The translations under genes were made by a program, and so were the position numbers. DNA of 64,000 nt from an uncultured Candidatus Saccharibacteria bacterium. Its GTDB lineage: Bacteria > Patescibacteriota > Minisyncoccia > UBA6257 > WO2-44-18. Under the pieces are notes generated by a model. That model was not told the origin of the DNA. It was given only the letters and a program-made list of their open reading frames with translations, and made no database searches. Shown piece after piece: positions 1 through 64,000 of this stretch. The number at the start of each line of letters is the position of its first letter. Positions within the stretch are counted from its first letter, which is position 1. The stretch is from contig CAYIBZ010000002.1 in NCBI GenBank assembly GCA_964361795.1, forward strand, positions 9,362-73,361. The letters are read 5' to 3'.

Positions 1-53
1 GTCAATGGATGCCGCCGCGATGACCTACTTTATCGGAAAGAAAAAAGGATAAA

Positions 54-989
54 TTACTTTTTTAAGCGTTCGGTGTAATACTCTATTGTGTGTTTCAACC
101 CGGTTTCCAGATCCACGATCGGCTTCCAACCAAGTTCTTTCTTGATCTTGGAAATATCGGCAACTAATACGTTCGGATCGCCGGGGCGTTCTCCTTGATC
201 CACTATTTTCAAATCCTTGCCGATTATTTTTTTAATCGTCAGCGCGATATCCAGCATTTTACGACCGTCACCACTGCCGACATTATAGGTTCGGAAGCCA
301 TTCTTCTTATCCATAGCGGCGAGAATGTTCGCTCGCGCCACATCGTCAACATAGATATAATCCTTAATCTGTTTGCCGCCCCAGTATACCCAAATGGTGT
401 TACCGGTCAGCGCCCACTGAATCCAGCTTGGTACGGCCCGAGTTACCGGCTTTTGCTCATCGCCCGGACCGTAAACGTTAAAATAACGTAAAGCCGCGCT
501 GTTTATTCCGAAAGAATGATAATAAGCGCTCAAAGCAGATTCAAAAGTGTATTTGGAGGCGCCGTAAGGATTAATGGGTTCTTTCTGGTCTTCTTCCTGC
601 ACCGGATTTCGTTTTGGCTCTCCATAAACTGATGAAGAAGATGAATAAATTATTTTCTTCACGCCCTTCTTACGCATCGCTTCTAACAATCGCACGCCAT
701 AAGTAAGATTATTTTCAAAGGCCGCCTCGGGTTTTTCCAAAGAGATTTTAATGATGCCTAGCGCCGCTAAATGGAACACCACATCTTTTTTATTCAGCAA
801 TTTTTCCAATAGCTTGCTGTCACTAAGACTACCCACCACAAGTTTTGCCCTAGAATCCGTAGTGCTTCGGCCGCTGGATGAAAGATCGTCAATGACCGTC
901 ACTTCGTGACCGCCATCGCACAGATGTCTGACTAAAGTGGCGCCTATAAAACCGGCTCCGCCGGTAATCAATACCTTCATTTGCTTCAA
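54..989 (-). CDS. NAD-dependent epimerase/dehydratase (UDP-glucose 4-epimerase-like extended SDR)
   Basis: N-terminal Rossmann motif VLITGGAGFIGATLVRHL. Catalytic YGASK (YxxxK) present. About 310 aa, typical of extended SDR nucleotide-sugar enzymes. Confidence 0.7.
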   Translation of the reverse strand: MKQMKVLITGGAGFIGATLVRHLCDGGHEVTVIDDLSSSGRSTTDSRAKLVVGSLSDSKLLEKLLNKKDVVFHLAALGIIKISLEKPEAAFENNLTYGVRLLEAMRKKGVKKIIYSSSSSVYGEPKRNPVQEEDQKEPINPYGASKYTFESALSAYYHSFGINSAALRYFNVYGPGDEQKPVTRAVPSWIQWALTGNTIWVYWGGKQIKDYIYVDDVARANILAAMDKKNGFRTYNVGSGDGRKMLDIALTIKKIIGKDLKIVDQGERPGDPNVLVADISKIKKELGWKPIVDLETGLKHTIEYYTERLKK

Positions 990-1029
990 CTTTAAGACCG
1001 TTTTTGACGCTTGTCAAACGATCGAGTTT

Positions 1030-1986
1030 TTAGTGAGCTGCTTTTTGCATTACAACTCGCATGTTTGAGGTTTTTCCGTAAAAAATCAAAATGACAAGGT
1101 CAAAAATAGTGAAGACTACAAGTAAGAGCGGGTTTTGATAAGTAAAAACGCTGGCAATCTTCGGATAATTCTTGTCCAGCAACATGTTTCTTATAGAGTG
1201 TATCCAAAATATCGGGTATGGAAAATACTGAATCCTGACAATCTCGAGATGCGCTAAGGCCGCCAATTCTTTCAAGCTTGTTTCGTTAAAAAGCCATAAG
1301 TGACGCGGGATCTGATAGCCGTCCCAATATCCTTTAGAAAATATTTTAGCGTCCAGCGAATCAATTGATGGCGTCTCAATAAATAAATATCCGCCGTCTT
1401 TTAGGGCGCCGGCCAGATTGTTTATTGCTTTAAGCGGATGATACAGGTGTTCGATAACCTGAAACATAGTGATTACGTCAAATTTTTCGGTGGTGGTAAA
1501 TTCATCCAATGTTCCCGGCATAACCCCGAAACCCTCATTTTTGAGCGGCTCCAAAATCTTTTCGGAAAAATCGTTAGCGTATAAATTGTCGGAACTTCCA
1601 ATGATTTTTTTCAAGATCTTTAAAAATACGCCGCTGCCAGATCCGGCATCTAAAATTTTTATTTCATCTTTTTTTCTACCCGATAATTTAATTACCGCCT
1701 TCGCCTTTCTACGTTGCAAAAAATCTCTGACAACTTTGGCTATACCGCCGATCTTATTAAACTGAAAAGGGATAAATTCCGAGGAATATATTATATCCAG
1801 CGAATCCGGAGTTGGTTGCGGATATAAATAAACTAAATTTCCATTGTCGCAGGAACGTAATTCAAAAGCATTCGCGCAGGTATTATATTCGAAATCGCGA
1901 CCCTTGCCTAAAACCGTATACGAAACAATCTCTTTGTTAAAATATTTTTCTGCTTTTTGTGTTTTTATCAAAGACTTAGACTCCAT
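1030..1986 (-). CDS. class I SAM-dependent methyltransferase with Cys-rich N-terminal segment
   Basis: SAM motif I ILDAGSGSGVFL and acidic motif II DVITMFQVIEHL. N-terminal CANAFELRSCDNG. Architecture resembles ORF 32559..33485. Confidence 0.6.
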   Translation of the reverse strand: MESKSLIKTQKAEKYFNKEIVSYTVLGKGRDFEYNTCANAFELRSCDNGNLVYLYPQPTPDSLDIIYSSEFIPFQFNKIGGIAKVVRDFLQRRKAKAVIKLSGRKKDEIKILDAGSGSGVFLKILKKIIGSSDNLYANDFSEKILEPLKNEGFGVMPGTLDEFTTTEKFDVITMFQVIEHLYHPLKAINNLAGALKDGGYLFIETPSIDSLDAKIFSKGYWDGYQIPRHLWLFNETSLKELAALAHLEIVRIQYFPYPIFWIHSIRNMLLDKNYPKIASVFTYQNPLLLVVFTIFDLVILIFYGKTSNMRVVMQKAAH

Positions 1987-2163
1987 AATTTTATTTCATA
2001 CCATCGCCTTTCCTGACTAATACTAACCAATTATTAGGATCTTCCGTTAAATCTCCTAAGCCAAAAAGTAAACAAATTGGTATTCTGATTATCGCATAAA
2101 GAGTCATGAACGGCGGCAAAGGATAAAAAAGAAATTTTTGTATTACTGTTCTCTGCATACTAG

Positions 2164-4011
2164 CTATTTAATATTATAAACTTCTACCGCTTCATTGCGA
2201 TAAACTAATTCCAAGTTACTAAGGCCATGTAAAGATATTTGGCTAAAATCCCGCTCCCATGGTCCATAGAAAACGTAATCCGCTTCAACATCTTTAAAAC
2301 TAACAAAAAATTTTTGGTAACGATCGAGTAATTCTCTAATTTTATATTCGGGAATCCGCCGATCGCGGGGGTTTTCCGGAGTGATAAAGTAATTTTGGTA
2401 CAGGTAAGTGCGCGCGTCGGCGAGGTTGCTTATGGCGTATGCCTGATCGCAATTATCGCGGCAAATTAGGCCTGCGCCGTCGCGCAGCCGGGCTCCCAAA
2501 ATTTTTGGATCAACATTAAATAATTTATTGGCGGCCAGGAAGCGCTCTTCCATGTCAAAGTTGGAAATGGAGGTAACTTGTCCCCATGGTAAAAATGGCC
2601 TGGCCGAAGTATATGCCGAGATATAAATGGAAGTCAGTAATGACGGCGATATCACTTTTGGCTCATTTAGGTTTTGGTCCATCCAGCGGTAGGCGGTCAA
2701 AACATCTTCTGGTAAAACATAATTTTTCAAAGTTTCCTGATTCGGCGAAATAAACATCGCCGCATTAATAACCTTTTTAAGGATCAGAAGTGATGATAAA
2801 ACCAGCATAATCGCCAAAATGAATTGGGCTTTTTTCGAATATTTCCAATCCTTGTATCCGCAATATACGATATCCAAAACAATCACGAACAGAATCGGAT
2901 TAATCGCTCTTGGCCAATGATCCGAGTGTGGAACATAACCGATAACTAATTGGATATTCCAAATTATGAAAGCCGCGGCTATAGCGCAAAAATACAGCAC
3001 GGCCCGCAGTCGCCTTTCCGGAACACGCCACATTGTCCAATAGACCAAAACTGCGGCGGTCGCGTAAATGATATAGGCCGGCCACACCTGCCATGTAAAA
3101 TTACGACCAATCTCCAAACCGATGCGATCAATCAGATCTTCGCCTCCAGGTACGGCCTTCAAGGCGAAATAATTTATGAAATAAGGAATGCTAACCACAG
3201 CAGTCGTCGCAACCAATAAACCGGTATTTCTCAAGCGGGGCCAATCAGTCTTTCGGAGCCGAAATAAACAATACAAAAACACCAACACTAGAACCACTGC
3301 CCAATAAACCCAAATATGAAAATAAGTATAAAATAACAACCCGGCTGTGAAGCCGGCCAAAATCGAGTATGCCCATATGGATTTCTGCCAAAATAGAAGA
3401 AAACTCGCAATAGCTGCGAGATACGGAATCGTCGTAAGTAACGGGTGATCGGCTCGAGAGTAAAAAAGCAAAGGTAAAAGCGTCTTGATCCCGGGATAAA
3501 AGTTTTTTAGAACAATGTTGGAAAAATTAGTTAAACCAAGGAAGGCTTCGGTGGTCACCAGCGAAACCGGGGTCAGGATGCCTATTAAACCGAAAAAAAG
3601 TGACCATAATTTAGTCCGTTCAAAAATTATCAGACCGATCCCGTAAAACAGCAAAAATAAAATTGCCGGAATTACAAACAGAGCCGTCAAATAACCGTTA
3701 GTAATATCGCCAAATAGTGATATAAAAAAACCCAAGATCAGCGGCGGCAAAGAAGGATACATGCCTGGACTACTGTAATCAAAAAATAGGTCGGCGGGGG
3801 GGAAGTGGCCATCCGCGACCTCCCGAGCGAATTGGAAATAACCGTCTCCACCGTCATGCAAACGTAAAAACTGATTAAGTACGAATGTCCGACCGGTTGC
3901 CTCAACGGCTTGCTTGATCAATAACTGTGGCGTAACGCTCAAGGAGCCAACCAATATAGTGGCTAGAACCAGAACTGCTATCCAAATATAATTAGCGCGC
4001 TGTTTGGACAT
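2164..4011 (-). CDS. polytopic membrane protein, putative GT-C-like glycosyltransferase (intact paralog of the disrupted gene at 34576..36652)
   Basis: More than ten hydrophobic helices plus a C-terminal soluble domain. Strong collinear similarity to the 34576..36652 gene (YFHIWVYW, IWNIQLVIGYVP, DADYVFYGPWE). The ORF-track start at 4050 is a TTG; the ATG at 4011 aligns with the paralog N-terminus and avoids overlap with the upstream GT2. Confidence 0.4.
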   Translation of the reverse strand: MSKQRANYIWIAVLVLATILVGSLSVTPQLLIKQAVEATGRTFVLNQFLRLHDGGDGYFQFAREVADGHFPPADLFFDYSSPGMYPSLPPLILGFFISLFGDITNGYLTALFVIPAILFLLFYGIGLIIFERTKLWSLFFGLIGILTPVSLVTTEAFLGLTNFSNIVLKNFYPGIKTLLPLLFYSRADHPLLTTIPYLAAIASFLLFWQKSIWAYSILAGFTAGLLFYTYFHIWVYWAVVLVLVFLYCLFRLRKTDWPRLRNTGLLVATTAVVSIPYFINYFALKAVPGGEDLIDRIGLEIGRNFTWQVWPAYIIYATAAVLVYWTMWRVPERRLRAVLYFCAIAAAFIIWNIQLVIGYVPHSDHWPRAINPILFVIVLDIVYCGYKDWKYSKKAQFILAIMLVLSSLLILKKVINAAMFISPNQETLKNYVLPEDVLTAYRWMDQNLNEPKVISPSLLTSIYISAYTSARPFLPWGQVTSISNFDMEERFLAANKLFNVDPKILGARLRDGAGLICRDNCDQAYAISNLADARTYLYQNYFITPENPRDRRIPEYKIRELLDRYQKFFVSFKDVEADYVFYGPWERDFSQISLHGLSNLELVYRNEAVEVYNIK

Positions 4012-4031
4012 AATTAAAATATTCAAAATTC

Positions 4032-4760
4032 TTAGTGGAATTTTTTCCAAACTTTAATCGTATCTTTCAAAAAACCGAAAATAATCGCCGGCCTTATGAA
4101 CGCGAAAATCTTCCCACCTGCCCATATCTGGGCCTCGGCAACGCCCCGAGTTCTGGGATAATGATGAACCCCAATCTCCCCTATCGTGAACCCGTTCCGA
4201 AGCGCGGTAAGGTAAATTTCAACGTTCACAACACCCTGCGTCAGATCAGGCAAAAAATTAACGACGTCAATCACCTTGCGACGATATAATTTGAACGCGC
4301 AATTAATATCTTTAACCTTCAGGCCAAAAAGCAACCGCATCGTCCAATTATAAATTTTAGAGGTCCAGGCCCGCATCAAAGGATCGAATCGTTTTAACTT
4401 ATAACCGGTTACGATGTCGTATTTAGAAATCAGCGGCAACAGAAGATCGAGTTCATTGATATCGAACTGCATGTCGCCATCGGTGTAAAAAATCAATTCT
4501 TTTCTAGAATTTTTGAATCCGTCCCGCAATACTTGCGCGTAGCCAAAATTCTTCGGCTTAGCTATAAGCCGCAATTGCGGAATATCTTTTTGCAGTTCCG
4601 TAGTGATCTCGTTGGTTCGATCAATACTCCCCTCGCTCACAACCAGAATCTCGTAATTCTGAAAACGCGGCTTTAAATAATTATTTATTTTCATAACGGC
4701 TTCACGGACATTTTCTTCTTCGTTATAGCAAGGTATAAAGACCGAGATGCTTTGATTCAT
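4032..4760 (-). CDS. glycosyltransferase family 2 (small DPM1-like)
   Basis: N-terminal VFIPCYNEEENV GT2 signature and a DxD-like YTDGD. 242 aa soluble GT2. Confidence 0.7.
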   Translation of the reverse strand: MNQSISVFIPCYNEEENVREAVMKINNYLKPRFQNYEILVVSEGSIDRTNEITTELQKDIPQLRLIAKPKNFGYAQVLRDGFKNSRKELIFYTDGDMQFDINELDLLLPLISKYDIVTGYKLKRFDPLMRAWTSKIYNWTMRLLFGLKVKDINCAFKLYRRKVIDVVNFLPDLTQGVVNVEIYLTALRNGFTIGEIGVHHYPRTRGVAEAQIWAGGKIFAFIRPAIIFGFLKDTIKVWKKFH

Positions 4761-5698
4761 TATTTCACTATAACCTCTTTTATATTGTAGGGAGGTTTCC
4801 CGGTGGATTCATGGTAGTTCCTTATCAATAATTCCGCTAAAAATCCCATCGCGAATAAGACCAAGCCGGAAATAAAAAACAGCGAAGCTACAAGTGGCAA
4901 TGGCGAGCGCCCGAAATCAAAACCTTCAAAAATTTTCAGATAAGCGGAGTAGCCGCCAGAAAGAATAGCCAGAAACCAACTGAACAGGGCGAGACCGCCG
5001 AAGATCAGAAGTGGCCTAACCGTGGACGTGAGAAACCTGACGGTTAAAAGATCCGATATGTCCTTAACGGCTTTCAAAAAATTATGTTTAGATACGCCTA
5101 ACTTTCTGGCGTGATGATTAACTTCCACTTCGGCGACTTTCGCGCCCTGCAAAAAAAGATATGCCGGTAAAAAAACGTGCATTTCTCCATAAAGATGGAC
5201 GTCTTTTAAAACAGACGCGCGATAGGCCTTCAGAGCGCAGGCATGATCATGAAGATAAAGGCCAGTAACTTTGCGGGTCAGCCAATTAGCCAGACGAGAG
5301 AGGACCTTCCTGTCCGCTGGGTCGTGTCGGTTTTTCCGCCAGCCGGAAACCACGTCATATCCTTCGTTAATTTTCGTGATAAGATTAGGAATATCTTCCG
5401 GGTCATTTTGCAAATCGGCGTCCATGGTGATAACGATGTCACCCTTGGCCAATTTCAACCCCGCGTCCAGCCCGGCGGTCTGACCAATGTTTTTAGCTAT
5501 AACAACTATTTTGATTGGAGAAAGTTTTTTGAGTTTTTCTAGGGTCCGATCAGTCGAACCATTATCAACAGCAATAATCTCGTAGGGCTGGCCAATTTTA
5601 TCTAATACTCTAAGAATAGTTCCATAGAGCACTTCAACGCTTTCTTCTTCGTTATAAGCGGGAAATACTACAGAAATCATTACTGAATAGTAAGCCAA
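4760..5698 (-). CDS. glycosyltransferase family 2, polyprenol-phosphate sugar transferase (GtrB/DPM1-like) with C-terminal TM anchor
   Basis: VVFPAYNEEESV and DADLQNDPEDIP motifs. C-terminal hydrophobic helices (LLIFGGLALFSWFLAIL...). Has a start/stop overlap with the adjacent GT2. Confidence 0.65.
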   Translation of the reverse strand: MAYYSVMISVVFPAYNEEESVEVLYGTILRVLDKIGQPYEIIAVDNGSTDRTLEKLKKLSPIKIVVIAKNIGQTAGLDAGLKLAKGDIVITMDADLQNDPEDIPNLITKINEGYDVVSGWRKNRHDPADRKVLSRLANWLTRKVTGLYLHDHACALKAYRASVLKDVHLYGEMHVFLPAYLFLQGAKVAEVEVNHHARKLGVSKHNFLKAVKDISDLLTVRFLTSTVRPLLIFGGLALFSWFLAILSGGYSAYLKIFEGFDFGRSPLPLVASLFFISGLVLFAMGFLAELLIRNYHESTGKPPYNIKEVIVK

Positions 5699-5721
5699 TT
5701 ACTCTTATAATTCAATCGCAG

Positions 5722-6840
5722 TTATTTCTTAAGGATTTTCTCTTTTTCCAATTTTTTCATGCTCTCTTGAAGATATTTTATAGCCTCCGGACAGCTTTTT
5801 GCCCATTCTACAAACTCCGTAACACTATCGAAAATATTTCGCTTGGGCCGCCAACCCAACTTTTTGAGTTTGGAAATGTCCATTATGGAATTACGCGGAG
5901 CGTTAATCCTGAACAGGCCGGGCAAGACCGTACGGAATTTAACTCTCACAAATTTACAAACTGCCCTCGCGAGATCATTTACTCTAGTTTGGCCTCCACT
6001 ACCGACATTAAAGACCTGATAATCCGCTCGCGGATCTTTCAAAACTGTAAGGTGGGCGTCAACAACATCATGAACATTAACAAAATCCCGAACCTGCTGG
6101 CCATCTTCCTGCATTACAATCGGTTGATCGGCCAATGCTCGCACGCAGAAATCCCGTAAGGCTCCGGAATAGAAATGACGGATGGACTGGCGTGATCCCT
6201 GGACAATCGAATAGCGAAGCGCAACGGACGGTATCTGATAAATTTTTCCAAGGATTATAGCAGTTTTTTCTGATGCCCACTTGGAAATACCATAGGGTAT
6301 CACAGGTTTCGGATCATCATCTTCCAGTTCCGGCATCGGTTCAGCTAATGCTTGATCTTTGGGACAAATCACTTCCCATTGATGTCCATGTAATTGCGAT
6401 TCCGGCCGTGATTCGGCGTAAAAAACACCATGCTTCGAACAACGGTACTTGCCTTCTCCGTAGAGAGATTGAGAAGAGGCCACGATTACCTTCTTTATCG
6501 GTAGCTTCTTTTCCAGAATAATTTCATAAAGCAAAGCTGCGCTACGTGAATTAGTATCAAAAAAAGTAGAAAAATCCGGATGATAATCCATGTAAGCGGC
6601 CAGATGGAAAACGTAAGAAACGCCCCGCAGCGCTTTTTCCCAATCTTTCTTATTCCGCACATCGCCCTTCATGAACTTCGCCTTTTTATTAAACCAATCC
6701 GGCAACTTACCGTTGTGAGTAGGCGGTTGAAGATTATCCAGCACCCGGACTCGATAACCATTTTCAATCAGCGCGTCCACTAGGTGCGAACCGATGAATC
6801 CGGCCCCGCCAGTTACTAAAACAAGGTTATTTTTGGGCAT
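5722..6840 (-). CDS. NAD-dependent epimerase/dehydratase family protein with Cys-containing insertion
   Basis: LVTGGAGFIGSHLVDAL Rossmann motif and YGISK (YxxxK). Extended SDR with an inserted segment containing CSKH...ICPKD. Confidence 0.65.
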   Translation of the reverse strand: MPKNNLVLVTGGAGFIGSHLVDALIENGYRVRVLDNLQPPTHNGKLPDWFNKKAKFMKGDVRNKKDWEKALRGVSYVFHLAAYMDYHPDFSTFFDTNSRSAALLYEIILEKKLPIKKVIVASSQSLYGEGKYRCSKHGVFYAESRPESQLHGHQWEVICPKDQALAEPMPELEDDDPKPVIPYGISKWASEKTAIILGKIYQIPSVALRYSIVQGSRQSIRHFYSGALRDFCVRALADQPIVMQEDGQQVRDFVNVHDVVDAHLTVLKDPRADYQVFNVGSGGQTRVNDLARAVCKFVRVKFRTVLPGLFRINAPRNSIMDISKLKKLGWRPKRNIFDSVTEFVEWAKSCPEAIKYLQESMKKLEKEKILKK

Positions 6841-7834
6841 AAATTTTTTCCACGATTCTTAAAGTTTCATAAGCGTCACGACCACTGGGCTTAGTCTCAC
6901 GACCACTTTTAACCGCATCGGCAAATTCTTTCAAAACTAGCGCCAAGGAACGATCAGCGTCCGAATTGCAAATAACTCTGTTTTCTTTCGGAGAACCAAT
7001 AAAATTTCCCGGCCGAATTCCGAAAATCAACTTTTCTTCCCCGCCATATCTTTTCCCTAGCCCTTCAACCTTCAAGAATCCCCTGGTTCCATATATTTCA
7101 AACGAATGGATTGGATCCCAGTTGGTCCAGCTAACATGAATGGAGGCAACCCGGTTTTTGGTGTTTTTCAAAAGTACAAATGCGTTATCGTCAACATCGG
7201 AACTCCAAAACAAATTTTCTGCGAAACCGACAATTTCTTTTACATTGCCCAAAAAATATTTAGCCAAGTCTATCATATGAACTCCTTGATCCAGCAACTC
7301 ACCACCGCCAAGAACTTTTCTGTGACGCCATTCCTTTTTATAACCAGGACGTCCGCCAAAACCGTAACGAGCCCGGATAAATAAAATCTCGCCTATCTTA
7401 CCTTCCTTGATTGCCTTATCGGCTTTCACGAAAGCGTCATGGAAACGATGGTTGAAGGATACTAAATAATGAAGCTTTTTTCTTTTAGCAAGTAAAATCG
7501 CTTTTTGAATGTCAGATGATTTTACAGCGCCCGGTTTCTCGCAAATGACATTTTTGCCAGCGCTTAAGGAGATTAATGAAATCGGCGCCAATAAAAAAGT
7601 CGGGACCGCTATGATTACCGTGTCGATATCATCACGCTTTAAAATATTCCGATAATCCGCCGCCGCCTCGCAATTTTTCAGCATGATTGCCAACTCCTTC
7701 GCGCGATTAATGTCCTTATCCGCTATGACACGCAAAGTAAAATCCGATGAATGCGTAGCTGCCATAACCCAGCGCTTGCCCATTCCACCGGCGCCGATTA
7801 AGGCCAGATTCATTTTTTTATTGATTTTTTTCAT
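6827..7834 (-). CDS. Gfo/Idh/MocA family NAD(P)-dependent oxidoreductase
   Basis: N-terminal LALIGAGGMGKRW Rossmann motif and the EKP motif (ICEKPGA) typical of the Gfo/Idh/MocA family. Confidence 0.65.
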   Translation of the reverse strand: MKKINKKMNLALIGAGGMGKRWVMAATHSSDFTLRVIADKDINRAKELAIMLKNCEAAADYRNILKRDDIDTVIIAVPTFLLAPISLISLSAGKNVICEKPGAVKSSDIQKAILLAKRKKLHYLVSFNHRFHDAFVKADKAIKEGKIGEILFIRARYGFGGRPGYKKEWRHRKVLGGGELLDQGVHMIDLAKYFLGNVKEIVGFAENLFWSSDVDDNAFVLLKNTKNRVASIHVSWTNWDPIHSFEIYGTRGFLKVEGLGKRYGGEEKLIFGIRPGNFIGSPKENRVICNSDADRSLALVLKEFADAVKSGRETKPSGRDAYETLRIVEKIYAQK

Positions 7835-7836
7835 GA

Positions 7837-9966
7837 CTATCTTCCTATGCCTAGATACTTGAACCCGGCCGAGCGGATCTCGGATTCCCGATCGGCGAAA
7901 AAGTTTCGAGTATCAAAGACAACGGCCGGATTTTTCATAATTTGCTTTAGCTTGGTAAAATCCAGACTCTTAATTTCTGGCCCAGGGGTGATAGCAAGAA
8001 TCACGTCCGATCCCGCCGCAGCCTCGTAAGGATCTTTAGAAAAATCTCCTTCCGCTCCGGCGTCAAAAATTTTCACGGAAGCTCCGTGATCTTCCAGCAT
8101 TTTTTTTACTTCCATTGGCAGAGATCTTCGAAGTGTCGGTGTCCCCGCCTTATAGGTTGCCCCGAGGATTGTAACTAATCTTCCCCGAAGACTCCCTAAT
8201 GATCTATTTAAAACATCGATAACCAGATTTTTTCTATCGGTATTTTTCTTAAGAACGCCTGTGATCACCGGCAAGGTGGTGACGCCTGACTCTTTCATTA
8301 TATCCAAAAGAGCGTTTAAATCTCGGCCCAAAGTTCCTCCGGAAAATCCCAAACTCGGATCAAGATACGCCTTGTTTCCGATGCGGGAATCGGAAACCAA
8401 AGCTTTTTTAACATCCAGAATATCCGCGCCGGTTTTTTCACAAACATCAGCGATGTCATACGCGAAGGTCAGCGAAGTCGCTAAAAAGGCGTTCAGGGCG
8501 TGCTTGGCGACTTCGGCCGATTCCGCCGACATCTTTAAAACTGGGCAATTCAACTCGGCGAAAATTTCTTTCATTTTTGCAAACGCGTCCGCGGAACCGG
8601 TGCCGACAACCACTCTCTCTGGGTTAAAGAAACAATTCACGGCATTACCCAGTCTTAAATTTTCCGGACTATAGGCGTAGTCAAATTTTAAACCGGCTCT
8701 TTTTTCTTTTATAAATTCTATGATTTTTTTAGACGTACCGACCGGCAACTGGCTGGAGATCACTATCAAAACGCCCTGTTTCACGAACGGCAAAGATTTT
8801 TCCAAAAGATCAAAAATTATTTTTACATCCGGCTTGTCTTCATCATTAACGGGAGTATCCATCGTAATCCAGAAAACATCTTGGTCGGCGATTTTACTAA
8901 AATTATCGTGGTAGGCAAGACGACCTTCGGATTGATTTTTAGATATCAATAATTCTAATTTTGGCTCGGCAACTGGTGGAACTGTGAATTTCTTCTCATC
9001 AATGCCGCTAACTTTATGTCCCAATTCCGCCAAGCCGGCAGAATAAATCTCCCCCAAATGCCATAATCCAACTACTGCGATTTTATGAGAACGGAAATTA
9101 GAATCCGGATTTTTTCTCAACATCGAATTTCCCAAAGTGGTCCTTCTAAGATTGTAGGTATCGGGATTACAGATTTCGTTTTTAAACAAGGGAAATTTAC
9201 GATAATTATCCCAAACCGCGGAAAGGATTTTGCCGGTAATCTCATTTGCTTCATTGGAAGCCAAAAACAAACAGAGATCGGCCGCTTTTTGAGGCGAAAC
9301 ACCCCCTTCTTGTTTCTGTTTTAGAAAACGTTCATATGCCTCCCGACCAACCTTTTCCGGTCCGGCAGCTAATAGGTCGTCGATCAATTTAGTATTTACC
9401 GCGCCGGGAGCAATGGCGTTGACACTGATATTAAATCCTTTGAGTTCAGCCGCTACCGTTTCATTGAAGCGGGCAATTGCACCCTTAGAGGCTGCGTATC
9501 CGCTAAAATTGGGAAAGGCGCCTTCTCCGCCGCCGACGAAATTAATTATTTTGCCTCCGCCTTGTTTTTTCATAAGCGGCGCCAATGTCTTGATCATTAA
9601 GAAAGTCCCGATGAGGTTGACATCAATAACCTTCCGCCATTCATTTAAATCGTTGTCTATAGCGGGACCGATGGGGCCGAAAATTCCGGCGGCATTAACT
9701 AAAATGTCCGCTTTATCGCCGAATTTTTCGTTCAGAATTCTTAAAATATCATTAGCGACTTTTGGATTGGAAATATCCGCGGAATAAATTTCTATTTTTA
9801 TCGGAAACGACGCGAGCTTGGACTTGGCCTTTTCGAGTTCTTCCTGACTCCTAGAAATCAAAAAAAGATCCGCTCCGGCCTTAGCGAAATTTTCTGCTAT
9901 CGTAAATCCTATTCCTCGGCTTCCGCCAGTAATAACGGCGGTTTTCCCGTTCAAAATCATATGCAT
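7837..9966 (-). CDS. bifunctional-looking fusion: classical SDR (N-terminal) + UDP-glucose/GDP-mannose dehydrogenase family domain (C-terminal)
   Basis: The N-terminal 250 aa carry TAVITGGSRGIG and YAASK (classical SDR). The C-terminal 430 aa carry KIAVVGLWHLGEIYSAGL NAD-binding and the UDPG_MGDP_dh central and C-terminal regions. The position of the catalytic GGSC motif reads GFSGGT, so the Cys appears replaced. Confidence 0.65.
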   Translation of the reverse strand: MHMILNGKTAVITGGSRGIGFTIAENFAKAGADLFLISRSQEELEKAKSKLASFPIKIEIYSADISNPKVANDILRILNEKFGDKADILVNAAGIFGPIGPAIDNDLNEWRKVIDVNLIGTFLMIKTLAPLMKKQGGGKIINFVGGGEGAFPNFSGYAASKGAIARFNETVAAELKGFNISVNAIAPGAVNTKLIDDLLAAGPEKVGREAYERFLKQKQEGGVSPQKAADLCLFLASNEANEITGKILSAVWDNYRKFPLFKNEICNPDTYNLRRTTLGNSMLRKNPDSNFRSHKIAVVGLWHLGEIYSAGLAELGHKVSGIDEKKFTVPPVAEPKLELLISKNQSEGRLAYHDNFSKIADQDVFWITMDTPVNDEDKPDVKIIFDLLEKSLPFVKQGVLIVISSQLPVGTSKKIIEFIKEKRAGLKFDYAYSPENLRLGNAVNCFFNPERVVVGTGSADAFAKMKEIFAELNCPVLKMSAESAEVAKHALNAFLATSLTFAYDIADVCEKTGADILDVKKALVSDSRIGNKAYLDPSLGFSGGTLGRDLNALLDIMKESGVTTLPVITGVLKKNTDRKNLVIDVLNRSLGSLRGRLVTILGATYKAGTPTLRRSLPMEVKKMLEDHGASVKIFDAGAEGDFSKDPYEAAAGSDVILAITPGPEIKSLDFTKLKQIMKNPAVVFDTRNFFADRESEIRSAGFKYLGIGR

Positions 9967-10000
9967 ATTATAGTATAAAAAGGCGATTTTTCAAGTTAAA

Positions 10001-10678
10001 TCAAGAAATCAGCTTCTCAACCCGTTCCAGATCGCTCGGGTTAGTAATATCACCGATAAAGTTCTGAATTTTAACCGGGTAAACTTTATGATCTTTCACG
10101 AATTGATGCAGAAGGGACGTAAAATAATATTCGCCTTTCTGGTTTGACAATGGTGAATAATTGAAAATATCGCTATTTAAAACCATAATGCCGTCAACTG
10201 CGATATTAGATTTGGGGGTCTCCGGTTTTTCTATGACCTCTTCGATCGTCCCATCCAGTCGCAGGGTAACCATGCCGTGAGCGCGCGGATTATGAGATTC
10301 GAAAGTCGCTACACTAAGCTCTTCTTTCAAACAATTTTTAAAATCTTCTTTTTTGGGCAATTCATCGCCATAAACAAATAAAAATCTCTCGCCCGCCTTA
10401 ATAAAAGGCTTGGCCGCTAAAAAACTGTAAGCATTTCCTTGATCAGAGCCCTCGGCAAATATTATTTTTTTACCGTTAAATTCACTGCCCAAAAACTGCC
10501 TGATCTGATCGCCAAGATATTTAACAACCACAATGACCTCGTCCACTTCCAGCGGCAAAGCGTCAATAACGTATTCAATAACAGGCTTATTATTTACTTT
10601 TAAAAGCGGCTTAGGCGTATTTGCGGTGAGGGTTTTCATCCTCTCTCCTTTGCCGGCCGCCAGAATAATCACTTTCAT
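10001..10678 (-). CDS. sugar- or polyol-phosphate nucleotidyltransferase (NTP_transferase family, TarI/IspD/RmlA-like)
   Basis: N-terminal MKVIILAAGKGERMK signature G-x-G-x-R motif. 225 aa, a size more typical of cytidylyltransferases of the IspD/TarI type. Confidence 0.55.
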   Translation of the reverse strand: MKVIILAAGKGERMKTLTANTPKPLLKVNNKPVIEYVIDALPLEVDEVIVVVKYLGDQIRQFLGSEFNGKKIIFAEGSDQGNAYSFLAAKPFIKAGERFLFVYGDELPKKEDFKNCLKEELSVATFESHNPRAHGMVTLRLDGTIEEVIEKPETPKSNIAVDGIMVLNSDIFNYSPLSNQKGEYYFTSLLHQFVKDHKVYPVKIQNFIGDITNPSDLERVEKLIS

Positions 10679-11988
10679 GCGAGCTCATTTTTAATTATTT
10701 GTTCCAATAAATCAACGTTTCGCTTGTAGGAAAAACCGTCCCTGAAGGGGAAATAAATAGCGGCCAACTTTTTTCTTTTTTCGGCGTCTTTATCCGGGTT
10801 ATCCAAATACTCATTGATCGCCTCGGCCAGCTCCAGCTTGCCGTTGTTGATTAGCTGGACGGCTTTGGCTTCTACTAAGGGAAAGTAGTGATTTAGCTCA
10901 AAACTTTTTAAACTCGGCTCGTAATAATTGATTACGGGCTTATCGAAGAGCATTGCTTCCAGAGAAATAGTTGAAGAATAATTAATATTCAAATCTGAAT
11001 ATGAGATTAAATATTTCAAATTTACTAGATCGTCGTCAGATAACATTTTTTCTGGTCGATCCAAATAAACATCTTTGATGTCGGAAAATTTTTTATAACG
11101 ATTCGGAGATGCCAACGGATGGACACGAATCAGAATATTAGTATAAGGAATCTTGCTTTCATCACGAAGATCGATCAACTGATGAATGAAAGCTTCTTCA
11201 AAAAAATGATTTTTTTGCGTAGTATACAAAATGGTTTTATATTTCGGATTTAGATTTTTGCTTCTTAAAAAATTTCCCCTAGTGATGGCTTTTTCTTCTT
11301 TCGTCACATAATAGTCATAGCGCATTGGACCGCTCACAAATACACGGTCCGGCAGAAAATTATGAATACGAATGGCCTCTTGGCGCATCGGTTCATGCCA
11401 AGCTATTAAATATTTAGTCGGTCGAACTCTTGTTGATCGAGTTGTTAGATTATCCCAGCCGCAATTAACAGCCACCGTAGGTATGCCAGCCTTGTTAGAT
11501 AATAGAATCGCCTCGGCCTCGAAATTATTTAGCCCCGGAGTTGATGTTAAAACCAAATCTGGTTTATATTGCTTCGTATAATTCAAAAATTCTGGCAATC
11601 CTTTGACTAAAAAACTTTCGATTTTGTATAAAAACCGGCTGGTGATCAACCAACCGAACGGAGCTGAAATAATTCGTAATAAAGTTTTACTACCGTCTTG
11701 ACCTCTACGATTTCTAAGATGTCTGGTAGTTGTCAAATGATCAAATTCCCGAGTGCAAGAAAACCGCAGGAATTTCATTATGTCCAGTAACTTCTGATTT
11801 CTAATCTGCCAACGAATATAGGAAATGTTGGAATGTTTTCGATAACCAAAATCAGACGCCGTTTCGTCGTTGGCGTGATTAGTGAAAACTACTACTTTGA
11901 ACTTGGAAGCCAGATAAGATAAGTACTGCGTTTTAAGTAAATCTCCAATAAAAGTCGGCTTGTCAACGAATAAAAATACGGTTTTCAT
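10675..11988 (-). CDS. TagB/TagF-like CDP-alcohol (glycerol/ribitol-phosphate) phosphotransferase family protein, paralog 1 of 4
   Basis: About 440 aa GT-B-like. Conserved segments shared with three paralogs in the window (VFVSGPMRYDYY, ILYTTQ, IRVHPL). Resembles Glyphos_transf family motifs; assignment is tentative. Confidence 0.45.
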   Translation of the reverse strand: MKTVFLFVDKPTFIGDLLKTQYLSYLASKFKVVVFTNHANDETASDFGYRKHSNISYIRWQIRNQKLLDIMKFLRFSCTREFDHLTTTRHLRNRRGQDGSKTLLRIISAPFGWLITSRFLYKIESFLVKGLPEFLNYTKQYKPDLVLTSTPGLNNFEAEAILLSNKAGIPTVAVNCGWDNLTTRSTRVRPTKYLIAWHEPMRQEAIRIHNFLPDRVFVSGPMRYDYYVTKEEKAITRGNFLRSKNLNPKYKTILYTTQKNHFFEEAFIHQLIDLRDESKIPYTNILIRVHPLASPNRYKKFSDIKDVYLDRPEKMLSDDDLVNLKYLISYSDLNINYSSTISLEAMLFDKPVINYYEPSLKSFELNHYFPLVEAKAVQLINNGKLELAEAINEYLDNPDKDAEKRKKLAAIYFPFRDGFSYKRNVDLLEQIIKNELA

Positions 11989-12029
11989 TTAATTAACTAT
12001 ACAACTATATTATCAGATGCCTCGTTTCA

Positions 12030-12053
12030 ATAAAAAATCCCCGTTAAACGGGG
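12030..12053 (-). terminator. intrinsic terminator hairpin CCCCGTT-TAA-AACGGGG overlapping the stop codon of 12044..13030, followed by T-tract on the minus strand
   Basis: Perfect 7-bp GC-rich stem at 12039-12053. Plus-strand A-run 12031-12038 reads TTTTTTA on the minus strand. Confidence 0.5.
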
Positions 12054-13030
12054 ACTGGAAGTTTCTTCAACCAACTCTGATGGCAAGTGCTTAGAACTTT
12101 TACAACCTCGAATCCTTCGGAGAAACCCGTTTCCACTGGCTTACCTTCTATGATAGCGTAAAAAAATTCATTCAACTCTTCCTCAATCGCATCCACAAAT
12201 GCAATCTCCATTAACATTGGTTTAGATGGCGTCTTTGCCCAATCTCGTCCAATTCGTAAAAATAAAGAATCGCGGTTCAGGTAAATGACTCCATCGGTTC
12301 CAGAGATGATGCAATATTTTTCACTCGGAACATTGTAGTTAGCTTGCAAAAATACGGCCGCTCCGTTTGCTAATCGCGCCAAGACAGCGTTGCAATCCGG
12401 CGCCTCTGTTTTGTCAGACAAGTTTTCGATCATGGCGTAAACAGATTCGATGCGTCCAAAGAGATAATGGATCGTATCAATACAATGGCTTCCCAGGGTA
12501 ATCAACGGTCCATCTTTATGTCTCGCCGCGCTAAAACGCCAATCGCCAGGCTTAGTATTGTAAGCGCCGCCATGAGAAAAATTAAAATTAACATTGACTA
12601 ATTTACCGATAACATTATCATCCAACAGCGCCTTTATACGCCGGAAACCTGCTTCCCGTCTTTGGTTGTGGCCAACCATGAAAACTTTTTTATTAGCTAC
12701 GGCCAACTCTCGCAAAACTAATGCTTGCGAAAAATCGTCTACCATCGGCTTTTCCACAAAAATGTGGTGGCGTCCAAGTTGCAATAAACGCCGCAACAAA
12801 CCGAAATGCTGATCGTTTGGAGTCGCGATTATGAATGCTTCAATATCGGGATCATTGCAAACTGCCGAAAGATCCGATAATCCCAATGGGCCATAAAATT
12901 GTGCTTTCTTTTGATCAGGATGATATAAATATTTAACATGCCAACGATTCAGTTTCTGAAGATAACTGTAAATATGTTTGCCAAAATTACCAAAACCAGC
13001 TAAACAAATACCGATTTTTTTATCACCCAT
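12044..13030 (-). CDS. Gfo/Idh/MocA family oxidoreductase
   Basis: KIGICLAGFGNFGK Rossmann motif and EKP motif (FVEKPM). Confidence 0.65.
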   Translation of the reverse strand: MGDKKIGICLAGFGNFGKHIYSYLQKLNRWHVKYLYHPDQKKAQFYGPLGLSDLSAVCNDPDIEAFIIATPNDQHFGLLRRLLQLGRHHIFVEKPMVDDFSQALVLRELAVANKKVFMVGHNQRREAGFRRIKALLDDNVIGKLVNVNFNFSHGGAYNTKPGDWRFSAARHKDGPLITLGSHCIDTIHYLFGRIESVYAMIENLSDKTEAPDCNAVLARLANGAAVFLQANYNVPSEKYCIISGTDGVIYLNRDSLFLRIGRDWAKTPSKPMLMEIAFVDAIEEELNEFFYAIIEGKPVETGFSEGFEVVKVLSTCHQSWLKKLPVPV

Positions 13031-13042
13031 GATGCCCTCAAT

Positions 13043-14338
13043 CTAGTAACCAGTGCAACCATTGCAGGGATAACAAGTATTTTTCTTGCCATTTAGATGA
13101 GCAATGCGAATCTTCATCATCTTAGGACCTTTCCAAATATTATACAGAGATTCTTGGTAAGCGTTCCCTACTCGCAAAAAGCTCAGATAATCATCTTCGC
13201 ATGGATTAACGGTACCGTCACACCAAATGTAAAGCCGGTCAAACAAAACTTTGCATTGGGTCATAGGACACAGATTTTTATGACTCTTATCGGCATTCAA
13301 CTGATAAATACTGCCTGATTGTTCGCCACGGGCATTTTTTGCGGTAAATTCATCAACTAGCGGCTCCCAAAGTTTCCGAGCCGCTTCCGGATCTTGGCTT
13401 TCCTGGAAAAGTGTCATCGAAATTCTAGAACGAACAGTTGTATTAGGAAATTCCCGCTCTCTTATTTCGTTAAACATTTTAATGTTGGAGATCACTTTTT
13501 CAAAACTTGCGCCGATTCTAATTGCTTCAAAACCTTCTTTATCAGACGCATCTACTGAAAAAACCACCGTTAGGGGCGCGCCGATCGATAGCCACTCTCG
13601 TACCATTTTCTCCGACATTGTCATTGCGTTAGTATTAAACTTAATGTCTAAGATCCCTTTTTGATGGGCATAGCGCAACATCTCGGTAAAATGTCGATTC
13701 AAAGTTGGTTCACCGCGGCCAGCGAATACCACCGCACAAAGATTGTGCTGAGCCGCCTCATCAATCAGTTTGACGTATAAATCCCAATCCATAGCTTTTT
13801 TTGGAGATGCCTTAATTTCCTTTTGTAAAACCGGATCAGATTGGTAACACATCGTACACATCAAATTGCAGGCTAAGGCCGATTCAATGTAAAGAACCAT
13901 TGGGAAATCGGCTACTTTGTATTCCTTTGGATAAGTTTTTATCTTGTAACGGTAAACTAAATAGCGTAGGGCTTGAACCGGATCAACCGCTAAATGATTC
14001 AGTGCTACTTCTACTTCGCTAAGAGCTAAAGAAAATCCTTGAGTATCACGACCCGCTTCATCGCAACTGGAAAAATCATAGTTTTTTAAATAAGACATAA
14101 TTGCCAACAAGATAGCCGCCTCAGGATGGATTCGATTCTCAAGCTCGTCCTTAATAGCCGCAATTAAACGGTCAACGGTTTCCTGGCTGACAACAATAGA
14201 ATAACGATTTACTCGATGATGGACGCCTCCATGACTCTGAGACCAATCAAAAATTTCTATCGCCCGTTTATCGTGTTCGGCCAAGACGCGCTCTCTCGAT
14301 TCGCTGATCACTTTCCCATTCGGAATGCCGTTAGTCAT
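13043..14338 (-). CDS. radical SAM protein with C-terminal SPASM-like Cys cluster and 150-aa N-terminal extension
   Basis: CNLMCTMC = CxxxCxxC radical SAM motif. C-terminal Cys-rich region CPMTQC...WCDGTVNPC...CYPCNGCTGY is consistent with SPASM/twitch auxiliary clusters. Confidence 0.7.
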   Translation of the reverse strand: MTNGIPNGKVISESRERVLAEHDKRAIEIFDWSQSHGGVHHRVNRYSIVVSQETVDRLIAAIKDELENRIHPEAAILLAIMSYLKNYDFSSCDEAGRDTQGFSLALSEVEVALNHLAVDPVQALRYLVYRYKIKTYPKEYKVADFPMVLYIESALACNLMCTMCYQSDPVLQKEIKASPKKAMDWDLYVKLIDEAAQHNLCAVVFAGRGEPTLNRHFTEMLRYAHQKGILDIKFNTNAMTMSEKMVREWLSIGAPLTVVFSVDASDKEGFEAIRIGASFEKVISNIKMFNEIREREFPNTTVRSRISMTLFQESQDPEAARKLWEPLVDEFTAKNARGEQSGSIYQLNADKSHKNLCPMTQCKVLFDRLYIWCDGTVNPCEDDYLSFLRVGNAYQESLYNIWKGPKMMKIRIAHLNGKKNTCYPCNGCTGY

Positions 14339-14430
14339 TATTCACCTCATTCAAAGATCTGACCCAATGATACTAAGAAAAAACCCTATTGTCTAGACAG
14401 TTGCAATGTTTCAACGTCTTGAAAACGATT

Positions 14431-14496
14431 TTGAAAAAAATGGCTTAATGCGCTAATATATCTCACAGGCTCTTTGACAATGTTTTGATAGGGGAA
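14431..14496 (+). promoter_or_regulatory. sigma70-like promoter (-35 TTGAAA 14431-14436, 17-nt spacer, -10 TAATAT 14454-14459) and Shine-Dalgarno AGGGGAA (14490-14496) for the B12-radical-SAM gene
   Basis: Consensus-like hexamers with ideal spacing in the 162-nt divergent intergenic region. SD lies 5 nt upstream of the ATG at 14501. Confidence 0.4.
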
Positions 14497-14500
14497 ACTG

Positions 14501-16561
14501 ATGGACAAAAAAATCACCTACGTCGGCGATCTTACGCATACTCGACAAACTGTGGCGCTCAACACAATGCCATTTCCCGTCGGATGCCTGATTAGTTATG
14601 CGAAAAAATTCGAACCGATCAATCAGGCCTATGAGTTTAAAATCTTCAAATATCCGACAAAACTCTCAGAATCGCTGTTGACGCGGCTTCCAGACATTGT
14701 CTGCTTCAGCAATTATTGCTGGAATTTTGACCTTAGTTATCAGTTCGCCGAACGGATTAAAAAGAACCGTCCAAAAGTCATCGTCATATTGGGCGGACCG
14801 AATTATCCTACAGATCAGTCGGAACAACAAGAATTCTTTTTAAAACATCCGGCAATTGACTTTTACGCCTATAAGGAAAGTGAAATTGCATTCTCCGAAC
14901 TCTTATTGAAACTGGTGGAAAACGAATTTAACGTTGAAGCGGTCAAACGCATCAATCCACGCGGCTGCCACTTTCTTCTTAATGGTCAGATAGTTTCCAG
15001 CGAGCCGGCGGAACGAATCCGTAATCTTGATGAAATCCCATCACCGTATCTTACTGGTTTAATGGATGAATTTTTCGATCCAGTCTTAATTCCTATCATC
15101 CAAACTAACCGTGGTTGCCCTTTCGCCTGTACCTTCTGCGTGGAAGGTCTAAATTACTATAGCAAGGTAAACAAACGTTCAGTGGACGTAGTATATAAAG
15201 AACTGTGCTATATAGCGGAACGACTGGCGCCGGCGGTGCACGATCTTCATATCACCGATTCTAATTTCGGAATGTATAAAGAAGATGAGGCTATCGGCGA
15301 GGCTATTGCCAAAGTTCAGGAAAAATACGGCTGGCCGCTTTATATCCATGTAGCGACTGGCAAAAATCAAAAAGAGCGTGTGCTGAAAGTGGCAAAGACT
15401 ATTAACGGCGCACTGCGTTTAGCCGGCTCCGTTCAATCTCTAACCGAAAAAGTTCTGGAAAACATTAAACGGAATAATATTTCAGCCAGTGGGTTGATGG
15501 AATTGGCAAAAAAGGCCAATGAACTGGGGGCTAACTCTTATTCGGAGATCATTACCTGTTTGCCGGGAGAAACAAGAGAAAGCCATTTTCGAACCATCGA
15601 AACTGTGGTGAATGCTGGGTTTAAATGGGTGCGCATCTATCAGTTGATGATGCTGATGGGCGTGGAAATGTCCGATTTAGCTACTCGTGAAAAGTTCGGA
15701 ATGAAAACCAAATTCCGGATTTTGCCGCGCTGTTTTGGCGATTATGATTTCCAAAACCAGGATCCGATCCTCAGCGGAGAAATAGAAGAAATCTGTGTTG
15801 CCACAAACGATATTACTTTTGAAGAATACCTGGAGAGCCGGCTCTTTCATCTAGCCGTAGAAATTTTCTATAGCGATAGTATTTCCGCGGAACTGGTGGA
15901 ATTTCTCAAACTCAATGGAATTTCCGTTTATCAATGGCTGAAATTCATCCACGACCATCGCGATACCTTCCCGGAAGAAATTAAAAAGCTCTATCAGCAA
16001 TTTTATCAGGAAACCAGAAGCGAACTTTGGGATTCCAAAGAATCATTGGAAAGATTTGTTCGAGATCGTGAGGTAATTAAAAAATATGTTTCCGGAGAAT
16101 ATGGTAGTAATCTGATCTTCAAATACAAAGCGCTAGCAATGACTAAGCACTTTACCGATATTAATTCAGTTGGCTTTGAAGCAGCGCGAAGCCTCCTTTT
16201 CGAAGTCAAACCAGAAGCATTTAAATGCTATGCCAAGTATCTGACCGACCTCCAACGCTACACTGATTGCCGAAAAACTGATATCTTCAATACTCAGCTA
16301 AGCTTTACCGAAAAATTTGATTATGATTTTAAAGAATTGGAGCGCAAAGGATTCGCCATATTGCCCGATGAAACCCTCCGTCCTGCCGGAATCCTGCTGC
16401 AATTTGCCTGCACTAATTGGCAAATGAAGATCGTTGATGATGGCTTCCGGCAATACGGAACAACAACTATTGGAATCAGTCGAATGCTCAGTAAAGTCTT
16501 CGTTGCTAAACTTTATAGAGAAGTAAGTTATGCACAGCCTAACGAATTGTTGCACCGATAA
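14501..16561 (+). CDS. B12-binding domain radical SAM protein (class B radical SAM methylase-like)
   Basis: N-terminal B12-binding-like region followed by GCPFACTFC (CxxxCxxC). 686 aa. Divergently oriented to the SPASM radical SAM gene. Confidence 0.7.
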   Translation: MDKKITYVGDLTHTRQTVALNTMPFPVGCLISYAKKFEPINQAYEFKIFKYPTKLSESLLTRLPDIVCFSNYCWNFDLSYQFAERIKKNRPKVIVILGGPNYPTDQSEQQEFFLKHPAIDFYAYKESEIAFSELLLKLVENEFNVEAVKRINPRGCHFLLNGQIVSSEPAERIRNLDEIPSPYLTGLMDEFFDPVLIPIIQTNRGCPFACTFCVEGLNYYSKVNKRSVDVVYKELCYIAERLAPAVHDLHITDSNFGMYKEDEAIGEAIAKVQEKYGWPLYIHVATGKNQKERVLKVAKTINGALRLAGSVQSLTEKVLENIKRNNISASGLMELAKKANELGANSYSEIITCLPGETRESHFRTIETVVNAGFKWVRIYQLMMLMGVEMSDLATREKFGMKTKFRILPRCFGDYDFQNQDPILSGEIEEICVATNDITFEEYLESRLFHLAVEIFYSDSISAELVEFLKLNGISVYQWLKFIHDHRDTFPEEIKKLYQQFYQETRSELWDSKESLERFVRDREVIKKYVSGEYGSNLIFKYKALAMTKHFTDINSVGFEAARSLLFEVKPEAFKCYAKYLTDLQRYTDCRKTDIFNTQLSFTEKFDYDFKELERKGFAILPDETLRPAGILLQFACTNWQMKIVDDGFRQYGTTTIGISRMLSKVFVAKLYREVSYAQPNELLHR

Positions 16562-16569
16562 AAAAATTA

Positions 16570-16594
16570 AGCCCCTTCCTTGGGGCTATTTTTA
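16570..16594. terminator. bidirectional intrinsic terminator AGCCCC-TTCCTT-GGGGCT flanked by A-run (5') and T-run (3')
   Basis: 6-bp GC stem at 16570-16587. ATTTTTA follows on plus and AAAAAA precedes. Lies between convergent genes 14501..16561 (+) and 16599..17501 (-). Confidence 0.6.
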
Positions 16595-16598
16595 TAGT

Positions 16599-17501
16599 TT
16601 AATTAAACTCTAAGAGATCATTCGCGTCGTAACGAGGAATAAAAAATTTGCTATCTTGAGCTGTAATCGAACGCCGATCAATAGTAACTGCGTATCGAAA
16701 ACCAGCTCTATCTAATAGTTCGACGGCTTCCGCCGCATAACGACCATGCGGATAGGAAAAAACATCTACTTCTTTTCTTAAAAGATCGTCCAATTTTTTT
16801 TTAGAATTCCGTAAATCAATTAACGCGTCATTCATGGACAATAGCTCAAAAGAATTATGGTTATGTGAATGGCTGCCAATTGCCATACCTTGGGAAGCCA
16901 ACTTTTTAACCTCATTAGAATTCATAAACAAAATCCGGCATAAATTATTTTCGTCTAAATTGAATTTTTTAAAATAAAAATCTAAAAATTTCTCCCTAAC
17001 GGCATCTGGCAAAATAATCATCGTCTCTTTAAAATTATTTGTCAGCATATCTCCATGTTTACGACGAAAATCGATGCTATGATCTTTCGGAATCGCATAG
17101 CTTTCGCCCGCCCAATTATTAAAAAGATCGATTAATTCTTCTGGGGAGGAACGAGAAAATAGCACGTGGAGTTTATGAGTCAGTGACACCTTAAATTCAA
17201 AAGTAGAGGTGATAATAAAAAAAGTCCCGGTAGCGCTATATTTTTTCAAAATCGGCAAGGCATTTTCGAAATTATCTTTGAAACCGTCATCAAAGGTAAG
17301 CGCACAAAACTTACCATCTACCCCGTTTTTAGCCGCTTCATAAACCTCTGAAACAGAAACAATTTTAAAATTTTCCGATAACAATTTTATCTGCCGGTCA
17401 AATTCGGCAATTGGGCAGGGATGAATACCTAACCAATCAGGACTGGGGTCACGAACATAGTGATAATTGACCACTATATATCGGTCGTTTAAAGCCGGCA
17501 T
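16599..17501 (-). CDS. polysaccharide deacetylase (NodB-homology domain)
   Basis: LTFDDGFKDN motif (TFDDG) and downstream His motifs (HSHNH). Confidence 0.65.
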   Translation of the reverse strand: MPALNDRYIVVNYHYVRDPSPDWLGIHPCPIAEFDRQIKLLSENFKIVSVSEVYEAAKNGVDGKFCALTFDDGFKDNFENALPILKKYSATGTFFIITSTFEFKVSLTHKLHVLFSRSSPEELIDLFNNWAGESYAIPKDHSIDFRRKHGDMLTNNFKETMIILPDAVREKFLDFYFKKFNLDENNLCRILFMNSNEVKKLASQGMAIGSHSHNHNSFELLSMNDALIDLRNSKKKLDDLLRKEVDVFSYPHGRYAAEAVELLDRAGFRYAVTIDRRSITAQDSKFFIPRYDANDLLEFN

Positions 17502-18820
17502 TTTTCAATTAAATCTACGCTTCTTCTATAAGATTGTCCATCGGTGAATTCAGCATAATTATGGACAACCCACTCTCTTGCCTCACTATCCAACGAGGGA
17601 TTCTCTAAGTACATATTAATAAATTTCGGCAAGTCGGCATCTTCTTTGGCCAATCTTATCGCTCCGCTTTGGAAAATCGGCCGGTAATGCTCAAAGTCAT
17701 AGGCTAGAGCAAATCGGTCAATGAATCCAATATTAATAATCGGCTTGTTAAACACGCAGGCCTCAATGGAAATAGTTGATGCATAATTAATATTCAAATC
17801 AGTGTATTCTAAAGAACGTTTCAAATTAAATAAATCGTCAATATTCATTTCTGTCTCGCCATCAAAATTTTTTCCGGCTCTTTCTATGCAAAGGTCTGGA
17901 ACATTAAAAAATTCCTGATAGTTTTCGTAGATGTCTAAGGGGTGAATCCTGATAAAAAAGTTTACATATGGAATTTTTCTAGCGTCACGCAATGAAATCA
18001 AATCACGAATATATTTTTTTTGAAAAGGGTAGGCCTTAGTAACCGTAGTGTGGAAAATGGTTTTATAATCTGGGTTGAGTCCCTTAGATTTAAGAAAAGT
18101 GTCCCGGCCGGGATTATTTTTATCCTCAATAAAATAAGGATCAAAACGAGGCGCTCCGGATACAAAAACCTTATCCGGGGAATACTTATGAATCGTCTCT
18201 GCTTCTTTTTTCATAATCGTATTCCAGGCAATCAAAAAATCCGTTTTTCTAATGTGTTTAGCGTTAGTGGTGAGGTTGTCCCAACTAAAATCTACAGCCA
18301 CTGTGGTTAACTTCAATCTTTTGGCGAATGTAATTAATTCAGCTTCCCAAGAATCAAAACCGGGAGTGGAAACAATTAAATGGTCAGGATGGTATTGGTT
18401 TGCCAATTCAAAAAAGCTTTTAGACTTAGGCAACAACCAAGATTCAAGTTTCGTGAAAAAATTTGCGGTTAAAAATCGAGAAAACGGACGACCAAAAAAG
18501 CGTAAAATTCTCCGTTTCCTGTTCTTTAAATAATTGGGACGCTTATACCAATGTTGCAGTGACCTCAGATAATCAAATTCGTTCACTAAGCTGATTCTTA
18601 GAAGTTTAAAAAAAATCCAAAAATTAGGATTCTCCAAATTTTTGCGAACATAAACAATTGTGGGCGTTTTGTAGTAATTCAAATGAGTCGCCGCTTCAGG
18701 GTCTAAAAAGGGCGCGAGAACCACTACTCGATATTTTTGAGAAAGATATTTTAAGTATTCGGTCCTAAGAAGATCTCCGCTGGCAACAAAATTAGGGATC
18801 GCTAAAAAAACTGTTTTCAT
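17489..18820 (-). CDS. TagB/TagF-like CDP-alcohol phosphotransferase family protein, paralog 2 of 4
   Basis: Collinear with 10675..11988 (MKTVFL..., VFVSGAPRFDPYF, IFHTT, IRIHPL). Confidence 0.45.
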   Translation of the reverse strand: MKTVFLAIPNFVASGDLLRTEYLKYLSQKYRVVVLAPFLDPEAATHLNYYKTPTIVYVRKNLENPNFWIFFKLLRISLVNEFDYLRSLQHWYKRPNYLKNRKRRILRFFGRPFSRFLTANFFTKLESWLLPKSKSFFELANQYHPDHLIVSTPGFDSWEAELITFAKRLKLTTVAVDFSWDNLTTNAKHIRKTDFLIAWNTIMKKEAETIHKYSPDKVFVSGAPRFDPYFIEDKNNPGRDTFLKSKGLNPDYKTIFHTTVTKAYPFQKKYIRDLISLRDARKIPYVNFFIRIHPLDIYENYQEFFNVPDLCIERAGKNFDGETEMNIDDLFNLKRSLEYTDLNINYASTISIEACVFNKPIINIGFIDRFALAYDFEHYRPIFQSGAIRLAKEDADLPKFINMYLENPSLDSEAREWVVHNYAEFTDGQSYRRSVDLIEKCRL

Positions 18821-19776
18821 TTAAACAAATTCTTAATTTCTCTAGCCACCAGGCTGGCTATATAAATTTGCGTTCTTTCAGTGGCTTCTTGAGTAGCTCC
18901 TCCTAGGTGGGGCACAATAAGCAAATTTTCGTAATTTTTTGCGTGTGTCACTAGGGGATTTTTTAATAAATGACCGCCATCGGGTGATTCGTCAGATAGC
19001 GTATCGACAGCGGCGCCGGCAATCCATTTATTGCGCAAAGCTTTCAAGAGCGCATTTTCATCTGTTATCTCCCCGCGAGCAGTGTTAATAAATATTGATC
19101 CCGATTTCATCATCCTAAAATGTTTATCACCTAACAACTTATAAGTTGTATCATTATAAATTGCGTGCAAAGAAACAATATCAGACTTTTTTAATAAATT
19201 CTCCAATGTTTCTTTCTTAACCCCGCAATAATTCATTTCTGTTCCGCCAATAAAAGGGTCGTAAGCAACAACCTTCATGCCAAAAGCAAAACTATAATGA
19301 GCAACCATTTTCCCTAATCGGCCAAAGCCAATCAGGCCAATGGTTTTCCCTTGTAATTCCTTACCGCCGTATTTTTTCCTTTCCCATTCGCCTCTTTTTA
19401 TTGAATCAAAAGCCCAGGAAATTCTGCGCAACAACGATAAGATTAAAGCCATAGTCTCCTCGGCGGTTGAAAAAGTTTTCTGGAGCGTAGTGGAATTAGC
19501 TTTTATATTCACTACTTTGATGCCGCGTCGGCGGCATTCTTCCAAATCAATATAGCGCAATTGAGTGGTGCGGGTACCAACTAATCGCAAGCATTTCGCC
19601 AGATCTAAAATTGTTTTATCCAACTTTACTTCTAATGCCGTAACAATAACATCAGCTTTGGGTAAATTTCTAAGAAAAGTTTCACTGGATTGAAAATCAA
19701 TCACATGCCCCAATTTAGTAAGAACTTTCTTGGCTTTTTCACTAAAGTCCTTCTCGGCAATTAAAATGTTCGGCAT
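18817..19776 (-). CDS. D-isomer-specific 2-hydroxyacid dehydrogenase (NAD-binding)
   Basis: GKTIGLIGFGRLGKMVA NAD-binding motif. 319 aa, typical PGDH/GyaR-like fold signature. Confidence 0.7.
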   Translation of the reverse strand: MPNILIAEKDFSEKAKKVLTKLGHVIDFQSSETFLRNLPKADVIVTALEVKLDKTILDLAKCLRLVGTRTTQLRYIDLEECRRRGIKVVNIKANSTTLQKTFSTAEETMALILSLLRRISWAFDSIKRGEWERKKYGGKELQGKTIGLIGFGRLGKMVAHYSFAFGMKVVAYDPFIGGTEMNYCGVKKETLENLLKKSDIVSLHAIYNDTTYKLLGDKHFRMMKSGSIFINTARGEITDENALLKALRNKWIAGAAVDTLSDESPDGGHLLKNPLVTHAKNYENLLIVPHLGGATQEATERTQIYIASLVAREIKNLFK

Positions 19777-19780
19777 ATTT

Positions 19781-20503
19781 CTATTTTATATTTTCTATTT
19801 TTTTCAATAATATTTCTGCTATTTCCCAATCAAAAGCGTCATTTATATCGTGAGCGGTCGCCGGCTCAACGGGCAATCCAACACGCTTGCCAACCTCCAT
19901 TTTATTTTCTTTCAAAAATAAATCCCGTCTAAACCAATAGATGTTTGCAAAAGCGTAACGTTTTGGATCGGACTGACGCGTTGGATGCCGATAATGCAGT
20001 TCCGATTGATCAAATTCTAAAAACCCATCCGAAGTGAGATGACGAATATGATAGGGATGAAATGGTCTTGGAGTTTCAACAATAGTAATGCCGGAATCAG
20101 CTGAATAATGATCTATCAGATTCATAAGATCGTCAATTTGTTTAGTTTGTATAAATGGCGATGTGGGTTGAATCATTAAAACAAAATCAGGTTGGTAATT
20201 TTCTTTTTCTGCTAGCCATTCTAGGGCGTGACGAATGACTGGCAGCATCGACGTTGAATCTTGGGCCAACGTCGCCGGTCTTAAAAATGGCGCTTCAGCG
20301 CCCCATTTTTTGGCAATTTCTGCGATTTCCTGGTCATCAGTGGTAACAATTACTTTACCAACAAATCGGCTACGCTTGGCCGCTGCAATGGCATAAGCAA
20401 TCAATGGTTTTCCGCCCAGCAGACGGATATTTTTTCGCGGCAGAGATTTGGAACCGCCACGCGCTGGAATGATCGCCACAAATTTTTTTTGAACAGCGGC
20501 CAT
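19781..20503 (-). CDS. acylneuraminate/CMP-sugar cytidylyltransferase family (NeuA/KdsB/PseF-like)
   Basis: AIIPARGGSKSLPRKNIRLLGGKPLIAYAI is the hallmark of the CTP_transf_3 family. Confidence 0.65.
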   Translation of the reverse strand: MAAVQKKFVAIIPARGGSKSLPRKNIRLLGGKPLIAYAIAAAKRSRFVGKVIVTTDDQEIAEIAKKWGAEAPFLRPATLAQDSTSMLPVIRHALEWLAEKENYQPDFVLMIQPTSPFIQTKQIDDLMNLIDHYSADSGITIVETPRPFHPYHIRHLTSDGFLEFDQSELHYRHPTRQSDPKRYAFANIYWFRRDLFLKENKMEVGKRVGLPVEPATAHDINDAFDWEIAEILLKKIENIK

Positions 20504-20520
20504 AATATTTTTACAACTAA

Positions 20521-20550
20521 TAAAAAACCCACTTTGTTTCCCAAAGTGGG
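20521..20550 (-). terminator. intrinsic terminator downstream of the SQD1-like gene
   Basis: CCCACTTTG-TTTC-CCAAAGTGGG, a 9-bp stem. Plus-strand AAAAAA at 20522-20527 gives a T-tract on the minus strand. Confidence 0.55.
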
Positions 20551-20557
20551 CAATGAA

Positions 20558-21742
20558 TTATTTTCGATTCCAGGGAATGCGCGGCTGGATAATAGTGATG
20601 TCAATCAAATCTCTGACATTCATAATTTCTTTCAGCATGGAATTAACTAATTCTTCGGAGAGTTTAATCGGCTTCAATCCTAGTTTCAGCAAGGATTCAT
20701 TGTTGGCATTATAGTAGTGCTCCTCTTTTTCAATTCGGGGATTAGGTAAATGATCAATACTGACTTTCAAACCAAGCTTAGCGCCTGCTTTCTGAACGGC
20801 CTCGGCCAGCTCAAGAACAGAAAATATCTCGGTGAACTGGTTGAGAACGCGGAATTCTGCCTCTTGGGCAGGATTCTCCACCGCCAAGGTAACGCACTGC
20901 AAAGTATCTCTAATGTTCAAAAATCCGCGCTTCTGTCCACCCTTGCCGTAAACGGTCAACGGGACACCAGCTACTGCTTGAACGCAGAAACGGTTTAGCG
21001 CCGTACCGAAGATGTCGTCGTAGTGAAAACTGGTCAAAAGACCCAGATGCAATTCGGTGCAATCTGTATGGATGCCATAAACAACGCCCTGGTTAAGGTC
21101 AGTGGCTCTTAAACCCCAAGTACGGCAGGCAAACTCGATGTTATGGCTGTCATGTACTTTGCTTAAGTGATAAAAAGACCCAGGACGTTTGGGATACAAA
21201 AGACGATCTTGCCGCCCTTTGTGTGCCACATTCAACCATCCCTCTTCAATATCTATGTTTGGCGTTCCGTATTCACCCATAGTCCCCAGCTTAACTAAGT
21301 GAGCACTAGGAACGTAACGTTTGATAGCAAATAGAAGATTAAGCGTGCCAACCACGTTATTTTTCTGTGTGAAAGCTGCCTTCTGTCGGCTAAACATCGA
21401 ATAAGGAGCTGATGGCTGTTCCGCGTAATGAATAACAGCATCTGGCCGAAACTCTTCAACAATCTTGAATAGGAATCGGTCATTCTCCGCTATGTCGCAA
21501 GCATAAATCTTAATTGTCTTACCGGTGACTTGCCGCCAAACACTGGCCCGTCTCTGCAGAGACGGTATCGGCCATAATGGCATGGAACCAAATTCAGCTT
21601 CCCAAACTCTTTTAGCCATGTTGTCCACAACTACCACATCATAGCCACGGTTGGATAAATGCATTGCTGTCGGCCATCCAAGGTAACCATCACCGCCAAG
21701 AATCATGATCTTCTTCACTTTGACTCCTTTTAAAAGTGCCAT
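20558..21742 (-). CDS. sqdB: UDP-sulfoquinovose synthase (SQD1/SqdB/Agl3-like)
   Basis: Long near-identical blocks to plant SQD1: GGDGYLGW, HLVKLGTMGEYGTPNIDIEEGW, FYHLSKVHDSHNIEFACRTWGLRATDLNQGVVYG, GTALNRFCVQAVAGVPLTVYGKGGQKRGFLNIRDTLQCV. Confidence 0.8.
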   Translation of the reverse strand: MALLKGVKVKKIMILGGDGYLGWPTAMHLSNRGYDVVVVDNMAKRVWEAEFGSMPLWPIPSLQRRASVWRQVTGKTIKIYACDIAENDRFLFKIVEEFRPDAVIHYAEQPSAPYSMFSRQKAAFTQKNNVVGTLNLLFAIKRYVPSAHLVKLGTMGEYGTPNIDIEEGWLNVAHKGRQDRLLYPKRPGSFYHLSKVHDSHNIEFACRTWGLRATDLNQGVVYGIHTDCTELHLGLLTSFHYDDIFGTALNRFCVQAVAGVPLTVYGKGGQKRGFLNIRDTLQCVTLAVENPAQEAEFRVLNQFTEIFSVLELAEAVQKAGAKLGLKVSIDHLPNPRIEKEEHYYNANNESLLKLGLKPIKLSEELVNSMLKEIMNVRDLIDITIIQPRIPWNRK

Positions 21743-21775
21743 TTCATTCTAACTGACATAATACAACTTTATCTA

Positions 21776-22972
21776 TTATTTACGCAATAGTCGCTGATCA
21801 AGGGTAACCCGCTTAAGAATTTCTACTATCTTTTCAGAAGATCGCCCGTCACCTAACCGATAACCACAACGACGTAAAGTGTTCTGGAATATAATGGTTG
21901 GAGACAAAACCAATTGCAACCCCATCTTAATAGAATTGATATCTGTGCCAACTTCAATCACATTTTCTTCACGATCTCGTCCACGTTGCCGATTTCCAGT
22001 ATTTAACGCTGGAACCTGAAAATAAGGCGCTTCAACAAACGCGGCAGAAGAATTGCCAATGATTGCTTTAGCCGACGCCATCAGACCCAAGAAATCCAGA
22101 TTATCTATATTCTTGTACGCCAAAAACTGTGTTGGAAAGTCTCGTAATGCTTCGTTAATGGCCAAAATAACGGACTGGTAGCCAGGGTCGGAACAGGGAT
22201 GTACAACCACCGCACGTAATCCGGTATCTCTAACGACAGAAAGAACGGCTTTCGCTGTCTGGTAATTCTCTTTCGCAGACTCAAAAGTGTCAGGATGAAA
22301 TATAATAATAAAATAATTTTCTCCATTCTTGAGGCCGTATTTTTCCATTGCCGCCTTCGGGTCGGTGTACATTTTTTTTACGATCCGATCGACATATAAA
22401 GAACCTACAATATGAATTTGATCCTCTTTCTCCCCTAACTCCCGGATTTTTTTAGCCGCTTTTTCGGTTTCTGGGAAATGAAGGTGGGCCAACTTAGTAA
22501 TTGCGTGTCGTTGAATATCATCAACATTCCCAGATGATTCACCTCCCTGGGTATGACCGACTGGGATGCCTAAGTTATTGGCGGCAAGAGCCATAATTAG
22601 ATGCTCGCCGCGATCACCGTGCACCATTAAAATATCTGGATTTAATTTTCTCAAAATTCTAGGAGCTTTACTAAGACACGTCGCCAAATTCTCCACTCGA
22701 ATCTCTGGAGTATCGCCGCGGCCCGTGCCCATTTCCACCGTCTCAATCTTAGAATTTGGGAAATAGCCTAAGGCTTCATTAAGAGTCCTGCCAAATTCCA
22801 CGGAAGCATGCATATCGCCGAGAATAATTTGCAATTCCAAATCTGGATCGGAAGCAACTAACTTCATAAATGGCATATAGGCGCCGAACCCGCCCCGCTT
22901 GCCAGAAAAGATCGCTATTCTTCTTGGTTGGCTCATATAGAATCTCCCAATATTTATCAAAAGACTAATCAA
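21776..22972 (-). CDS. UDP-N-acetylglucosamine 2-epimerase family (Epimerase_2; NeuC-like)
   Basis: ILMVHGDRGEHL and GNSSAAFVEAPYF motifs characteristic of the UDP-GlcNAc 2-epimerase family. Confidence 0.65.
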   Translation of the reverse strand: MISLLINIGRFYMSQPRRIAIFSGKRGGFGAYMPFMKLVASDPDLELQIILGDMHASVEFGRTLNEALGYFPNSKIETVEMGTGRGDTPEIRVENLATCLSKAPRILRKLNPDILMVHGDRGEHLIMALAANNLGIPVGHTQGGESSGNVDDIQRHAITKLAHLHFPETEKAAKKIRELGEKEDQIHIVGSLYVDRIVKKMYTDPKAAMEKYGLKNGENYFIIIFHPDTFESAKENYQTAKAVLSVVRDTGLRAVVVHPCSDPGYQSVILAINEALRDFPTQFLAYKNIDNLDFLGLMASAKAIIGNSSAAFVEAPYFQVPALNTGNRQRGRDREENVIEVGTDINSIKMGLQLVLSPTIIFQNTLRRCGYRLGDGRSSEKIVEILKRVTLDQRLLRK

Positions 22973-23017
22973 TAAAACAATTTAAGAAATCTAAAGGTTT
23001 CTTTTGAAAGACTCACA

Positions 23018-23320
23018 CTAATTACCGCCTGTTTTACTTGTATTCTGATTTGCTGAAACAAATTTATGATTAATCAGTTTTTCCAATCGGAATTTTCCCC
23101 AACGGATATTATTCCAAATCCGTTCGTGAAAAAAGAATATGACAGTAGCAATTATTTCTCTTACTAACACTACTTTTAATGAAATGCTGAAACTTCTAGT
23201 GAATAGCCAGGCGGCCGCAAAAGTATTTATCGTTCCAATCAGACGATGAGATATTGCTTTAACTACAGATCGGATTTTCCTTTCCTTTTCGCCTCTGATT
23301 ATTGGAATTGGATTCTCCAT
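23018..23320 (-). CDS. small membrane protein (DUF2061-like)
   Basis: 100 aa with two hydrophobic helices. No strand-overlap conflict. Weak family assignment. Confidence 0.3.
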   Translation of the reverse strand: MENPIPIIRGEKERKIRSVVKAISHRLIGTINTFAAAWLFTRSFSISLKVVLVREIIATVIFFFHERIWNNIRWGKFRLEKLINHKFVSANQNTSKTGGN

Positions 23321-24001
23321 TTAAAGTTTAGTGTGAAGGCCACATTCGCCGCCGACATTTTTTGTGCCGCCAAATCTGCCGGCGCGTTCAAATTGGCCTT
23401 GGCGTCCGCCGCCTTCACGAGTTTTACCAGAAGTAGTGCAAGGTTTACATCCCAAAGATAGATATCCTTTGTCGTAAAGAGGGTGATAGCTTAACTTATT
23501 TTCTTTTATATATTGCCACACATCGTCTTTGGTCCAAAAAGCAATGGGATTAATTTTGACAATTTTTCCAGTTTCGACCAGAGGAGTATTTTTGCGGTAT
23601 TCCGTTTCATCACGACGGAGTCCCGTAATCCAAGCGTCATATTTATTTAAAATGCTATTAATAGCGGGAATTTTCATTTCACAACACTTATATTGATCAT
23701 TTTTTATAAAAGATTCGCCGTACTCCTTATCGATTCTTGTTTTATCGTCCGAAGACGGCTTAACCCATTGGAAATTCATTCCTAATGTATTAACAAGAGA
23801 ATCTGCAAATTTCAGTGTTTCATCAAATTCATATCCCGTATCAATACCAATAAACTGGGCTACGGGATTCACTTGCATGGCAAGATCAACTAAAACACGA
23901 GAATCTTTACCAAAAGAACAGGCCACAAAAAGTTTCGGATAGGCTTGGGCTGATAATTTGATTATAGTTTTTGAGAGATCAACTTTTTCTTGAAGAGTCA
24001 T
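23321..24001 (-). CDS. cysH: adenylyl-sulfate / phosphoadenylyl-sulfate reductase (thioredoxin-dependent, Fe-S type CysH)
   Basis: Collinear with CysH: SFGKDS PP-loop, IDTGYEFDET, GLRRDE, KINP..W, YHPLYDKGYLSLGCKPCT and C-terminal ECGLH. CC...CxxC Cys pairs are typical of [4Fe-4S] APS reductases. Confidence 0.75.
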   Translation of the reverse strand: MTLQEKVDLSKTIIKLSAQAYPKLFVACSFGKDSRVLVDLAMQVNPVAQFIGIDTGYEFDETLKFADSLVNTLGMNFQWVKPSSDDKTRIDKEYGESFIKNDQYKCCEMKIPAINSILNKYDAWITGLRRDETEYRKNTPLVETGKIVKINPIAFWTKDDVWQYIKENKLSYHPLYDKGYLSLGCKPCTTSGKTREGGGRQGQFERAGRFGGTKNVGGECGLHTKL

Positions 24002-24109
24002 TTTTATTTTTTAATTAATATTAATTCCCGGGATTGTCCGACTGACAATCCTCTACTGTTATAACAATCAATTTAGTTGCAAAGTTTTGTAATTGAGGAG
24101 ACCTCTTCC

Positions 24110-24823
24110 TTAATCTTTGTGAACTATAAATGAATTCCCGTGCCAAGAATATTTATGAAATTCCGAAACTTTAAGTTTCGGATTTTTATTTAACCACTCT
24201 GAAAAAGCCAGTTGCTCGCCGCGTTTGGGGCTACCTCGAAACAAATACCAGTCATCAAAAACTAAAATCGTACCGTCTACGAGATAGTCAGTAATGAAAT
24301 CCAAAACTGGTACAGTTGATTCGTATAAATCGCAATCTATCCAAACTACAGCCGCAGATTTTAACGGTAAAGTCTTTTTTGTTTTTGCGTTGAGAGTTTC
24401 ATTGAACCAGCCAGGAACTATTTCAACTTTATTTTCTTTCAAACCGGCCAAACGAAGAGTTTTTTTAAAAACATCCAAACTGGCGGTATACTCACCCTGA
24501 TTGAATTGCTTAAATTCGGAATCTTTCCCTTGGATCGCCGGCAAACCCCTAAAGGAATCAAATGCATAAAATTGCATATTATCTAATTTTTTGTTCTTCG
24601 CGGCCCATTTCATCGCCGCCGCAAAATTGCCGCCTTTAAAAACGCCAAATTCTAAATAATCCCCCCTTAATCTGGATTCGGCGCAATAATTCATAATTTT
24701 CCGCAAAATCTCGTTGCGATCTCGTTCTTTTGGGGCATAGTTCCGAAATAAAGCAAAACCGGAGTGACGTTTTTCAATCCAATCAAAAACCGGATTCAAA
24801 AAATATTTTTTAAATATACCCAT
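24110..24823 (-). CDS. TylF/MycF-family (macrocin-O-methyltransferase-like) sugar O-methyltransferase
   Basis: LEFGVFKGGN and WIDCDLYESTVPVLDF..ILVFDDW match the TylF-family SAM and metal-binding motifs. Confidence 0.6.
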   Translation of the reverse strand: MGIFKKYFLNPVFDWIEKRHSGFALFRNYAPKERDRNEILRKIMNYCAESRLRGDYLEFGVFKGGNFAAAMKWAAKNKKLDNMQFYAFDSFRGLPAIQGKDSEFKQFNQGEYTASLDVFKKTLRLAGLKENKVEIVPGWFNETLNAKTKKTLPLKSAAVVWIDCDLYESTVPVLDFITDYLVDGTILVFDDWYLFRGSPKRGEQLAFSEWLNKNPKLKVSEFHKYSWHGNSFIVHKD

Positions 24824-25040
24824 GCTTTTTTAATATTTTTTTAATGTCACCAACATTTTTCACTTGGGACATTTCTCCTAAATCAATTTTTAAGCCATAA
24901 TATCTTTCCAATTCTTCAATAAGTTTAAGACCGTTGAAAGAGTCCCAACTTGATAGGTTTTCCGGACTAGTCTGATCGTTAATTTTATCCGGCTTAACCC
25001 CAAATGTCTTGGCTAAAATTTCTTCCAATGGCTTTTTCAT
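24810..25040 (-). CDS. acyl carrier protein (phosphopantetheine-binding)
   Basis: 76 aa. SWDSFNGLKLIEELE matches the PP-binding DSL/DSF serine motif. Confidence 0.55.
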   Translation of the reverse strand: MKKPLEEILAKTFGVKPDKINDQTSPENLSSWDSFNGLKLIEELERYYGLKIDLGEMSQVKNVGDIKKILKKHGYI

Positions 25041-26845
25041 TCTATAATTTGATTAATTGGGTTCATTTCCGTATCCAAAGTCGATAGATCGCCAAGAGCC
25101 GAATGATTTTCCCAAGAACGCAGAACCCTCCTCATGATTTTGCCGCTTTTGGTTTTTGGTAATTTTTCAACAAACTCGATCTCGCGCGGCACTTCATGGG
25201 CCGCCAATCGCTCTTTAACAAAATTAGCGATCTCCGTCTTTAAATTTTCTGTGGGAGAAAAATTCGGTTTTAAAATTAAAAATGACTTTACGATATTACC
25301 ATAAATATGGTGCGGCTTTCCAACCACTCCCGCTTCAGCCACCGCTGGATGGGTAATTAAAGTGCTTTCGATTTCAAATGGACTGATCCGCTCTGCTCCG
25401 CTCTTAATCATGTCGTCTTCTCTTCCTTGAAACCAAAAATATCCGTCTTTATCTTGATAAGCCATATCACCGGATATATACCAGTTTTTCTCAAAATAAG
25501 AATCAAATTTTTTTTGATTATTCCAAACTGTTTTCATCAATCCCGGCCAAGGAGTTTTTATGGCCAATCGGCCTACCGTACCTGGCGGCAATTCAGCGGC
25601 TTTATTGTCTAGAATAGCGGCCACGATACCTGGCAGCGCTTTACCCATCGATCCCTTGCGGATTGGCAAACAAGGGTAATTATTGATGAGCTGATGTCCA
25701 TTTTCAGTCATGTACCAAGAATCGTGAATTGGGATGCCAAGTTTTTCCGTAGTCCATTCAATCAAACTAGGATTCAGGGGTTCGCCGGCACTAACAATAT
25801 GTCTCAATGATTTAGCCTGATGAATCGGCATTTGATAATAACGCAACAACCGAAAAGCTGTGGGCGTACTATACCAAACAGTTATTTTCCGCTTAGCAAG
25901 AAACTGAATCCAACTGGAAGGGTTAAATGGCCCTTCCAAAATATGCGCGGCTACGCCCAAAAGGAGCGGCGCAAAAAAATTGTAGACCATCCCCGTTACC
26001 CAACCCGGATCGCCGGTATTCCAATAATTATCTCTGGGGCGAAGGTCCAGCACGTACTTGGCGGTAACAAGATGTCCAATCATTGCGCGCTGTGAGAGTA
26101 ATATGCCTTTAGGTTTAGCTGTAGAACCAGAGGTATAATGGATAATAAACGGGGTTTCCAAATCGCCAAAATGAATGTCTAAACGATTGCCTTGATTTTT
26201 TAAATTCTCTAGTAAATCAAAAATATTGACCCCTAATACGCTATTATTTTTTACGTCAGCCGCCAAAATATTCTTTAGGGTAGGAATTTTAGAAAATGGC
26301 ACATTGGGCAACAATTTATCTGTAGTATAGATCCAAGTTGCTCCACAATCTTTAAGCCGATCCTCAATCGCGTCGGGACCAAACGCCTCAAAAAGCGGCA
26401 CAACAATCGCTCCGCATTTGACAGCGGCATGCAAAACATAAACATAGGCAATGGACTTAGGCGCGTATAAAGCGAATCGATCACCAGCTTTAAGGCCGGC
26501 TGCTTGAAGATTGGATGTCAAAATATCTGTATAATTAGAAAGCTGTTTAAATGTAATGCCATTAACCTTTTGGTCAGTAGACTGAAAAATAATCGCTTGT
26601 TTTTCGCCATTTCCCTTTTGAACCTGATAATTAGTAACTTCGTAAGCGTAGTTTACTTTCCCGGTCTTGTGCCAAGAAAACTCACCGTGCCACTTCTCCC
26701 ATGAAAATTCGGCGTATTCCTTTTGATAATCTCTTAAATTAGGTTGTGAGATCATGTTTTTGTATGAGGTTATTTTACATATAAAACCTTGAATTTTAAA
26801 GATTGTATTCAGTTCACTAAATCTAAAATAAAAAAGCCTACTCAA
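25037..26845 (-). CDS. AMP-forming acyl-CoA/acyl-carrier ligase (acetyl-CoA synthetase-like)
   Basis: HYTSGSTAKPKG AMP-binding motif. YWNTGDPGWVTGMVY resembles the Acs core. C-terminal PKTKSGKIMRR. 4-nt overlap with the ACP gene downstream. Confidence 0.75.
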   Translation of the reverse strand: MSRLFYFRFSELNTIFKIQGFICKITSYKNMISQPNLRDYQKEYAEFSWEKWHGEFSWHKTGKVNYAYEVTNYQVQKGNGEKQAIIFQSTDQKVNGITFKQLSNYTDILTSNLQAAGLKAGDRFALYAPKSIAYVYVLHAAVKCGAIVVPLFEAFGPDAIEDRLKDCGATWIYTTDKLLPNVPFSKIPTLKNILAADVKNNSVLGVNIFDLLENLKNQGNRLDIHFGDLETPFIIHYTSGSTAKPKGILLSQRAMIGHLVTAKYVLDLRPRDNYWNTGDPGWVTGMVYNFFAPLLLGVAAHILEGPFNPSSWIQFLAKRKITVWYSTPTAFRLLRYYQMPIHQAKSLRHIVSAGEPLNPSLIEWTTEKLGIPIHDSWYMTENGHQLINNYPCLPIRKGSMGKALPGIVAAILDNKAAELPPGTVGRLAIKTPWPGLMKTVWNNQKKFDSYFEKNWYISGDMAYQDKDGYFWFQGREDDMIKSGAERISPFEIESTLITHPAVAEAGVVGKPHHIYGNIVKSFLILKPNFSPTENLKTEIANFVKERLAAHEVPREIEFVEKLPKTKSGKIMRRVLRSWENHSALGDLSTLDTEMNPINQIIE

Positions 26846-27785
26846 CAGTAGGCTCGTCAGAATAATTTATAATGTCATATTCAATCGCCTTCATTAGGGC
26901 ATAAAGTGTCTCATTCACGGGTACAGAGATTTTGTGCTTACTTGCTAAACGGACTACGGTGCCAACAAAGCTCTCAAATTCGAGCTTTCGTTTACGAATT
27001 CTCACATCTCTTTGAGTTGAACTCACATAGGCGCCAAAAGATTTCCCGGATTCTAAAACATCTGCGCAATCTTTCGGAGTCAAAATCACCCCTTCTTTAT
27101 TACCGACATTAACAACTTCCAAAATCAAAGCTGATAGTATTTGAGCAGATTCTGGACACTCATGAAAACGATTGAAAGGCAAATTACAAACTGCCGTAGG
27201 AATATTGATAGTACAATTCCATAAGAACTTTTTCCACATCGCCTTGCGAATATCAGGTGCATTAAATGAAGGAATGCCGGACGTTTTAAAAATTTTATTA
27301 ATTGCCGTTACCCGACCGGTAATCTCACCGCTCCATTCTCCAAAATTAATTTCGCCTTTATCTTTGTGACGTACAAATCCCTGTTTATCGACTGAAACGC
27401 CAACTAATGTAAGACCGGGCAAAACCCGTTCAGGACCGATTACAGAACTAATCTTTCCCGCGTTATCAATGCCATTTTGAATTGTTAGTACCGTAGTATT
27501 TTTACCAACCGCTGATTTAATCGCCTGAGCCGCTTCTTCGGTGTCGTAAGATTTCACTGTAAACAATATAAAGTCAGCTTCTGGCAAACCAACTAAAGAT
27601 TCGTAAATCTTAATTGGGTAAATATCAAAATCGCCCTTCATACTACGAACCCTAACGCCATTCTTACGGAAATGAACTAAATTCTGTCCTCTAGTAATGA
27701 AAGTAACATCAAACTTAGCTCGCGCTAATAGCGCGCCGAAATACGCGCCAACTGCTCCGGCACCCATAACGTAGATTCTATCCAC
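26838..27785 (-). CDS. 2-dehydropantoate 2-reductase family (PanE/ApbA-like ketoacid reductase)
   Basis: N-terminal IYVMGAGAVGAYFGALLARAKFDVTFITRG. 315 aa ApbA/ApbA_C architecture. Confidence 0.65.
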   Translation of the reverse strand: MDRIYVMGAGAVGAYFGALLARAKFDVTFITRGQNLVHFRKNGVRVRSMKGDFDIYPIKIYESLVGLPEADFILFTVKSYDTEEAAQAIKSAVGKNTTVLTIQNGIDNAGKISSVIGPERVLPGLTLVGVSVDKQGFVRHKDKGEINFGEWSGEITGRVTAINKIFKTSGIPSFNAPDIRKAMWKKFLWNCTINIPTAVCNLPFNRFHECPESAQILSALILEVVNVGNKEGVILTPKDCADVLESGKSFGAYVSSTQRDVRIRKRKLEFESFVGTVVRLASKHKISVPVNETLYALMKAIEYDIINYSDEPTVE

Positions 27786-27847
27786 GAAACACCCCCAAAT
27801 GTTGTTTTCAAAGAACTATCGAAGATTAATGAAAAAATAGCATAAAA

Positions 27848-29188
27848 TCAAGTCCACCTTGATCGTTCAAGTAAGAACTCGGCAATTCTTTTACCTGATT
27901 GACCGTCAATTTTATAGCATTGCTCTTTAACAAATTTAGATCTTTGCTCCCAATCGGCTTCGCTATTGCGAATGTAAAATTCAATTTTCCTTAATAAATC
28001 CTCTGGACTTTTAGCCAACTTGAAAGAGCCGCTTTCATAAACCCTGCGAACATGATTAAAATCCAACCACCGCGCGACACTTTTCATGTATGGGCGCTTT
28101 TCCAATCCGTCAAAACCAATCAAAATAACCGGTTTTTTAAAAATTGCCGCGTCAATGCCAATCGTTGCTCCGCCAACAACAGCAACATCGCAGTTGGCCA
28201 AACAATCCGCAAGCCAATTTAAGTCCGCTATATCCAATTCCTGATCGCGGGAAATTCCTGGCTTAAACTGGTAACCAGGTTTATCAATAAAACATTTATT
28301 ATTTGGAATGAAACCGTCTAATGAAACTTCATCATTAGGCGTCAATCTTATTAAGATCTGATAACCAGAGTTCTTAAGTATTTCCATAAAGTGCCAATCT
28401 ATATCCCAAAAACGTTTACCATTGGGAGAAAATAAAATTAATTTTTGACTAGGATTTAAATTAATCTTTTTGAAAAAAGCTTCCCGAGAAGTGCGCACAC
28501 CGGTAAAATAATGATCGAATTGCGGAATGCCACTAATAAAAATATCTCTTGGTCTCATCCCTCCAAAACGCATAGCCTCATCATGAATTATCTCATTGTG
28601 AACGATAAGTTTATCGGGTTTAACGCGAAAGAACCCCTTAGTGGTAAAGTTGTCCCAAGATCGGATCATGCCAACCGTACCTTTTTTAAATTTTTTGGCC
28701 GCTGCTAAAAACTTAATATCATAATCATTAAAAATATCTGTAGCAAAAATCAAATCTGGTTGGTATTTTTCAAAATATTTCACAATTGGCCGATAATTTA
28801 TCGTCCACAAATCTGCTAATCTTACAGCTCTTTTTATAAAACCGAGGTGGCTAAAAAATTTCAAAAATACAATGGATATCAAAAATTTCAATACTTTTCC
28901 TTTCTCCCAATAACGCTCCCGATTATGAATTAACAAAGTACGGCTGTCTGCCAATACGCTTCCCAAAAAACGGAACAGAGTGTCCTGGCGAGAAAACGAA
29001 ATAGAATCAATACCTTCAATAGAAATTCGATTGTCGCTATATCTCTTTACAAAGTAATCAACTTTGTAGTCAGGAACCAAAATAATAATCTTGATATCCG
29101 AATTAGCCTTAAGAAAATTAAAAGCGTCAGTAGATAAAATATTCCTAGAAATAAAAGGATTAAAGGCGGTTATAAAAATTGTTTTCAT
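27848..29188 (-). CDS. TagB/TagF-like CDP-alcohol phosphotransferase family protein, paralog 3 of 4
   Basis: Collinear with the other three paralogs (MKTIFITAFNPF..., IFISGIPQFDHYF, LILFSPNGKRFW). Confidence 0.45.
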   Translation of the reverse strand: MKTIFITAFNPFISRNILSTDAFNFLKANSDIKIIILVPDYKVDYFVKRYSDNRISIEGIDSISFSRQDTLFRFLGSVLADSRTLLIHNRERYWEKGKVLKFLISIVFLKFFSHLGFIKRAVRLADLWTINYRPIVKYFEKYQPDLIFATDIFNDYDIKFLAAAKKFKKGTVGMIRSWDNFTTKGFFRVKPDKLIVHNEIIHDEAMRFGGMRPRDIFISGIPQFDHYFTGVRTSREAFFKKINLNPSQKLILFSPNGKRFWDIDWHFMEILKNSGYQILIRLTPNDEVSLDGFIPNNKCFIDKPGYQFKPGISRDQELDIADLNWLADCLANCDVAVVGGATIGIDAAIFKKPVILIGFDGLEKRPYMKSVARWLDFNHVRRVYESGSFKLAKSPEDLLRKIEFYIRNSEADWEQRSKFVKEQCYKIDGQSGKRIAEFLLERSRWT

Positions 29189-29631
29189 TTTCTAGGAAAA
29201 TTAATCCTATAAAAGTTTGTTTCCACTTTCATAAAACCCATGGATTGATACATTTTGTTAGCATCCACTCGCTTAGGATTAGTGCGCAAACTAATATGTT
29301 TAGCGCGCTTTTTTTGGGCAATATCAATAGCTTTTTCTATTAAAATTCGCCCTAGTCCCCAAGCCCGATAAGGCGCGTCAACAATCAGATCTTCGACTTC
29401 AGCAATAATGCCGGTCGGAATTTTTGTTAGATAGACAATTAAAGATGCCGCTATCACGCCTTTGCTTCTAATCGCCAAAAGATAAAAATCTTTCTGGGAT
29501 AGCATCTTTTTAAGATAACTCAAAGACGTCGGCTTAGGCGCCGTTGCCGTTAAACTTAATTGCGAAGTCAGATAATTAAGCTGACTCAAGACCGATTTAG
29601 CGGCTTTTTTTAAGATTTTAACTTTAAACAT
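29185..29631 (-). CDS. GNAT family N-acetyltransferase
   Basis: RAWGLGRILIEKAIDIA acetyl-CoA binding motif (R/Q-x-x-G-x-G/A). 148 aa. Confidence 0.65.
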   Translation of the reverse strand: MFKVKILKKAAKSVLSQLNYLTSQLSLTATAPKPTSLSYLKKMLSQKDFYLLAIRSKGVIAASLIVYLTKIPTGIIAEVEDLIVDAPYRAWGLGRILIEKAIDIAQKKRAKHISLRTNPKRVDANKMYQSMGFMKVETNFYRINFPRK

Positions 29632-29641
29632 ATGCTTTTGT

Positions 29642-30427
29642 TTATTTCTTTGTAGTAATAATATAAAGAGAACTGCCGAACATTATGGGTACGGACCTCA
29701 AAAACAAAGATTCTAGTTTCAGCCAAGCAGTAAAGATACTATTAATCGGCCCAGGCAAAATGAAATCGAAGTTGTGCGGCCGTTGATTCGGAAGAAAAAT
29801 TTTCTCAAAAAAACGCCTGATAATAATTGCCGGTACAGACGGAATAACAAAATAGCTGGACTCTAAGACTTTTAATCCAACCTGTTCTAATTTCTTAATC
29901 AGATCTTTTTTGCGATAGCGACGGCGATGACCAAGATACTCGTCTTGGGCATTCCACAAAAATGGCATTGCTGGCACGCTTACCATAACTAAACCCCTGC
30001 TAACGCGTTTCATTTCCTCTAGGGCGGTAATATCTTGTTCTAAGTGCTCCAAAACATCAAAAGCAGTTACTAAATCAAAATGATTATCAGGATAAGAAAT
30101 GCTTTCAGCTCGTCCCAAGACCAATTCTTTAAATCCTCGCTCCCGACAAAAGTCCAGTGCCTCTTTGGCCGGATCAATTCCTACCACAGAACCAAAGTCT
30201 TTCAAGAATAGAATATTACCCCCGCTCCCGCAACCGACGTCCAAGATAAGATTATCAACTCCATTCAAATATCTCTTCAGTACGGAATTAAGAATGGCTC
30301 TTTTTCCAACAAACCACCAGTGAAAATTTTCCTTTTCCGCCATTCGCTGGTATTCTTCTTTTTTTAAAAGATTATCCTGGCAATTGGAAATCATAATCAC
30401 ACCATACAATAAAATAAACATCGGCAC
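29642..30427 (-). CDS. class I SAM-dependent methyltransferase
   Basis: ILDVGCGSGGNILFL motif I, then DLVTAFDVLEHL. Confidence 0.65.
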   Translation of the reverse strand: MPMFILLYGVIMISNCQDNLLKKEEYQRMAEKENFHWWFVGKRAILNSVLKRYLNGVDNLILDVGCGSGGNILFLKDFGSVVGIDPAKEALDFCRERGFKELVLGRAESISYPDNHFDLVTAFDVLEHLEQDITALEEMKRVSRGLVMVSVPAMPFLWNAQDEYLGHRRRYRKKDLIKKLEQVGLKVLESSYFVIPSVPAIIIRRFFEKIFLPNQRPHNFDFILPGPINSIFTAWLKLESLFLRSVPIMFGSSLYIITTKK

Positions 30428-30435
30428 AACGCAAC

Positions 30436-32586
30436 CTACTTTAAAAAACTGCTTGGTTTAAATAAATCCCAAGGATTATAAACGAATTCCACTTCATGGG
30501 TTCCAGCCGGGACAAAAATACCCATAAAAACGGTGTTTACTGAATAAATTGGAACTTCCGAATCATCGATCAATGCTTTCCATCCCGGCAAAAAGTTTTG
30601 AGAAAATACTAAAAATTGTTTTTCGTTGGAATTAACAGCCAATTTGATAAAAGAATTCTCTTTTTCTTTAATTGTTATTTCTCCGTCACCCACCCTAAAA
30701 GTTTCTGACTGGCAGGATGGACAAACCACAAAAGTGTCTTTAAAACCATTGTCACGCCAGGAGTTGAAAGCCAATTCCTCATTTTGAGAAAAAATCACCT
30801 TCTCGGAAAAATAAACCGCCGGTTTCGCCTCTGGATTAATATATAAGAGAGCTCTGGGAATATGTTTTTTACCGTTAATATTCACTGCCATAAAATCAAA
30901 TTGAACAAATTCTCCGGTTTGAGGAAGGCTTACGTCATAAGCTTCCAGCTTAAAACCGCTAAAAATGTATTTAATCCCCAAAAAATCAAGTAGGGGCTTT
31001 CTCTTATTAAACAATAAATGAATCAGTTCGTTTGGCGTAATATCGTGCTTTGTTAATTTCTCTGCAAGATCAATGTTGATCTGCCTTGCGCCTATCCATC
31101 CTAAAAGACGGGCGACATTGAAAGGGATTAAAGAATCGTAAAGTTCTGACGAGGGTATGCCATATAAAAGATTCAAATTCGGATGAAACGACTCGAGATC
31201 AAAGAGAAGTTCCTCATTAGGTTTATCGGGTAGCGGAGATTTAGGACCGAAAGCATAAACAAAGAAACGATAATTATCCGCAAGTGGGGAAAAGACAATC
31301 CCCGGAGGCAATTTTTTAAACATTCGAACGCTCTCGGGTAATTTTTCCACCAAAGCTCTCGGAAATTCTTTGAAAACAGCGCTAAAATTTATTGCAAAAT
31401 CTATAATCAACAAAATGATTAAAATCAAAAACCATTTTTGATTTTTTATTTTAGCCAAAAAATGTTGCGCTCCAAAAGCGGCCATTGTCGCCGCCGCAAA
31501 AGATCCGATGAACATAAAACGAGAAGGGCCGCGGAAAAAACTGAAAATAGGAAGGTGCTGAAAAAACCAAAAAAGCGGCGAATAATGAAAACTGGTCAAC
31601 AAGGCAATAATAAAAAGCCACTTAAAGAACCTTAGGGTCTTGTCTTTTCTGAAAAAAGACGCCGCCATAAACAAAAACGGAATTAATCCCATGTAAACAT
31701 AGGCATCGCCTCCGCCTTGTAATGGGTAAAAAAACCGCAATAGGTCAATCGGCTGAAGGCCACCGCCTCCGCCGCTTAACCCTTCTTGATATGATAAACC
31801 GCCGCTCCTGCCTGAAGATTGGGTCAGAATAAAGGTAGGAATCAACTGAATTAATCCAACAAGGCCGCCGATAAAATTGATAAGAATAAAGAATAAAATT
31901 AATTTTTTCCAACTCTTTTTGCGGATCCCCAAATACAGCGTAAATCCCAAAGCGGCTACGAGAGCGTAAAATGGTTGCCAGTAAGTTGTACCGGAGACAA
32001 ATCCAAAAGCGATAGTGGCAGACCCTGCCAATAAATAACCGACCCAACCTTCACCGCTTTGAACTTTTTTATTAACCCTCCAGATTATCAGAAATAAAAG
32101 AGGAAGAATTAGAGTGCCTGCCGCGCTCATAGTAGTATCCAAATAATGCAGTTCAGCGATGAAGAATGCTATTCCCCCGATCAAAGGCGCTAAAACACCA
32201 AGATCTAATGCGATCAAAAATTCAAACATGAAAAACAGCGCCAGAACTAGCGTGATAAAAAAAACCGCGTGATATGCATCAATTGGCGAAAAAATCCTAA
32301 GAAAAACTTGCGTCAGAGGAGAAAAAAATTGGATAGCGCTAGCAAACATTGGGAAACCACCGCCGTTCAGCGGATTCCAAAATGGACTTTCTCCGCTTGT
32401 CCAGGAATCTTTGATAAAGGTCCAGCTGGATATAACATACTCCAGTGAATCTCCAATAAGGATTTTTTGTCCGATTAGAAGCGGCCAAAATATCAACAAC
32501 ACCAAAAACGTCGCAACTAGGAGTCGTTTCCACCAACGATTGAAAATTTTTTCAAGAACTAATTGCATTTTCGTTTGAGAACACAA
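30436..32586 (-). CDS. large polytopic membrane protein with C-terminal extracytoplasmic domain (YfhO/GT-C-like, putative)
   Basis: 716 aa. About 12-14 hydrophobic helices in the N-terminal 400 aa, then a soluble C-terminal domain. Topology resembles lipid-carrier-dependent glycosyltransferases. No diagnostic motif verified. Confidence 0.35.
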   Translation of the reverse strand: MCSQTKMQLVLEKIFNRWWKRLLVATFLVLLIFWPLLIGQKILIGDSLEYVISSWTFIKDSWTSGESPFWNPLNGGGFPMFASAIQFFSPLTQVFLRIFSPIDAYHAVFFITLVLALFFMFEFLIALDLGVLAPLIGGIAFFIAELHYLDTTMSAAGTLILPLLFLIIWRVNKKVQSGEGWVGYLLAGSATIAFGFVSGTTYWQPFYALVAALGFTLYLGIRKKSWKKLILFFILINFIGGLVGLIQLIPTFILTQSSGRSGGLSYQEGLSGGGGGLQPIDLLRFFYPLQGGGDAYVYMGLIPFLFMAASFFRKDKTLRFFKWLFIIALLTSFHYSPLFWFFQHLPIFSFFRGPSRFMFIGSFAAATMAAFGAQHFLAKIKNQKWFLILIILLIIDFAINFSAVFKEFPRALVEKLPESVRMFKKLPPGIVFSPLADNYRFFVYAFGPKSPLPDKPNEELLFDLESFHPNLNLLYGIPSSELYDSLIPFNVARLLGWIGARQINIDLAEKLTKHDITPNELIHLLFNKRKPLLDFLGIKYIFSGFKLEAYDVSLPQTGEFVQFDFMAVNINGKKHIPRALLYINPEAKPAVYFSEKVIFSQNEELAFNSWRDNGFKDTFVVCPSCQSETFRVGDGEITIKEKENSFIKLAVNSNEKQFLVFSQNFLPGWKALIDDSEVPIYSVNTVFMGIFVPAGTHEVEFVYNPWDLFKPSSFLK

Positions 32587-33485
32587 AAAACTTGCGCAGT
32601 TTTTGAGAATGGAAGCCGCAGAAAATCAAAGGCAGCAGTGAAAGCCGCAACTGGACCGAAAAGCGGGTGTAAATGCATCGGTCTAATAGCGCTTATAGAA
32701 ATCAGATCTTTGTCGGCCAGAAATCCTAAAATACTAGCAGTCCATTGGGGAGCGCCCTGAGTATATGAAAAAGAAACAACGTCCAGTCCGCATTCTTTTG
32801 CTAGTAAACAAAGTGATGACTTACTGAAAAGCACCCAGTGTCGCGGGCAATGAAGGCCGCCCCAATTGTGGTTTCGGAAAAAATAGCGATCAACGGTATC
32901 AATGTTCGGCGTTTTAATTACAATTAGACCGCGAGGCGAAACGATTTCTCTGAGTTTCTCCATAATCAATCGAGGATCGGATACGTGTTCCAAAAGATTA
33001 ATCAGCAAAATCAAGTCAAAATTCCTGCCAGCTTTGTAATCTTCTATTCTCTGCGAATGAAAAACATGGCCTTGCCGCTCGGCCGCTTTTCTTGCAGATT
33101 CGGCAAAATCAACAACGTGGGTTTCTTTGATCCGCGAATCGGACGCCTTTACCAAACTAAGTAAATCGCCGATCCCCCCGCCGATATCCAATACCGACAG
33201 ATTGTCGCCAGAAATATTTTTTAGAATATTCCTAAACATTCTGATTTCTAAAAAACTCTTGATCCTTCGTAAGAACCTCAACCCGCCGTCAGAAAAAGAA
33301 TAATAAGTCGGTGGATAAATTTCCTCTAGACGATCCACTGGAGGATCTTTCAAAAATATCACCGGGCAATTATTGCAATAATAATATTGGAATTTTCTCT
33401 CCAAGGTACGGTATTCGGAATCCCAGCCGTGGGTAAAAAAATGGGTATTGGCATTTTTGCAAATCGGGCAAATAACTTTTTCCAT
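32559..33485 (-). CDS. class I SAM-dependent methyltransferase with N-terminal zinc-ribbon
   Basis: CPICKNANTHF...CNNCPVIF (CxxC...CxxC) followed by VLDIGGGIGDL SAM motif. Confidence 0.6.
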   Translation of the reverse strand: MEKVICPICKNANTHFFTHGWDSEYRTLERKFQYYYCNNCPVIFLKDPPVDRLEEIYPPTYYSFSDGGLRFLRRIKSFLEIRMFRNILKNISGDNLSVLDIGGGIGDLLSLVKASDSRIKETHVVDFAESARKAAERQGHVFHSQRIEDYKAGRNFDLILLINLLEHVSDPRLIMEKLREIVSPRGLIVIKTPNIDTVDRYFFRNHNWGGLHCPRHWVLFSKSSLCLLAKECGLDVVSFSYTQGAPQWTASILGFLADKDLISISAIRPMHLHPLFGPVAAFTAAFDFLRLPFSKTAQVFCVLKRKCN

Positions 33486-33486
33486 G

Positions 33487-34530
33487 TTATTTCCTTCTTC
33501 GGCTTTGCGCCAACAGAACCTTAAAAAACTGCCAATAACTAGTTCGGGAATTTCTAATCAAATCACCGATAGTAGTTTCTTGAAAATATTTTTCCATATC
33601 TTTTAAGCGAGTATAGGAAATGTGGGGATCCCAATGATGGAGCATGTGACGATTAAAGCCAGCAGATCCAAATGATTGAGAAAACCAATCGTCGCCGAAT
33701 AATCGAAGAGTGGCGCCATGAGGAATTTTAAAATAGTCGGCTTCCGGATCGGCATTCTCGCTGCGGTGTCTCAAGATCTGCCGAATGGTTCCCAAGAATG
33801 GCCAGAAAATAACCACGCCAAGAAACCAGGCAGCGGCCGCTGCGTAATTACCAAAGCTGATCAAAAATATAAGAATAGCGGACTGAACTACGACCAAACG
33901 AGCGGGATTTTTCCATTTAAGGACTTTTTTGACAGGTGACGATATTTCGGCGGTTTCTAGTTCAGAATAGTGGAAAATGGTTTTTAAGGCATGGATTGCG
34001 GTAATAGCTCGGAGCAAAAAAGATGGCTTTAAAGCATTAAAATAAGACTGTTCAGTATCTTGCAGCGAACCGAGATATAAATGATGAGGCCAATGAATTT
34101 TTCTATAAGATTCAACACTAGTAAAAAGCAATGGGCAAATCAGCCAATTGCCTAAAATATCGTTCCAACGACGATTGGGATGAATGTTAAAATGCACCGC
34201 CTCATGTAAAAACAAACTCAAAGAATGCAGCCAATAACCAATCCACATTCCGGAAAAAATTGAGGCAATCAAAGCGGCGGGAAAGCTTAAAATCGGCTGG
34301 ATAAAAATAATTGCGCCAACGCCCAATAATAAAAGAAAATAACAAACAAAAACATCTCGCCACACTATCAGGTATCTCGGCTTAAGCTGTTTGCGGAACT
34401 CGGGCCAAGAAACCGGCAAGTGGACGCTCATTTTTTCTAAATCTGGGGTCCCAGGAAGGCCTGAACGGTATTCAAGAAAATTAATGTCATCCACACTACA
34501 CATCTTATAGAAAATAGACCTCAAAAACAA
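33487..34530 (-). CDS. membrane fatty-acid desaturase/hydroxylase family protein (di-iron His-box)
   Basis: Three His boxes: HEAVHFNIH, HWPHHLY and HMLHHW. Multiple TM helices. Confidence 0.6.
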   Translation of the reverse strand: MFLRSIFYKMCSVDDINFLEYRSGLPGTPDLEKMSVHLPVSWPEFRKQLKPRYLIVWRDVFVCYFLLLLGVGAIIFIQPILSFPAALIASIFSGMWIGYWLHSLSLFLHEAVHFNIHPNRRWNDILGNWLICPLLFTSVESYRKIHWPHHLYLGSLQDTEQSYFNALKPSFLLRAITAIHALKTIFHYSELETAEISSPVKKVLKWKNPARLVVVQSAILIFLISFGNYAAAAAWFLGVVIFWPFLGTIRQILRHRSENADPEADYFKIPHGATLRLFGDDWFSQSFGSAGFNRHMLHHWDPHISYTRLKDMEKYFQETTIGDLIRNSRTSYWQFFKVLLAQSRRRK

Positions 34531-34575
34531 TCTTTCTATGGATTTGTTAAAACATAATTTTTAATATAATCTAGA

Positions 34576-36652
34576 GTGATGAAACTCAAGATTTTTCTTG
34601 TAATTTCGGCAATTTTAATAGGATCGCTCTATATTACACCGCCATTAATTATAAAATACCGCCTTCAAAAAGAAGGGAAGGTTTTTGCGCTTAATTATGA
34701 AATCTATCGAGATGAACTTTTATATCTTTCGCGGGCGCGGGAAATTTATGATGGACATTTTCCTCCAAGCGATCTCCACTTTGATGAACAGCGCCCTACG
34801 GTCCAGAATCCTATTCCATCGCTAATTCTTGCAGGGATGATTGCTCTTGCCAGCGGCAATGTTCAGGTCGGATATTTAATCGCCCAATTTATCTTCACGC
34901 CGATGATTTTCTTAATCTTCTACTGGTTGGGTAAAAACCTTTTTGAATCAACAACGTGGGCAATTTTATTTGCTTATGTTGGCATTCTTACCCCAATTGC
35001 CCTCCGAATCCTTAATTTCCATGGCGCCTAGAAACCATCCCCAAAATACCTCCGCTCGCGATATGAACCAATTTCCGCAAGGCCAAGGAGCGACGACGAA
35101 GGTGTGCTTATTGCACTCCGAGGAGGAGCCGACACCAGCCTTGCGGAAATTGGTCATATCCCTTATTAGTGGGTTGCGGCGATTTGGAGGTATTTTGGGG
35201 ATGGTTTCTATTTCAGAAATTTTCGCCGATTTCGGCAACGATGGCCTGCGAGAATCTTTTCGGGAATTTTTAGGTTATTTTGTTAAACAATTCTTTCCAT
35301 TAGTAAACACTCAAATAGAAAAACTCTATTATGCCCGGCTCGATTATCCGTTAATAGTGTTTCCAATGTATCTTCTCGCCATACTGGGCCTTTTCTTATT
35401 TTGGAAAAAACCCAGGACATCTACGGCAATTTGGGCGGCAATCCCCGCCGGATTGCTATTTTATTTCTATTTTCATTATTGGGTTTATTGGGTTGTTGTG
35501 TTGGGCCTGTTATTTATTTATTCCTTTTTTACTAAAAACAAAAATTCGCAACTTTTTAAATCTTTCTTGATTCTTATTGGCATTATCGCAGTCATAGCGG
35601 CTCCATATTTTATAAATTATCTGAACTTTAGCAAATTTCCCGATATTAATGATGTTACATTTCGATTGGGAGTTGCTACAGGACGGGCGCCGGGCCTCTC
35701 CACCATTGGTTTAGCGTATCTTGCTTACATTGTTATCGCCGTCGGAATATACTTCTTGTATTTCAAAAAAGGCGAACGAAAAACCGCCGTCTTATTTTGG
35801 TCATTCCTAATTGCCATGATAATTATCTGGAATATCCAACTAGTAGTTGGGTATGTCCCTACCCCTAATAATTGGCGTAGAACCATTAGTCCAATTCTTT
35901 ATATTGTTATTTTCCATTTCGTTTATACGCTAGTTCGAAACACAGAAATTAAATTTCCTCCGATTAAAAAAATCGCCGCCATCACGCTTATCCTTTTAAC
36001 TGCTGGCGTAGTTGCTAAAAAAGTGGCTAACGTTTATGTAATCTATCAAAATCCGGAACCGAGAATACTCACTGGCCAAACGTTGGATAAAGATTTTATG
36101 GACGCCTTCGCCTGGATTGATGCCAATCTGTCACCGGAGTCAAAAATAATCAGCAATTCATTTATGACTTCTATTTATCTTAACGTTTATACATCGGCAA
36201 GGCCATTTCTGCCGCTTTGGATGCTTTCGCCTCAATCAACCAAAGAACTAGAAAATCGTTTCTTAATTTCTCATCGTTTATTCGCAACTTCGCCTCAAAC
36301 ACTCGCAAAAATCGTTTCTTCGGATCTTCCCATAGAATGTGTTGGGGTTTGCCCGTCCAATACCGAAGAGAATCTCCGAAAAAATACTTGGCATTTGTAT
36401 GGCCACTATTTCCGTAGCCGCGGCGACATTAATAGTTACCTTAATCATCCATTAGCGATTACCGATGAATACATCATGACTTTAGTTGAAAAATATAAAA
36501 AAACTAAAGTGAATTTTTCTTCTGTTGATGCCGATTACCTATTTTTTGGTCCTTGGGAAAAGCAATTTAGCGAAATTGATTTCGATCAAAACAAAGATCT
36601 AGAATTAGTTTATCAAAATCCTAACGTGAAGCTGTTCCGAATAAAACGTTAA
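34576..36652 (+). pseudogene. GT-C-like polytopic membrane protein, paralog of 2164..4011, split into two reading frames by a 178-182 nt inverted-repeat element
   Basis: ORF 34576..35031 (frame 1) and ORF 34943..36652 (frame 2) are together collinear with the 628-aa paralog. The break coincides with the IR-bounded insertion at 35029..35210. It could also be a sequencing frameshift or a functional split gene. Confidence 0.5.
35029..35210. mobile_element. MITE-like small element: 25-bp perfect terminal inverted repeats (TAGAAACCATCCCCAAAATACCTCC), nested 16-bp internal inverted repeat, locally GC-rich
   Basis: 35029-35053 is the exact reverse complement of 35186-35210. The inner IR 35068-35083 pairs with 35138-35153. 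The element sits exactly where the host gene changes frame. Removing the 178 nt at 35031-35208 rejoins the two ORFs in frame. Confidence 0.5.
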
Positions 36653-37706
36653 TGTACAAATTCATGTAATGACTGGCGGCTTTCTCCCAGCTCATTTCTT
36701 TGGCAAATTTAATGGATTCTTGCGACATACTTTTGTGCAAATTTTTATCGGATAAAATTTTTTCCGTTGCCAAGGCTGCGGCTTGAAAATCTTGCGGCGA
36801 AACTAAAAATCCATTTCGGCCATCTAATACCGCATCCTCGGCGCTGGTTTCTTTGGTCGTCACTATCGGCAACCCCGCCGCGGCGGCCTCTAAAAACACC
36901 AATCCGAACCCTTCAATATCCTTATTGCTATCTTGTGGCAACAGGATAAACAGCTCAGCATTTTTGTACAAAGCGATCAATTCTTCCTCGCGCAAATCGC
37001 TTAAAAAAATTACCCGATCGTCCAATTCTAGATTCTGGATTCTAGATTCTAGATTCTGTCTTTCTGATCCATCACCGACTATAACGTATTTTAAATCTCT
37101 AAATTTTTCGGCGATTTTGGCAAACGCCTCAATTGAATATTCAAACCCCTTCCGTTTTTTCAACGCCCCAACACTTAAAATATAGGGTCTGAATTGTTGG
37201 GTGTTTTCGTCTCGAACATTTCCAACATTTCGAACATCAAACTTGCGAAAATCTACTCCATGATTAATCACCTCAATCTTTAAATCCGGTAAAAACTTTT
37301 GAATTTCTTTCTTAGTGTTATTGCTGACGGCAATCACTTTGCCAGCTTTGCGGTACGCCCATCTTAAAAGTGGTCGCTTCCAAAAGGAATAAAGCGACTT
37401 AACCGCTCCCGTGCCGATGGCGGTAATAATCAATTTCTTTTTCAAACCAAGAGAGGCGACCGCAGCAATAACTCCATACGGCCAACCATCCAGCGCGTGA
37501 ATAACATCGCAACTCTTGAAAACCTTTCTTATCATCGGAAAAGCTAAAAGTAATTTCAATTTGTTCGGACATAAGATATTTTCGGATGTTAAAATCTCAA
37601 TGCCAACTCCGGGAATCGCTTTTTTTACGGCCGCCGACAATGAATTATAAAATCGGCCTGCGCCGGTATTATTGCGCGTGTCATGATTTAGATAGCAGAT
37701 TTTCAT
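36621..37706 (-). CDS. glycosyltransferase family 4 (GT-B, retaining)
   Basis: GFGLVFLEAAAAGLPIVTT (E-x7-E-like GT4 motif) and a GRL-type C-terminal domain start. The linker contains a heptamer tandem repeat (37022-37057). Confidence 0.7.
   Translation of the reverse strand: MKICYLNHDTRNNTGAGRFYNSLSAAVKKAIPGVGIEILTSENILCPNKLKLLLAFPMIRKVFKSCDVIHALDGWPYGVIAAVASLGLKKKLIITAIGTGAVKSLYSFWKRPLLRWAYRKAGKVIAVSNNTKKEIQKFLPDLKIEVINHGVDFRKFDVRNVGNVRDENTQQFRPYILSVGALKKRKGFEYSIEAFAKIAEKFRDLKYVIVGDGSERQNLESRIQNLELDDRVIFLSDLREEELIALYKNAELFILLPQDSNKDIEGFGLVFLEAAAAGLPIVTTKETSAEDAVLDGRNGFLVSPQDFQAAALATEKILSDKNLHKSMSQESIKFAKEMSWEKAASHYMNLYINVLFGTASR
37022..37057. repeat. heptamer tandem repeat (AGATTCT/GGATTCT x5) in-frame in GT4 gene, encoding NLESRIQNLE
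   Basis: CAATTCT-AGATTCT-GGATTCT-AGATTCT-AGATTCT. Three units make 21 nt, so frame is kept. Confidence 0.55.
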
Positions 37707-37826
37707 CCCGTTAGAGACAGGTCCCGCTAGCGGGACCGTAACTCGGCCGAATATTTGATACCGACGTTTTATGAATAAATATCATTGTATTTCCTTTAAT
37801 CATTGATTAGTTGTCTCTAACGGGAC
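37707..37826. repeat. 120-nt intergenic unit exactly bounded by 14-bp inverted repeats (TCCCGTTAGAGACA / TGTCTCTAACGGGA) with internal perfect 18-nt palindrome GGTCCCGCTAGCGGGACC
   Basis: Left arm 37706-37719 and right arm 37812-37825. The palindrome lies at 37720-37737. The unit fills the whole gap between the start of 36621..37706 and the stop of 37827..38555. Confidence 0.45.
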
Positions 37827-38555
37827 TTATTTCTTCATTAAAATATCGATCTCTTTGGCGCCCCACCGGTTTTCCAAATAAGTCTTTAATTTTGCGCTAT
37901 GTGACGACAGATTGTAGGAAAATTTTCGCAGCCTTCCTTGAATGCCGTTGAAAATACGAGGGGTTATAAAATATTCTCTACCTACAAAATCGAAATATTT
38001 TAAGGCCGTCTTCTCAAAAACCGCCGGCGTGAGAATGGCGATGTGATTGTTCTTTTTGTGGTAAGCTGGGAAATTCCCGTGCTTCTTGAAATATTTACGA
38101 TTAGGAGGCGAAGCCACATTAATCAGCGAAACAATCAGTAATCCGTCTTTGTCCAAAACCCTGAATGCTTCTCGGAAAAAATTATAAGGATTTTCTAAAT
38201 GCGGAACAAGGCACCAGGCGGTTAAAACTTTAAAAAAGTTGTCCGGCCAGGGAATTTTATCAAAGCTTAAATCCACGGTCTTAAATTCTTTTAATAATTT
38301 CTCTTTCCCGGCAGCCAGATAATTATCTATATCCAAACCGTACAGGTTTTTAAAACCGGATCGGTGCAAATCTTCTATAAACCCCCCTGCCGCAGTTCCG
38401 CAATCCAAAATTGCGCTATTTTTATCCGACCCGGCATATTTTTCAAAAACCCGCAAACCAAAACCGTGACGAATCGTTGGCCCATTAAATTTCGTCATTC
38501 TTTCTTTGACTTTGTCCCGATTTTCTTTTAATTCTTTGGCAGAAAAGTACTGCAT
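37827..38555 (-). CDS. class I SAM-dependent methyltransferase (tandem paralog)
   Basis: ILDCGTAAGGFIEDL motif. Start chosen at the internal ATG (38553-38555) that aligns with the upstream paralog. This gives a TAATG stop/start overlap with the upstream gene. Confidence 0.55.
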   Translation of the reverse strand: MQYFSAKELKENRDKVKERMTKFNGPTIRHGFGLRVFEKYAGSDKNSAILDCGTAAGGFIEDLHRSGFKNLYGLDIDNYLAAGKEKLLKEFKTVDLSFDKIPWPDNFFKVLTAWCLVPHLENPYNFFREAFRVLDKDGLLIVSLINVASPPNRKYFKKHGNFPAYHKKNNHIAILTPAVFEKTALKYFDFVGREYFITPRIFNGIQGRLRKFSYNLSSHSAKLKTYLENRWGAKEIDILMKK

Positions 38556-39241
38556 TAAGGTTTTTGCAAAATATAATAAATGTATCTGGAAAACCATTGA
38601 TTTGCCGGAAAAATTTTTTTTAGGAATTTCAAATTGTTTAAAAACTTATATTTAAGTTCGACTTTGGCATGATCAGTTTGCAATAAATTAAAATGCTTCA
38701 GAAAAGTTTTCTTGAAAATTGCGCGGGTGAAAAATGTCAAATGATTATCGTCTTCTAAAAAGTGGAAGAGGTTTCCACGGAACAAAAACAACAAACGATT
38801 GAGAATGTGGAACGGATTCGGCGTGGAAACAATAAAGATTCCTCCGGGTTTTAACACGCGAGCGGCTTCGCGAACAAAAAAATGCGGGTTTTCCAAATGT
38901 TCTATGGTCTGAGAAGAAACGATCGCGTCTATGCTGAAATCTGGCCAAGGTAATTTTTCAAAACAAATATCCACCGCCTTAAATGCAAAATTCCTTGATT
39001 CATTAGACCTATAATCATCAATATCAACACCCTTAAGATTTGAGTATCCGCTAGCGGTTAATTGCTTCATTAAAGAACCATCGGCGCAAGCACAATCAAT
39101 AATTGACGATTTCTTCTCCGGAACGTACTTTTGCAACAAACTTAAAATTTTTCCGCTACGAACATCCCAGCTGACCCGTTGCTGTAGTGGTTTTAGAATA
39201 TCCCGTTTATCTTTTATTTCTTTCGGAGTAAGGTATTCCAT
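38555..39241 (-). CDS. class I SAM-dependent methyltransferase (tandem paralog)
   Basis: IIDCACADGSLMKQL motif. Collinear with 37827..38555 (ENPYNFFREAFRVL / ENPHFFVREAARVL). Confidence 0.6.
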   Translation of the reverse strand: MEYLTPKEIKDKRDILKPLQQRVSWDVRSGKILSLLQKYVPEKKSSIIDCACADGSLMKQLTASGYSNLKGVDIDDYRSNESRNFAFKAVDICFEKLPWPDFSIDAIVSSQTIEHLENPHFFVREAARVLKPGGIFIVSTPNPFHILNRLLFLFRGNLFHFLEDDNHLTFFTRAIFKKTFLKHFNLLQTDHAKVELKYKFLNNLKFLKKIFPANQWFSRYIYYILQKP

Positions 39242-40569
39242 AATAGATTAGCGAGCCGTTGGCCTGATTTGCCGTCTAATTTGAAACAAGCGCCCTCGGC
39301 AACTCGTTTCCTGGCTTCTCGATCAATGCCAGGATTCTCTAAATAAAGTTTCAGCAATTCTCGCATTTCTTCTGGGCTTTTGGCAATTTTTAGATTCCCC
39401 GCCTTTATAACTTCCTGCTGATGCTCATATTCATAATAACGCAATAAGCTATCCCAAAACGGCTTTGATTTTTTACCGTCGAAACCGATTAATACTGTCG
39501 GCTTATCAAAAATGGCTGCATCTAAGACTATGCTGGAGGGACTCGTGAGTACTGCGGCACTATGATAAATCAAATCCGCTAAATGCCGATCATCGCTTCT
39601 CCTTAGCATTGACTCTTCCAATTTAGAAGCATTTTTTGGAATATCGAAAACCATGCCTTTCGGCAATTGAAATCCGCCAGTCTCTAAATCGCCAAAAAGC
39701 GGGAAGCGAATCACAACCTGCTCATTCAGTTTAGCCAGCTCTTGAAATAAAAAATTATTAAAAGACTTATCGCCTGTCCAGATATCGCTTGGCGGAGTAA
39801 CAAAAATATACTTCCGTTCTGGGTCTAAACCGATCCGTCTCATAAATTCATTCCGATCGCTTCGTTTTCCAGCTAAATAATCGTCATAATGTGGAATGCC
39901 CACTACTTCAATATCACTTTCAGAAACATTGTGATATTGAATAGTCCAAAGTTTAATATTTGAATTTTGGACTATAACTTTATCTGGCAAAGTACGCAAC
40001 AGTCCTTTAGTGGTCGTACTGTCCCATGATCGGCCCATCCCTATTGTAGGAATATTATGACGTTTGGCTTCGCGAACCAAATAAGAGTCGCTAAATTCTT
40101 GAGCGCGCAAATCCTGTAAGTCCGTAGCAAAAACTAAATCTGGCCTATATTTCTCAAATAACTGCTTGAAGCCGCCGCCTGGAATTAGATAATAATCCAA
40201 AAACCGAAAAATCTTTCTTACTAAAGAAAAGCTGCCTGTCCATGCAATAAAAGAATTAAAAAAGTAATTTAAGTAATTTCGTCTTTTCCCTAACTCAACC
40301 AATCTATGAATCTTTTTACTCTTAGTATTTAATAAATTCCAAGACCAAACATGGAATAAAAGATTAATTTTAGATAGCGGACGAAATGGAATCCTTTCGA
40401 TTATCATACTCAGCCCGCCAAATTCTTTCTGGAAAAAATCGGCATTCTTCTCGGGAACCAATAAAATAATTTTAAGACCTGGTCGATCTTTAATCCGCTT
40501 GAAAAAATTAGTTTCCAGTAAATTCCGCACAACTAAATTAAAAAAGCAGCTTATAAAGATAGTATTCAT
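39214..40569 (-). CDS. TagB/TagF-like CDP-alcohol phosphotransferase family protein, paralog 4 of 4
   Basis: Collinear with the other paralogs (MNTIFISCFF..., VVGIPHYDDYL, IFVTPPSD). Confidence 0.45.
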   Translation of the reverse strand: MNTIFISCFFNLVVRNLLETNFFKRIKDRPGLKIILLVPEKNADFFQKEFGGLSMIIERIPFRPLSKINLLFHVWSWNLLNTKSKKIHRLVELGKRRNYLNYFFNSFIAWTGSFSLVRKIFRFLDYYLIPGGGFKQLFEKYRPDLVFATDLQDLRAQEFSDSYLVREAKRHNIPTIGMGRSWDSTTTKGLLRTLPDKVIVQNSNIKLWTIQYHNVSESDIEVVGIPHYDDYLAGKRSDRNEFMRRIGLDPERKYIFVTPPSDIWTGDKSFNNFLFQELAKLNEQVVIRFPLFGDLETGGFQLPKGMVFDIPKNASKLEESMLRRSDDRHLADLIYHSAAVLTSPSSIVLDAAIFDKPTVLIGFDGKKSKPFWDSLLRYYEYEHQQEVIKAGNLKIAKSPEEMRELLKLYLENPGIDREARKRVAEGACFKLDGKSGQRLANLLWNTLLRKK

Positions 40570-41960
40570 TAATTTTTTTTAAACCATCCGCTGACCTTCA
40601 AAGATGCGTAACGAAAGCCATTGGCGATAATTTCCCGATCGTGCTTATCAATAGTGAATAAATTCTTCGACCTTAACCTAAATTCCGGGTATTTTTTAGT
40701 CAATTGGCTATAAAAGAAAAAGGTGCGTTCTATGAAAATGGCGACATATACAAACGCCGAACCCACAATTTTAAGAGTTGGCAAGAAAATAAAAGAGCCA
40801 ATGGGAATAACTAAAGTTTCATTCAATAACCTCATAGTTAAAATCTTATATTCTCTTAAAACCGACAAAACAGCTTTCAAAATCTTGTAGATTCCATAAA
40901 ATGGCAAGCCGAATAGCATGATCTTAAATAATGGCAAAGCATCTAAGTATTTAGGGAAAATGTATTCGATCGCAATTGGAACAAAAAAGAAACTGACGGC
41001 AATAAATAAGAAACTAATAATAAGTATATACTTAATCGAACGCTGGAAAATAAAAGCCATTTGTTCCCGGCTCCCCAATCTTGCCAAAAAAAGCGGCGCA
41101 ATGCCATCTAATGGCATAAAACCTTCGATCATAGAAACTAGATTAACTGCCAAGCTATAGAAACCCACCGCCTCAACATTGATGAAAAATTGGATAAGCC
41201 AAGGCATTAAATTTTTTGAAAATCGGGAAATGCCGTATCGCAAAAATAACCATCCGCCATGAACTTTGAGAAAATTTCCAATCAAGGATTGCGAATCGCC
41301 AACAATGCCAACAAATTTTTGTCTAAAAGGATTCCAAAATAGAAAAACGCTCATCGCCAAAACCGCCACCAGGATACCGCCTGTATGAGCAACCGCAACT
41401 CCAATAAGATCCAGACCCCCGCCTAATAGATACAACAAAATAATCCCGAGCTTGGCAATTTCGCGCATGGCTGGAAAAAACCAATAAGAGAAAATCATAG
41501 TTGATTTTAGAAATATGCTTTCTATGGACTCAATCGCATTTAACAAAATTACTGCGCTAATAATTTTAACAAGAGTGCCAATATCCTGATCGTAAAAATC
41601 GGCTACTAGTGATGAACTAAAAAAAATAATAATCGCCAAAATTGCCATTAAACCGATTCGCCAAAATACTATGTCTAGAAAAAGTCTTTTAGCTTTACCA
41701 AATTCGCCTTTAGAAAAATATGTCCTTAGTTCTACGGAGAACGGGCCGTCTAAATTGCGAAAATCGAAACTGTCCACAATATTAAGAAAAGAAAAGACTA
41801 ATTGGAAAAGGCCAAAATGAAAAACACTCAAAGATTTAATAATGAAAAAAGAATTAACAAAGCCGAGAAGAGTGGCAAAAACATTTGAAAGGCGCTTCAA
41901 TCCTTCGCTTCGGAAAAAATAATAAGATAATTTTTCTTTTTCTAACGGTTTAGGAGTCAT
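40569..41960 (-). CDS. polysaccharide/oligosaccharide flippase (MOP superfamily, Wzx-like)
   Basis: 463 aa with about 12-14 predicted TM helices and little soluble sequence. Placed among glycosyltransferases. Confidence 0.5.
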   Translation of the reverse strand: MTPKPLEKEKLSYYFFRSEGLKRLSNVFATLLGFVNSFFIIKSLSVFHFGLFQLVFSFLNIVDSFDFRNLDGPFSVELRTYFSKGEFGKAKRLFLDIVFWRIGLMAILAIIIFFSSSLVADFYDQDIGTLVKIISAVILLNAIESIESIFLKSTMIFSYWFFPAMREIAKLGIILLYLLGGGLDLIGVAVAHTGGILVAVLAMSVFLFWNPFRQKFVGIVGDSQSLIGNFLKVHGGWLFLRYGISRFSKNLMPWLIQFFINVEAVGFYSLAVNLVSMIEGFMPLDGIAPLFLARLGSREQMAFIFQRSIKYILIISFLFIAVSFFFVPIAIEYIFPKYLDALPLFKIMLFGLPFYGIYKILKAVLSVLREYKILTMRLLNETLVIPIGSFIFLPTLKIVGSAFVYVAIFIERTFFFYSQLTKKYPEFRLRSKNLFTIDKHDREIIANGFRYASLKVSGWFKKN

Positions 41961-43021
41961 TGAGATAATAATTTAACAATTCTTGTGATAAGAGAAGGTA
42001 AATCATGTTTTTGCTTAATGGTCTCTCGCATTTTTCTGCAAAGTTCAATGTGTTGTCTTGGTGTAATAGCAAAAATGGGTTTCAATTTTTCTGCAAGATC
42101 AGCCGCATTCTGTTCCTGAAAGATCAATTCGGTGCTCAATTTATCGTCAAATATATCAAAAAATGCTTTATTGCTCACCAACACGGGCAAGCCGCAAGCC
42201 ATTGCCTCTAAAGTGCTCTTATCGAAGGATCCGGTCGTAGTTAAGTTAATAAATAAATCAAATTGATTATAAATTTGCGGTGTTTTCTGATTGGCAACAC
42301 GGCCTCTAAAATTGACTCGATTTTGTAGGCCTAGATGAGAAACCAACTTTTTTATTTTCTCATAATACGCAACTTCAGCTGGCTTGCTGTCTGTAGGATC
42401 TCCGAATATGTCCAAAGTTATATCGGGAACGGAATGATGGACGATATTAACTGCCACTAATAAAGTTTCCAAGTCTTTCACCGGCGCGATTCGTCCCAAA
42501 AATAAAATTTTATGGCCCATATTTTTCTTGGGGCTTAGGACCTTGAACTTATCTATGTCTATACCTTGTTGCAGTACAGTTAACTTTTTACTGTTCAATG
42601 GATAAGCCAATCGAGTGGAAGTAACAATGCGGTTTGCAAAAATTGCGGCAATCTGTAATTTAAGGTTCGCTAAATAATGAGCGTACCAAAAAATAATTTT
42701 CTTATTAGTTAAGCGCCACCACCAGCCAGCTAAAATCACATATTCCGGATTCATGTGGACGAAAACTTTATCGTAATCTTTCCGTAATTGCCAAATATAC
42801 TTATAAAAACGCCAAAGATATTTTAATCGAGATTGTCCGTCTTCCTTGCCAAGTGAGTAAACAGAAACATTAGCTGGCAATGCTACCCGACCGCGATATA
42901 AACAAATTACCGATAATTTTTCCACTCGCTTAGCCAACTCCTCAATCCAGCGATGATAAACGCCTAAAATATCATCGTCCAGATCTACTTTTTGGGTAAT
43001 AAACAGCGGGTGATTAGACAT
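41957..43021 (-). CDS. glycosyltransferase family 4/1 (GT-B)
   Basis: EAMACGLPVLVSN motif plus GRI-type C-terminal Rossmann domain (ILFLGRIAPVKD). Confidence 0.65.
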   Translation of the reverse strand: MSNHPLFITQKVDLDDDILGVYHRWIEELAKRVEKLSVICLYRGRVALPANVSVYSLGKEDGQSRLKYLWRFYKYIWQLRKDYDKVFVHMNPEYVILAGWWWRLTNKKIIFWYAHYLANLKLQIAAIFANRIVTSTRLAYPLNSKKLTVLQQGIDIDKFKVLSPKKNMGHKILFLGRIAPVKDLETLLVAVNIVHHSVPDITLDIFGDPTDSKPAEVAYYEKIKKLVSHLGLQNRVNFRGRVANQKTPQIYNQFDLFINLTTTGSFDKSTLEAMACGLPVLVSNKAFFDIFDDKLSTELIFQEQNAADLAEKLKPIFAITPRQHIELCRKMRETIKQKHDLPSLITRIVKLLSQ

Positions 43022-43065
43022 AGCAATAAAACCTATAACAAATTGAATCAGTTACTAAACCGATG

Positions 43066-43095
43066 TAATAAAAAAGGAGCTCATAATAGCTCCTT
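43066..43095 (-). terminator. intrinsic terminator overlapping the stop codon of 43081..43956
   Basis: AAGGAGCT-CATAAT-AGCTCCTT, an 8-bp stem. Plus-strand A-run 43067-43075 gives a T-tract on the minus strand. Confidence 0.5.
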
Positions 43096-43956
43096 GAAAT
43101 GTTTGCTATACCATTCTACTGTTTTCTTCATGCCAACTTCAATGTTAGTGAACTCAAAATCCCCAATCCAACGCTTTAAGGTTTCAGTGTTGCCTCGAAT
43201 AACTGCCTTATTTGTTTCTCCGAGACGCATTGGTAAATGCTCGATTTTTGCGCTTAACATTTCTGCAACAATGGTCGCAACCTTTATAACCGGCACACCT
43301 TCACCACTGCCGGCATCAATAACCTCGTCTGCTATCTTAGAAGTTTCTAAGGCCCTAATCAATATTTCTGCGGTGTCTTCTACGTAAACCAAGTCCATTA
43401 ATTGTGACCCGTCGCCATAAACCTGCAACGGTTGCCCCAAAAGAGCCCGGATAATGAAGCTTGGAGCAAATTTTCTCACTGGCTTGAATTTCTGGCCCTC
43501 GCCATAAACATTGAAACCTCTCACAACGTTTATTTTAGTTCCAAACTCGCGATTATAGAGCAAAGCAAAATCTTTAGCGGTCCGTTTTGTAATTGCATAA
43601 GGATTTTGCCAAACATCCGGTAATGTTATGTAAACACAAGGTTTTTTGTATTTTCTAATTGCTTCAAAAACATTTAATGTTCCCATCACATTAACATCGG
43701 CAGTTTCCAAAACGTGCTGCAATGTTTCTGCCGTGCCTAGAATACCAGCTAAGTGGATGATGCCATCGGCATCAAATACTGCTTGATCAACAGCATTCTT
43801 ATCTCGGACATCAGCAACAAAATTGTGAACGCCCTCTATGGACTTAGATAATCGCCTATCAAAACTTACTACCTGATATCTGCGTTCTAGCAGTTTCTTC
43901 ACCACATGGCTACCAATGAATCCCTGAGCACCGGTGACCAGAACTTTCATTTGCAA
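43081..43956 (-). CDS. NAD-dependent epimerase/dehydratase family protein
   Basis: MKVLVTGAQGFIGSHVVKKL Rossmann motif and YAITK (YxxxK). 291 aa. Confidence 0.65.
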   Translation of the reverse strand: MQMKVLVTGAQGFIGSHVVKKLLERRYQVVSFDRRLSKSIEGVHNFVADVRDKNAVDQAVFDADGIIHLAGILGTAETLQHVLETADVNVMGTLNVFEAIRKYKKPCVYITLPDVWQNPYAITKRTAKDFALLYNREFGTKINVVRGFNVYGEGQKFKPVRKFAPSFIIRALLGQPLQVYGDGSQLMDLVYVEDTAEILIRALETSKIADEVIDAGSGEGVPVIKVATIVAEMLSAKIEHLPMRLGETNKAVIRGNTETLKRWIGDFEFTNIEVGMKKTVEWYSKHFKELL

Positions 43957-43997
43957 ATCTCCAAAGAGCTACCTAAAGTATACTAATAAGCGTTCTA

Positions 43998-44522
43998 ATG
44001 TCAAATTTTTTTGTAAAACGAGACGAACTTAAAAAATCAGATGCGATAGTAGTTTTAACGGGAAATGGTTGGGAACGAACAGAATGGGCCATAAAACTCT
44101 ATAAGCAAGAATGGGCAACTCTACTAGTTATGATCGGATCTACGGGTAGCAGACCATCACCGGAAATGGCTGAATTTGCGGAACAGTTCGGCATTCCTAA
44201 AAATAAGATACTTATTGATACTAATTCAACCAACACCCGCCTCAATGCAAATAATGTCGTTGGACTTGCTCAAAAATACGGATGGGAACAAATTATTCTT
44301 GTTACTTCGCCCCACCACCAACTACGCTCCTATCTAACATTTAAAAAAGCAATTAAAGATTTTCAGGGCCATCTCAAAATCATTAACTATCCTCCCTTGC
44401 AATACAGCTGGTTTGAGTTAGTGGAAAGTTCAAGAAACAAAAAACACAAAGTATTAAGATTTTTTTATTTATTCAGCGAACTTTATCGAATCTTAAAGTA
44501 TAGAATCAAAGGAGATTTATAA
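43998..44522 (+). CDS. DUF218 / YdcF-SanA-ElyC-like protein
   Basis: DAIVVLTGNGWERTEWAIKLY and LILVTSPHH resemble the DUF218 family. One of only four plus-strand genes in the window. Confidence 0.45.
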   Translation: MSNFFVKRDELKKSDAIVVLTGNGWERTEWAIKLYKQEWATLLVMIGSTGSRPSPEMAEFAEQFGIPKNKILIDTNSTNTRLNANNVVGLAQKYGWEQIILVTSPHHQLRSYLTFKKAIKDFQGHLKIINYPPLQYSWFELVESSRNKKHKVLRFFYLFSELYRILKYRIKGDL

Positions 44523-45645
44523 GAGAATTTTTATATCTTTGTAAATATTCGGATTTCGAAGGAAACTGCTTTGATATTGCCAAAGTATTTCGAGAAAATT
44601 CGCCTCTTTGTTTGGGATGATTAATCAACCAAATAACTTTTTCTGCCAAAGTTAGTGCGTCACCAACAGGAACTACGAACCCATTGATACCATCCTTAAT
44701 AATTTCACGCGCAGGCGCGACATCTGTCATAATGACAGGTAACCCAGCTGCCGCAGCTTCAACTGGCGATCTTGCTCCGCCTTCATAGTTTGATGTAAGG
44801 ACAAAAACGTTGGATGTTCTGTAATAGGAAACCAAATCATCGGTCCACGGTTCAAGAATAATGTTATCCTTCAATTTTAAATTTTCAATTTTAAATTTTA
44901 AATTTCGGTGTTCCGGTCCTTCACCAACAATCAATAGTAACGACTTGGGATTGTGTTTAATAATCTCTGTCATAGCTTGTATAGCCAATCCTACATTTTT
45001 CTCTCGAGTCAAACGAGACGCAACTAAAATTATCGATTCGAAATTCGGGTATTTTTTATGGAGATCAATAGAAACCGGTTGCTTCTGAAAATCATCGGTA
45101 TCAAAAATTATCGGCAAAACAGTAATTTTAGAGGATGGCAGCTGGAAATTTTTAACTAAACTTTGCCTAATTCGTTCGCTTACCACTCGAACTCCATCGG
45201 CTTTTTTAATCAACCATGAACCTAGAAAAACTCGTATTTTATTTTTCCATGATTCTCTTTTAAAATAAGGACTTAAAAAATCACTGTGACTTTGAATTTG
45301 CAGTGGAATTTTAAATTCTTTTTTCAGCCAATAACCGACTAGTGCGGTTTCGAAAGGATCTTGGGTGGTAATAATCCAAGGATTTAGAATTTCGGATTTA
45401 GAATTTAGAATAATTTTTTTTGCTATTCGATAAACATCAAAAAAATAAAACAGCTTAAATCTGGTATTGGTTGGATAAATGAACACATGATTACTAGATC
45501 CTAAATTCTGCATTCTAAATCCTCGCTTGGTGTAAATAATAATATGCAGTTCCTCAAATAATCCGCCATAATCAATCATCCGCTGTCGAACAGAGGATTT
45601 TTCTTCAAAAATCTTTTGATCTGTAGAGAGTATTAACAACTTCAT
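44506..45645 (-). CDS. glycosyltransferase family 4
   Basis: GGARSPVEAAAAGLPVIMT motif. Contains two in-frame heptamer repeat tracts (44884-44918 and 45380-45414). Confidence 0.6.
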   Translation of the reverse strand: MKLLILSTDQKIFEEKSSVRQRMIDYGGLFEELHIIIYTKRGFRMQNLGSSNHVFIYPTNTRFKLFYFFDVYRIAKKIILNSKSEILNPWIITTQDPFETALVGYWLKKEFKIPLQIQSHSDFLSPYFKRESWKNKIRVFLGSWLIKKADGVRVVSERIRQSLVKNFQLPSSKITVLPIIFDTDDFQKQPVSIDLHKKYPNFESIILVASRLTREKNVGLAIQAMTEIIKHNPKSLLLIVGEGPEHRNLKFKIENLKLKDNIILEPWTDDLVSYYRTSNVFVLTSNYEGGARSPVEAAAAGLPVIMTDVAPAREIIKDGINGFVVPVGDALTLAEKVIWLINHPKQRGEFSRNTLAISKQFPSKSEYLQRYKNSLINLL

Positions 45646-46316
45646 AATTTTTCGAGAACGAAAAATTTGTGATAATGATCCAAAACCGGCCTGACTTCCT
45701 TGATAATACGAAAATACTTATTTAATTCTTTACGAATCTTACGAATTCGCCATCTATAAAGATCTATTTCCCAATAATGTTGGCCGGATGTTTTAATGCC
45801 GTTAAATTTAAGGGGTAACCGTAGGAAAAAGCTTAAAAAAGATTTTTTTAATAGAGTTCTAATGCCGGGAAATTTAAAAACAAATTCCCATCCTGTTGAA
45901 CGATAAGGCAAAGAAATAATGACATGTTTTTTGGAAACTCTTTGTAATTCTCTTAATGCCTTGGGGAAATCTTCATAGGAAATATGCTCCAAAACCTCAA
46001 AAGCGGTTACTATGTCAAAAGATTTATCCGATATTGGCAATGATCGGATGTCGGCAACAATATCCGGATTTAAACTCCCATCAAAATCCGCAGTGGTAAC
46101 GCTATGGCCATTTTTTTTCATATAATTCGAAAAAAATCCGTTACCTTTTCCAACTTCCAAAATTCTTGGTTCATTCGTATCATTAGCATGCATTCGCATA
46201 TTGGCATCGCGTTGCGCAACTTGCTGCGTTAAATCAACCTGATAAAAATAGGAAATAAACCTGTCAAGATCGTCGTATTTTTTCCGACAATAGTGCTCTT
46301 TATTTACTTGCGTCAT
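45642..46316 (-). CDS. class I SAM-dependent methyltransferase
   Basis: ILEVGKGNGFFSNYM motif I and DIVTAFEVLEHI motif II. Confidence 0.6.
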   Translation of the reverse strand: MTQVNKEHYCRKKYDDLDRFISYFYQVDLTQQVAQRDANMRMHANDTNEPRILEVGKGNGFFSNYMKKNGHSVTTADFDGSLNPDIVADIRSLPISDKSFDIVTAFEVLEHISYEDFPKALRELQRVSKKHVIISLPYRSTGWEFVFKFPGIRTLLKKSFLSFFLRLPLKFNGIKTSGQHYWEIDLYRWRIRKIRKELNKYFRIIKEVRPVLDHYHKFFVLEKL

Positions 46317-48525
46317 GTATTAAGTTTACTAGATTATCAACGGTTCGGCTTATGGAAAATTGCTGGGCCTTTTCTTTGGCGTTTTTGACTATCATTTCAC
46401 GAAAATCTTCGTCCCTGCTGATTCTTTCTATGGCAGTTAAAATCTGTTCTTTATTGTTCGGTTCAACCAAGATTCCCTCTTTCCCGTCCTCTATTATCTC
46501 GGTCAGGTTGCCGATATTGGTAGTCACAACGGGCACGCTAGCGTTCATTGCTTCAACCACCTGAAAAGAAAAGCTCTCAAATGAAGTATTAAGTACAAAA
46601 ACGGATGCTTTTCGCAAATGGTCCAAAAGTTTTTCCCTAGGTATCGAACCGGCTAAACTGACTTGATTATTTAATTTTAAATTTTCCTTGCCTACCGGCA
46701 GGCAGGCAATTTTAAATTTTAAATTATCGTATTCCGGCCCGTCGCCAACAATAATCAACCGCCAATCCGGCAAATCTTTCATTATATCAATCAAAACGTC
46801 AAATCCTTTCCACGGAACTAGCCTGCCGGCCGATAGTATCGTTTTGGAATTTGGTCCGCCAGCTGGCGGATTATTTTGCATTTGGATTTTGGCATTTGGA
46901 TTTTGCAATTGAATACCGTTGTAAATAACTTTGACTTTTTTCGGATTTTTTATCCAACCGCCGACCAGTTTTTGGAAATACTTGCTCGGCGTGATGACCA
47001 AATCGGCGCGGCCAACAACCCATTTCTGAATGTTACGCAATAGTTCCGTCCGCCAACCGTATCTTCGTTTTTGAAAATCATCGATTCCGTCTTTCACTCC
47101 GAAACGCTGGACGGCCTGCTCCCAGGCATAGTCTCCCGCCACACGAATGAAGAATTTTTTACCCAATATTCTCGCCGCTAACAGCGAAGGTAGGCCAACA
47201 CTGACGGGATCCTGAGCGTATACGATCTCGAAATTCTTGGACTTCCACAGGCAACTCCAAAAATAGGCTAGGTGCCTGATAATTTTCGGTTTTTTGCGAA
47301 ATTCGGTAAATGCCAGATGATCCACCTTAAAACTTCGTTTGGGTAATTCTTCTTCCAAAAGCTCGGTATAGGTGGCTGGACCCCCGATATCTGGAGGATA
47401 GATACCGGTTGCTATGAGCAACCGCTTAATTTTCAATTTTTGAAATATGGATTCCATTTTTGAGGATATTAAATCCCAAGAATAGTTTTCTAAAACCAGC
47501 TTGCGGCCGTTTTCGGAAAGTCTCGCATACAGTTTACTGTCAGTGAGTAAAATTTTCATTTTCTCCGCCAAATCTTTTGGATCGTCTACTTTAGCAAGAA
47601 GTCCCGTAGCCACTTGCCCTGAGCTTACCGAAGGATTTTTTAGGAAATCGGGAATGCCGCCCACGGCTGTTCCGATGACAGGTAAACCAGCCGCCATTGC
47701 CTCTAAAAATGAACTCCCCAATCCTTCTGATCTGGATGGCCTGACAAAAATATCTGCTTTTGCGAGATATTCCGGAATTTTCTCGGGGTCAATATGTCCC
47801 AAGAATTCAATGTAATTTTCTACTCTTAAATCCCTGACTAATTGTTTAAGTTTCAATTCGTCAGGACCGCTACCTAAAATTTTCAATTTACAATTTTTAA
47901 TTTTCAATTTATGAAGTTCGGGTATAGCGCAAATTAGGGTGTCAAGTCCGTTTTTATGCACCAGTCGCGAAGTCGTAATAATTATTTTAGCATTTGGATT
48001 TTGGGATTTTTTTTGAAAATTGAAAATTGTAAATTGAAAATTTTCTAGCGATACTCCATTCGGCACCACTTCAATTGGACATATCGCTCCATACCTTTTT
48101 GCAAAGTCGGCCAAATAATTACTGATTGCTTGAATACGATCCGCTCTTTTAAAGATTAGTCTCCAAAATGGATACAAAATTCCCACACGATTCAATATAT
48201 GCCCTTCCGAATCACCTTCCTGTAGAGTCAATAAAAAAGGGATTTTCGGATGCCGTAATTTAAATAAAAGCGCCGCGAAACCCGCATATGCGGCCATCAC
48301 TCCCCAAATCGCCTTGAAGGGCTCTTTCTTATGGGCGCGCTCCGCCGCCAACCATGAACGGAAGATATAAAAAAACTTTGCCGGCCTGCCATGGCCGTAT
48401 TTTTGAAAATCATGAGCGAAAATTTGAAAATCAAAATCCGGAAGGCGTTCCATTATTTCTTTCACGGCTATTTCCGCTCCACCGACAAATGGCGAATATG
48501 CAAGACTAAAAACGGCTACTTTCAT
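46300..48525 (-). CDS. tandem GT4-GT4 fusion glycosyltransferase (741 aa)
   Basis: Module 1: AYSPFVGGAE ... EGLGSSFLEAMAAGLPVIGT. Module 2: IYPPDIGGPATY ... FSFQVVEAMNASVPVVTT. Both linkers carry AT-rich repeat tracts. Module 2 carries the 47-nt palindromic segment. Confidence 0.65.
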   Translation of the reverse strand: MKVAVFSLAYSPFVGGAEIAVKEIMERLPDFDFQIFAHDFQKYGHGRPAKFFYIFRSWLAAERAHKKEPFKAIWGVMAAYAGFAALLFKLRHPKIPFLLTLQEGDSEGHILNRVGILYPFWRLIFKRADRIQAISNYLADFAKRYGAICPIEVVPNGVSLENFQFTIFNFQKKSQNPNAKIIITTSRLVHKNGLDTLICAIPELHKLKIKNCKLKILGSGPDELKLKQLVRDLRVENYIEFLGHIDPEKIPEYLAKADIFVRPSRSEGLGSSFLEAMAAGLPVIGTAVGGIPDFLKNPSVSSGQVATGLLAKVDDPKDLAEKMKILLTDSKLYARLSENGRKLVLENYSWDLISSKMESIFQKLKIKRLLIATGIYPPDIGGPATYTELLEEELPKRSFKVDHLAFTEFRKKPKIIRHLAYFWSCLWKSKNFEIVYAQDPVSVGLPSLLAARILGKKFFIRVAGDYAWEQAVQRFGVKDGIDDFQKRRYGWRTELLRNIQKWVVGRADLVITPSKYFQKLVGGWIKNPKKVKVIYNGIQLQNPNAKIQMQNNPPAGGPNSKTILSAGRLVPWKGFDVLIDIMKDLPDWRLIIVGDGPEYDNLKFKIACLPVGKENLKLNNQVSLAGSIPREKLLDHLRKASVFVLNTSFESFSFQVVEAMNASVPVVTTNIGNLTEIIEDGKEGILVEPNNKEQILTAIERISRDEDFREMIVKNAKEKAQQFSISRTVDNLVNLIHDASK
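46673..46719. repeat. 47-nt segment AATTTTAAATTTTCCTTGCCTACCGGCAGGCAGGCAATTTTAAATTT, copy 1 (inside tandem GT4 gene, in-frame, encodes KIACLPVGKENLKL)
   Basis: Identical to 49042-49088. GC-rich imperfect palindrome core (TTGCCT...AGGCAA) flanked by direct AATTTTAAATTT repeats. Confidence 0.6.
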
Positions 48526-49643
48526 GATTTATAAATTTCTTCGGTTTTTTTAATCATTGTCAGCAAATTCAATTTTTCTTTCAAAAAATTGTTGGCTTTG
48601 GCGGCAAAATCTCTTGCGTCTTGTGGATGTTCTAATAAGTAGCTTACTGCCCTTGCTAATTCTTGGGGTTCCTTGGGGGGCATCACTAATCCCCGTCCTT
48701 CAATAATTTCAGTCATTCCGCCAACGCGCGTCACCACAAGCGGAATTTCTGCCGCCATCGCCTCGAGCATAGTATATGGCAGTCCTTCTTTAATAGAAGT
48801 TAAAAGAAAAATATCAAATGCTTTCAAATACGGGGCGGCTGGCGCGATATTTTCTAAAATGAAAAACCGATCGCCTAATCCTAAGTTCTGAATTCTAGAC
48901 TCTAAATTCTTCTTTAACGGTCCCGAACCGATAATAAAAAAATTAACATTAGGTAATAACGCGGCGCTTTCCAGGAAAGTTATATAATCTTTTTCCGTTA
49001 CTAAACGGCCAACAGAACCTATCCATATGCCATCAATTTTCAATTTTAAATTTTCCTTGCCTACCGGCAGGCAGGCAATTTTAAATTTCTTTAGCAATTC
49101 CCGACGAGCTTCTATTTTTCCTAAAAAATTTATTGGCGCAATACCATTATATATAGTTACTAATTTTTCAAATGGCGCGATTTTGTGATTAATAGCTAAT
49201 TGTTTGTCATATTCAGAGACATTAATAATAACGTCTTGGAATCTGGCGGCTATTTTATGCAGCCAGATATAGAAATGCCTCTTTAAAGAATTTAATTTAT
49301 TATTTGGATTAAAAACCCATCCATGCGCGGTAAAAATAATCTTTTTAACTCCTGCCAACCTTGCCGCAATGGCTCCTATAACACCCGCCTTGGAACTGTT
49401 AAGATGTACAATATCTGGCTTTTCTTTCCAAAAAAAGAAAAGTAATTCTCCTAAAGCTAACAGATCGTTAATAAACAAAAAATGAGGCAAAAGAGAATTA
49501 GACAGGAAACGAGCGCCAGTCCTGCCGCCAGTTAAAATCTTCAATTCAAATCTGCTAAGGTCAAGATTTTCTTTAAGATCTTTGACGTACTTCTGCGCGC
49601 CGCCAACATCATCTTTCGTCACTAAAAGGATGATCTTAATCAT
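48522..49643 (-). CDS. glycosyltransferase family 4
   Basis: EGLPYTMLEAMAAEIPLVVTRVGG and GRLVTEKD motifs. Contains a second copy of the 47-nt palindromic segment. Confidence 0.7.
   Translation of the reverse strand: MIKIILLVTKDDVGGAQKYVKDLKENLDLSRFELKILTGGRTGARFLSNSLLPHFLFINDLLALGELLFFFWKEKPDIVHLNSSKAGVIGAIAARLAGVKKIIFTAHGWVFNPNNKLNSLKRHFYIWLHKIAARFQDVIINVSEYDKQLAINHKIAPFEKLVTIYNGIAPINFLGKIEARRELLKKFKIACLPVGKENLKLKIDGIWIGSVGRLVTEKDYITFLESAALLPNVNFFIIGSGPLKKNLESRIQNLGLGDRFFILENIAPAAPYLKAFDIFLLTSIKEGLPYTMLEAMAAEIPLVVTRVGGMTEIIEGRGLVMPPKEPQELARAVSYLLEHPQDARDFAAKANNFLKEKLNLLTMIKKTEEIYKS
49042..49088. repeat. 47-nt segment, copy 2 (inside GT4 gene 48522..49643, in-frame, encodes KIACLPVGKENLKL at a non-homologous position)
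   Basis: Identical 47-mer to 46673-46719. It lies before the GRL motif of this GT4, whereas copy 1 lies in the inter-domain linker. Confidence 0.6.
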
Positions 49644-49663
49644 TCCTTTTTATAACCCAAATT

Positions 49664-50482
49664 TTATTGACGCAGTTTCTCTATTTCTTGTTTAACTGCT
49701 TCAGCTTGAGTATCGCTGAAACCTTCGGCTGTTAAAAATTTCTCAAAATATTTTATTGCTTCCGCTTTTTCTCCGGTATCTCTATAATATAATGCCAGAT
49801 TTAATAACAAATTAGCGTCTTTTGGGACATATACCAACCCTTCAAGCAAAACATCATCCACTAAATCATACTTCTCTTTATAAAAATCTCGGTAAAATTC
49901 CGCTAATCCTAAATGAAAATTGACTGAATTGCGGTCTAATCGAAGGGCTTTATAATAGTTTGATTCGGCCTTCTTAAAATCCCGCAAATATAATGCATAG
50001 AGATTGCCAAGATTAAAATAGTTTAAGCCATAATTGGGATTAATTTTATTTGTGTGATCCCAAACATCTTTTGCTCCGACATAATTATCAACATTTTTTT
50101 TAACTAAGCCAATATCAATCCAATTATCAATCTGATCTGGATTTTTTGTAACTGCCTCTACAAGACTTAGTAATCTATTGCGATTACTTTCCACAAATTC
50201 CTTTGGATACTTTTCCAAAATCTTATAATCTCCAAGATAATCCAACTTCTGACCAGTATATTTTTGCCGAGGCGCAACATCTTTATTTGTGGTACTAATA
50301 ATGTTTTCTGTTGTAGTACTAGCTACTACGTCTGGTTGCGTTATTGGCTCCGATTTGTCAAATAAATAAGCAGAAGTTATCCAACCGCCCGCCGCTAAAA
50401 ACAAACCAAGAGCTGTTATCCAAAATAAAAATTGCTTAGACATATTGACATTTATTAAAGCAAAAAAATGACTAAAACGCAA
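49664..50482 (-). CDS. TPR-repeat protein with N-terminal membrane anchor
   Basis: N-terminal hydrophobic helix, then TPR-like repeats (YFNLGNLYALYLRDFKKAESNYYKAL...). Confidence 0.55.
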   Translation of the reverse strand: MRFSHFFALINVNMSKQFLFWITALGLFLAAGGWITSAYLFDKSEPITQPDVVASTTTENIISTTNKDVAPRQKYTGQKLDYLGDYKILEKYPKEFVESNRNRLLSLVEAVTKNPDQIDNWIDIGLVKKNVDNYVGAKDVWDHTNKINPNYGLNYFNLGNLYALYLRDFKKAESNYYKALRLDRNSVNFHLGLAEFYRDFYKEKYDLVDDVLLEGLVYVPKDANLLLNLALYYRDTGEKAEAIKYFEKFLTAEGFSDTQAEAVKQEIEKLRQ

Positions 50483-50507
50483 ACCCCTCCGATGTCCATC
50501 GGAGGGG
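50462..50507 (-). terminator. intrinsic terminator downstream of the giant surface-protein gene
   Basis: CCCCTCCGATG-TC-CATCGGAGGGG, a 9-11 bp GC-rich stem at 50484-50507. The minus strand continues TTTGCGTTTTAGTCATTTTTTT. Confidence 0.5.
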
Positions 50508-50544
50508 TAGCGCTTTAACTAAAGCTCAAGCCTTTAGCTAAGAA

Positions 50545-53500
50545 TTAACTACTCTTACTTAACGTTTCAGCAACGCCCGTATCGGTATTACTCAAACCAG
50601 GCACCAGGAATCCGTTAAACCAATCATAATCAACAACATTCTGACTGCTATTGGTAGAATTACCGGACCAGATAAAGTCGTTGTCGCTGTACAAGTCAGT
50701 GAGACCGGCAGTGGTAGCAAATATGTAACGACCAGTGCTCCAGTCATCGCTATCCGCGGTATTTTCCTTACCACCGTTTTCGTCCGCAACACGACCAGTT
50801 ACATGACCGCCAACCGCAAAGCTTGCATCGCCCTGCATCTTGACCGTAATGCTATGCGTAGTAGTGGCATTAGTGATATCACCAAGCAATTCAAACCATC
50901 TAGTTGTGCCAGCTGTAATTCGGATAGCTTCAGGCGTACCGCTAGCTGTCGCAGTCGGATTGAAGTAAACAGATAGATCAACATCTTGATCTCCTTGTAA
51001 GACCGTACCATCGCCATCAGCAATACCGCCAGCTAAAGCTTCTGTAGAAGCCTCAACCATGAATGCTGGCATATGAACGGATGTGGAACCAAAGTCCACG
51101 TTATCCTCTACGCCATTAGCAATAGCCAAAGCATATTGATTCATAAGACCGTTTGTATTTCCACAAGACGGCGTCACGAATTCATCGGAATAACATTTGA
51201 CTTGCAAGTTAGCCACTGTAAAGTCATTGCTGAAATCGGTATCTATATTACTTCCGGCGTCACCATCGTCAGTTGGCAATTCAACTACATCTTTTGAGGA
51301 AGTTGACAAGTTAAACGTGAACTTGTATAAACTGACGCCATTGGTACCCGAAGGAGCAGAGACTTTGAACCTATACAAAGCTTTGCTTGTGGCGTTTTGA
51401 CCAAATGTATTGTTCGGCAAGGACAGCTTAGTTACGGTCGGATACGCCCTTGCTAATCTAGCGCCATTAGTACCGGTGTCAGAACCCGCAGAACCGATAG
51501 TAGTTCCAGATGATCCCCCTACGCCAACAACACCTCTCTGACAAGTTGCGTTATCGCAGTTTGTTGAGTTAGAAGCGTCATAATTGATAAATAGCATATG
51601 ACCAGGACGTCCTGCTAAGGAAGTGCCAATTAGGCCTGCGTCAGCTTTAACGGTAAGAATAACCTGGCCATCTTTTGGAACGGTAACGCCAGTCAAAGTT
51701 GCAGTCGCGTAATCCGTAGAAGTGAATACTGCTTCGCCAACCTTAGTTGGTGGATTTGTTGCGTTATTCCAAATCGTTACTTTAGCAACGTCAGATGGGG
51801 AGTTAGAAGCATTGGAAGGAGCATTAGAGTCAGTTGAGGTAGCTATCTGCAAACCAAGAGTGTTAACTATAACATCCTCATCGGTAGCATTTAGTCTCAA
51901 TGACAGCAAAGTATTATCTGTAGAACCGGCCTGTACCCATTTAAGCGGAGTAACTGGATCTTCATTAGCCGACAAACTTCCGCCACTCACGGCGGTAATA
52001 ATACGGCCATCATTAGCAGTAATAGAATCTGAACCGTCAACCGTTTGGCCGGATGTCATTCCGGTAGCGGTTAGAGATGCGTCAGCATCGGTAATACCCC
52101 ATTCCCATTGATGACCAAGAGCAGCGCCAGCAACTAAGTTGCATTTAACACTTAGGGTTTTTACTGTTCCTTTCGGAACAATCAAACCGGTATCAAAGGC
52201 AAATGTTCTATTGGCCGCGCTTGTAAGGCTGTTGGTCGGATTTTCCAGATTGCCGCCAGTATTTAATGGCGTAGATCCATCGTAAAGTTGGCAATTGGTC
52301 AGATCGTCAGCGGCATTTGCGGAAGTGAAAGTAAGCCGCAACTGCATTCCTGTAACACGAACATCTTCACCGGAACCGCTTGCGTCTAGTACATAATCAG
52401 TGAACTTGTAATTACCGGTTCCAGCAACCACATTTTGAGCAGTAGTACTGCCATTAGCTTGTGTATTTGGAGTCAGAGTCAACGTCAAAACCGCGGCCTT
52501 AACAGTCATAGTACTCATCGTTACCGCGCTAGAAGGACTCGGAGTAACCGTAGTAGTAGATGTTACACCTTTCACTGTCGTCCAGTCACTGCTCGGAGTG
52601 GTAGAAGCGGCAACTGTATCGTTATTACCGATATCAGTACCAATTTTACCTTTCAAGGTATAGACCGTACGGCCAGGTTTGAATGTAACAGTATTGGTAA
52701 ACCTAATACCGTTATTACCTCCGGCTGATCCATCCACCGGACCAGCAACCACGGTGCCGCTTGCGTCAGCCAAAGTAATACCAGTTATGTCGTTAGTATC
52801 AATGGATGCGCCAGTAGCGCTATCGGTGCCATCATCAACAACACTCAAGTCAAAGTTCATGCCAGCAACAGTAATATCTTCACCTTTAACATCTACAATT
52901 AAACCACCTAGTGGCTGATCCCCCAGAGAAATTGCGATGTTCTGGGAACCAACAGAAGTGGCATTTTGGGCTGTAATTGTTCCAGAGCCAATATACGCTT
53001 CATAGGCGTCAAAGTTTGGCTCTTCCGTACCGATACTGCCGTTGTCGTCAGTAGCAGTGTGAGCGGCAGCGCCGCCATCCCTACTTGGCAAAACGGAATA
53101 ATTGTAAGTCTTGCCAACAGCTTGAATATCGGCAAATCGGAACACATCTAAGTCAACAGTTCTTCCGGAACCGCCAACCACATCACCTCTAACGTAAACC
53201 TGTTTATTCAAACCTTTCAAAACCGTAACGCCATCGCCAAATTTACCGGTGTAGTACTTTCCATCGGAACTAACGGTAGCTACATAATCTGTTCCATCAA
53301 GATTAACTTTGACGTTAGCAAGATCGGCAGCGCCCGCTGAACCGTTCTGGTACCACCTAACAGATTTAAGTAAGATGTCTTCGTCAGAACCTGCGATAAG
53401 TCTCAAGCCAGAGAAGATTGAACCAGCGGTGCCAACCTCTTTCGTTAGGCCAGCGCCCGGATCAAAAGCGCCAATTGCAACAGTTAAGGTTCCAATTGCC

Positions 53501-54438
53501 AAAGTGCTGTTAACAGTGTGAGTTGCCCCAACCAAAGGATAGGAAGCATTCACATTTGCACTCCCAGCATCAACTTTTGTTAAACTCAATGAAACCAGTT
53601 GACCATTGTAGTCATTCTGATCGCTATCAGAATCACCAGCTAAGCTCATAGTTCTGGTTTTACCAGCTTTGACGGTAAACTTTTCAGTTAACGTCAATGT
53701 ATGATCAGAACCAAATGTCTTAGTTGCGCCTAGTCTTGTGCCGTCTTCATCTAAAAGAATAACGCCTGAGAAAGCGGAATCATTAGCTTGACCAGTTCTT
53801 TCAACCTTCAAAGAATTGACGGTTACATCGCCATCAGCCGAAGCAGTGAAGTTCAATTTCGTAAAATCTCGGCTGGCAAATGATTCACCGAACAAGCCGT
53901 TTGCCGGTTGATTAGGAGCTAAAGTAACAGTTAAACCTGTACCAGCAGGAGCGCCGGGCGCAGCTGGAGCAGGAGCGCCAGGTGCGGCAGCAAGCGACGT
54001 GTACTTTGCTCTAGATTTTGGACCGAAATAACCAACAGCCGGTGAAAGGTTGTTGGCGGCTTGCCATTTGGCTACGGCTGCTCTAGACAACGAACCAAAA
54101 TAAGTAGTTTCATTGCCAGGAGAACCTGCGCCACTAGCGGCAACTTTCTGGCCAGCGCCATTTAGGTATTGCTGTAAGCATTTCACGTCATCCCCCTTTG
54201 AACCCACGGTGAGGTCGCGAGTAAAGTTGCATGACGGAGCCGCTGCAGCGCCACCTGTTTGGGCAGCCAATTGCGCCTGAAGGGCCGCAATCTGTTGTAG
54301 CAAAGCATTGATTTGCGCTTGCAAATCAGTTGCTTGTGCGTGTGCGACTGGTACAAGCATCGTAAAACCAGAAAGCCAAAGAGCAGTTGTAGCTGAAAGC
54401 ACAACTGAAGTGACTTTCCTTGTTATGTTTGTACTCAT
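50545..54438 (-). CDS. giant secreted/surface protein (1297 aa): signal peptide, coiled-coil, peptidoglycan-binding domain (PG_binding_1), Pro/Ala linker, long Thr/Gly/Ser/Ala/Val-rich beta-rich region (S-layer/adhesin-like)
   Basis: N-terminal hydrophobic signal (VVLSATTALWLSGFTMLVPVAHA) then LQAQINALLQQIAALQAQL. PG-binding motif GSKGDDVKCLQQYLNGAG...YFGSLSRAAVAKWQAANNL. APGAPAPAAPGAPAG linker. Remainder is low-complexity T/G/S/A-rich. Locally GC-rich relative to the window. Confidence 0.6.
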   Translation of the reverse strand: MSTNITRKVTSVVLSATTALWLSGFTMLVPVAHAQATDLQAQINALLQQIAALQAQLAAQTGGAAAAPSCNFTRDLTVGSKGDDVKCLQQYLNGAGQKVAASGAGSPGNETTYFGSLSRAAVAKWQAANNLSPAVGYFGPKSRAKYTSLAAAPGAPAPAAPGAPAGTGLTVTLAPNQPANGLFGESFASRDFTKLNFTASADGDVTVNSLKVERTGQANDSAFSGVILLDEDGTRLGATKTFGSDHTLTLTEKFTVKAGKTRTMSLAGDSDSDQNDYNGQLVSLSLTKVDAGSANVNASYPLVGATHTVNSTLAIGTLTVAIGAFDPGAGLTKEVGTAGSIFSGLRLIAGSDEDILLKSVRWYQNGSAGAADLANVKVNLDGTDYVATVSSDGKYYTGKFGDGVTVLKGLNKQVYVRGDVVGGSGRTVDLDVFRFADIQAVGKTYNYSVLPSRDGGAAAHTATDDNGSIGTEEPNFDAYEAYIGSGTITAQNATSVGSQNIAISLGDQPLGGLIVDVKGEDITVAGMNFDLSVVDDGTDSATGASIDTNDITGITLADASGTVVAGPVDGSAGGNNGIRFTNTVTFKPGRTVYTLKGKIGTDIGNNDTVAASTTPSSDWTTVKGVTSTTTVTPSPSSAVTMSTMTVKAAVLTLTLTPNTQANGSTTAQNVVAGTGNYKFTDYVLDASGSGEDVRVTGMQLRLTFTSANAADDLTNCQLYDGSTPLNTGGNLENPTNSLTSAANRTFAFDTGLIVPKGTVKTLSVKCNLVAGAALGHQWEWGITDADASLTATGMTSGQTVDGSDSITANDGRIITAVSGGSLSANEDPVTPLKWVQAGSTDNTLLSLRLNATDEDVIVNTLGLQIATSTDSNAPSNASNSPSDVAKVTIWNNATNPPTKVGEAVFTSTDYATATLTGVTVPKDGQVILTVKADAGLIGTSLAGRPGHMLFINYDASNSTNCDNATCQRGVVGVGGSSGTTIGSAGSDTGTNGARLARAYPTVTKLSLPNNTFGQNATSKALYRFKVSAPSGTNGVSLYKFTFNLSTSSKDVVELPTDDGDAGSNIDTDFSNDFTVANLQVKCYSDEFVTPSCGNTNGLMNQYALAIANGVEDNVDFGSTSVHMPAFMVEASTEALAGGIADGDGTVLQGDQDVDLSVYFNPTATASGTPEAIRITAGTTRWFELLGDITNATTTHSITVKMQGDASFAVGGHVTGRVADENGGKENTADSDDWSTGRYIFATTAGLTDLYSDNDFIWSGNSTNSSQNVVDYDWFNGFLVPGLSNTDTGVAETLSKSS

Positions 54439-54580
54439 ATATTTTTTATTTTCTTTAAATTATTTAACTAATTAATTGTATATTTTTTAATTGTCAGAAA
54501 AATTACCAGAAGTCCTTCTCTTACGCTCATGCGATAGAGAATCGACCCAGACAACGAGATAATTTTAGGTATCAAAGAAT

Positions 54581-54605
54581 AAAAAAACTCTCCCTTTTTT
54601 GGGAG
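54581..54605 (-). terminator. putative intrinsic terminator downstream of 54740..55342, upstream of the surface-protein promoter region
   Basis: CTCCC-TTTTTT-GGGAG short GC stem. Plus-strand AAAAAAA at 54581-54587 gives a T-tract on the minus strand. Confidence 0.4.
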
Positions 54606-54739
54606 GCCATCAGACATTAGAACAAACTTTGCGCTTGGTAAAAACCAAACACAAAAGCTTTTCTAAAAAGTCTTGATTCAGCCTCACCCGGAATCAAAAC
54701 AGAATATTAACCTATACGTTAATTATAACGAAAAAGCGA

Positions 54740-55342
54740 TTATTTCATTACATAGTAACTTCCCGGACCGCCGTTTCCAACTCTTTCAATAATGCCCTGA
54801 TTACATAACTTCTGGAGGTCATACCTCATAGTTCTTTCACTAATATCCGGAAATTCGGCAATTATATCCTTAAGCTGGAGTTGCCGATTTGCCGATTGCC
54901 GCATTCTTTCAACAATTGCCGATTGCCGCATTGCCGGATTATTGTATTGCCGGTTTTGGTTGTTTTCATCAGAAGGATAACTATGTTCCTCTGTTTGTTG
55001 AGAAGAATAAACAGGCAATCTTGAGAACAGAGACTCTAAATTTGGTACTCCTTGCGGTAATTCGGCAATTTGCTTCATTGCCGAATTAAGACTATTAAGC
55101 TCTCTAATAAGGATAGAGGCGTTGGTCGGTTCTATCTCAAAAATGGACCTGCCTACATTGATCAGGCTATCCAAAGACAATACGGTCTTGTTAATAGCAG
55201 AAAGATCCATAGATGCCGTATCTTCTATCAATTGGAAGGATAATTTTTCTATTCTTTGTTTTAATTCTGATCTCCTGATATATGCGGCAACTCTGATTAG
55301 GGCATGGCTGATTTCTTGAGCTTTCTGATTAACAAACATCAA
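54740..55342 (-). CDS. hypothetical protein with C-terminal winged-HTH-like segment
   Basis: C-terminal LKDIIAEFPDISERTMRYDLQKLCNQGIIERVG resembles DeoR/HTH-type DNA-binding helices. Internal MRQSA peptide repeat encoded by TTGCCGATTGCCGCATT direct repeats. Confidence 0.3.
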   Translation of the reverse strand: MMFVNQKAQEISHALIRVAAYIRRSELKQRIEKLSFQLIEDTASMDLSAINKTVLSLDSLINVGRSIFEIEPTNASILIRELNSLNSAMKQIAELPQGVPNLESLFSRLPVYSSQQTEEHSYPSDENNQNRQYNNPAMRQSAIVERMRQSANRQLQLKDIIAEFPDISERTMRYDLQKLCNQGIIERVGNGGPGSYYVMK

Positions 55343-55456
55343 AAATTAGTTTAAACTATGCGTATATGGAAGTCAAAAAAGCAGTTTTGCCGCTTGCCGG
55401 ACTGGGAACCCGGATAATGCCGCTAACTATACATCATCCGTAATTAAAATTTAATT

Positions 55457-57160
55457 TTGATGTTTACGAAAAAAAATGCGTTGCTCGCGCTTGCCGGCAT
55501 AATGCTGATTGGAGCCGTATTAAGATTTTGGAATATTAATCTTCCCGACATTGCCATTGATGACGCGTTATACTCCTTAAGATCAATTGGTTACATAGAT
55601 TATGTCGCCGCGATAAACCGGCAATCAACTCCAATTTCCTGGTTTTCTGAATCGCAATGGTGGCAATATCTTTCTTTTCATGATGCGCCGCCGCTAGTGT
55701 TTTGGGTGCAATGGTTATTTTTCCAAATTGGCGATGATAATATTTTTTTTGCCAGATTGCCGTTTGTAATTGCCGGATTAAGTTCAATACTGGCAATGTA
55801 CTTTTTGGGTAAAAAACTTGGAGGTGAAATTGCCGGTTTGCTTTCTGCTGGATTTTTAACAATATCAAACTATGCTATTTGGGTTTCCAGAATCGGCTAT
55901 TTAGACGGATTTTTGATTCTTTGGATCGCTTTATCTATATATTTTTTCATAAAAGCTGAAGAAAAATCTAAAAACTATATTTGGTGGGGAACAACTTTAG
56001 CCGCCGGCTTACTCACTAAATACACCTTTTTATTTATGGGTCCGGTATTTCTATTGCTGATTTTAATCTGGAGAAAAAGCGCGTTTCGCCAAAAATATTT
56101 TTATTTGGGAATTTTAGCAATAATAATTCTTATTTCTCCAATAATTGTTTATAACTTTATGATGTTCACGGCTAGAGGACATTTAGACGCCGCCCTTTCA
56201 ACTCTAGTCGGCCAAAAACCAGTTGATTTTCAAGGATTAACACGGGAAAAAAATATAGATTTGGACATTATTCCGGCAGTTAAAAGAATCGTCAGCAGAA
56301 ATTTCAGCGCGGGAATATGGATTATTTTGACAATGGGCATCATCGGTTCCATTCTCAATAAAAATAGAAATTCTAATAAGATTATAATGTTCATCGGATT
56401 GCTGTTTGGAATAATAATGTTAACTGTTACCGGGCCCAAAGACCGCTTCGGCGTCATACTTCTGCCATTCATTGCCTACCTTTTCAGCGCGGGAATTATT
56501 TGGGTTTATGCGAAATCGCCCAGTTGGAGCAAACCGTTAATTTCCATATTCACAGTGTCGTTCGTTTTATGGGAATTATTTTTTGCCGTTCAAACTCAAG
56601 TGATGGCCAACCCCTTAATTGAATCGCCGGTATTTTTATCTGTTAATCGCCCGATATTTGCCGGATACAATAATCTGGAAAATTACGTAAAAGCTTTTTA
56701 TGAAAAATTTAACGGCTTGTCAAAAATCATAATTTTCGCTGAAGAACCTCAACTTGCCAAATATCAGGAGAAGCGTGTTCTTGAACAACTGAAACTTAAT
56801 CCTAATCTTAAAAATCAAGAACATCTTCTGGTATTTGATGACCGCATGAGATGGTTTTCTTGGGTTTGGATTTTTGAGCGGCGGCGGCTTTACGAATCGG
56901 CGCCGATACATTCCATTGGCCAATTTCTGGAAAAACTGGATAAGCAAGATATTGAATTTTACACAAAGTCAGGCCTCAAAGACGCAACTTTTATTGTCGC
57001 AACCGAAAAAATATTGCCAACGGAAGAAAATTATATTGATGACCCGCGAACAAATTTTATCAGCGATTTAGAATCGTACGCCAAGCCAAACCAAGAAATC
57101 TTTGACCACCAAGGAGAAATAATTTTTAGGATGTACCGATTGCCTCTTAGCGCGTTTTAA
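55457..57160 (+). CDS. GT-C fold lipid-carrier-dependent glycosyltransferase (PMT/ArnT-like, GT39/GT83 family)
   Basis: N-terminal TM then DDALYSLRSIGYIDY and HDAPPLVFW loop motifs. About 12 TM helices and a C-terminal soluble domain. Next to the giant surface protein gene. Confidence 0.55.
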   Translation: MMFTKKNALLALAGIMLIGAVLRFWNINLPDIAIDDALYSLRSIGYIDYVAAINRQSTPISWFSESQWWQYLSFHDAPPLVFWVQWLFFQIGDDNIFFARLPFVIAGLSSILAMYFLGKKLGGEIAGLLSAGFLTISNYAIWVSRIGYLDGFLILWIALSIYFFIKAEEKSKNYIWWGTTLAAGLLTKYTFLFMGPVFLLLILIWRKSAFRQKYFYLGILAIIILISPIIVYNFMMFTARGHLDAALSTLVGQKPVDFQGLTREKNIDLDIIPAVKRIVSRNFSAGIWIILTMGIIGSILNKNRNSNKIIMFIGLLFGIIMLTVTGPKDRFGVILLPFIAYLFSAGIIWVYAKSPSWSKPLISIFTVSFVLWELFFAVQTQVMANPLIESPVFLSVNRPIFAGYNNLENYVKAFYEKFNGLSKIIIFAEEPQLAKYQEKRVLEQLKLNPNLKNQEHLLVFDDRMRWFSWVWIFERRRLYESAPIHSIGQFLEKLDKQDIEFYTKSGLKDATFIVATEKILPTEENYIDDPRTNFISDLESYAKPNQEIFDHQGEIIFRMYRLPLSAF

Positions 57161-57163
57161 GGT

Positions 57164-57898
57164 TTAAATTCCCCACTTCGTAGTTCCAAAAATAATAACC
57201 AGTAAAATCACGAAAACTGTTAAGTATCTTAAAATCAGCCGCTTGTTTAGGGATTGGTCAGCTTGGCGGGCAATCAAACTGGTTAATGTAAAATAGGTTA
57301 AAAAAACTAAACTTGCCGCGTTAATTGGCCCGAGCGGCAGTAAAGCCGCGAGCCAAGTAATTTCAGAAATAATAAACGCGGCCAGTAAAGCGACTAAAAT
57401 TTTTCTTGCGTAAAGGTTTCGTATCAGAACAAGAGCGGCTAAAAATAATCCAAAAAAATCCAATAAGAAAAATTTGGAAAGATCCGAGTAAAAAAACAGG
57501 ACGGCTGACGCGTAAAATAAAGAAAAATTTAAGAAGCTCTGCCAAAAGCTCCGATTAATTAAAATCAAATCTTTAATGCCTAAAATTAAATAAAAAAGAA
57601 ATACGGCGCCTAACCAGATCAATAAAAAATAACCGCTGTCTAAAGTTTTGCCAGCCGCCAATAAAGAAATGGCTATCAAGATCAGCAAATTGTACGATTG
57701 ATTAAAGCTATTAAACAGCGGACTGGTATAGAGAAATAAGGCAATTCCCAGAAAAAACAAAATCGGGAGCAATCCTAAACTCCCAATTTTTACCAACGCT
57801 AATCCTCCCCCAAAAATAAGGGCCTTAAGCGCTAACCGTAATTGTTGATCCCGCAAAACCAATCTTAACCTTGTCTCCATTTTTAATTTCGCCGCCAA
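57164..57898 (-). CDS. polytopic membrane protein, function unknown
   Basis: 244 aa, mostly hydrophobic helices. Overlaps the 3' end of clpB by about 70 nt, so the true start is probably internal. Confidence 0.3.
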   Translation of the reverse strand: MAAKLKMETRLRLVLRDQQLRLALKALIFGGGLALVKIGSLGLLPILFFLGIALFLYTSPLFNSFNQSYNLLILIAISLLAAGKTLDSGYFLLIWLGAVFLFYLILGIKDLILINRSFWQSFLNFSLFYASAVLFFYSDLSKFFLLDFFGLFLAALVLIRNLYARKILVALLAAFIISEITWLAALLPLGPINAASLVFLTYFTLTSLIARQADQSLNKRLILRYLTVFVILLVIIFGTTKWGI

Positions 57899-60434
57899 TA
57901 ATCTTATCTGCTAGTCTATCTAAGACCGCTTTTTGAATCAACCTCTTGATGGGGCGGGCGCCGTAATCGGGGTCAAAGCCATGGTCAACAATATATTTCT
58001 TGGCAGAACCGTCAATGGCAATCTTAATATCTCTTTCCTGTAATTTATTTCTGACTAACTCCAATTGAATGTCAACAATCTTTTCAATGTCTTTCTTTTT
58101 CAAAACATTAAAGATAATAACTTCGTCAATTCGGTTCAGAAACTCCGGCTTAAAACTATTTCGCAAAGATCCGCGCACTTTTTCCTTAAAATCGTTTTCC
58201 TGTCTGCTGATGTCTCCATCGGTCAGAGCGGTAAAACCGATCTGAGACATTTCCCGGAAATAATGGCTTCCCACGTTGGAGGTCATGATAATAATGGAAT
58301 TCTTGAAATTAACTATTTTGCCCTTGCTGTCGGTCAAGCGGCCATTATCCAAAATTTGCAGCAGTATGTTAAACACCTCCGGATGCGCTTTTTCAATTTC
58401 GTCAAACAAAATCAAACTGTAGGGCCGGTGTCTTACGATTTCCGTCAACTGCCCCCCATCTTCGTGGCCGACATATCCGGGCGGGGAGCCAATCAGTCTG
58501 GCCACTGAATGCTTTTCCATATATTCGGACATATCAATTCGCACTATGGCCTTTTCGTCGTTGAACATAAACTCCGCCAAAGCTCTAGCCAATTCGGTTT
58601 TTCCAACTCCGGTGGGGCCAAGAAACATGAAAGATCCTAGCGGACGATGTTCGTCCGATAAACCAGCTCTTGCCCGCCGCAAAGCGTTAGAAACCGCGCT
58701 TAAAGCCTCTTCCTGGCCAATAACCCGATTGCTCAAATCATCTTCCAGTCTAGTTAGTTTCCGCATCTCTGATTCCAGCATTCTATTCACCGGAATGCCG
58801 GTCCAGCGCGAAACAACCGCGGCAATATCTTCGGCGTCAATGGACTCTTTGATGGAAGAAAATTTATTTTTCTTTTCAAAATTTTTATATTCTTTTTCCG
58901 ATTGAGGCAAAGCGCCGTATAAAAGCTGGGCAACTTTTTCCAAATCGCCGTCTCTTTCCGCTATTTCCGCTTGATGCTTCAAGTCGTCAATCTTTTTGCG
59001 CAAATTATTTAATTTTTCAAACGCCACTTTTTCGGCGCTCCAATTGGCTGAAAGCGATTCATTACTATCCTTGAGAACGGCAATTTCTTTCTCTATGGCT
59101 TTTAAGCGATTTTTATTTTTGACCGCTGATTCTTTCATCAAAGCGGAACGTTCTATTTCAAGGCGAGTCAGCTCCCTCCGGGTTTTATCAATATCTGAAG
59201 GCAAACTTTCCGTTGCCAAACGGCGCGCGGCCGACGCTTCGTCAATCAAATCCACCGCTTTATCCGGCAAAAATCGGTCGGTAATATAGCGGGCCGAGAG
59301 ATTAACCGCTGACACAATTGCCTCATCGCTAATTCTCAAGCCATGATGAGTTTCGTATTTTTCTTTCAAACCGCGGAGAATTGCCATCGCGTCTTCGGTA
59401 GTCGGTTCTTCCACCATGATTGGCTGAAAACGCCGCTCAAGCGCCGGATCTTTTTCTATATGGCGCTGATATTCCCGAATGGTAGTCGCGCCGATAGCGT
59501 GCAGTTCTCCCCTTGCCAATGGCGGCTTCAAAAGATTAGAAGCGTCAATCGCGCCTTCCGCCGCTCCCGCGCCGACAATCGTGTGAATTTCGTCAATAAA
59601 CAAAATAAGGCGTCCGGCGGAATTTTGAATTTCTTTCACGAATGCTTTTAGACGATCTTCAAATTCGCCTCGGAATTTTGTGCCGGCAATTAAAGATCCA
59701 AGATCAAGCATGATGATTTCTTTATCTTTTAGGGTTTCGGGGACGTCGCCGGCGATAATTCTTTGGGCCAATCCCTCAACAATCGCCGTTTTTCCGACGC
59801 CGGGTTCGCCAATCAAAACCGGATTATTTTTTGTGCGCCGGGAAAGAACCTGAATCAATCTCCGCAATTCTTCGCCTCTTCCAATCACCGGATCTAATTT
59901 TCCCGCCTTTGCTTTCTCGGTCAAATTAATCGCGTACTTTTCCAAAACTTGAAACTTGCTTTCCGGAGTTTCGTCAGTGATTCTTGACGAACCTCGCAGT
60001 TGGGCCAAAGCTCTCAACGCCACTTCGCGCCGCGCGCCCACCCTTTCTAAAATCTTCTGGGCTGAAGATGAACAGTCAAAAATGCTTAACAGCAAATGTT
60101 CGCAGGAAATATATTCATCCTTTTGAGAAAGCGCGATTTTGCCCGCTCTATCCAAAACCTGCATTAATTCCGGCGAAAGATAAAGCTGTCCCACGCTGGA
60201 AGCGGTAAAAATTTTAGGCATCTTTTTCATCTCTTCTTCAATCTCTTTATACAAACTGTCTAAATTGACTCCGGACTTAACTAACATCGGTCTGATCAGA
60301 GATTGTTCGTCGCCCATTAGCGAATGAAGCAGATGAAGAACCCTAAATTCTCCGTGATTTTTTTGCGCCGCTAATTCCTGGGCGTTTTGCAATGCTTCTT
60401 GAGCTTTTATTGTGAACCTATTAAATGATGGCAT
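57825..60434 (-). CDS. clpB: ATP-dependent chaperone ClpB (AAA+ disaggregase)
   Basis: Two AAA+ modules ([15 protein letters not shown] Walker A; [16 protein letters not shown] second Walker A), a coiled-coil middle domain, and the N-terminal [16 protein letters not shown] Clp_N. Start set at the internal ATG (60432-60434) matching canonical ClpB N-termini. The ORF-track extension to 60581 is not supported. Confidence 0.8.
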
Positions 60435-60611
60435 AGCAGTAATGTCTAAACGCTCATTTTTCTTAATTGAAGGCCTCGATTTTGCGACCAAGTTCGAGGC
60501 GCGCTGACGAATCGTACCTGTGTACGATGAGGAAGCGTAACGAAGAAATTGTCCAAAATCGGGCCTCCTTCGGTAAGACAATTTTGATCAACTCCTTTGT
60601 TGCTCAAGCTC

Positions 60612-60629
60612 GATGTATACATATACATC
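60612..60629. promoter_or_regulatory. perfect palindrome GATGTATA-CA-TATACATC in the clpB upstream region (candidate operator)
   Basis: 8-bp inverted repeat with a 2-nt spacer, about 180 nt upstream of the clpB ATG in the only sizeable intergenic region there. Not CIRCE and not a CtsR box. Confidence 0.3.
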
Positions 60630-60712
60630 TCGCTCTCGCGCCTCGGATTTGAAACAAAATTGTTCTTATCAATTGTGGAAAATGAGTGTTTAGGCATTAC
60701 TTTAGTATAACA

Positions 60713-61936
60713 TTAAATCTTTCTTTCGGCAAGAGAAACATTTATTAGAATCTCTTTGCCGTTTCGCAAAATTTTGAGCTGAATAGTATCTCCAACCTGA
60801 TATTGCTGGATTAAAGACCCAAGCGAATTATCCCTATTAACCTTTTGTCCATTGACCTCTAAAATAATATCTTCCGCTAAAATACCCGCTTTGCTTGCCG
60901 GAGAATCGGGCATAATCGCCGGACCGTCCTCTCCGCCTCTTACTATAACTCCATAATCAACCAATAATTTTTCTTTTTCTTTAACTTCCGGCGTTATCAA
61001 ATGATAACGTACTCCAAGATACGACACCAGAATCTTGCCAGTGGATCTTACCGATTGGATATCGCGTTTTGCCTTATTAATAGGTATGGCAAACCCTATA
61101 TTTTGCGCGCCGGAAGCCACCGCCGTGTTAATGCCTACAACTTCTCCGCGCAAGTTTAACAACGGCCCGCCGGAATTCCCGGGATTAATAGCGGCGTCAG
61201 TCTGAATAATGCCCTCCAACGTTTCCCGCAGGCCGCGTCCGCCGGAAGCGGTAATTTTTCTTGAAAGCCCGGAGACTATGCCCGCTGACACCGTATTGCT
61301 GAATTCTCCGAGAGCGTTGCCAATAGCGACAACTGTTTGGCCCAATTTGATTGAATCTGAATCTCCCAGCTTTAAGACCGGCAAATTTTCCGCCTTAATT
61401 TTAACTACCGCCAAATCTTGAAAAGGATCGGTTGCCGCTACTTTCCCCGAATACTTTTTCCCGTCGCTGGTGAAAATCGTATAAGAAGCGTCGGGATCGC
61501 TAACTACGTGCTTATTCGTCAAAATCAAACCGTCGGCGGAAACCACGAATCCGCTCCCGCCGCCAATTTCTTTCTCTTGCGTTCCCTTCGGGCAAGGGCG
61601 GGAAAATTCAAATTGCTCAAAAAATTCCTCAAATCCGGGCGGCAAATTTCCAAACGGACTGTACGGGCACTGTTCAATAATAGGGACATTTTTAGTCACC
61701 ACGATAGAAACTACGGACGGCGCCGCGATTTCAACGGCTTTAATAATCCGTTCTTCGTAATCAAAAGCGGATCGATATTCCTCCGCTGGCTTAGGCGGCT
61801 GTACTGGCGTTGACGTGGCTACCTCCGCAGTCTCAGGAAAAATTCGGCGCCATAAATCTTTCAAGAAATTCGCCTCGGCAATCTGGCTATAAATTAGAAA
61901 ACCGGCGATTATTCCTAAAAATAAACTTTTTTTCAT
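60713..61936 (-). CDS. htrA: HtrA/DegP-family serine protease with PDZ domain
   Basis: Trypsin-like domain with His (TNKHVV), Asp and GNSGGPLLN catalytic Ser motif. C-terminal PDZ. N-terminal signal/anchor. Confidence 0.8.
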   Translation of the reverse strand: MKKSLFLGIIAGFLIYSQIAEANFLKDLWRRIFPETAEVATSTPVQPPKPAEEYRSAFDYEERIIKAVEIAAPSVVSIVVTKNVPIIEQCPYSPFGNLPPGFEEFFEQFEFSRPCPKGTQEKEIGGGSGFVVSADGLILTNKHVVSDPDASYTIFTSDGKKYSGKVAATDPFQDLAVVKIKAENLPVLKLGDSDSIKLGQTVVAIGNALGEFSNTVSAGIVSGLSRKITASGGRGLRETLEGIIQTDAAINPGNSGGPLLNLRGEVVGINTAVASGAQNIGFAIPINKAKRDIQSVRSTGKILVSYLGVRYHLITPEVKEKEKLLVDYGVIVRGGEDGPAIMPDSPASKAGILAEDIILEVNGQKVNRDNSLGSLIQQYQVGDTIQLKILRNGKEILINVSLAERKI

Positions 61937-61951
61937 AAAGCTTCTCTCTTT

Positions 61952-63121
61952 TTATTTTAACAATTTTATCAAAACAGAGGTAACGTAATCAAGGTCTTTT
62001 TTCGCGGTTTGCCTCCCTAAACTAAACCTTAAACTTCCCGACGCCCGCTCTTTGGAAAACCCCATCTCTTCTAATACGAAAGATGATCTGGAGATTCGAG
62101 TAGTGCAAGCGGCGCCGGGAGACGCGGCAACGCCCGCTAAATCAAGTTTAATTTGCAGTTCATGGGCGTTCTGTCCCGGAAAATAGACGTTCAAATTATT
62201 CGGCGATCTATTTCTCATTGACCCGTTAAGTTCTAATTTTGGCAGTGTTTTATGAAGTTTCGCCCAAAAATAATTCCGCAACCCCGCCGTTCGCTTGCTT
62301 TCTTTTTCGCACATTCGGTCCGCGATTTCCGCCGCTTTGGCAAACCCAACTATATAAGGGACATTATCAGTGCCGGTAATGATCGGCTTCAAGGCCTTTG
62401 GATCGCGAACATACAATGCGCCGATCCCTTTCGGCCCATAAATTTTATGCGCTGATAGAGTCATTAAATCCACGCCCAAATCGTTTACGTTGCAATTTAA
62501 ATACTGAAACGCTTGAACAGCGTCAGTATGGAAAAGGGGCTTCATCATTGAATAAAAATTATTTATGATTCTAGAAATTTCCCTAATCGGCTGAATCGTC
62601 CCAATCTCGTTATTGGCATACATCACCGAAACCAAAACTGTCCGTTCATTAAGAGCGGATTCCAGTTTCTTCAAATCCACAATTCCTTCTCGGTTAACCG
62701 GAATATAAACTATCTCAACTCCGTCTTTTGCCAGATCTTTGCAGGTTTCCAAAATAGAATCGTGTTCAATCGCCGAAACTATAATACGAGGATTCAGAAT
62801 ATAGGATTTAGAATACGGGAATTTGGAAATAGCCTTTTTCCTAAATTCTGAATTCTGAATTCTATATCCTCTCGCAACTCCTTGGAGCGCTAAATTATTC
62901 GCCTCTGTCGCCGAACCGGTAAAAATAATCTGCTTATAATCCGCTCCGATGGATTCGGCAATTTTTCGGCGCGCGGCAAAAACCGCCCGCGAAGCTTCCT
63001 GCCCAAAACCATGCAGGGCATTTGGGTTGCCGAAAATTTTTCCAAAATACGGCTTCATCGCCTTTTCCACTGCCGGATCCACCGGCGTTGAGGCCGCGTA
63101 ATCTAGGTAGACTTTTTCCAT
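61952..63121 (-). CDS. cysteine desulfurase (IscS/NifS family, PLP-dependent)
   Basis: SAHKIYGPKGIGALYV PLP-lysine motif, GSATEANNLALQG, and a C-terminal active-site region. Carries an in-frame insertion of about 22 aa, encoded by a heptamer-repeat hairpin at 62790-62869. Confidence 0.8.
   Translation of the reverse strand: MEKVYLDYAASTPVDPAVEKAMKPYFGKIFGNPNALHGFGQEASRAVFAARRKIAESIGADYKQIIFTGSATEANNLALQGVARGYRIQNSEFRKKAISKFPYSKSYILNPRIIVSAIEHDSILETCKDLAKDGVEIVYIPVNREGIVDLKKLESALNERTVLVSVMYANNEIGTIQPIREISRIINNFYSMMKPLFHTDAVQAFQYLNCNVNDLGVDLMTLSAHKIYGPKGIGALYVRDPKALKPIITGTDNVPYIVGFAKAAEIADRMCEKESKRTAGLRNYFWAKLHKTLPKLELNGSMRNRSPNNLNVYFPGQNAHELQIKLDLAGVAASPGAACTTRISRSSFVLEEMGFSKERASGSLRFSLGRQTAKKDLDYVTSVLIKLLK
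62790..62869. repeat. 80-nt hairpin-forming heptamer-repeat insertion (GGATTCA GAATATA GGATTTA GAATACG ... TAAATTC TGAATTC TGAATTC) in-frame in the cysteine desulfurase gene
   Basis: Two arms of GAATTC-type heptamers in inverted orientation around TAGCC. Encodes about 22 extra aa (RIQNSEFRKKAISKFPYSKSYILN) absent from canonical IscS. Shares the 11-mer GGATTTAGAAT with the 45380-45414 tract in a GT4 gene. Confidence 0.5.
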
Positions 63122-63706
63122 ATGTTGATAAAACCCGCAAGACTTAGGTCCTATATGTCTTATAATATTTCTTTGACAAACACAATCAAAGTCTGTATCC
63201 TTAAATGCAAAATGAAAGACGTACTGCTTTTCAATACATCGCTTGGTTTGCGGCTCTCACCGGAACAGATCGTGCGAGAAGTTATCAATTTCATGGAGGC
63301 GGAGCCAAGATACGAATATAAAATCACGATTGGGACTGATTCTTTGAAAGCTTCCGATAACACCGCTGACTTTGTCACCGCGATAGTGATTCATCGAGTT
63401 GGAAAAGGCGGACGCTATTTTTGGCGCCGAATAGAAGATGAAACTAAATTCCACACATTAAGAGACCGGATTTGGAAAGAAGTTTTGATGTCGCTGGATA
63501 TTGCCAAAAGCTTCCTCGCGCTTCTCAACGCTTCGGCCAGCCAATCCATAAAGTTTGATTTCGCGATTCACGTTGATGTCGGCCAGAATGGCGCCACTCG
63601 CGTCATGATTCAAGAGTTGGTCGGCATGATCCGCGCCAACAATTTTGAGGCCAAGACCAAGCCGGAAAGCTATGCCGCTTCCAATGTTGCCGATAGGCAC
63701 GTGTAA
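63122..63706 (+). CDS. hypothetical protein (possible RNase H-like fold, YkuK/DUF458-like)
   Basis: 194-aa ORF. True start may be the internal MKDVLLF. No confident motif. Weak resemblance to the YkuK family. Confidence 0.25.
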   Translation: MLIKPARLRSYMSYNISLTNTIKVCILKCKMKDVLLFNTSLGLRLSPEQIVREVINFMEAEPRYEYKITIGTDSLKASDNTADFVTAIVIHRVGKGGRYFWRRIEDETKFHTLRDRIWKEVLMSLDIAKSFLALLNASASQSIKFDFAIHVDVGQNGATRVMIQELVGMIRANNFEAKTKPESYAASNVADRHV

Positions 63707-63785
63707 AATCAACGAATAGCGAATCCATTATGAATAAACGAATTCGTATATTCGAAAAAGATTCGTAATTAGTTGATACCCACTA

Positions 63786-64000
63786 TGGACAAAATCGTCA
63801 TTGATATAGAAACTAAAAACACTTTCGCGGATGTTGGCGGTCAAGAAAATATAAAAGACCTGCAAGTTTCCTTTGTGGGTCTTTATTCATATAACAAAGA
63901 CCAATATCTGTCTTTTTACGAAAATGAACTTGACAAGTTGGGGCCAATTTTGAAAAATGCCGGACTCGTTATCGGCTTCAGCATCAATCGTTTTGATATT
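63786..64000 (+). CDS. partial (5' end only) DEDD-type 3'-5' exonuclease-like protein
   Basis: MDKIVIDIETKNTFAD resembles DEDD exonuclease motif I (D-x-E). The ORF runs off the window end. Confidence 0.3.

Follow-up and report, generated by a model that had tools for sequence, protein, structure and literature searches.

Which reaction is left to a nucleotide-sugar dehydrogenase whose catalytic cysteine is missing, and what does a short-chain dehydrogenase (SDR) fused to it contribute? The question is raised by a single ATG-initiated ORF of 709 aa on the minus strand of the window, by which we mean the whole 64-kb stretch of DNA that was analysed. Searches against Pfam found adh_short at aa 8–196 (E 2e-45), followed by the complete UDPG_MGDP_dh trio with its N-terminal (PF03721, aa 295–468), central (PF00984, aa 482–576) and C-terminal domain (PF03720, aa 600–690), each above its gathering cut-off, and the TIGR03026 model ‘nucleotide sugar dehydrogenase’ was matched with 257 bits against a cut-off of 190. 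ORF, Pfam and TIGR03026 agree here with the preliminary description of the locus, which had read it as one 709-aa ORF joining an SDR to a full UDP-glucose/GDP-mannose dehydrogenase-family (UGDH-family) domain. Structure modelling, which had been proposed there, gave a confident AlphaFold2 model of the fusion (pLDDT 92.6) with a low-confidence linker at approximately aa 271–290, and in Foldseek UGDH structures matched the UGDH-like module with TM values of 0.83–0.89 at 24–31% identity. The three-domain architecture and the fold place the module in the UDP-glucose/GDP-mannose dehydrogenase family. As four independent relatives from other samples (P0002–P0005, 53–80% identity) show the same architecture, the fusion is no assembly artefact.

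The cysteine column was placed by HMMER alignments to the solved UGDHs 4a7p, 3gg2 and 3vtf together with MAFFT. Residues G540-FSGGTLGR-D549 lie opposite GYGGSCFPKD, with Thr545 in the Cys column and Arg548 in place of the following Lys, and hence the alignment that had been proposed earlier bears out the claim that the nucleophilic Cys is absent. The ORF, the module and its motifs, the latter all placed by alignment, are listed below.

7837–9966, minus strand: whole fusion ORF with SDR domain, linker and Cys-less UGDH-family domain; stop codon at 7837–7839
7840–9090, minus strand: UGDH-family three-domain module, aa 293–709, fold intact (Pfam, alignment, Foldseek)
9049–9069, minus strand: GLWHLGE, aa 300–306, for GxGYVG; second Gly replaced by Trp302, Tyr14 equivalent by His303
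8734–8757, minus strand: SSQLPVGT, aa 404–411; Gln406 at the Thr131 equivalent
8647–8667, minus strand: PENLRLG, aa 434–440; Glu161 equivalent kept (E435), Glu165 equivalent replaced by Leu439
8485–8505, minus strand: KHALNAF, aa 488–494; Lys220 and Asn224 equivalents kept (K488, N492), His489 clade-specific
8320–8349, minus strand: GFSGGTLGRD, aa 540–549, at the GGSCFPKD motif; Cys replaced by Thr545, Lys by Arg548, Asp549 kept
8122–8157, minus strand: TYKAGTPTLRRS, aa 604–615, for FKPxTDDxRE[SA] in the nucleotide-binding C-domain

With canonical UGDHs (human UGDH, BceC, UgdG 4a7p, 3gg2) the module shares the three-domain fold, the Lys and Arg conserved in the FKxxT..R motif of the C-domain and the equivalents of human K220, N224, D280 and E161, which are invariant as K488, N492, D549 and E435. 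In contrast, C276 is replaced by Thr, T131 by Gln, E165 by Leu, Y14 by His and G13 by Trp, with GLWHLG standing for GxGYVG, GRD for PKD and TxTLRRS for TDDxRE. In human UGDH the swapped residues take part in covalent catalysis, in handling the catalytic water and in exchanging the coenzyme (PMC3129169). The preliminary description was right about the loss of the Cys from this motif but had missed the changes in the Rossmann fingerprint and at the Thr131, Glu165 and Tyr14 equivalents. It had named a conserved Cys elsewhere as the finding that would speak against it, and the sole candidate is C509, the only well-conserved Cys (at least 70% in the clade described below). As a relocated nucleophile C509 is ruled out, because the canonical 4a7p and 3gg2 carry its equivalent beside their catalytic Cys.

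Where a one-off loss of the Cys had been assumed, the homologues show a clade-wide alternative signature, with GLWHLG (for GxGYVG), SQxP (STVP), PENLRLG (PEFLxEG), KHAxN, GGTLxRD (GGSCFPKD) and TxTLRRS (TDDxRE) being invariant or near-invariant in 238 aligned members. The Cys column of the 316 collected members holds Thr in 272, His in 32 and Cys in none, the other 12 being unmatched by the regular expression; about 145 further representatives of 50%-identity clusters carry the same signature, again none with Cys, and one representative has Ala in this column. Judged from these alignments, at least ten active-site changes vary together and are diagnostic for a large conserved clade, a very large and unstudied branch of the UGDH family with its own strictly conserved residue set. 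Two of the top hits among the representatives were rejected as members: P0317 consists of two canonical UGDH domains in tandem, and in P0366 two UGDH-like domains go with the canonical GGGYVG and with none of the clade motifs. A literature search for a Cys-less UGDH, the SDR fusion or the gene cassette described below returned nothing relevant.

As the Cys is absent, the four-electron reaction from UDP-glucose to glucuronate (EC 1.1.1.22-like) is implausible, and we infer that the branch has given up the two-step route to a uronic acid. That it still contains genuine uronic-acid-forming dehydrogenases, with Thr545 or water as nucleophile instead of Cys, is very improbable even though the full three-domain architecture is present, the TIGR03026 cut-off is exceeded and the Glu161 equivalent is retained. 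Cys276 is the established covalent catalyst of UGDH (PMC3265891, PMC3129169), whereas here the Thr131, Glu165 and Tyr14 equivalents are replaced as well, His or in one case Ala can occupy the Cys column, and the protein stays far below the NCBIfam equivalog cut-offs for TuaD (NF047673, 247 vs 700 bits) and AglM (NF041297, 164 vs 670 bits). From the options named in the preliminary description, a two-electron oxidation only is the chemically most coherent one, because the Lys/Asn/Asp core is kept and the residues of the second oxidation are replaced, and a binding or scaffold module is disfavoured because the remodelled active-site residues are at least 98% invariant across phyla in hundreds of sequences.

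The N-terminal half of the fusion contains the following features.

9157–9966, minus strand: SDR domain of a special subfamily as judged from its motifs, aa 1–270, with TGGSRGIG (13–20), NAAG (91–94), DVNLIG (115–120) and YAASK (157–161)
9520–9543, minus strand: NFVGGGEG, aa 142–149; Gly145 in the classical catalytic-Ser column (alignment)
9142–9222, minus strand: C-terminal SDR extension SAVWDNY...YNLRR, aa 249–275, absent from classical SDRs and next to the low-pLDDT linker

It possesses the classical SDR features TGxxxGxG, an NNAG-type motif (NAAG), the active-site Asn in DVNLIG and Tyr-x3-Lys. The assignment as a classical SDR, made earlier from TGxxxGIG and YAASK, holds as far as these motifs are concerned but overlooked that the catalytic Ser is replaced. 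The GGG at this site is invariant in all partner SDRs, with the group-2 partner SDRs carrying a Ser one position before the catalytic-Ser column, and GGG together with the SAVWD...YTLRR tail marks the partner SDRs in the alignments as a subfamily of their own. About 5% of the clade members are fused, in line with the earlier remark that the fusion is uncommon, and fusions were found in both domain orders. The nearest relatives of many fusions are standalone proteins and not other fusions, with three SDR paralogue types being involved, and these relationships indicate that SDR/UGDH-like fusions arose repeatedly and independently. The repeated fusion and the adjacency of the two genes elsewhere fit the earlier suggestion of the SDR as a coupled reductase; with the classical catalytic Ser being absent, ketoreductase is its predicted role.

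On both sides of the fusion gene the window carries further sugar genes.

4760–5698, minus strand: GT2 glycosyltransferase, candidate transferase for the product sugar, found with the module in CPR loci
5722–6840, minus strand: 372-aa ‘epimerase’ of the extended-SDR type, sharing 14 nt with the Gfo gene, with orthologues in loci L003, L007, L008 and L010
6827–7834, minus strand: Gfo/Idh/MocA oxidoreductase with canonical GAGGMG, EKP and D..H motifs; orthologous partner adjacent in 15 of 16 loci
10001–10678, minus strand: sugar-1-phosphate nucleotidyltransferase, orthologous to the cassette NTP-transferase
10675–11988, minus strand: TagF-like (Glyphos_transf) gene, probably the first of the transcription unit, with a hairpin upstream

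The Gfo gene begins 3 nt past the stop of the fusion. Orthologues were found for the epimerase with E values of 1e-133 to 1e-171 and for the NTP-transferase (L007, L008, L010, L012) with 1e-77 to 1e-84, and the GT2 co-occurs with the module in the CPR loci L001 and L010 (E 1e-117 and 1e-132). The hairpin (12036–12056) is terminator-like and located just upstream of the TagF-like gene; this plausible terminator was the sole yield of a promoter/terminator scan that otherwise stayed at chance level, and the window gave no match in Rfam and tRNA scans. Both halves lack canonical catalytic residues, as would also be expected from a functionless pseudo-enzyme or an artefactual gene fusion, but this idea is effectively refuted by conservation, as the replacements are at least 98% invariant in hundreds of sequences from several phyla. 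Furthermore, the fusion recurs independently in both orders, the spacing to the neighbouring genes is tight and operon-like, and the AlphaFold2 model is confident.

For the gene context we compiled 16 independent loci from Patescibacteria, a Woesearchaeota archaeon, Gammaproteobacteria, Acidobacteriota, Rhizobium jaguaris and Lawsonia intracellularis. They contain the Gfo/Idh/MocA oxidoreductase in 15 cases, the partner SDR (adjacent or fused) and the NTP-transferase in 14 each, a GHMP kinase in 13 and a transaldolase and the epimerase in 12 each, and the usual companions also include a SIS isomerase and a HAD phosphatase. L001 has the UGDH-like protein, SDR and transaldolase without the Gfo partner, and L008 and L012 are without SDR; an aminotransferase as its stand-in was looked for in these two loci and not found. 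No DegT-type aminotransferase occurs in the module, the GGG-type SDR being present in that place. Within the 64-kb window no transaldolase, SIS, GHMP or HAD gene was detected, and of the octose-type set it has only the NTP-transferase and the epimerase. This conserved cassette of eight to nine genes, with Gfo/Idh/MocA, epimerase and NTP-transferase here and transaldolase, SIS, GHMP and HAD in relatives, had been missed in the earlier context-free reading. It speaks for a higher-carbon sugar and a deoxygenation of the LmbL/LmbZ kind, not for a UDP-hexose, and its product is probably an unusual deoxy sugar of higher carbon number, displayed at the cell surface by uncultured episymbionts, by soil Acidobacteriota and rhizobia, and by the pig pathogen Lawsonia intracellularis.

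The octose sub-pathway of lincomycin and celesticetin (lmb/ccb) employs a transaldolase (R), isomerase (N), kinase (P), phosphatase (K), nucleotidyltransferase (O), epimerase (M), dehydrogenase (L), NAD(P) oxidoreductase (Z) and aminotransferase (S), with GDP-octose being converted to GDP-lincosamide by LmbM, LmbL, CcbZ and CcbS (PMC12945683, PMC4351081). The families R/N/P/K/O/M/L/Z are matched in most of the loci related to ours, the likeness being one at the level of gene families. LmbL/CcbL, a ‘C8 dehydrogenase’ of the UGDH family with a length of about 430 aa (436 aa in CcbL), is encoded with a Gfo/Idh/MocA oxidoreductase, as here. According to a 2020 abstract on LmbM, LmbL, CcbZ and CcbS, the 6,8-dehydration is reportedly a joint reaction of LmbL and CcbZ. 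The order Z-P-O, as given in the published Table 2 for lmb/ccb, equals the Gfo-GHMP-NTP run of the cassette, which is found in L005, L014, L016 and L017. The two systems differ in that lincomycin biosynthesis uses the aminotransferase LmbS where the cassette has the special classical SDR, often fused, and in that the lincomycin genes belong to an antibiotic cluster whereas the cassette is located in cell-surface glycan loci (Patescibacteria, DPANN, Proteobacteria, Acidobacteriota, Lawsonia). Also unlike the lincomycin pathway, the window has no sugar-phosphate supply genes. In 2015 the best outside match of CcbL showed only 33% identity, and LmbL may therefore fall outside the Cys-less clade; LmbL (ABX00608) and CcbL (encoded in GQ844764) were not among the named homologue matches, in which clade members are unnamed or generically named. 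Matches from Streptomyces and Nonomuraea (PLSDB tblastn), considered as LmbL-like, turned out to be canonical UGDHs (GAGYIG, STVPVGT).

By analogy to this pathway we favour, with a probability of about 0.5, an LmbL/LmbZ-type deoxygenation in which the UGDH-like branch acts on C6 of a higher-carbon NDP-sugar in a step that needs no cysteine, and in which the SDR is the ketoreductase. The module keeps the UGDH fold, the C-domain for NDP-sugar binding and the Lys/Asn/Asp machinery that would act on the C6 hydroxyl, and the residues which in UGDH serve thioester chemistry and the coenzyme exchange in mid-cycle are replaced. The substrate would be a nucleotide-activated higher-carbon sugar of the heptose or octose type with a secondary carbinol at C6, the neighbouring NTP-transferase being the probable activating enzyme. 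In the simplest form the UGDH-like module would convert this carbinol into the 6-ketone in one cysteine-independent step and may team up with the adjacent Gfo/Idh/MocA enzyme, as LmbL does with LmbZ/CcbZ. The fused SDR could then reduce the keto intermediate to a deoxy higher-carbon sugar, which the GT2/TagF-like enzymes would place in a surface glycopolymer. In the logic of RmlB/RmlD-type enzymes a secondary alcohol is oxidised, a hydroxyl two carbons away is eliminated and re-reduction follows, with a separate enzyme reducing the ketone. The proposed chemistry resembles this combination of NDP-hexose 4,6-dehydratase and 4-ketoreductase by analogy only, as RmlB/RmlD act on the ring whereas the cassette would act on an exocyclic chain (C6/C8) with three folds (UGDH-like, Gfo/Idh/MocA and classical SDR).

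A Trp at the second fingerprint Gly of ordinary Rossmann folds would clash with the pyrophosphate of NAD. As this Trp is present in at least 98% of the Thr-type members, redox activity of the UGDH-like domain is not assured; members of the His-type sub-variant carry S, W, E or even the canonical G there, and thus the Trp is not essential to the family. The domain might instead bind the NDP-sugar but no NAD and either catalyse an elimination or enolisation by acid/base chemistry or present the substrate to its partners, leaving all hydride chemistry to the Gfo/Idh/MocA enzyme and the SDR. We regard this as rather unlikely, although GLWHLG has replaced GxGxxG, Tyr14 and Glu165 of human UGDH, involved in nicotinamide positioning and exchange, have been replaced and the new invariant residues His303, His489, Gln406 and Arg548 could be acid/base groups. 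It would also agree with some enzymes of the Gfo/Idh/MocA family, which use a bound NAD for transient oxidation. However, the Asp at the end of beta2 (D323, the adenosine-ribose Asp) is kept in at least 70% of the members, the conserved C-domain Arg (R613) and the TP motif are retained, and the Lys/Asn/Asp set for alcohol oxidation is invariant. The variable Trp position in the His-type sub-variant also speaks against it, and LmbL is still given as ‘dehydrogenase’ in a review of 2025. The retention of D323 and R613 suggests that the UGDH-like domain still binds a dinucleotide.

The cassette can also be compared with the pathway to GDP-D-glycero-alpha-D-manno-heptose, in which GmhA, HddA, GmhB and HddC are homologous to the SIS, GHMP, HAD and NTP-transferase proteins of the cassette, which would work in the same order. 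Enzymes of this kind could provide an NDP-glycero-manno-heptose that is oxidised at C6 by the UGDH-like protein and re-reduced with inversion by the SDR, or kept as the 6-keto sugar, in both cases without deoxygenation. An oxidase-reductase fusion working on the same carbon would be natural for such an epimerising pair, L001 with its UGDH-like protein, SDR and transaldolase but no Gfo would suit it, and HddA, GmhA, GmhB and HddC are indeed the best NCBIfam matches of the neighbours, with a weak match of the epimerase to ADP-heptose 6-epimerase. All these heptose matches stay well below the equivalog cut-offs, however (HddA 143 vs 600, GmhA 51–54 vs 209, GmhB 141 vs 178 and HddC 67 vs 300 bits). 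Moreover, the cassette goes beyond the heptose pathway by a transaldolase, the Cys-less UGDH-like protein, the Gfo/Idh/MocA protein and the special SDR, and to our knowledge the characterised heptose clusters contain none of these four. As a dedicated transaldolase is present in 12 of the 16 loci and needed for an octose, and as the Gfo/Idh/MocA enzyme adjacent in 15 of them would be left without a role, heptose epimerisation appears improbable compared with the deoxygenation of a higher-carbon sugar that we favour.

A more specific form of the deoxygenation reading, which we offer tentatively and with the odds somewhat against it, is that the clade represents a new class of ketone-forming C6 dehydrogenases or NAD-retaining dehydratase components, which together with the Gfo enzyme and the GGG-type SDR make an 8-deoxy-octose. 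This would be a lincosamine-like sugar for the envelopes of Patescibacteria, DPANN archaea, Acidobacteriota, rhizobia and Lawsonia. Hundreds of clade proteins are labelled ‘UDP-glucose 6-dehydrogenase’ or ‘nucleotide sugar dehydrogenase’ but almost certainly cannot make a uronic acid, and the clade signature would correct these generic annotations. The clade is also a natural experiment in which the scaffold of a four-electron dehydrogenase has been re-tooled for another reaction, and with R. jaguaris and Lawsonia as cultured carriers its chemistry is directly testable. The Lawsonia orthologues are WP_011527333.1 (UGDH-like protein), WP_011527332.1 (SDR) and WP_011527331.1 (Gfo), and R. jaguaris has its set on pRCCGE525c. 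The LmbL/LmbZ parallel further suggests from where the lincosamide sugar pathway may have evolved, and if the 8-deoxy-octose is indeed the product, the lincomycin sugar pathway would have its source in a primary glycan pathway that is widespread but has gone unrecognised. The nearest non-lincosamide relatives of CcbK, CcbZ and CcbO come from Acidobacteria, a phylum that carries the present cassette.

The preliminary description had placed an SDR joined to a UDP-sugar dehydrogenase-like domain in one ORF, and this ORF was recovered at the same coordinates:

7837-9966, minus strand: SDR + UGDH-like fusion ORF, ATG start, 709 aa

The fusion itself was borne out by Pfam, with one adh_short domain (aa 8-196) and three UDPG_MGDP_dh domains (aa 295-468, 482-576 and 600-690); every one of them exceeds its gathering cut-off. 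Among the NCBIfam models the protein passed the generic TIGR03026 'nucleotide sugar dehydrogenase' (257 bits vs. a cut-off of 190) but widely missed the UDP-glucose 6-dehydrogenase equivalogs TuaD (247 vs. 700) and AglM (164 vs. 670). An AlphaFold2 model computed with 115 homologues as input is confident (pLDDT 92.6, pTM 0.79) and has a flexible linker at about 271-290. Superposition of its C-terminal part gave TM 0.83-0.89 and rmsd 2.1-2.8 Å against UGDH structures from bacteria and human.

In HMMER alignments GFSGGTLGRD (aa 540-549) falls onto GYGGSCFPKD of the solved UGDHs 4a7p, 3gg2 and 3vtf, so that Thr545 fills the column of the nucleophile and Arg548 that of the next Lys. The catalytic Cys is therefore absent, as had been noted from the sequence, but the idea of a single lost residue falls short, since several residues are altered and the changes are conserved throughout a whole clade. 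Compared with the UGDH consensus, GxGYVG is changed to GLWHLG, STVP to SQLP, PEFLxEG to PENLRLG, KYAxN to KHALN and TDDxRE to TPTLRRS. Human UGDH has six conserved active-site residues, Thr131, Glu161, Lys220, Asn224, Cys276 and Asp280, of which Cys276 is the covalent nucleophile, Asp280 and Thr131 hold a water, Lys220 is the proposed base for alcohol oxidation and Glu161 the base for thioester hydrolysis; Glu165 positions the nicotinamide, and coenzyme exchange from one oxidation to the next is controlled by in-and-out movements of Tyr14, Glu161 and Glu165 (Egger et al., PMC3129169). The query REPLACEMENTS was interpreted by mapping onto these residues: Lys220 (K488), Asn224 (N492), Asp280 (D549) and Glu161 (E435) are kept, and Cys276 is replaced by T545, Thr131 by Q406, Glu165 by L439 and Tyr14 by H303, with the second Gly of the fingerprint being W302. 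The alcohol-oxidising machinery is preserved, and the machinery for aldehyde trapping, thioester hydrolysis and mid-cycle NAD+ reloading is gone. With these residues lost, we infer that the domain can no longer form a uronic acid and performs at most one step at the C6 carbinol; a uronic-acid former using another nucleophile is very unlikely. Trp302 at the fingerprint argues against NAD binding, and the retained β2 Asp D323 (at least 70%), the TP motif and Arg R613 of the C-domain motif argue for it. A domain without NAD would be a non-redox acid/base or substrate-binding subunit, which would suit Trp302 and the lost Tyr14 and Glu165 equivalents; we regard it as improbable, as the adenosine-binding Asp is retained and the Lys, Asn and Asp are invariant.

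The altered motif set was present in all of the best 120 matches examined from a search of 5.8 billion proteins and in 118 further matches obtained with a 68%-GC relative as query. In the resulting alignment of 238 sequences at least 98% invariance was found for G300, W302, H303, G305, D370-T371-P372, D377, S405-Q406, P434-E435-N436-L437, L439-G440, K488-H489, N492, R528, G543, T545-L546, R548-D549, K606, T611-L612-R613 and S615. Over 316 collected members the Cys column holds Thr in 272, His in 32 and Cys in none, with 12 unmatched by the regular expression. When 1.84 billion representatives at 50% identity were searched exhaustively with HMMER, 150 matches were obtained, all above 420 bits, which again carry the signature (135 Thr, 1 Ala and 10 unmatched, without P0317 and P0366). 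As the signature is kept over more than 140 clusters at 50% identity, the clade is deep and its alternative active site is under strong purifying selection; this conservation excludes decay or an artefact. The two proteins set aside each carry two UGDH-family domains in one polypeptide: P0317 (942 aa) is a tandem of canonical domains (GAGYVG, STVPVG, GGCLPKD), and P0366 (910 aa) has a canonical GGGYVG and matched no other motif pattern; both lie outside the Cys-less clade. The members with His read GFSGGHLERD at the Cys motif and TLAHS or TLTHS (TLxHS) instead of TLRRS, have S, W, E or G at the Trp302 position and form a small CPR-centred offshoot of the clade. Genes of this type are, by locus:

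L007, 539-1804: His-type UGDH-like gene
L008, 9998-11299: His-type UGDH-like gene
L011, 1701-2879: His-type UGDH-like gene
L012, 9890-10957: His-type UGDH-like gene

The branch as a whole is very large, generically annotated and functionally uncharacterised, and our literature search found no description of a Cys-less UGDH clade or of the gene cassette described below.

The SDR half is distinctive as well. In an alignment with the solved SDRs 1vl8, 2yz7 and 4jro, TGxxxGxG, NNAG, the Asn and Tyr-x3-Lys (Y157 and K161 in the query) are conserved in the query and in every partner SDR, and an invariant GGG (Gly145 in the query) occupies the classical catalytic-Ser site of all partner SDRs; those of group 2 have a Ser one position before this column.

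9520-9543, minus strand: SDR GGG site (aa 142-149), also found in the partner SDRs of L001, L003, L009, L014-L017, L020 and L021

Together with a conserved C-terminal extension (SAVWDxW...D.YTLRR) this marks a dedicated subfamily and not a generic reductase. At least three paralogue types exist: type A fills the adjacent slot and also occurs in C-terminal fusions, type B is found as an additional SDR fused at the N-terminus, and the SDR of the window belongs to a CPR type. Some cassettes have two SDR copies. The order SDR to UGDH-like was seen in 13 fusions among the homologue matches and the opposite order in 5, with four additional fusions among the 50%-identity representatives. For many fused proteins the closest relative is a standalone protein and not another fusion; P0017, for instance, has 82% identity to a standalone protein vs. 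only 54% to the nearest fusion of the same order. Independent fusions of the two proteins have thus arisen repeatedly, and this is strong support for their working together. About 5% of the clade members are fused. The finding exceeds a single lost residue and extends to a remodelled active site and a conserved cassette.

This cassette was defined by comparing 16 independent loci, including the window, Patescibacteria, a Woesearchaeota archaeon, gammaproteobacterial MAGs, a 68%-GC genome, an Acidobacteriota MAG, Rhizobium jaguaris pRCCGE525c and Lawsonia intracellularis plasmid 3. Next to the UGDH-like gene we found a Gfo/Idh/MocA oxidoreductase (Gfo) in 15 of them and the special SDR, adjacent or fused, in 14 (L008 and L012 have none adjacent), accompanied by a small NTP-transferase (14/16), a GHMP kinase (13/16), a TAL/FSA-family transaldolase (12/16), and an extended-SDR epimerase (12/16); a SIS_2 isomerase and a HAD phosphatase usually complete the set. 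The R. jaguaris genes run in the order epimerase, UGDH-like, SDR, Gfo, GHMP, NTP, SIS, HAD, transaldolase. In L014 (14155-15462) NTP-transferase and SIS_2 isomerase are fused into a 435-aa protein, a second Rosetta-stone link in the pathway. Lawsonia, a pathogen of pigs, has the complete cassette on its plasmid (NC_008014.1, about 14.5-22.9 kb); there, an inserted MprF-like membrane-protein gene separates the transaldolase from the UGDH-like gene, and the GHMP kinase is annotated as 'galactokinase' in RefSeq. L012 also contains a 711-aa ORF (1027-3162, minus strand) with a sortase domain (aa 117-250) and Rho RNA-binding and ATPase domains. It is either an atypical Rho factor that has taken up a sortase-like insertion in its N-terminal part or an ORF merged in the MAG.

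The SIS, GHMP, HAD and NTP proteins resemble GmhA, HddA, GmhB and HddC of the GDP-heptose pathway, respectively. A heptose substrate whose C6 is simply inverted or oxidised by the UGDH-like protein and the SDR would fit these neighbours and the locus L001, which has no Gfo, but it is unlikely, as the proteins score far below the NCBIfam equivalog cut-offs (GmhA 51-54 vs. 209, HddA 143 vs. 600, GmhB 141 vs. 178, HddC 67 vs. 300), the Gfo partner is near-universal and a transaldolase is present. A dedicated transaldolase beside heptose-like enzymes is also what has been described for the octose branch of lincomycin and celesticetin biosynthesis, and the cassette parallels this pathway. As given in PMC4351081 and PMC12945683, LmbR (transaldolase) and LmbN (isomerase) build octose 8-phosphate, and GDP-lincosamide is formed from GDP-octose by LmbM (epimerase), LmbL (a 'dehydrogenase' of the UGDH family), the NAD(P)-dependent oxidoreductase LmbZ/CcbZ and the aminotransferase LmbS/CcbS. 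Outside the lincosamide clusters, the nearest relatives of CcbK, CcbZ and CcbO in the supplementary table of the celesticetin paper are from Acidobacteria (Solibacter usitatus 49%, uncultured Acidobacteria bacterium 40%, Acidobacterium capsulatum 38%), a phylum where we also find the present cassette. The same table gives CcbL only 33% identity to its best outside match in 2015, so its and LmbL's kinship to our clade may be distant. The lmb genes, listed as K-L-M-N-Z-P-O-S-R in Table 2 of PMC4351081, share the Gfo-GHMP-NTP run with L005, L014, L016 and L017. Only the last family differs, being an aminotransferase in lincomycin and the GGG-type SDR in the cassette. An aminotransferase was sought in the SDR-less loci L008 and L012 and none was found, thus a simple swap is not seen inside the cassette family. 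The lincosamide conversion reportedly (Wang et al., PNAS 2020) has four steps, 6-epimerisation, 6,8-dehydration, 4-epimerisation and 6-transamination, so that the 6,8-dehydration would fall to LmbL and CcbZ.

In the biosynthesis model we favour, the UGDH-like domain would hold a nucleotide-activated higher-carbon sugar in the way UGDH holds UDP-glucose, placing C6 in the active site. Since this carbon is a secondary alcohol in heptoses and octoses, a single oxidation would give a ketone; no thiohemiacetal or thioester would arise and the Cys would not be needed. By analogy with LmbL and LmbZ, the Gfo partner could complete the elimination of the distal hydroxyl in a redox-neutral manner, and the SDR would then reduce the keto group at the point where LmbS would transaminate. 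This route would yield a deoxy higher-carbon sugar nucleotide, from which adjacent GT2 and TagF-like enzymes may add the sugar to a surface polymer. In this scheme the catalysts of the first and the last step share one target carbon, which would agree with their repeated fusion. It is highly probable that the fusion protein is a Cys-independent component of a conserved nucleotide-sugar modification cassette; C6 ketone formation by its UGDH-like domain has slightly less than an even chance, and a full LmbL/LmbZ-like 6,8-deoxygenation of an octose is more tentative still. As a compromise between these three claims we give the overall explanation a probability of about 0.5. The high-GC exopolysaccharide loci L005, L014 and L015 have no GmhB-like HAD phosphatase in their cassettes, whereas the CPR, Rhizobium and Lawsonia loci do; if it is truly absent, the activated sugar might retain its terminal phosphate, a better leaving group for the proposed elimination.

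In the window the module genes are tightly packed on the minus strand, and the Gfo, epimerase and NTP-transferase are clearly orthologous to their counterparts in the other loci (E 1e-77 to 1e-171):

10675-11988, minus strand: TagF-like
10001-10678, minus strand: NTP-transferase
6827-7834, minus strand: Gfo/Idh/MocA, beginning 3 nt past the fusion stop, with canonical motifs GAGGMG, EKP and D..H
5722-6840, minus strand: epimerase, overlapping the Gfo gene by 14 nt
after the epimerase in the packed run, minus strand: two GT2 genes

Genes for transaldolase, SIS, GHMP and HAD were not found within the 64-kb window, so these functions are encoded elsewhere or dispensable in the source organism; tRNA and Rfam scans likewise gave no match there. 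The best sigma-70-like match of the region (TTGAAA-16-TATAAT, 11/12; 9967-9994, minus strand) ends 1 nt before the ATG of the fusion and would imply a leaderless or internal start (Met3), with the overall promoter count being at chance level. The genes adjoining the module suggest further unusual sugar tailoring:

12044-13030: second Gfo/Idh/MocA gene
13043-14338: radical-SAM/SPASM gene
14501-16561: B12-binding radical-SAM gene, divergently transcribed, followed by a polysaccharide deacetylase

A glycan-assembly island takes up about 50 kb of the window (1-50500), with at least nine SAM methyltransferases, many GT4 and GT2 genes and the following features:

10675-11988, 17489-18820 and 39214-40569: three TagF-like transferases
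25037-27785 and 33487-34530: AMP-binding enzyme, PanE-like reductase and fatty-acid-desaturase-like gene
30436-32586: YfhO-like protein
40569-41960: flippase
46300-48525: 741-aa double-GT4 protein

Follow-up and report, generated by a model that had tools for sequence, protein, structure and literature searches.

A candidate acyl-loading module of an Acs-derived ligase and a stand-alone acyl carrier protein in a surface-glycan operon

Gene layout of the operon

The window, that is, the whole 64-kb stretch of DNA analysed, comes from an uncultured, probably patescibacterial, bacterium and contains a large surface-sugar gene cluster (glycan operon) in which a module of an AMP-forming ligase and an acyl carrier protein (ACP) sits. 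The features that bear on this module all lie on the minus strand:

16599..17501, minus strand, polysaccharide deacetylase at the 3′ end of the operon (PF01522, 84.4 bits)
18817..19776, minus strand, D-2-hydroxyacid dehydrogenase (2HDH), PGDH/glyoxylate-reductase-like (PF02826, 174 bits; TIGR01327, 235 bits, below cutoff)
24110..24823, minus strand, TylF-like SAM O-methyltransferase (PF05711, 78.6 bits; PF13578, 37.7 bits)
24810..25040, minus strand, stand-alone acyl carrier protein, 76 aa (PF00550, 25.7 bits, cutoff 20.8)
25037..26755, minus strand, Acs-derived AMP-forming ligase, 572 aa from ATG 26755 (PF00501, 216.7 bits; PF13193, 79.8 bits)
26800..26772, minus strand, promoter-like site upstream of the ligase ATG, after the hairpin
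26834..26855, minus strand, terminator-like hairpin and U-run at the PanE stop (dG −14.1 kcal/mol, z −3.57)
26838..27785, minus strand, PanE/ApbA-family NAD(P)H 2-oxoacid reductase (TIGR00745, 255 bits, cutoff 141)
27848..29188, minus strand, TagF-like/BFO_1060-like transferase between the GNAT and PanE-like genes (PF04464, 23.9 bits; NF046086, 34.4 bits)
29185..29631, minus strand, small GNAT acyltransferase (PF00583, 43.9 bits)

The positions and families of the dehydrogenase and the GNAT were as given in the initial annotation, as was the 4-nt overlap of the ligase and ACP genes, an ATGA that contains both the stop codon of the former and the start codon of the latter and is indicative of translational coupling. 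The 3′ end of the ACP gene overlaps the downstream methyltransferase gene by 14 nt. Glycan-locus markers in the operon comprise a NeuC-like gene, a PseF-like cytidylyltransferase gene and genes for BFO_1060-like transferases, and the triad of NeuC-like, cytidylyltransferase and 2HDH genes was kept in the related loci L001, L011, L014 and L015. The window holds four TagF-like paralogues, the others lying at 10675..11988, 17489..18820 and 39214..40569. These genes fit the BFO_1060 family, whose members are nonulosonic-acid transferases (PMC5420450), better than TarF. Profile scans of the ORFs in the 64-kb window detected no KS, AT or fab genes, and neither a sugar aminotransferase nor NeuB was found there.

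The locus has the composition of a recognizable cassette, in which a lone ACP adjoins an adenylating ligase in a polysaccharide/nonulosonic-acid locus, together with one or more acyl-tailoring oxidoreductases. Glycan-locus ACP–ligase modules of this type are already known; what is new is that this one is built from an unusual Acs-derived ligase.

The carrier protein and the ligase

The 76-aa ORF is a true acyl carrier protein, as first annotated: its PF00550 match exceeded the cutoff, and the AF2 model (pLDDT 84.7) displayed the four helices of the ACP fold. A Foldseek search with this model returned ACPs only, with TM scores of ~0.8. Ser34, within the sequence W-D-S-F, was invariant in 11/11 homologues, aligned with Ser36 of E. 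coli AcpP and was placed at the N-terminus of helix II in the model. The earlier concern that the ORF might lack a conserved serine thus does not apply, and Ser34 of the WDS motif is the putative phosphopantetheine attachment site. The family profile matched many AcpP entries and, with an E-value of 3 × 10−14, PDB 2lml, annotated as a 'putative ACP'. Among solved structures, the latter, which we take to be Geobacter GmACP3, is closest to the family and has the A/S-W-D-S motif in common with it; its function is likewise putative. A housekeeping AcpP of fatty-acid synthesis was considered and rejected, as scores against the corresponding models (TIGR00517, PRK00982) were 16–27 bits, below equivalog cutoffs of 66–92, and the window contains no fab genes.

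The description of the ligase as an Acs-like AMP-forming enzyme was borne out by its PF00501 and PF13193 matches. It carries HYTSGSTAKPKG and PKTKSGKIMRR, and the defining features of the ANL superfamily (N-domain, C-domain, P-loop-like motif and catalytic Lys) were all present. Against the model for Bacillus/archaeal-type AcsA (NF003313) it scored 677.7 bits, under the curated equivalog cutoff of 729, and it was 49% identical over its full length to the solved Bacillus-type AcsA 9g79. Identities were 59–89% inside its clade versus 42–52% to AcsA, with a drop from 61% to 50% between the clade and its next relatives; in a search of 1.84 billion representatives the clade formed a single 50%-identity cluster. 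By these comparisons, the ligase belongs to a small, tight clade apart from AcsA, and is predicted not to be an ordinary acetate-CoA ligase. Firm clustering with bona fide acetyl-CoA synthetases, which would have told against the initial proposal, was not observed: the clade was separate, the score lay under the AcsA cutoff and the pocket was altered.

Pocket residues were numbered after Salmonella (S. enterica) Acs, in which V310, T311, V386 and W414 form the acetate pocket. Two of these four were altered in the clade, with V386A and W414Y in 38/38 members, while V310 and T311 were kept; T418 was replaced by N or Q. Direct comparison with Acs gave A386/Y414/N418 for the window ligase and V/W/T for 82/82 AcsA, and none of the 50 other nearest representative families with a single domain showed the clade combination. 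Trp414/416 restricts Acs to acetate (PMC10455477). Clade-specific changes were also found at pantetheine-tunnel positions, namely G524A (28/38 members) and G528S. The CoA-thioester residues of Bacillus-type AcsA (R526, the K609 motif and K/R at 584) were all kept. AcsA (NF003313; 9g79) therefore resembles the window ligase in its ANL core motifs, catalytic Lys, R526, V310 and T311, but differs from the clade in its V/W/T pocket, its tunnel Gly (often Ala in the clade) and its neighbours, which are AcuABC rather than ACP and PPTase.

An ACP homologue lay at most 4 kb from the clade ligase in 12/12 distinct loci; the possibility raised earlier, that the ligase also occurs in genomes without an adjacent ACP, was thus not borne out at these loci. 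An AcpS-type PPTase gene was located at most 5 kb from the ligase in 10 of the 12. The window is not among these ten, and no PPTase was detected in its 64 kb or in L015. Beside the nearest AcsA outgroups there was no ACP, the neighbours being AcuA/AcuC. GNAT-domain proteins adjoin the ligase–ACP pair in 7/12 loci; the window GNAT has orthologues in L001, L014 and L015, and in L005, L009 and L010 the ACP adjoins other proteins with a GNAT domain. Acyl-acting partners elsewhere include a FabG-like SDR and MaoC hydratases.

The ligase might instead be a plain short-chain (acetate/propionate) acyl-CoA synthetase that feeds the GNAT and other CoA-dependent acyltransferases, with the ACP serving another enzyme or its adjacency being historical. 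With 49% identity to a real acetate-CoA ligase, the window ligase may form acyl-CoA, and its AcsA model score and retained catalytic Lys and R526 point the same way. The V386A mutant 2p2b was the top-scoring Salmonella entry against the ligase, V386A alone being the classical propionate-accepting change. GNATs usually take acyl-CoA, so that such a product would be their normal donor, and AcsA genes likewise adjoin a GNAT. The window GNAT, however, is unrelated to AcuA, and no other enzyme that could load the ACP (KS, AT, FkbH or a second adenylating enzyme) was found in the window. The constancy of ACP (12/12) and PPTase (10/12) across loci, the translational coupling of ligase and ACP, and the clade-specific W414Y, T418N, G524A (28/38) and G528S also argue against a plain synthetase, which we regard as rather unlikely. 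We infer that the ligase uses ACP rather than CoA as thiol acceptor.

The PanE-like reductase and its junction with the ligase

The ligase had initially been annotated as overlapping the PanE-like ORF. Such an overlap needs a 602-aa ligase ORF from TTG 26845, which is probably an artefact, as this TTG falls within the hairpin stem and the homologues start at ATG. The position of ATG 26755 is where every homologue of the clade begins, and also where an independent gene call placed the start on the twin contig L016. With this start codon, the ligase and the PanE-like ORF are separated by an 82-nt gap with the terminator-like hairpin. A hairpin and T-run also occur at the same junction in L015, with the same stem, and in L001, with a different stem sequence. 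An ICL/PEP-mutase-superfamily gene precedes the PanE-like gene in L001.

The assignment of this gene to the PanE/ApbA family held, the TIGR00745 score of 255 bits being well above the cutoff of 141. It accompanies the ligase–ACP pair in 3/12 loci, and its product had only three close relatives, each adjoining a clade ligase in a glycan locus. The TylF-like methyltransferase co-occurs with it in 3/3 loci, such that the PanE-like gene co-varies with the methyltransferase and not with PPTase. The PanE-like reductase is thus an accessory beyond a terminator-like element and does not belong to the constant part of the module. Of the three-gene module originally proposed, the coupling of ligase and ACP stands, but the reductase, found in 3/12 loci and behind the hairpin, falls outside.

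A genuine ketopantoate reductase (KPR) would give the gene a different role, that of supplying pantoate for the ACP phosphopantetheine, that is, cofactor supply and not acyl tailoring. In the alignment, the E. coli KPR residues K72, N98, K176, N180, N184, S244, D248 and E256 were all kept, and this conservation, the TIGR00745 match, the proximity to the ACP gene and the gene preceding it in L001 are consistent with such an enzyme. The PanE equivalog models, however, all scored below cutoff (best 193 bits versus 252), PanB, PanC and CoA genes are absent from the locus, the three close relatives are all within these glycan loci, and the gene tracks the methyltransferase. The PanE family includes general D-2-hydroxyacid dehydrogenases, and we consider cofactor supply extremely unlikely. 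Acyl tailoring is the role assumed below.

Proposed function and relation to known systems

These data suggest that the ligase–ACP pair is, more likely than not, a dedicated loading module of the surface-glycan operon, placing a short acid on the carrier for glycan decoration. The glycan acylated via the ACP is possibly of nonulosonic-acid type. Carrier loading rather than fatty-acid synthesis is indicated because KS and AT genes are absent from the window; the initial interpretation was supported in this and overall. The acid on the carrier is probably C2–C4, polar and hydroxylated. No single acid fits all contexts, because the partner enzymes vary between loci though the pocket is identical. 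Other points against this reading are the lack of a PPTase in the window, the CoA-thioester residues kept by the ligase, the usual preference of GNATs for acyl-CoA, the lack of a sugar aminotransferase and of NeuB as a source of the acceptor amine, and the separate, inconstant position of the PanE-like gene.

The substrate that the ligase would adenylate is a small carboxylic acid that exceeds acetate in size or polarity; lactate, glycerate, glycolate, pyruvate and other C3 (C2–C4) hydroxy- or oxo-acids are the most likely candidates. The ligase would then thioesterify this acid onto the phosphopantetheine arm of ACP Ser34, instead of or besides CoA. The D-2-hydroxyacid dehydrogenase could act as a hydroxy-acid supplier. 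In the window and its two closest relatives, the recruited PanE-family reductase may generate the D-2-hydroxy form, acting either on the free 2-oxoacid, ahead of its activation, or on the acyl group once bound to the carrier, and the TylF-like methyltransferase may add an O-methyl group, either to the acyl group or to a hydroxyl of a sugar. The acyl group would then be attached to an amine on the glycan or on a sugar precursor, probably by the neighbouring GNAT (29185..29631), a candidate for final acyl transfer onto the glycan or sugar amine. That amine may have been freed for re-acylation by the operon's deacetylase, also a candidate. The TagF/BFO_1060-like transferases would install the acylated sugar.

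Similar logic operates in DltA/DltC: a small carrier dedicated to the task is charged by an adenylating enzyme, and a cell-surface polymer is decorated from it. The likeness to DltA/DltC noted at the outset holds at this functional level, but not for the enzymes themselves, as the ligase is Acs-derived, of another ligase clade, and DltB/DltD are absent from the window; an amino-acid substrate is also unlikely here. In a stricter Dlt-like system, the pair would serve to esterify, outside the cell, a TagF-built teichoic-acid-like polymer, the acid being an amino or a hydroxy acid. Such a system shares the carrier and ligase logic, would account for the four TagF-like (PF04464) genes, and has a counterpart in L001, where a true DltA-like adenylation enzyme and carrier occur. 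No DltA model was among the best 25 NCBIfam matches of the Acs-type ligase (lowest 165 bits; TIGR01734 cutoff 559.85), however, MBOAT/DltB and DltD were not found in any window ORF of at least 140 aa, and the TagF-like genes are nearer the BFO_1060 nonulosonic-acid-transferase family than TarF. Extracellular esterification therefore seems very improbable, and loading for glycan acylation is the reading retained.

The nearest parallel in gene layout is RfbK (ACP) and RfbL (AMP ligase) of the perosamine-tetronate branch (wbeK/L) in V. cholerae O1, proposed to activate 2,4-dihydroxybutanoate for amino-sugar N-acylation (PMC12208996). There too, the O-antigen locus has a lone ACP beside an adenylate-forming ligase and reductases close by. 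RfbL falls among AasS-type ligases (PMC12208996), whereas the window ligase is of Acs type; the likeness drawn here is one of gene layout. The partners also differ, being LuxC/LuxE-type with RfbK/RfbL and PanE-, MIPS- or MaoC-type with the clade ligase, and the host here is a CPR-like MAG. In Aeromonas, the group II flagellin glycosylation island combines an ACP, a 3-oxoacyl-ACP reductase and an AMP-dependent synthetase in pseudaminic-acid loci (PMC7874193). The same three-part logic is seen in the window, and the Aeromonas cassettes are also biochemically uncharacterised; they have other ligase and reductase families and LuxC/LuxE, in place of a PanE-type reductase and a re-tooled AcsA. Similar flagellin-island cassettes occur in Campylobacter and Pseudomonas.

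Nonulosonic acids and amino sugars can carry short N-acyl groups other than acetyl, among them glyceroyl, glycolyl, lactyl, hydroxybutyryl and di-O-methyl-glyceroyl, and these shape antigenicity and recognition by hosts or phages. To our knowledge, the genetic basis of short hydroxy-, oxo- and O-methyl-acyl N-substituents is unknown even in model organisms. Fatty-acid synthesis is as a rule missing from Patescibacteria. Nonulosonic acids with glyceroyl, di-O-methyl-glyceric and propionyl groups are on record (PMC5378307; PMC3068675), and work on Tannerella described the enzymes that make or attach short non-acetyl N-acyl groups as largely unknown (PMC5378307). The pocket signature A386/Y414/N418 with ACP/PPTase linkage offers a compact candidate for such an N-acyl pathway, and the clade would be a natural case of re-specification of the Acs scaffold. 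The locus would also be an instance of carrier-protein chemistry that genome-reduced, CPR-like bacteria maintain solely to decorate surface glycans. As a tentative extension, about which we are more doubtful than confident, the clade may be the first of the Acs-derived enzymes to use ACP instead of CoA, and the invariant core of a swappable toolkit that makes these N-substituents of nonulosonic acids and amino sugars in Patescibacteria. The toolkit would then consist of ligase, ACP and PPTase, to which PanE-like, MIPS-like, FabG/MaoC, methyltransferase and GNAT parts are added interchangeably, and its products would be lactyl, glyceroyl, hydroxybutyryl and similar N-substituents.

In the NodF/NodB/NodA and LpxC/LpxD systems, deacetylation is followed by N-acylation from acyl-ACP, with fatty acyl chains from FAS-type enzymes. 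In the window operon, too, a specialised ACP is found together with a deacetylase and an acyltransferase, but its proposed chain is short and ligase-loaded, and the transferase families are unrelated. Orthologues of the polysaccharide deacetylase occur in L014 and L015.

A carrier protein translationally coupled to an Acs-derived ligase

The three ORFs of the initial annotation (ACP, AMP-forming ligase and PanE-like reductase) were all present in the window, and the GNAT and D-2-hydroxyacid dehydrogenase that it had placed nearby were located as described:

18817..19776, minus strand: D-2-hydroxyacid dehydrogenase, PGDH-like
24810..25040, minus strand: ACP, 76 aa
25037..26845, minus strand: ligase ORF as read from TTG, with both ANL domains
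26834..26855, minus strand: terminator-like hairpin with U-run, exactly at the PanE-like stop codon
26838..27785, minus strand: PanE/ApbA-family reductase (TIGR00745, 255 bits, cutoff 141)
29185..29631, minus strand: GNAT

The 76-aa ORF encodes a genuine acyl carrier protein. It matched the Pfam PP-binding family (25.7 bits, threshold 20.8), and a W-D-S motif was invariant in 11 ACP homologues from related loci, its serine aligning with Ser36 of E. coli AcpP. These results bear out the earlier description of a stand-alone ACP with a conserved serine. A profile search with the ACP family returned PDB 2lml ('putative acyl carrier protein'), probably GmACP3, at E 3e-14, followed by dozens of bona fide ACPs. 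An AF2 model, built from the single sequence, had a pLDDT of 84.7 and a four-helix fold that places Ser34 at the N-terminal end of helix II, and Foldseek matched this model to ACPs only (TM ~0.8, rmsd 1.2-2 Å). The protein is not the housekeeping AcpP; its matches to AcpP-type models were weak and far under the housekeeping cutoffs.

The ACP is translationally coupled to the ligase. The ligase stop and ACP start share an ATGA, confirming the proposed overlap, and the 3' end of the ACP gene overlaps the following TylF-like methyltransferase gene by 14 nt. The overlap also proposed between ligase and PanE-like genes, however, exists only if the ligase starts at TTG 26845 (602 aa). This start was rejected, as the extra 30 residues had no homologue, the TTG sits within a hairpin stem, and other gene calls take ATG 26755. 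All 38 aligned members of the ligase's tight group of close relatives (the clade) start a few residues ahead of a conserved PNL-DY motif, corresponding to ATG 26755, and the same 572-aa ligase was called independently on an identical metagenomic contig, L016. With this start, 82 nt separate the two genes.

The hairpin at the PanE-like stop had a dG of -14.1 kcal/mol (z -3.57), and none of 200 shuffled sequences was as stable; a promoter-like site follows it in the 82-nt gap. A hairpin and T-run were found at the PanE-like stop in all three loci that carry the gene: the window, its closest relative L015 (about 9920..9945) and the other of its two closest loci, L001 (about 9935..9965). The L015 stem is identical to that of the window, whereas the L001 stem differs completely, indicating that the hairpin is conserved as a structure rather than as a sequence. 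Together, the ATG start, the hairpin and the promoter-like site suggest that one transcription unit probably closes with the PanE-like gene and that the next opens with ligase, ACP and methyltransferase.

Family and acyl pocket of the ligase

The ligase derives from Acs, yet is no ordinary acetyl-CoA synthetase. Its best NCBIfam match was NF003313 (Bacillus/archaeal acetate-CoA ligase, AcsA), with a score of 677.7 bits where the curated cutoff is 729, and it was 49% identical over its full length to the solved AcsA 9g79. In a collection of 5.8 billion proteins, 37 cluster representatives were 61-70% identical to the ligase, after which matches fell abruptly to about 50%, the Bacillales acetate-CoA ligases. 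Identity was 59-89% within the clade and 42-52% between clade and AcsA. When 1.84 billion 50%-identity representatives were searched exhaustively, the clade came out as one representative (P0035, 63%), with the next single-domain representatives no more than 44% identical.

To compare the acetate-pocket residues V310, T311, V386 and W414, numbering was taken from a HMMER alignment to Salmonella enterica Acs structures. In the window ligase these four residues are V, T, A and Y, and it also carries T418N and T412S; its best-scoring Salmonella Acs entry was the engineered V386A mutant, 2p2b. A386 and Y414 occurred in all 38 clade members, with position 418 being N in 36 and Q in two, whereas 82 of 82 AcsA sequences had V386, W414 and T418. 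Among 50 further nearest single-domain representative families, position 414 was W, F, G, C, S or V, and none combined A386, Y414 and N418. Trp414/416 has been shown by experiment to set the acyl range of Acs (PMC10455477). Further clade-specific changes were found at pantetheine-tunnel positions (S523A, G524A in 28 of 38 members, and G528S). Because its score falls under the cutoff and its pocket departs from that of AcsA, the ligase lies outside the AcsA equivalog, and the separation from bona fide acetyl-CoA synthetases expected of it is thus seen in score, clade and pocket alike.

The clade pocket is somewhat larger and more polar than an acetate pocket, and much smaller than a Gly pocket. 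Such a size and polarity would suit a C2-C4 acid, plausibly one that bears a hydroxy or oxo group. Naming the acid from gene context was attempted and abandoned, as partner enzymes vary by locus (PanE, inositol-3-phosphate-synthase-like or MaoC/FabG-like) while the pocket is constant. Two candidate discriminators between CoA and ACP were likewise set aside: the CoA-contact arginines R191 and R194 belong to an insertion that is missing from Bacillus-type AcsA as well, and at position 584 both clade and AcsA have K or R.

Linkage to ACP and interchangeable partner enzymes

Related loci were gathered by exact-protein look-ups, a one-genome-per-species scan and a metagenome scan, the last contributing only four. 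Removal of duplicates left 12 distinct loci with usable flanks. Within these glycan loci the ligase is invariably linked to an ACP, and usually to a phosphopantetheinyl transferase (PPTase). Clade ligases lacking an adjacent ACP were sought as counter-evidence, but an ACP homologue lay within 4 kb in 12 of 12 loci: directly downstream in five, directly upstream in one, divergently adjacent in three and 1.9-3.8 kb away in three. An AcpS-type PPTase lay within 5 kb in all loci except the window and L015 (10/12); none was found in the 64-kb window by tblastn with four AcpS queries or by Pfam scans of ORFs of at least about 140 aa. The two nearest AcsA-type outgroups adjoin genes for an AcuA-like GNAT and an AcuC deacetylase, which are housekeeping contexts, and had no ACP nearby. 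Clade ligases in the one-genome-per-species scan came from Patescibacteria/CPR MAGs (Saccharibacteria, Magasanikbacteria), plus some labelled Gammaproteobacteria. The window yielded no ketosynthase, acyltransferase, FkbH-like loader or second adenylating enzyme, leaving the ligase as the sole candidate loader of its ACP.

Clustering of all neighbouring ORFs, followed by Pfam/NCBIfam annotation, showed that the partners around the ligase-ACP core are interchangeable. The PanE-like reductase and TylF-like methyltransferase occur together in the window, L015 and L001. The reductase scored under the cutoff of every equivalog model; it keeps all the catalytic and substrate-binding residues of E. 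coli KPR, namely K72, N98, K176, N180, N184, S244, D248 and E256. The whole collection contained just three close relatives, at 100, 72 and 59% identity and each beside a clade ligase, and all other matches were generic family members at 46% or below. The PanE-like enzyme is accordingly an accessory that was recruited, rather than a constant part of the module. Five loci, all without the PanE-like gene, carry instead a divergent inositol-3-phosphate-synthase-like NAD enzyme (TIGR03450, 261 bits, cutoff 638) beside the ligase:

L003 11739..12797, L014 8925..9977 and L013 12263..13318: inositol-3-phosphate-synthase-like enzyme
L011 11695..12768 and L017 4632..5708: inositol-3-phosphate-synthase-like enzyme

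A MaoC-type hydratase occurs in L005, L011, L017 and L019, with a FabG-like reductase alongside in L005.

Our overall reading, that the ligase loads a short polar acid onto the ACP for glycan acylation, seems to us reasonably probable. The ligase would adenylate the acid and then transfer it to holo-ACP. In the window locus the PanE-like enzyme would supply a D-2-hydroxy form, acting either ahead of activation or on the carrier-bound group. O-methylation of the acyl group, or of a hydroxyl on the sugar, may fall to the TylF-like enzyme, and the GNAT would pass the acyl group on to an amine of a sugar. Products of this route could be N-lactyl, N-glyceroyl and N-glycolyl groups, or O-methylated versions. 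The main rival, that the ligase simply makes acyl-CoA for the GNAT, appears unlikely to us. GNAT-domain proteins were found in seven of the 12 loci: the window, L015, L001 and L014 have a 148-aa type, and types of 310-350 aa adjoin the ACP in L001, L005, L009 and L010. The idea that the window GNAT regulates the ligase in the manner of AcuA was rejected, as this GNAT did not resemble the AcuA proteins encoded in the outgroup loci.

[quoted passage not shown] ACP/3-oxoacyl-ACP-reductase/AMP-synthetase cassettes of Aeromonas flagellin glycosylation islands work similarly (PMC7874193). The suggested likeness to DltA/DltC holds as a functional analogy, but the pair is not a DltA/DltC system. L001 carries a separate, truly DltA-like module directly upstream of its PanE-like gene (4646..8883, plus strand), with an amino-acid adenylation enzyme (TIGR01733, 381 bits) and an 83-aa carrier-like ORF that has a DSF motif but no Pfam match; an AcpS PPTase, a 349-aa GNAT-domain protein and an ICL/PEP-mutase-superfamily enzyme lie in the same interval. 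This sets the Acs-like pair apart as a device of another kind. Acyl groups like the candidate products are known from Tannerella, with an N-glyceroyl group on Pse5Am7Gra and possibly N-glycolyl Leg (PMC5378307), and from C. jejuni, whose Pse bears di-O-methyl-glyceric acid and propionyl derivatives (PMC3068675). A literature search joining ACP, O-antigen, AMP-dependent enzyme and N-acyl gave no match. The module is new in having a loader that stems from Acs and bears a diagnostic pocket signature, in its modular partner set and in being so far confined to CPR-like MAGs.

The surrounding glycan locus

From 16.6 to 34.5 kb the window is one long minus-strand gene run with small gaps or overlaps. 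The order is methyltransferase, GNAT, TagF/BFO_1060-like transferase and PanE-like reductase, then, after the probable break between transcription units, ligase, ACP, TylF-like methyltransferase, PAPS reductase, DUF2061 protein, NeuC-like hydrolysing 2-epimerase (300.9 bits, above cutoff), UDP-sulfoquinovose-synthase-like SDR, PseF-like cytidylyltransferase, D-2-hydroxyacid dehydrogenase, a second TagF/BFO_1060-like transferase and a polysaccharide deacetylase. The 5' end also encodes a membrane fatty-acid-desaturase/hydroxylase-family di-iron protein (33487..34530, minus) and a YfhO-like GT-C membrane protein (30436..32586, minus). The remaining window holds glycosyltransferases, sugar-nucleotide enzymes, methyltransferases, two radical-SAM enzymes and a flippase-like protein. 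Scanning the window for Rfam families and tRNAs gave no match.

The triad of NeuC-like, PseF-like and PGDH-like enzymes (18817..22972, minus) is conserved across five loci. L001, L005 and L011 have a NeuB; none was found in the window by tblastn with two NeuB queries or Pfam scans of the remaining ORFs. The window also yielded no sugar aminotransferase, and the deacetylase would be the only obvious route there to an exposed amine. Four paralogous TagF-like (PF04464)/BFO_1060-family transferases were identified (10675..11988, 17489..18820, 27848..29188 and 39214..40569, all minus); BFO_1060/Tanf_01245 proteins are nonulosonic-acid transferases of Tannerella (PMC5420450).

Further features were observed in the locus:

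20558..21742, minus strand: UDP-sulfoquinovose-synthase-like (SQD1-like) SDR (NF041015, 472 bits, under the 575 cutoff), also present in L015
23321..24001, minus strand: PAPS/APS reductase (NF002537, 186 bits, above cutoff), two genes from the SQD1-like SDR
23018..23320, minus strand: DUF2061 membrane protein, near the PAPS/APS reductase
13043..14338, minus strand: radical-SAM/SPASM enzyme, inside the glycan locus
14501..16561, plus strand: B12-binding radical-SAM methyltransferase, KedN5 type, divergent to the SPASM enzyme
7837..9966, minus strand: 709-aa ORF, adh_short dehydrogenase fused to a complete three-domain UDP-glucose/GDP-mannose dehydrogenase
34943..36652, plus strand: unannotated 569-aa protein, conserved in five related loci
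50545..54438, minus strand: 1297-aa protein, its sole recognisable domain peptidoglycan-binding, just past the glycosyltransferase block

A sulfite supplier adjoining an SQD1-like enzyme suggests that the glycan holds a sulfonated (sulfoquinovose-like) sugar. The two radical-SAM enzymes hint that a sugar undergoes C-methylation or some other radical reaction. The 1297-aa protein may be a large surface protein, and possibly a target of glycosylation.

What the first reader, a model, noticed from the sequence alone, without database searches (positions are those of the whole stretch)
35029..35210. 178-182 nt inverted-repeat element splitting a GT-C-like membrane protein gene
The 25-nt sequence at 35029-35053 (TAGAAACCATCCCCAAAATACCTCC) is the exact reverse complement of 35186-35210. 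Inside, 35068-35083 (CCAATTTCCGCAAGGC) pairs perfectly with 35138-35153. The segment is markedly GC-richer than its surroundings. It lies exactly where the paralog of gene 2164..4011 switches reading frame. Upstream reads frame 1 and ends at TAG 35029-35031. Downstream reads frame 2. Deleting 178 nt (35031-35208) fuses the two ORFs in frame (...NFHGA-Y-ISEIFADFG...). The TA dinucleotides flanking the 23-bp core IR resemble TA target-site duplications of IS630/Tc1-type MITEs. The nested-stem architecture also resembles RNA-guided or structured non-autonomous elements. Alternatives are a recent pseudogenizing insertion or an element removed at the RNA level.
Basis: seen in the sequence. Interest (0 to 1): 0.7.

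Follow-up and report, generated by a model that had tools for sequence, protein, structure and literature searches.

The report
Mobile hairpin element at split-gene junction
The 182-nt inverted repeat is a shortened copy of a small non-coding "jumping" DNA element (a MITE) found in many groundwater Patescibacteria; it did not split the membrane-protein gene, because that gene is already encoded as two overlapping pieces in relatives that lack the element.

Summary
There is a perfect 25-nt terminal inverted repeat and a nested 17-nt repeat. Either strand folds at about -104 kcal/mol. The segment is GC-rich and sits exactly where frame 1 gives way to frame 2.

In four orthologous loci without any element, the GT-C-fold gene is already two ORFs (150 aa and about 484 aa) overlapping by 11 nt (ATGnnGCnTAR). 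The window keeps this overlap (ATGGCGCCTAG, 35021-35031). So the split is ancestral, and "delete 178 nt to fuse the ORFs" is an arithmetic artefact.

The element belongs to a dispersed family of about 275 nt: 24 loci in several aquifer metagenomes, plus at least 15 further protein clusters. Copies read TA-GAACCCATC...GATGGGTTC-TA. An empty orthologous site shows a 2-bp duplication at TA, the pattern known for IS630/Tc1-type elements. No transposase partner was found. The multi-arm hairpin covaries (36 of 108 pairs) with no strand bias and no coding signal.

The window copy lacks one arm and is fixed in its population. It regenerates the upstream stop (TA+G). It is stop-free in the downstream frame and carries an in-frame GGAGG-N10-ATG. 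It is a new member of a known kind, of moderate interest.

The parts
35029..35030 (.). Left flanking TA (target-site copy). Together with the element's first base G it forms the TAG stop of the N-terminal ORF.
   Evidence: Searches show TA on both sides of most family copies. Searches show the 2-bp duplication at an empty orthologous site of another copy.
35031..35208 (+). Element proper (G...C, 178 nt). It is an internally deleted member of a MITE family of about 271 nt.
   Evidence: It is 82-88% identical to most full-length copies over its 178 shared positions, and 71-79% to the four most diverged ones. The family profile HMM hits it at E=1.7e-45, and it is the only copy in the window.
35209..35210 (.). 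Right flanking TA (second target-site copy).
35029..35053 (+). Left terminal inverted-repeat arm (helix P1, 5' side).
   Evidence: 25/25 complementary to 35186-35210. It differs from the family consensus at 3 positions, each matched by a compensating change in the right arm.
35186..35210 (+). Right terminal inverted-repeat arm (helix P1, 3' side).
35186..35190 (+). Outward-facing GGAGG (Shine-Dalgarno-like) inside the right arm.
   Evidence: It lies 10 nt upstream of ATG 35201.
35201..35203 (+). Outward-facing ATG in the right arm, in frame with the C-terminal ORF (MVS-ISEIF...). Gene callers used it as the start (P0001, 483 aa).
35060..35160 (+). Arm A: long internal hairpin. It comprises the perfect 17-bp stem 35067-83/35138-54, a conserved internal-loop region, and the apical hairpin GTGC-TTATT-GCAC at 35104-35116.
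   Evidence: Covariation in helices 2 and 3 is shown.
35160..35173 (+). Mini-hairpin CCC...GGG, with a 4-nt loop insertion relative to the family.
35185..35186 (+). Deletion scar. About 97 nt present in canonical copies (arm B and the 3' half of the GC clamp) are missing between these two bases.
34579..35031 (+). N-terminal ORF of the split GT-C-fold protein (150 aa; an in-frame GTG lies at 34576). It ends ...LNFHGA* on the TAG formed by TA+G.
35021..35031 (+). Ancestral 11-nt overlap ATGGCGCCTAG: the native start of the C-terminal ORF overlapping the stop of the N-terminal ORF.
   Evidence: The same ATGnnGCnTAR is present in L007, L009, L011 and L013. The His/Asn/Asp codons (xAT) before Gly always preserve the ATG.
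35021..36652 (+). C-terminal ORF read from its native ATG: MAP, then 60 element-encoded codons with no stop, then ISEIFADF... (543 codons in all).
2164..4050 (-). Unsplit paralog of the host gene, used for the fold assignment.

Best explanation
The segment is a fixed, internally deleted copy of a non-autonomous DNA transposon (MITE) family that circulates in groundwater Patescibacteria (CPR). Canonical copies are about 271 nt. They have 23-25-bp terminal inverted repeats, integrate at a TA and duplicate it, as IS630/Tc1-mariner-type elements do. They are presumably moved in trans by a transposase that has not been identified. The element landed in the 11-nt overlap that joins the two naturally separate ORFs of a GT-C-fold glycosyltransferase-like membrane protein. 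The insertion is probably tolerated for three reasons. First, the TA plus the element's first base G re-creates the upstream ORF's TAG at its ancestral position. Second, the insert is a multiple of three and stop-free in the downstream ORF's frame, so translation from the native ATG can read through it. Third, the right arm carries GGAGG-N10-ATG in that same frame, giving an alternative start that yields an almost native N-terminus (MVS-ISEIF against ancestral MxPS-xSEIF). Shown here: family membership, the TA duplication at another copy, the ancestral split, intact frames, and fixation. Inferred: which start is used, and that the protein still works.
For: Ancestral split: four element-free orthologous loci have a 150-153-aa ORF and a 483-487-aa ORF overlapping by 11 nt, and their junction DNA is colinear with the window once 35032-35208 is removed. 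At least 18 orthologous C-fragments start at the same residue. Family: a six-frame peptide search found a second copy inside an unrelated AAT-family gene. The metagenome scan gave 24 loci from the Hainich, Rifle and other sites, with consensus TA-GAACCCATCTCAAAAATACCTCC...GGAGGTATTTTTGAGATGGGTTC-TA. At least 15 further protein clusters contain only element-derived peptide. TA duplication: the empty ortholog L091 reads AATTTAAC-CA-ATCAAACA, against filled AATTTAAC-TA-[271 nt]-TA-ATCAAACA. All five copies inside ORFs have (length-2) divisible by 3. The Pfam AAT match becomes continuous after in-silico excision. No coding capacity or coding selection: no codon periodicity, p=0.24. Structure is maintained: 92% of cells are paired, and 36 of 108 pairs carry changes on both sides against 14.9 +/- 2.6 in shuffles (0 of 500) and 2-12 in slid controls. 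Tolerance logic recurs in other copies. A flanking gene stops on the terminal TAG in L081, L067 and L070. An arm ATG begins or is in frame with the host ORF in L072, L075 and L066. Fixation: the six places shown from the 9 contigs (two wells, several replicates, one independent study) all carry the element, and neither ORF has a further lesion.
Against: No autonomous partner or transposase with matching ends was found in any fetched locus, in the genome collection (chance hits only) or in viral contigs. Relative to orthologs the net insertion in the window is 177 nt, not the 180 nt predicted by element plus TA. A further 3-nt loss is therefore needed, or a lineage-specific codon difference; the nearest orthologs are only 61% identical or less. 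Copy density is low in the DNA seen: one copy in 64 kb and one per locus. Internal arms that covary go beyond what a transposase substrate strictly needs. The arm ATG is not universal: 26 of 36 arm ends keep it at the canonical position, and a diverged subfamily has ATA there. In the folded mRNA, the GGAGG and ATG of the arm are buried in a 25-bp helix.
Confidence: 0.8

Rival explanations
1. One reading: the element inserted into an intact single gene and split or pseudogenized it. Precise loss of 178 nt would restore one ORF.
For: Deleting 35031-35208 joins frame 1 to frame 2 without a stop. The in-window paralog and more distant homologs are single ORFs of 600-630 aa.
Against: Four element-free orthologs have exactly the same two-ORF, 11-nt-overlap, +1-offset junction. 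The ATG of the second ORF is preserved through His/Asn/Asp codon changes. A 178-nt excision is also not what a TA-duplicating element leaves behind; that would be 180 nt, as searches show.
Confidence: 0.04
2. The family is primarily a functional structured RNA, for example an RNase III processing site, an mRNA stabiliser or insulator, or a translational coupling device. On this reading it spreads by transposition but is retained for that function. In the window it has been domesticated as the intercistronic element of the split gene.
For: There is strong covariation in all helices, including internal arms that a transposase need not recognise. Copies recur at gene boundaries, with terminal TAG stops and outward GGAGG-ATG starts in use. 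The insertion is fixed in the population. Correia elements set a precedent: their hairpins are RNase III targets that affect neighbouring mRNAs (PMC2229807).
Against: G-U-type mismatches are equally common on both strands, 65 against 56 cells. Copies occur in both orientations relative to host genes. There is no Rfam family. No promoter or terminator signal was found. The window copy has lost a whole arm and half of the GC clamp. Orthologs work without any such element.
Confidence: 0.12
3. The element is removed at the RNA level (intron-like), or is skipped by the ribosome through translational bypassing from GCC-TAG to a downstream GCC.
For: A very stable hairpin starts at a stop codon directly after a GCC codon, and an in-frame GCC lies at 35225-35227. 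This loosely resembles the T4 gene 60 take-off site; that comparison rests on my own knowledge and was not tested.
Against: All five copies inside ORFs keep the host frame stop-free and have lengths divisible by three, whereas diverged intergenic copies have lost their open frames. That pattern is expected only if the element is translated. No ribozyme or intron family matches. Orthologs need no bypass, because the two ORFs are separate genes. The gap would be 196 nt, far beyond the approximately 50-nt gap I recall for gene 60 (own knowledge, not tested).
Confidence: 0.03
4. Assembly or sequencing artefact, such as a chimeric join or a palindromic mis-assembly.
For: Long palindromes can be created by assembly errors.
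Against: The identical sequence is present in ENA and Logan assemblies of different runs, wells and studies. Homologous elements with the same architecture occur at about 20 other sites.
Confidence: 0.01

Closest known systems
Correia elements / NEMIS (Neisseria MITEs)
   Same: Both are non-coding with terminal inverted repeats of about 25 bp. Both insert at TA and duplicate it. Both fold into a long stem-loop when transcribed, are often co-transcribed with neighbouring genes, and lack an identified dedicated transposase. The shorter Correia variant has open frames found fused to host ORFs (PMC2229807, Table 1 and text).
   Different: There is no detectable sequence relationship. The host phylum differs (Patescibacteria, not Neisseria). 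The canonical length is about 271 nt against 100-155 nt. This family has two internal hairpin arms and a mini-hairpin rather than one rod. IHF sites and promoters were not found or not testable. Copy density appears low.
RUP (pneumococcal repeat thought to be mobilised by IS630-Spn1)
   Same: TA at the termini, a target-site duplication, small size, and presumed trans-mobilisation by an IS630-family transposase (PMC2229807; PMC3049150).
   Different: RUP is 107 bp, has short TIRs, has no open frame, and has a named candidate partner IS. Here no partner is known, the TIRs are 23-25 bp, and stop-free frames exist.
Rickettsia palindromic elements (RPE)
   Same: Palindromic repeats inserted in frame into conserved protein-coding genes and translated as extra peptide segments (PMC10969869; PMC2229807). 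Here copies lie in frame in an AAT-family enzyme, a cytochrome-b-like protein, a 1528-aa ORF, and the window's C-terminal ORF.
   Different: For RPEs a target-site duplication is uncertain and TA ends are inconsistent. Most copies of the present family lie at gene boundaries rather than mid-gene. It shows no coding-type conservation. Its TA duplication is shown directly.
BOX elements of Streptococcus pneumoniae
   Same: The repeat supplies the stop codon of the upstream gene; 36 such cases are reported in PMC3049150. Such repeats can also create 5' and 3' adducts to operons.
   Different: BOX is modular (boxA/B/C), not a TA-duplicating 25-bp-TIR element. Its putative start codons lacked good Shine-Dalgarno sequences (PMC3049150), whereas this family's arms carry GGAGG-N10-ATG.
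Neisseria REP2 / Borrelia IR repeats
   Same: [quoted passage not shown]
   Different: They have no terminal inverted repeats or target duplication and are not MITEs. Here the RBS and ATG are part of the TIR itself, and so face outward at both ends.

Membership tests
Bacterial MITE (generic) | Small (under about 500 bp) and without coding capacity of its own | tested here: met
   The window copy is 178 nt and the canonical copy about 271 nt. There is no codon periodicity in family variability (p=0.24), and open frames are lost in diverged copies.
Bacterial MITE (generic) | Terminal inverted repeats | tested here: met
   25/25 in the window. The termini are conserved in 20 or more copies.
Bacterial MITE (generic) | Multiple dispersed copies at unrelated genomic sites | tested here: met
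   24 loci representing about 20 distinct sites with unrelated flanks and host genes. At least 15 further protein clusters contain element peptide. The window holds only 1 copy.
Bacterial MITE (generic) | Target-site duplication shown by comparing filled and empty sites | tested here: met
   Empty L091 against filled L061: one CA/TA dinucleotide against TA...TA, a net 273 nt. For the window's own site no empty allele exists, and orthologs suggest +177 nt, not +180 nt.
Bacterial MITE (generic) | A related autonomous IS with matching ends | tested here: inconclusive
   No second TIR pair at IS-like spacing and no transposase next to any copy. The genome-collection scan gave only 3 chance hits. 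Only about 200 kb of flanking DNA was inspected.
IS630/Tc1-mariner-mobilised MITE | Integration at TA with a 2-bp TA duplication | tested here: met
   TA lies on both sides of most copies. The empty-site comparison confirms it. The frame arithmetic holds in 5 of 5 copies inside ORFs.
IS630/Tc1-mariner-mobilised MITE | TIR sequence similarity to an IS630-family element, and an IS630-type DDE transposase in the same genomes | not testable with these tools
   No IS reference library or whole-genome bins were available. None was seen in the fetched loci.
RPE-like translated palindromic element | In-frame, stop-free insertion into conserved protein-coding genes | tested here: met
   The window C-ORF, the L061 AAT gene (Pfam domain interrupted and then restored), L066, L068 and L076 (P0066, cytochrome-b-like).
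RPE-like translated palindromic element | Element peptide conserved as a protein module | tested here: not met
   There is no third-position excess. Conservation follows base-pairing instead.
Any curated RNA family (Rfam 15), including ribozymes and group I/II introns | Covariance-model match | tested here: not met
   No hit at gathering thresholds in the window. Nothing relevant at E<=1 on four full-length copies.
GT-C glycosyltransferase fold (host gene) | Multi-TM N-terminal module plus periplasmic domain, structurally similar to STT3/PglB/ArnT/AftA | tested here: met
   AF2 model of the unsplit paralog: pLDDT 86.7, pTM 0.88. Foldseek top 27 hits are all GT-C enzymes, E down to 1e-7, TM about 0.45. 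There is no Pfam or PDB sequence match. Catalytic activity was not tested.

The most novel reading that the evidence does not exclude
The family's termini may be a selected, symmetric 'translation adapter'. Reading inward, TA+G gives a TAG stop. Reading outward, each arm gives GGAGG-N10-ATG-GGT-TC-TA. One frame per orientation is stop-free. A covarying multi-arm hairpin would then act at the RNA level. Together these would let a transposon live inside operons, gene overlaps and even ORFs of ultra-compact CPR genomes without polar damage. In the window it would now be the working intercistronic start module for the C-terminal half of a split GT-C enzyme.
Probability: 0.2. Interest if true: 0.6.

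Novelty: new member of a known kind. Interest (0 to 1): 0.38.

Why it matters
This corrects an attractive but wrong reading, namely that a mobile element split the gene. It also shows that a single odd palindrome is the visible tip of a MITE family shared by Patescibacteria from aquifers on two continents. I found no paper in the searchable literature that describes MITEs in this radiation. In genomes with almost no intergenic space, where such an element can survive is informative. Copies sit on stop codons, on start codons, in gene overlaps, or in frame inside ORFs, and their ends happen to supply, or were selected to supply, stop and start signals. For annotation, element-derived peptides are present in many predicted "proteins", and gene starts are called inside the repeat. 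The conserved fission of a GT-C-fold enzyme into two translationally coupled ORFs is a separate point of interest for cell-envelope biology in CPR bacteria.

Tried and rejected
1. The genome-collection scan with the window's 19-nt arm gave 3 single-arm hits, about the chance expectation, and no family.
2. Four viral-contig scans (window arm, peptide patterns, consensus arm, conserved core) found only chance hits or nothing.
3. Rfam found nothing, either at gathering thresholds on the window or relaxed on four full copies.
4. Exact-protein lookup of the N-terminal ORF, to find an empty allele of the window's own site, failed. All six places shown from the 9 contigs are filled.
5. A composite query of host-protein segments, meant to find empty alleles at seven other sites, returned only one filled allele (P0066) and unrelated Mur ligases.
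6. Strand-specific wobble pairing, as a test of RNA-level selection, showed no asymmetry.
7. Codon periodicity, as a test of a translated-module hypothesis, showed none.
8. Promoter and terminator scans gave nothing convincing.
9. I first counted L069 as a case where the arm start is in frame with the host gene. Recomputation showed it is not, and its arm ATG is mutated to ATA, so that case was withdrawn.
10. I first read the extra 95 nt or so in L058 as a nested insertion. The family alignment showed it is the norm and that the window copy is the deleted form.
Full report
OBSERVATION. The sequence is as described. Arms 35029-35053 and 35186-35210 are 25 nt long and perfectly complementary. 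The nested arms 35067-35083 and 35138-35154 are 17 nt long and also perfect. The arm occurs nowhere else in the window and is not expected by chance. Either strand folds into a near-continuous hairpin of about -104 kcal/mol, z about -13. GC rises to 0.50-0.55 against about 0.40 in the flanks. An ORF in frame 1 ends on TAG 35029-35031, and a long frame-2 ORF continues to 36652. The two halves align to the two halves of a single-ORF paralog at 2164..4050 on the minus strand. The same sequence is present in several independent assemblies, so it is not an artefact. The window comes from Hainich aquifer groundwater metagenomes, 0.1-um fraction, which is typical for Patescibacteria (CPR).

THE GENE WAS ALREADY SPLIT. 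Arithmetic gave the first warning. A TA-duplicating element adds its own length plus 2, here 180 nt. That is a multiple of three and cannot cause a frame switch; only a 178-nt or 181-nt deletion fuses the frames. A homology search with the "repaired" protein then showed that the closest relatives (50-61% identity, many different Patescibacteria) are proteins of 483-490 aa covering only the C-terminal 76%. Only more distant homologs (33-42% identity) are full length at roughly 590-630 aa, with a few longer fusions. All the short orthologs begin at the same position, M-x-x-x-x-x-x-IFTDF. Four orthologous loci were fetched (L007, L009, L011, L013). Each has a 150-153-aa ORF and a 483-487-aa ORF overlapping by exactly 11 nt, with a +1 offset and no intervening element. 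At nucleotide level the junction is ATGnnGCnTAR in all of them, and the window has ATGGCGCCTAG at 35021-35031. The residue before the conserved Gly varies among His, Asn and Asp. All three are xAT codons, so the ATG of the second ORF is always preserved, which marks it as a real start codon. The fission is therefore ancestral to this clade. Removing 35032-35208 (177 nt) makes the window colinear with the orthologs: CCTAG|TATTTCAGAAATTTTC in the window against CCTAGTTTTTCAGAAATTTTC in L013, and MAPSISEIFADF against MVPSFSEIFTDF.

IT IS ONE MEMBER OF A DISPERSED FAMILY. The window's arm found nothing beyond chance in the genome or viral collections. Searching the element's six-frame peptides against the large protein database found P0065, an AAT-family protein from Rifle aquifer metagenomes. 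It contains NTSARDMSQFPQDQGATTKVCLLHS. Its DNA (L058/L061 2223-2497) is a second copy, about 87% identical to the window copy, with ends TA-GAACCCATC...GATGGGTTC-TA. A metagenome scan seeded from both copies returned 24 loci from the Hainich, Rifle and other sites. Almost all copies are about 275 nt including the flanking TAs, with well-conserved termini. The window copy is therefore the unusual one. It has lost about 97 nt (the second internal arm and half of a GC clamp) and gained 4 nt in a small loop. It is 82-88% identical to most full-length copies and 71-79% to the four most diverged ones. A family profile HMM finds one copy in the 64-kb window and one per fetched locus. An exhaustive representative search with P0065 later showed at least 15 more protein clusters that match only the element-encoded stretch. 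Element GC (0.48-0.57) is independent of host-locus GC (0.36-0.54). One host is annotated in NCBI as Candidatus Liptonbacteria.

HOW IT INSERTS. TA flanks both ends of most copies, and C precedes the left TA in 12 of 18. The decisive comparison is P0075, an insert-free ortholog 80% identical to P0065. It reads ...KIAQENLT-NQTS..., where P0065 reads ...KIAQENLT[91 aa]NQTS.... Its DNA (L091) reads AATTTAAC-CA-ATCAAACATCG, against AATTTAAC-TA-[271 nt]-TA-ATCAAACATCG in the filled locus. That is a 2-bp duplication at a TA, with a synonymous T/C difference between the lineages. After in-silico excision the Pfam AAT match becomes one continuous stretch and scores higher. All five copies that lie inside long host ORFs have (length-2) divisible by three. 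From established knowledge, this target behaviour is typical of IS630/Tc1-mariner-type transposition and of the bacterial MITEs Correia, RUP and ERIC (PMC2229807, Table 1). No transposase or longer element with these ends was seen, so the partner is unknown. At the window's own site the net gain is 177 nt, not 180 nt. This needs one more small event or a lineage-specific codon difference. One possibility is collapse of a TAGTAG created by insertion into the second TA of CCTAGTATTTC. Another is TAGTA collapsing to TA on the right side, if the stop-codon TA was the target. The nearest orthologs are only 61% identical, and no empty allele exists: all six places shown from the 9 contigs (two wells and an independent study) are filled.

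STRUCTURE. A canonical copy folds at -163 kcal/mol on either strand, z about -14. It forms a 25-bp terminal helix, a GC clamp, a long arm A, a CCC/GGG mini-hairpin and a long arm B. On a 19-copy alignment, 92% of cells are paired. 36 of 108 pairs carry changes on both sides, against 14.9 +/- 2.6 in column shuffles (0 of 500) and 2-12 when partners are slid. The window's three departures from the consensus arm are each compensated in the other arm. Wobble-type mismatches are equally frequent on the two strands, 65 against 56 cells, and copies occur in both orientations relative to host genes. Nothing therefore points to a strand-specific RNA. No Rfam family matches, and no promoter or terminator signal stands out. 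Variability shows no codon periodicity (p=0.24), so the element is not a protein module. The pairing is clearly maintained, but whether at the DNA level (transposase substrate or hairpin intermediate) or at the RNA level remains open.

WHERE COPIES SURVIVE, AND WHAT THE ENDS DO. Copies cluster at gene boundaries. Reading inward, TA plus the first base G gives TAG. This is the stop codon of the flanking gene in the window (N-terminal ORF), in L081 (a TyrRS-like gene from the window's own sample), in L067 (a Mur-ligase-like gene) and in L070. Reading outward, each arm is GGAGG-N10-ATG-GGT-TC-TA.
- In L072 a thioredoxin-like gene begins at this ATG (MGS-NKTVIFIIAAIL). Its native start (ATGAC|TA|AC..., MTNKTV) is stranded across the element, in a frame that is closed.
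- In L075 and L066 the arm ATG is in frame with the native start just downstream.
- In the window it gives MVS-ISEIF..., which is what gene callers annotated (P0001).
In an unbiased tabulation, the four host genes whose 5' end abuts an intact arm ATG are all in its frame. One further case (L069) has a mutated arm ATG and is out of frame. With so few cases this is only suggestive, about p=0.01-0.05. One frame per orientation is stop-free in most copies. All five copies inside ORFs keep the required frame open, while diverged intergenic copies have lost their open frames. That argues the element stays in the mRNA and is translated, not spliced out. The canonical arm ATG is intact at 26 of 36 ends, so these features may be fortuitous properties that selection filters at each insertion, rather than an adaptation of the element.

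MOST LIKELY MECHANISM IN THE WINDOW. Three things are shown: the ancestral overlap and the N-terminal ORF's stop are intact, the C-terminal ORF is open from its native ATG through 60 element codons into an otherwise undamaged 483-codon body, and the insertion is fixed. The rest is inferred. The C-fragment is probably still made by one of two routes. The first is termination-reinitiation at the native ATG, 8 nt upstream of the TAG as in the orthologs, followed by read-through that adds about 60 residues. The second is initiation at the arm's GGAGG/ATG once ribosomes finishing the upstream ORF have opened helix P1, which otherwise buries both signals. I cannot tell which route is used.

HOST GENE. 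Neither Pfam nor PDB sequence search recognises the family. An AlphaFold model of the unsplit paralog (pLDDT 86.7, pTM 0.88) matches STT3, PglB, AftA, ArnT, ALG3/12, AftD and Emb (Foldseek E down to 1e-7). "GT-C-like" is therefore supported at the level of fold.

COMPARISON AND NOVELTY. Every individual property has a precedent.
- TA-duplicating MITEs with TIRs of about 25 bp and long stem-loops: Correia, RUP, ERIC (PMC2229807).
- In-frame translated insertions: RPE (PMC10969869).
- Repeat-encoded stop codons: BOX, 36 genes (PMC3049150).
- Repeats carrying an RBS plus ATG: REP2, which is not a TIR element (PMC3184786).
I found no paper describing MITEs in CPR/Patescibacteria. I therefore class this as a new member of a known kind. 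It has two mildly unusual traits, a covarying multi-arm architecture and TIRs that encode outward start signals, whose functional meaning is unproven. Interest is moderate. The main value is the corrected interpretation, the family itself, and the conserved split of a GT-C-fold gene.

Noticed in passing
window 34576-36652; orthologs L007 9550-11452, L009 9550-11455, L011 9559-11464, L013 1509-3405: A GT-C-fold membrane protein is encoded as two ORFs (about 150 aa and about 484 aa) overlapping by 11 nt (ATGnnGCnTAR) throughout a clade of Patescibacteria. The in-window paralog (2164..4050, minus strand) and more distant homologs are single ORFs. His/Asn/Asp (xAT) codons preserve the internal ATG. 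This is a conserved, probably translationally coupled gene fission after the N-terminal TM module that carries the E-I-Y-D-G-H-F-P-P motif.
   Followed up: partly
L073 3497-3720: A half copy of the element is flanked by a 38-nt direct repeat of host DNA. The first repeat abuts the element (...AACTTGC-CA-GAACCC). The second reads like an empty site (...AACTTGC-TA-ATTCTGC). This is either a local rearrangement or a strain-mixture assembly of filled and empty alleles.
   Followed up: no
L068 about 5190-5235 and L075 about 1830-1850 (columns 218-259 and 279-298 of alignment A3): Secondary short insertions lie inside arm B of two family copies. L068 has +42 nt. L075 has +20 nt, itself a perfect palindrome (CCTGCCTGCCGGCAGGCAGG). 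L068's length still keeps the host frame.
   Followed up: no
L082/L084 versus L083 (element at 3948-4222, 5000-5274 and 195-469): The left flank is the same but the right flank differs in otherwise near-identical copies. This suggests recombination or rearrangement at the element between related strains.
   Followed up: no
L063 1089-1363 and L081 3804-4077 (sample ERZ1292623, coverage 11 and 13): Two full-length family copies come from the same sample as the window, at similar coverage (the window's contig has coverage 12). They are possibly from the same genome. They are only about 87% identical to the window copy, so the window copy would belong to a different subfamily.
   Followed up: no
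window 1-64000: Nearly the whole window is a one-strand polysaccharide or cell-envelope gene cluster. It holds many GT4 glycosyltransferases, SAM methyltransferases, a YfhO-type GT-C protein, CDP-glycerol glycerophosphotransferase-like genes and a fatty-acid desaturase-like gene. There are no tRNA genes and no Rfam hits.
   Followed up: partly
proteins P0088, P0100, P0102, P0113, P0118, P0119, P0181 and others (sequences): Many database 'proteins' are partly or wholly translations of this repeat, for example the L068 shadow ORF P0100. P0119 and P0181 fuse the arm-encoded ...EMGS to a host N-terminus. This is a source of spurious or extended gene calls in CPR metagenomes.
   Followed up: partly
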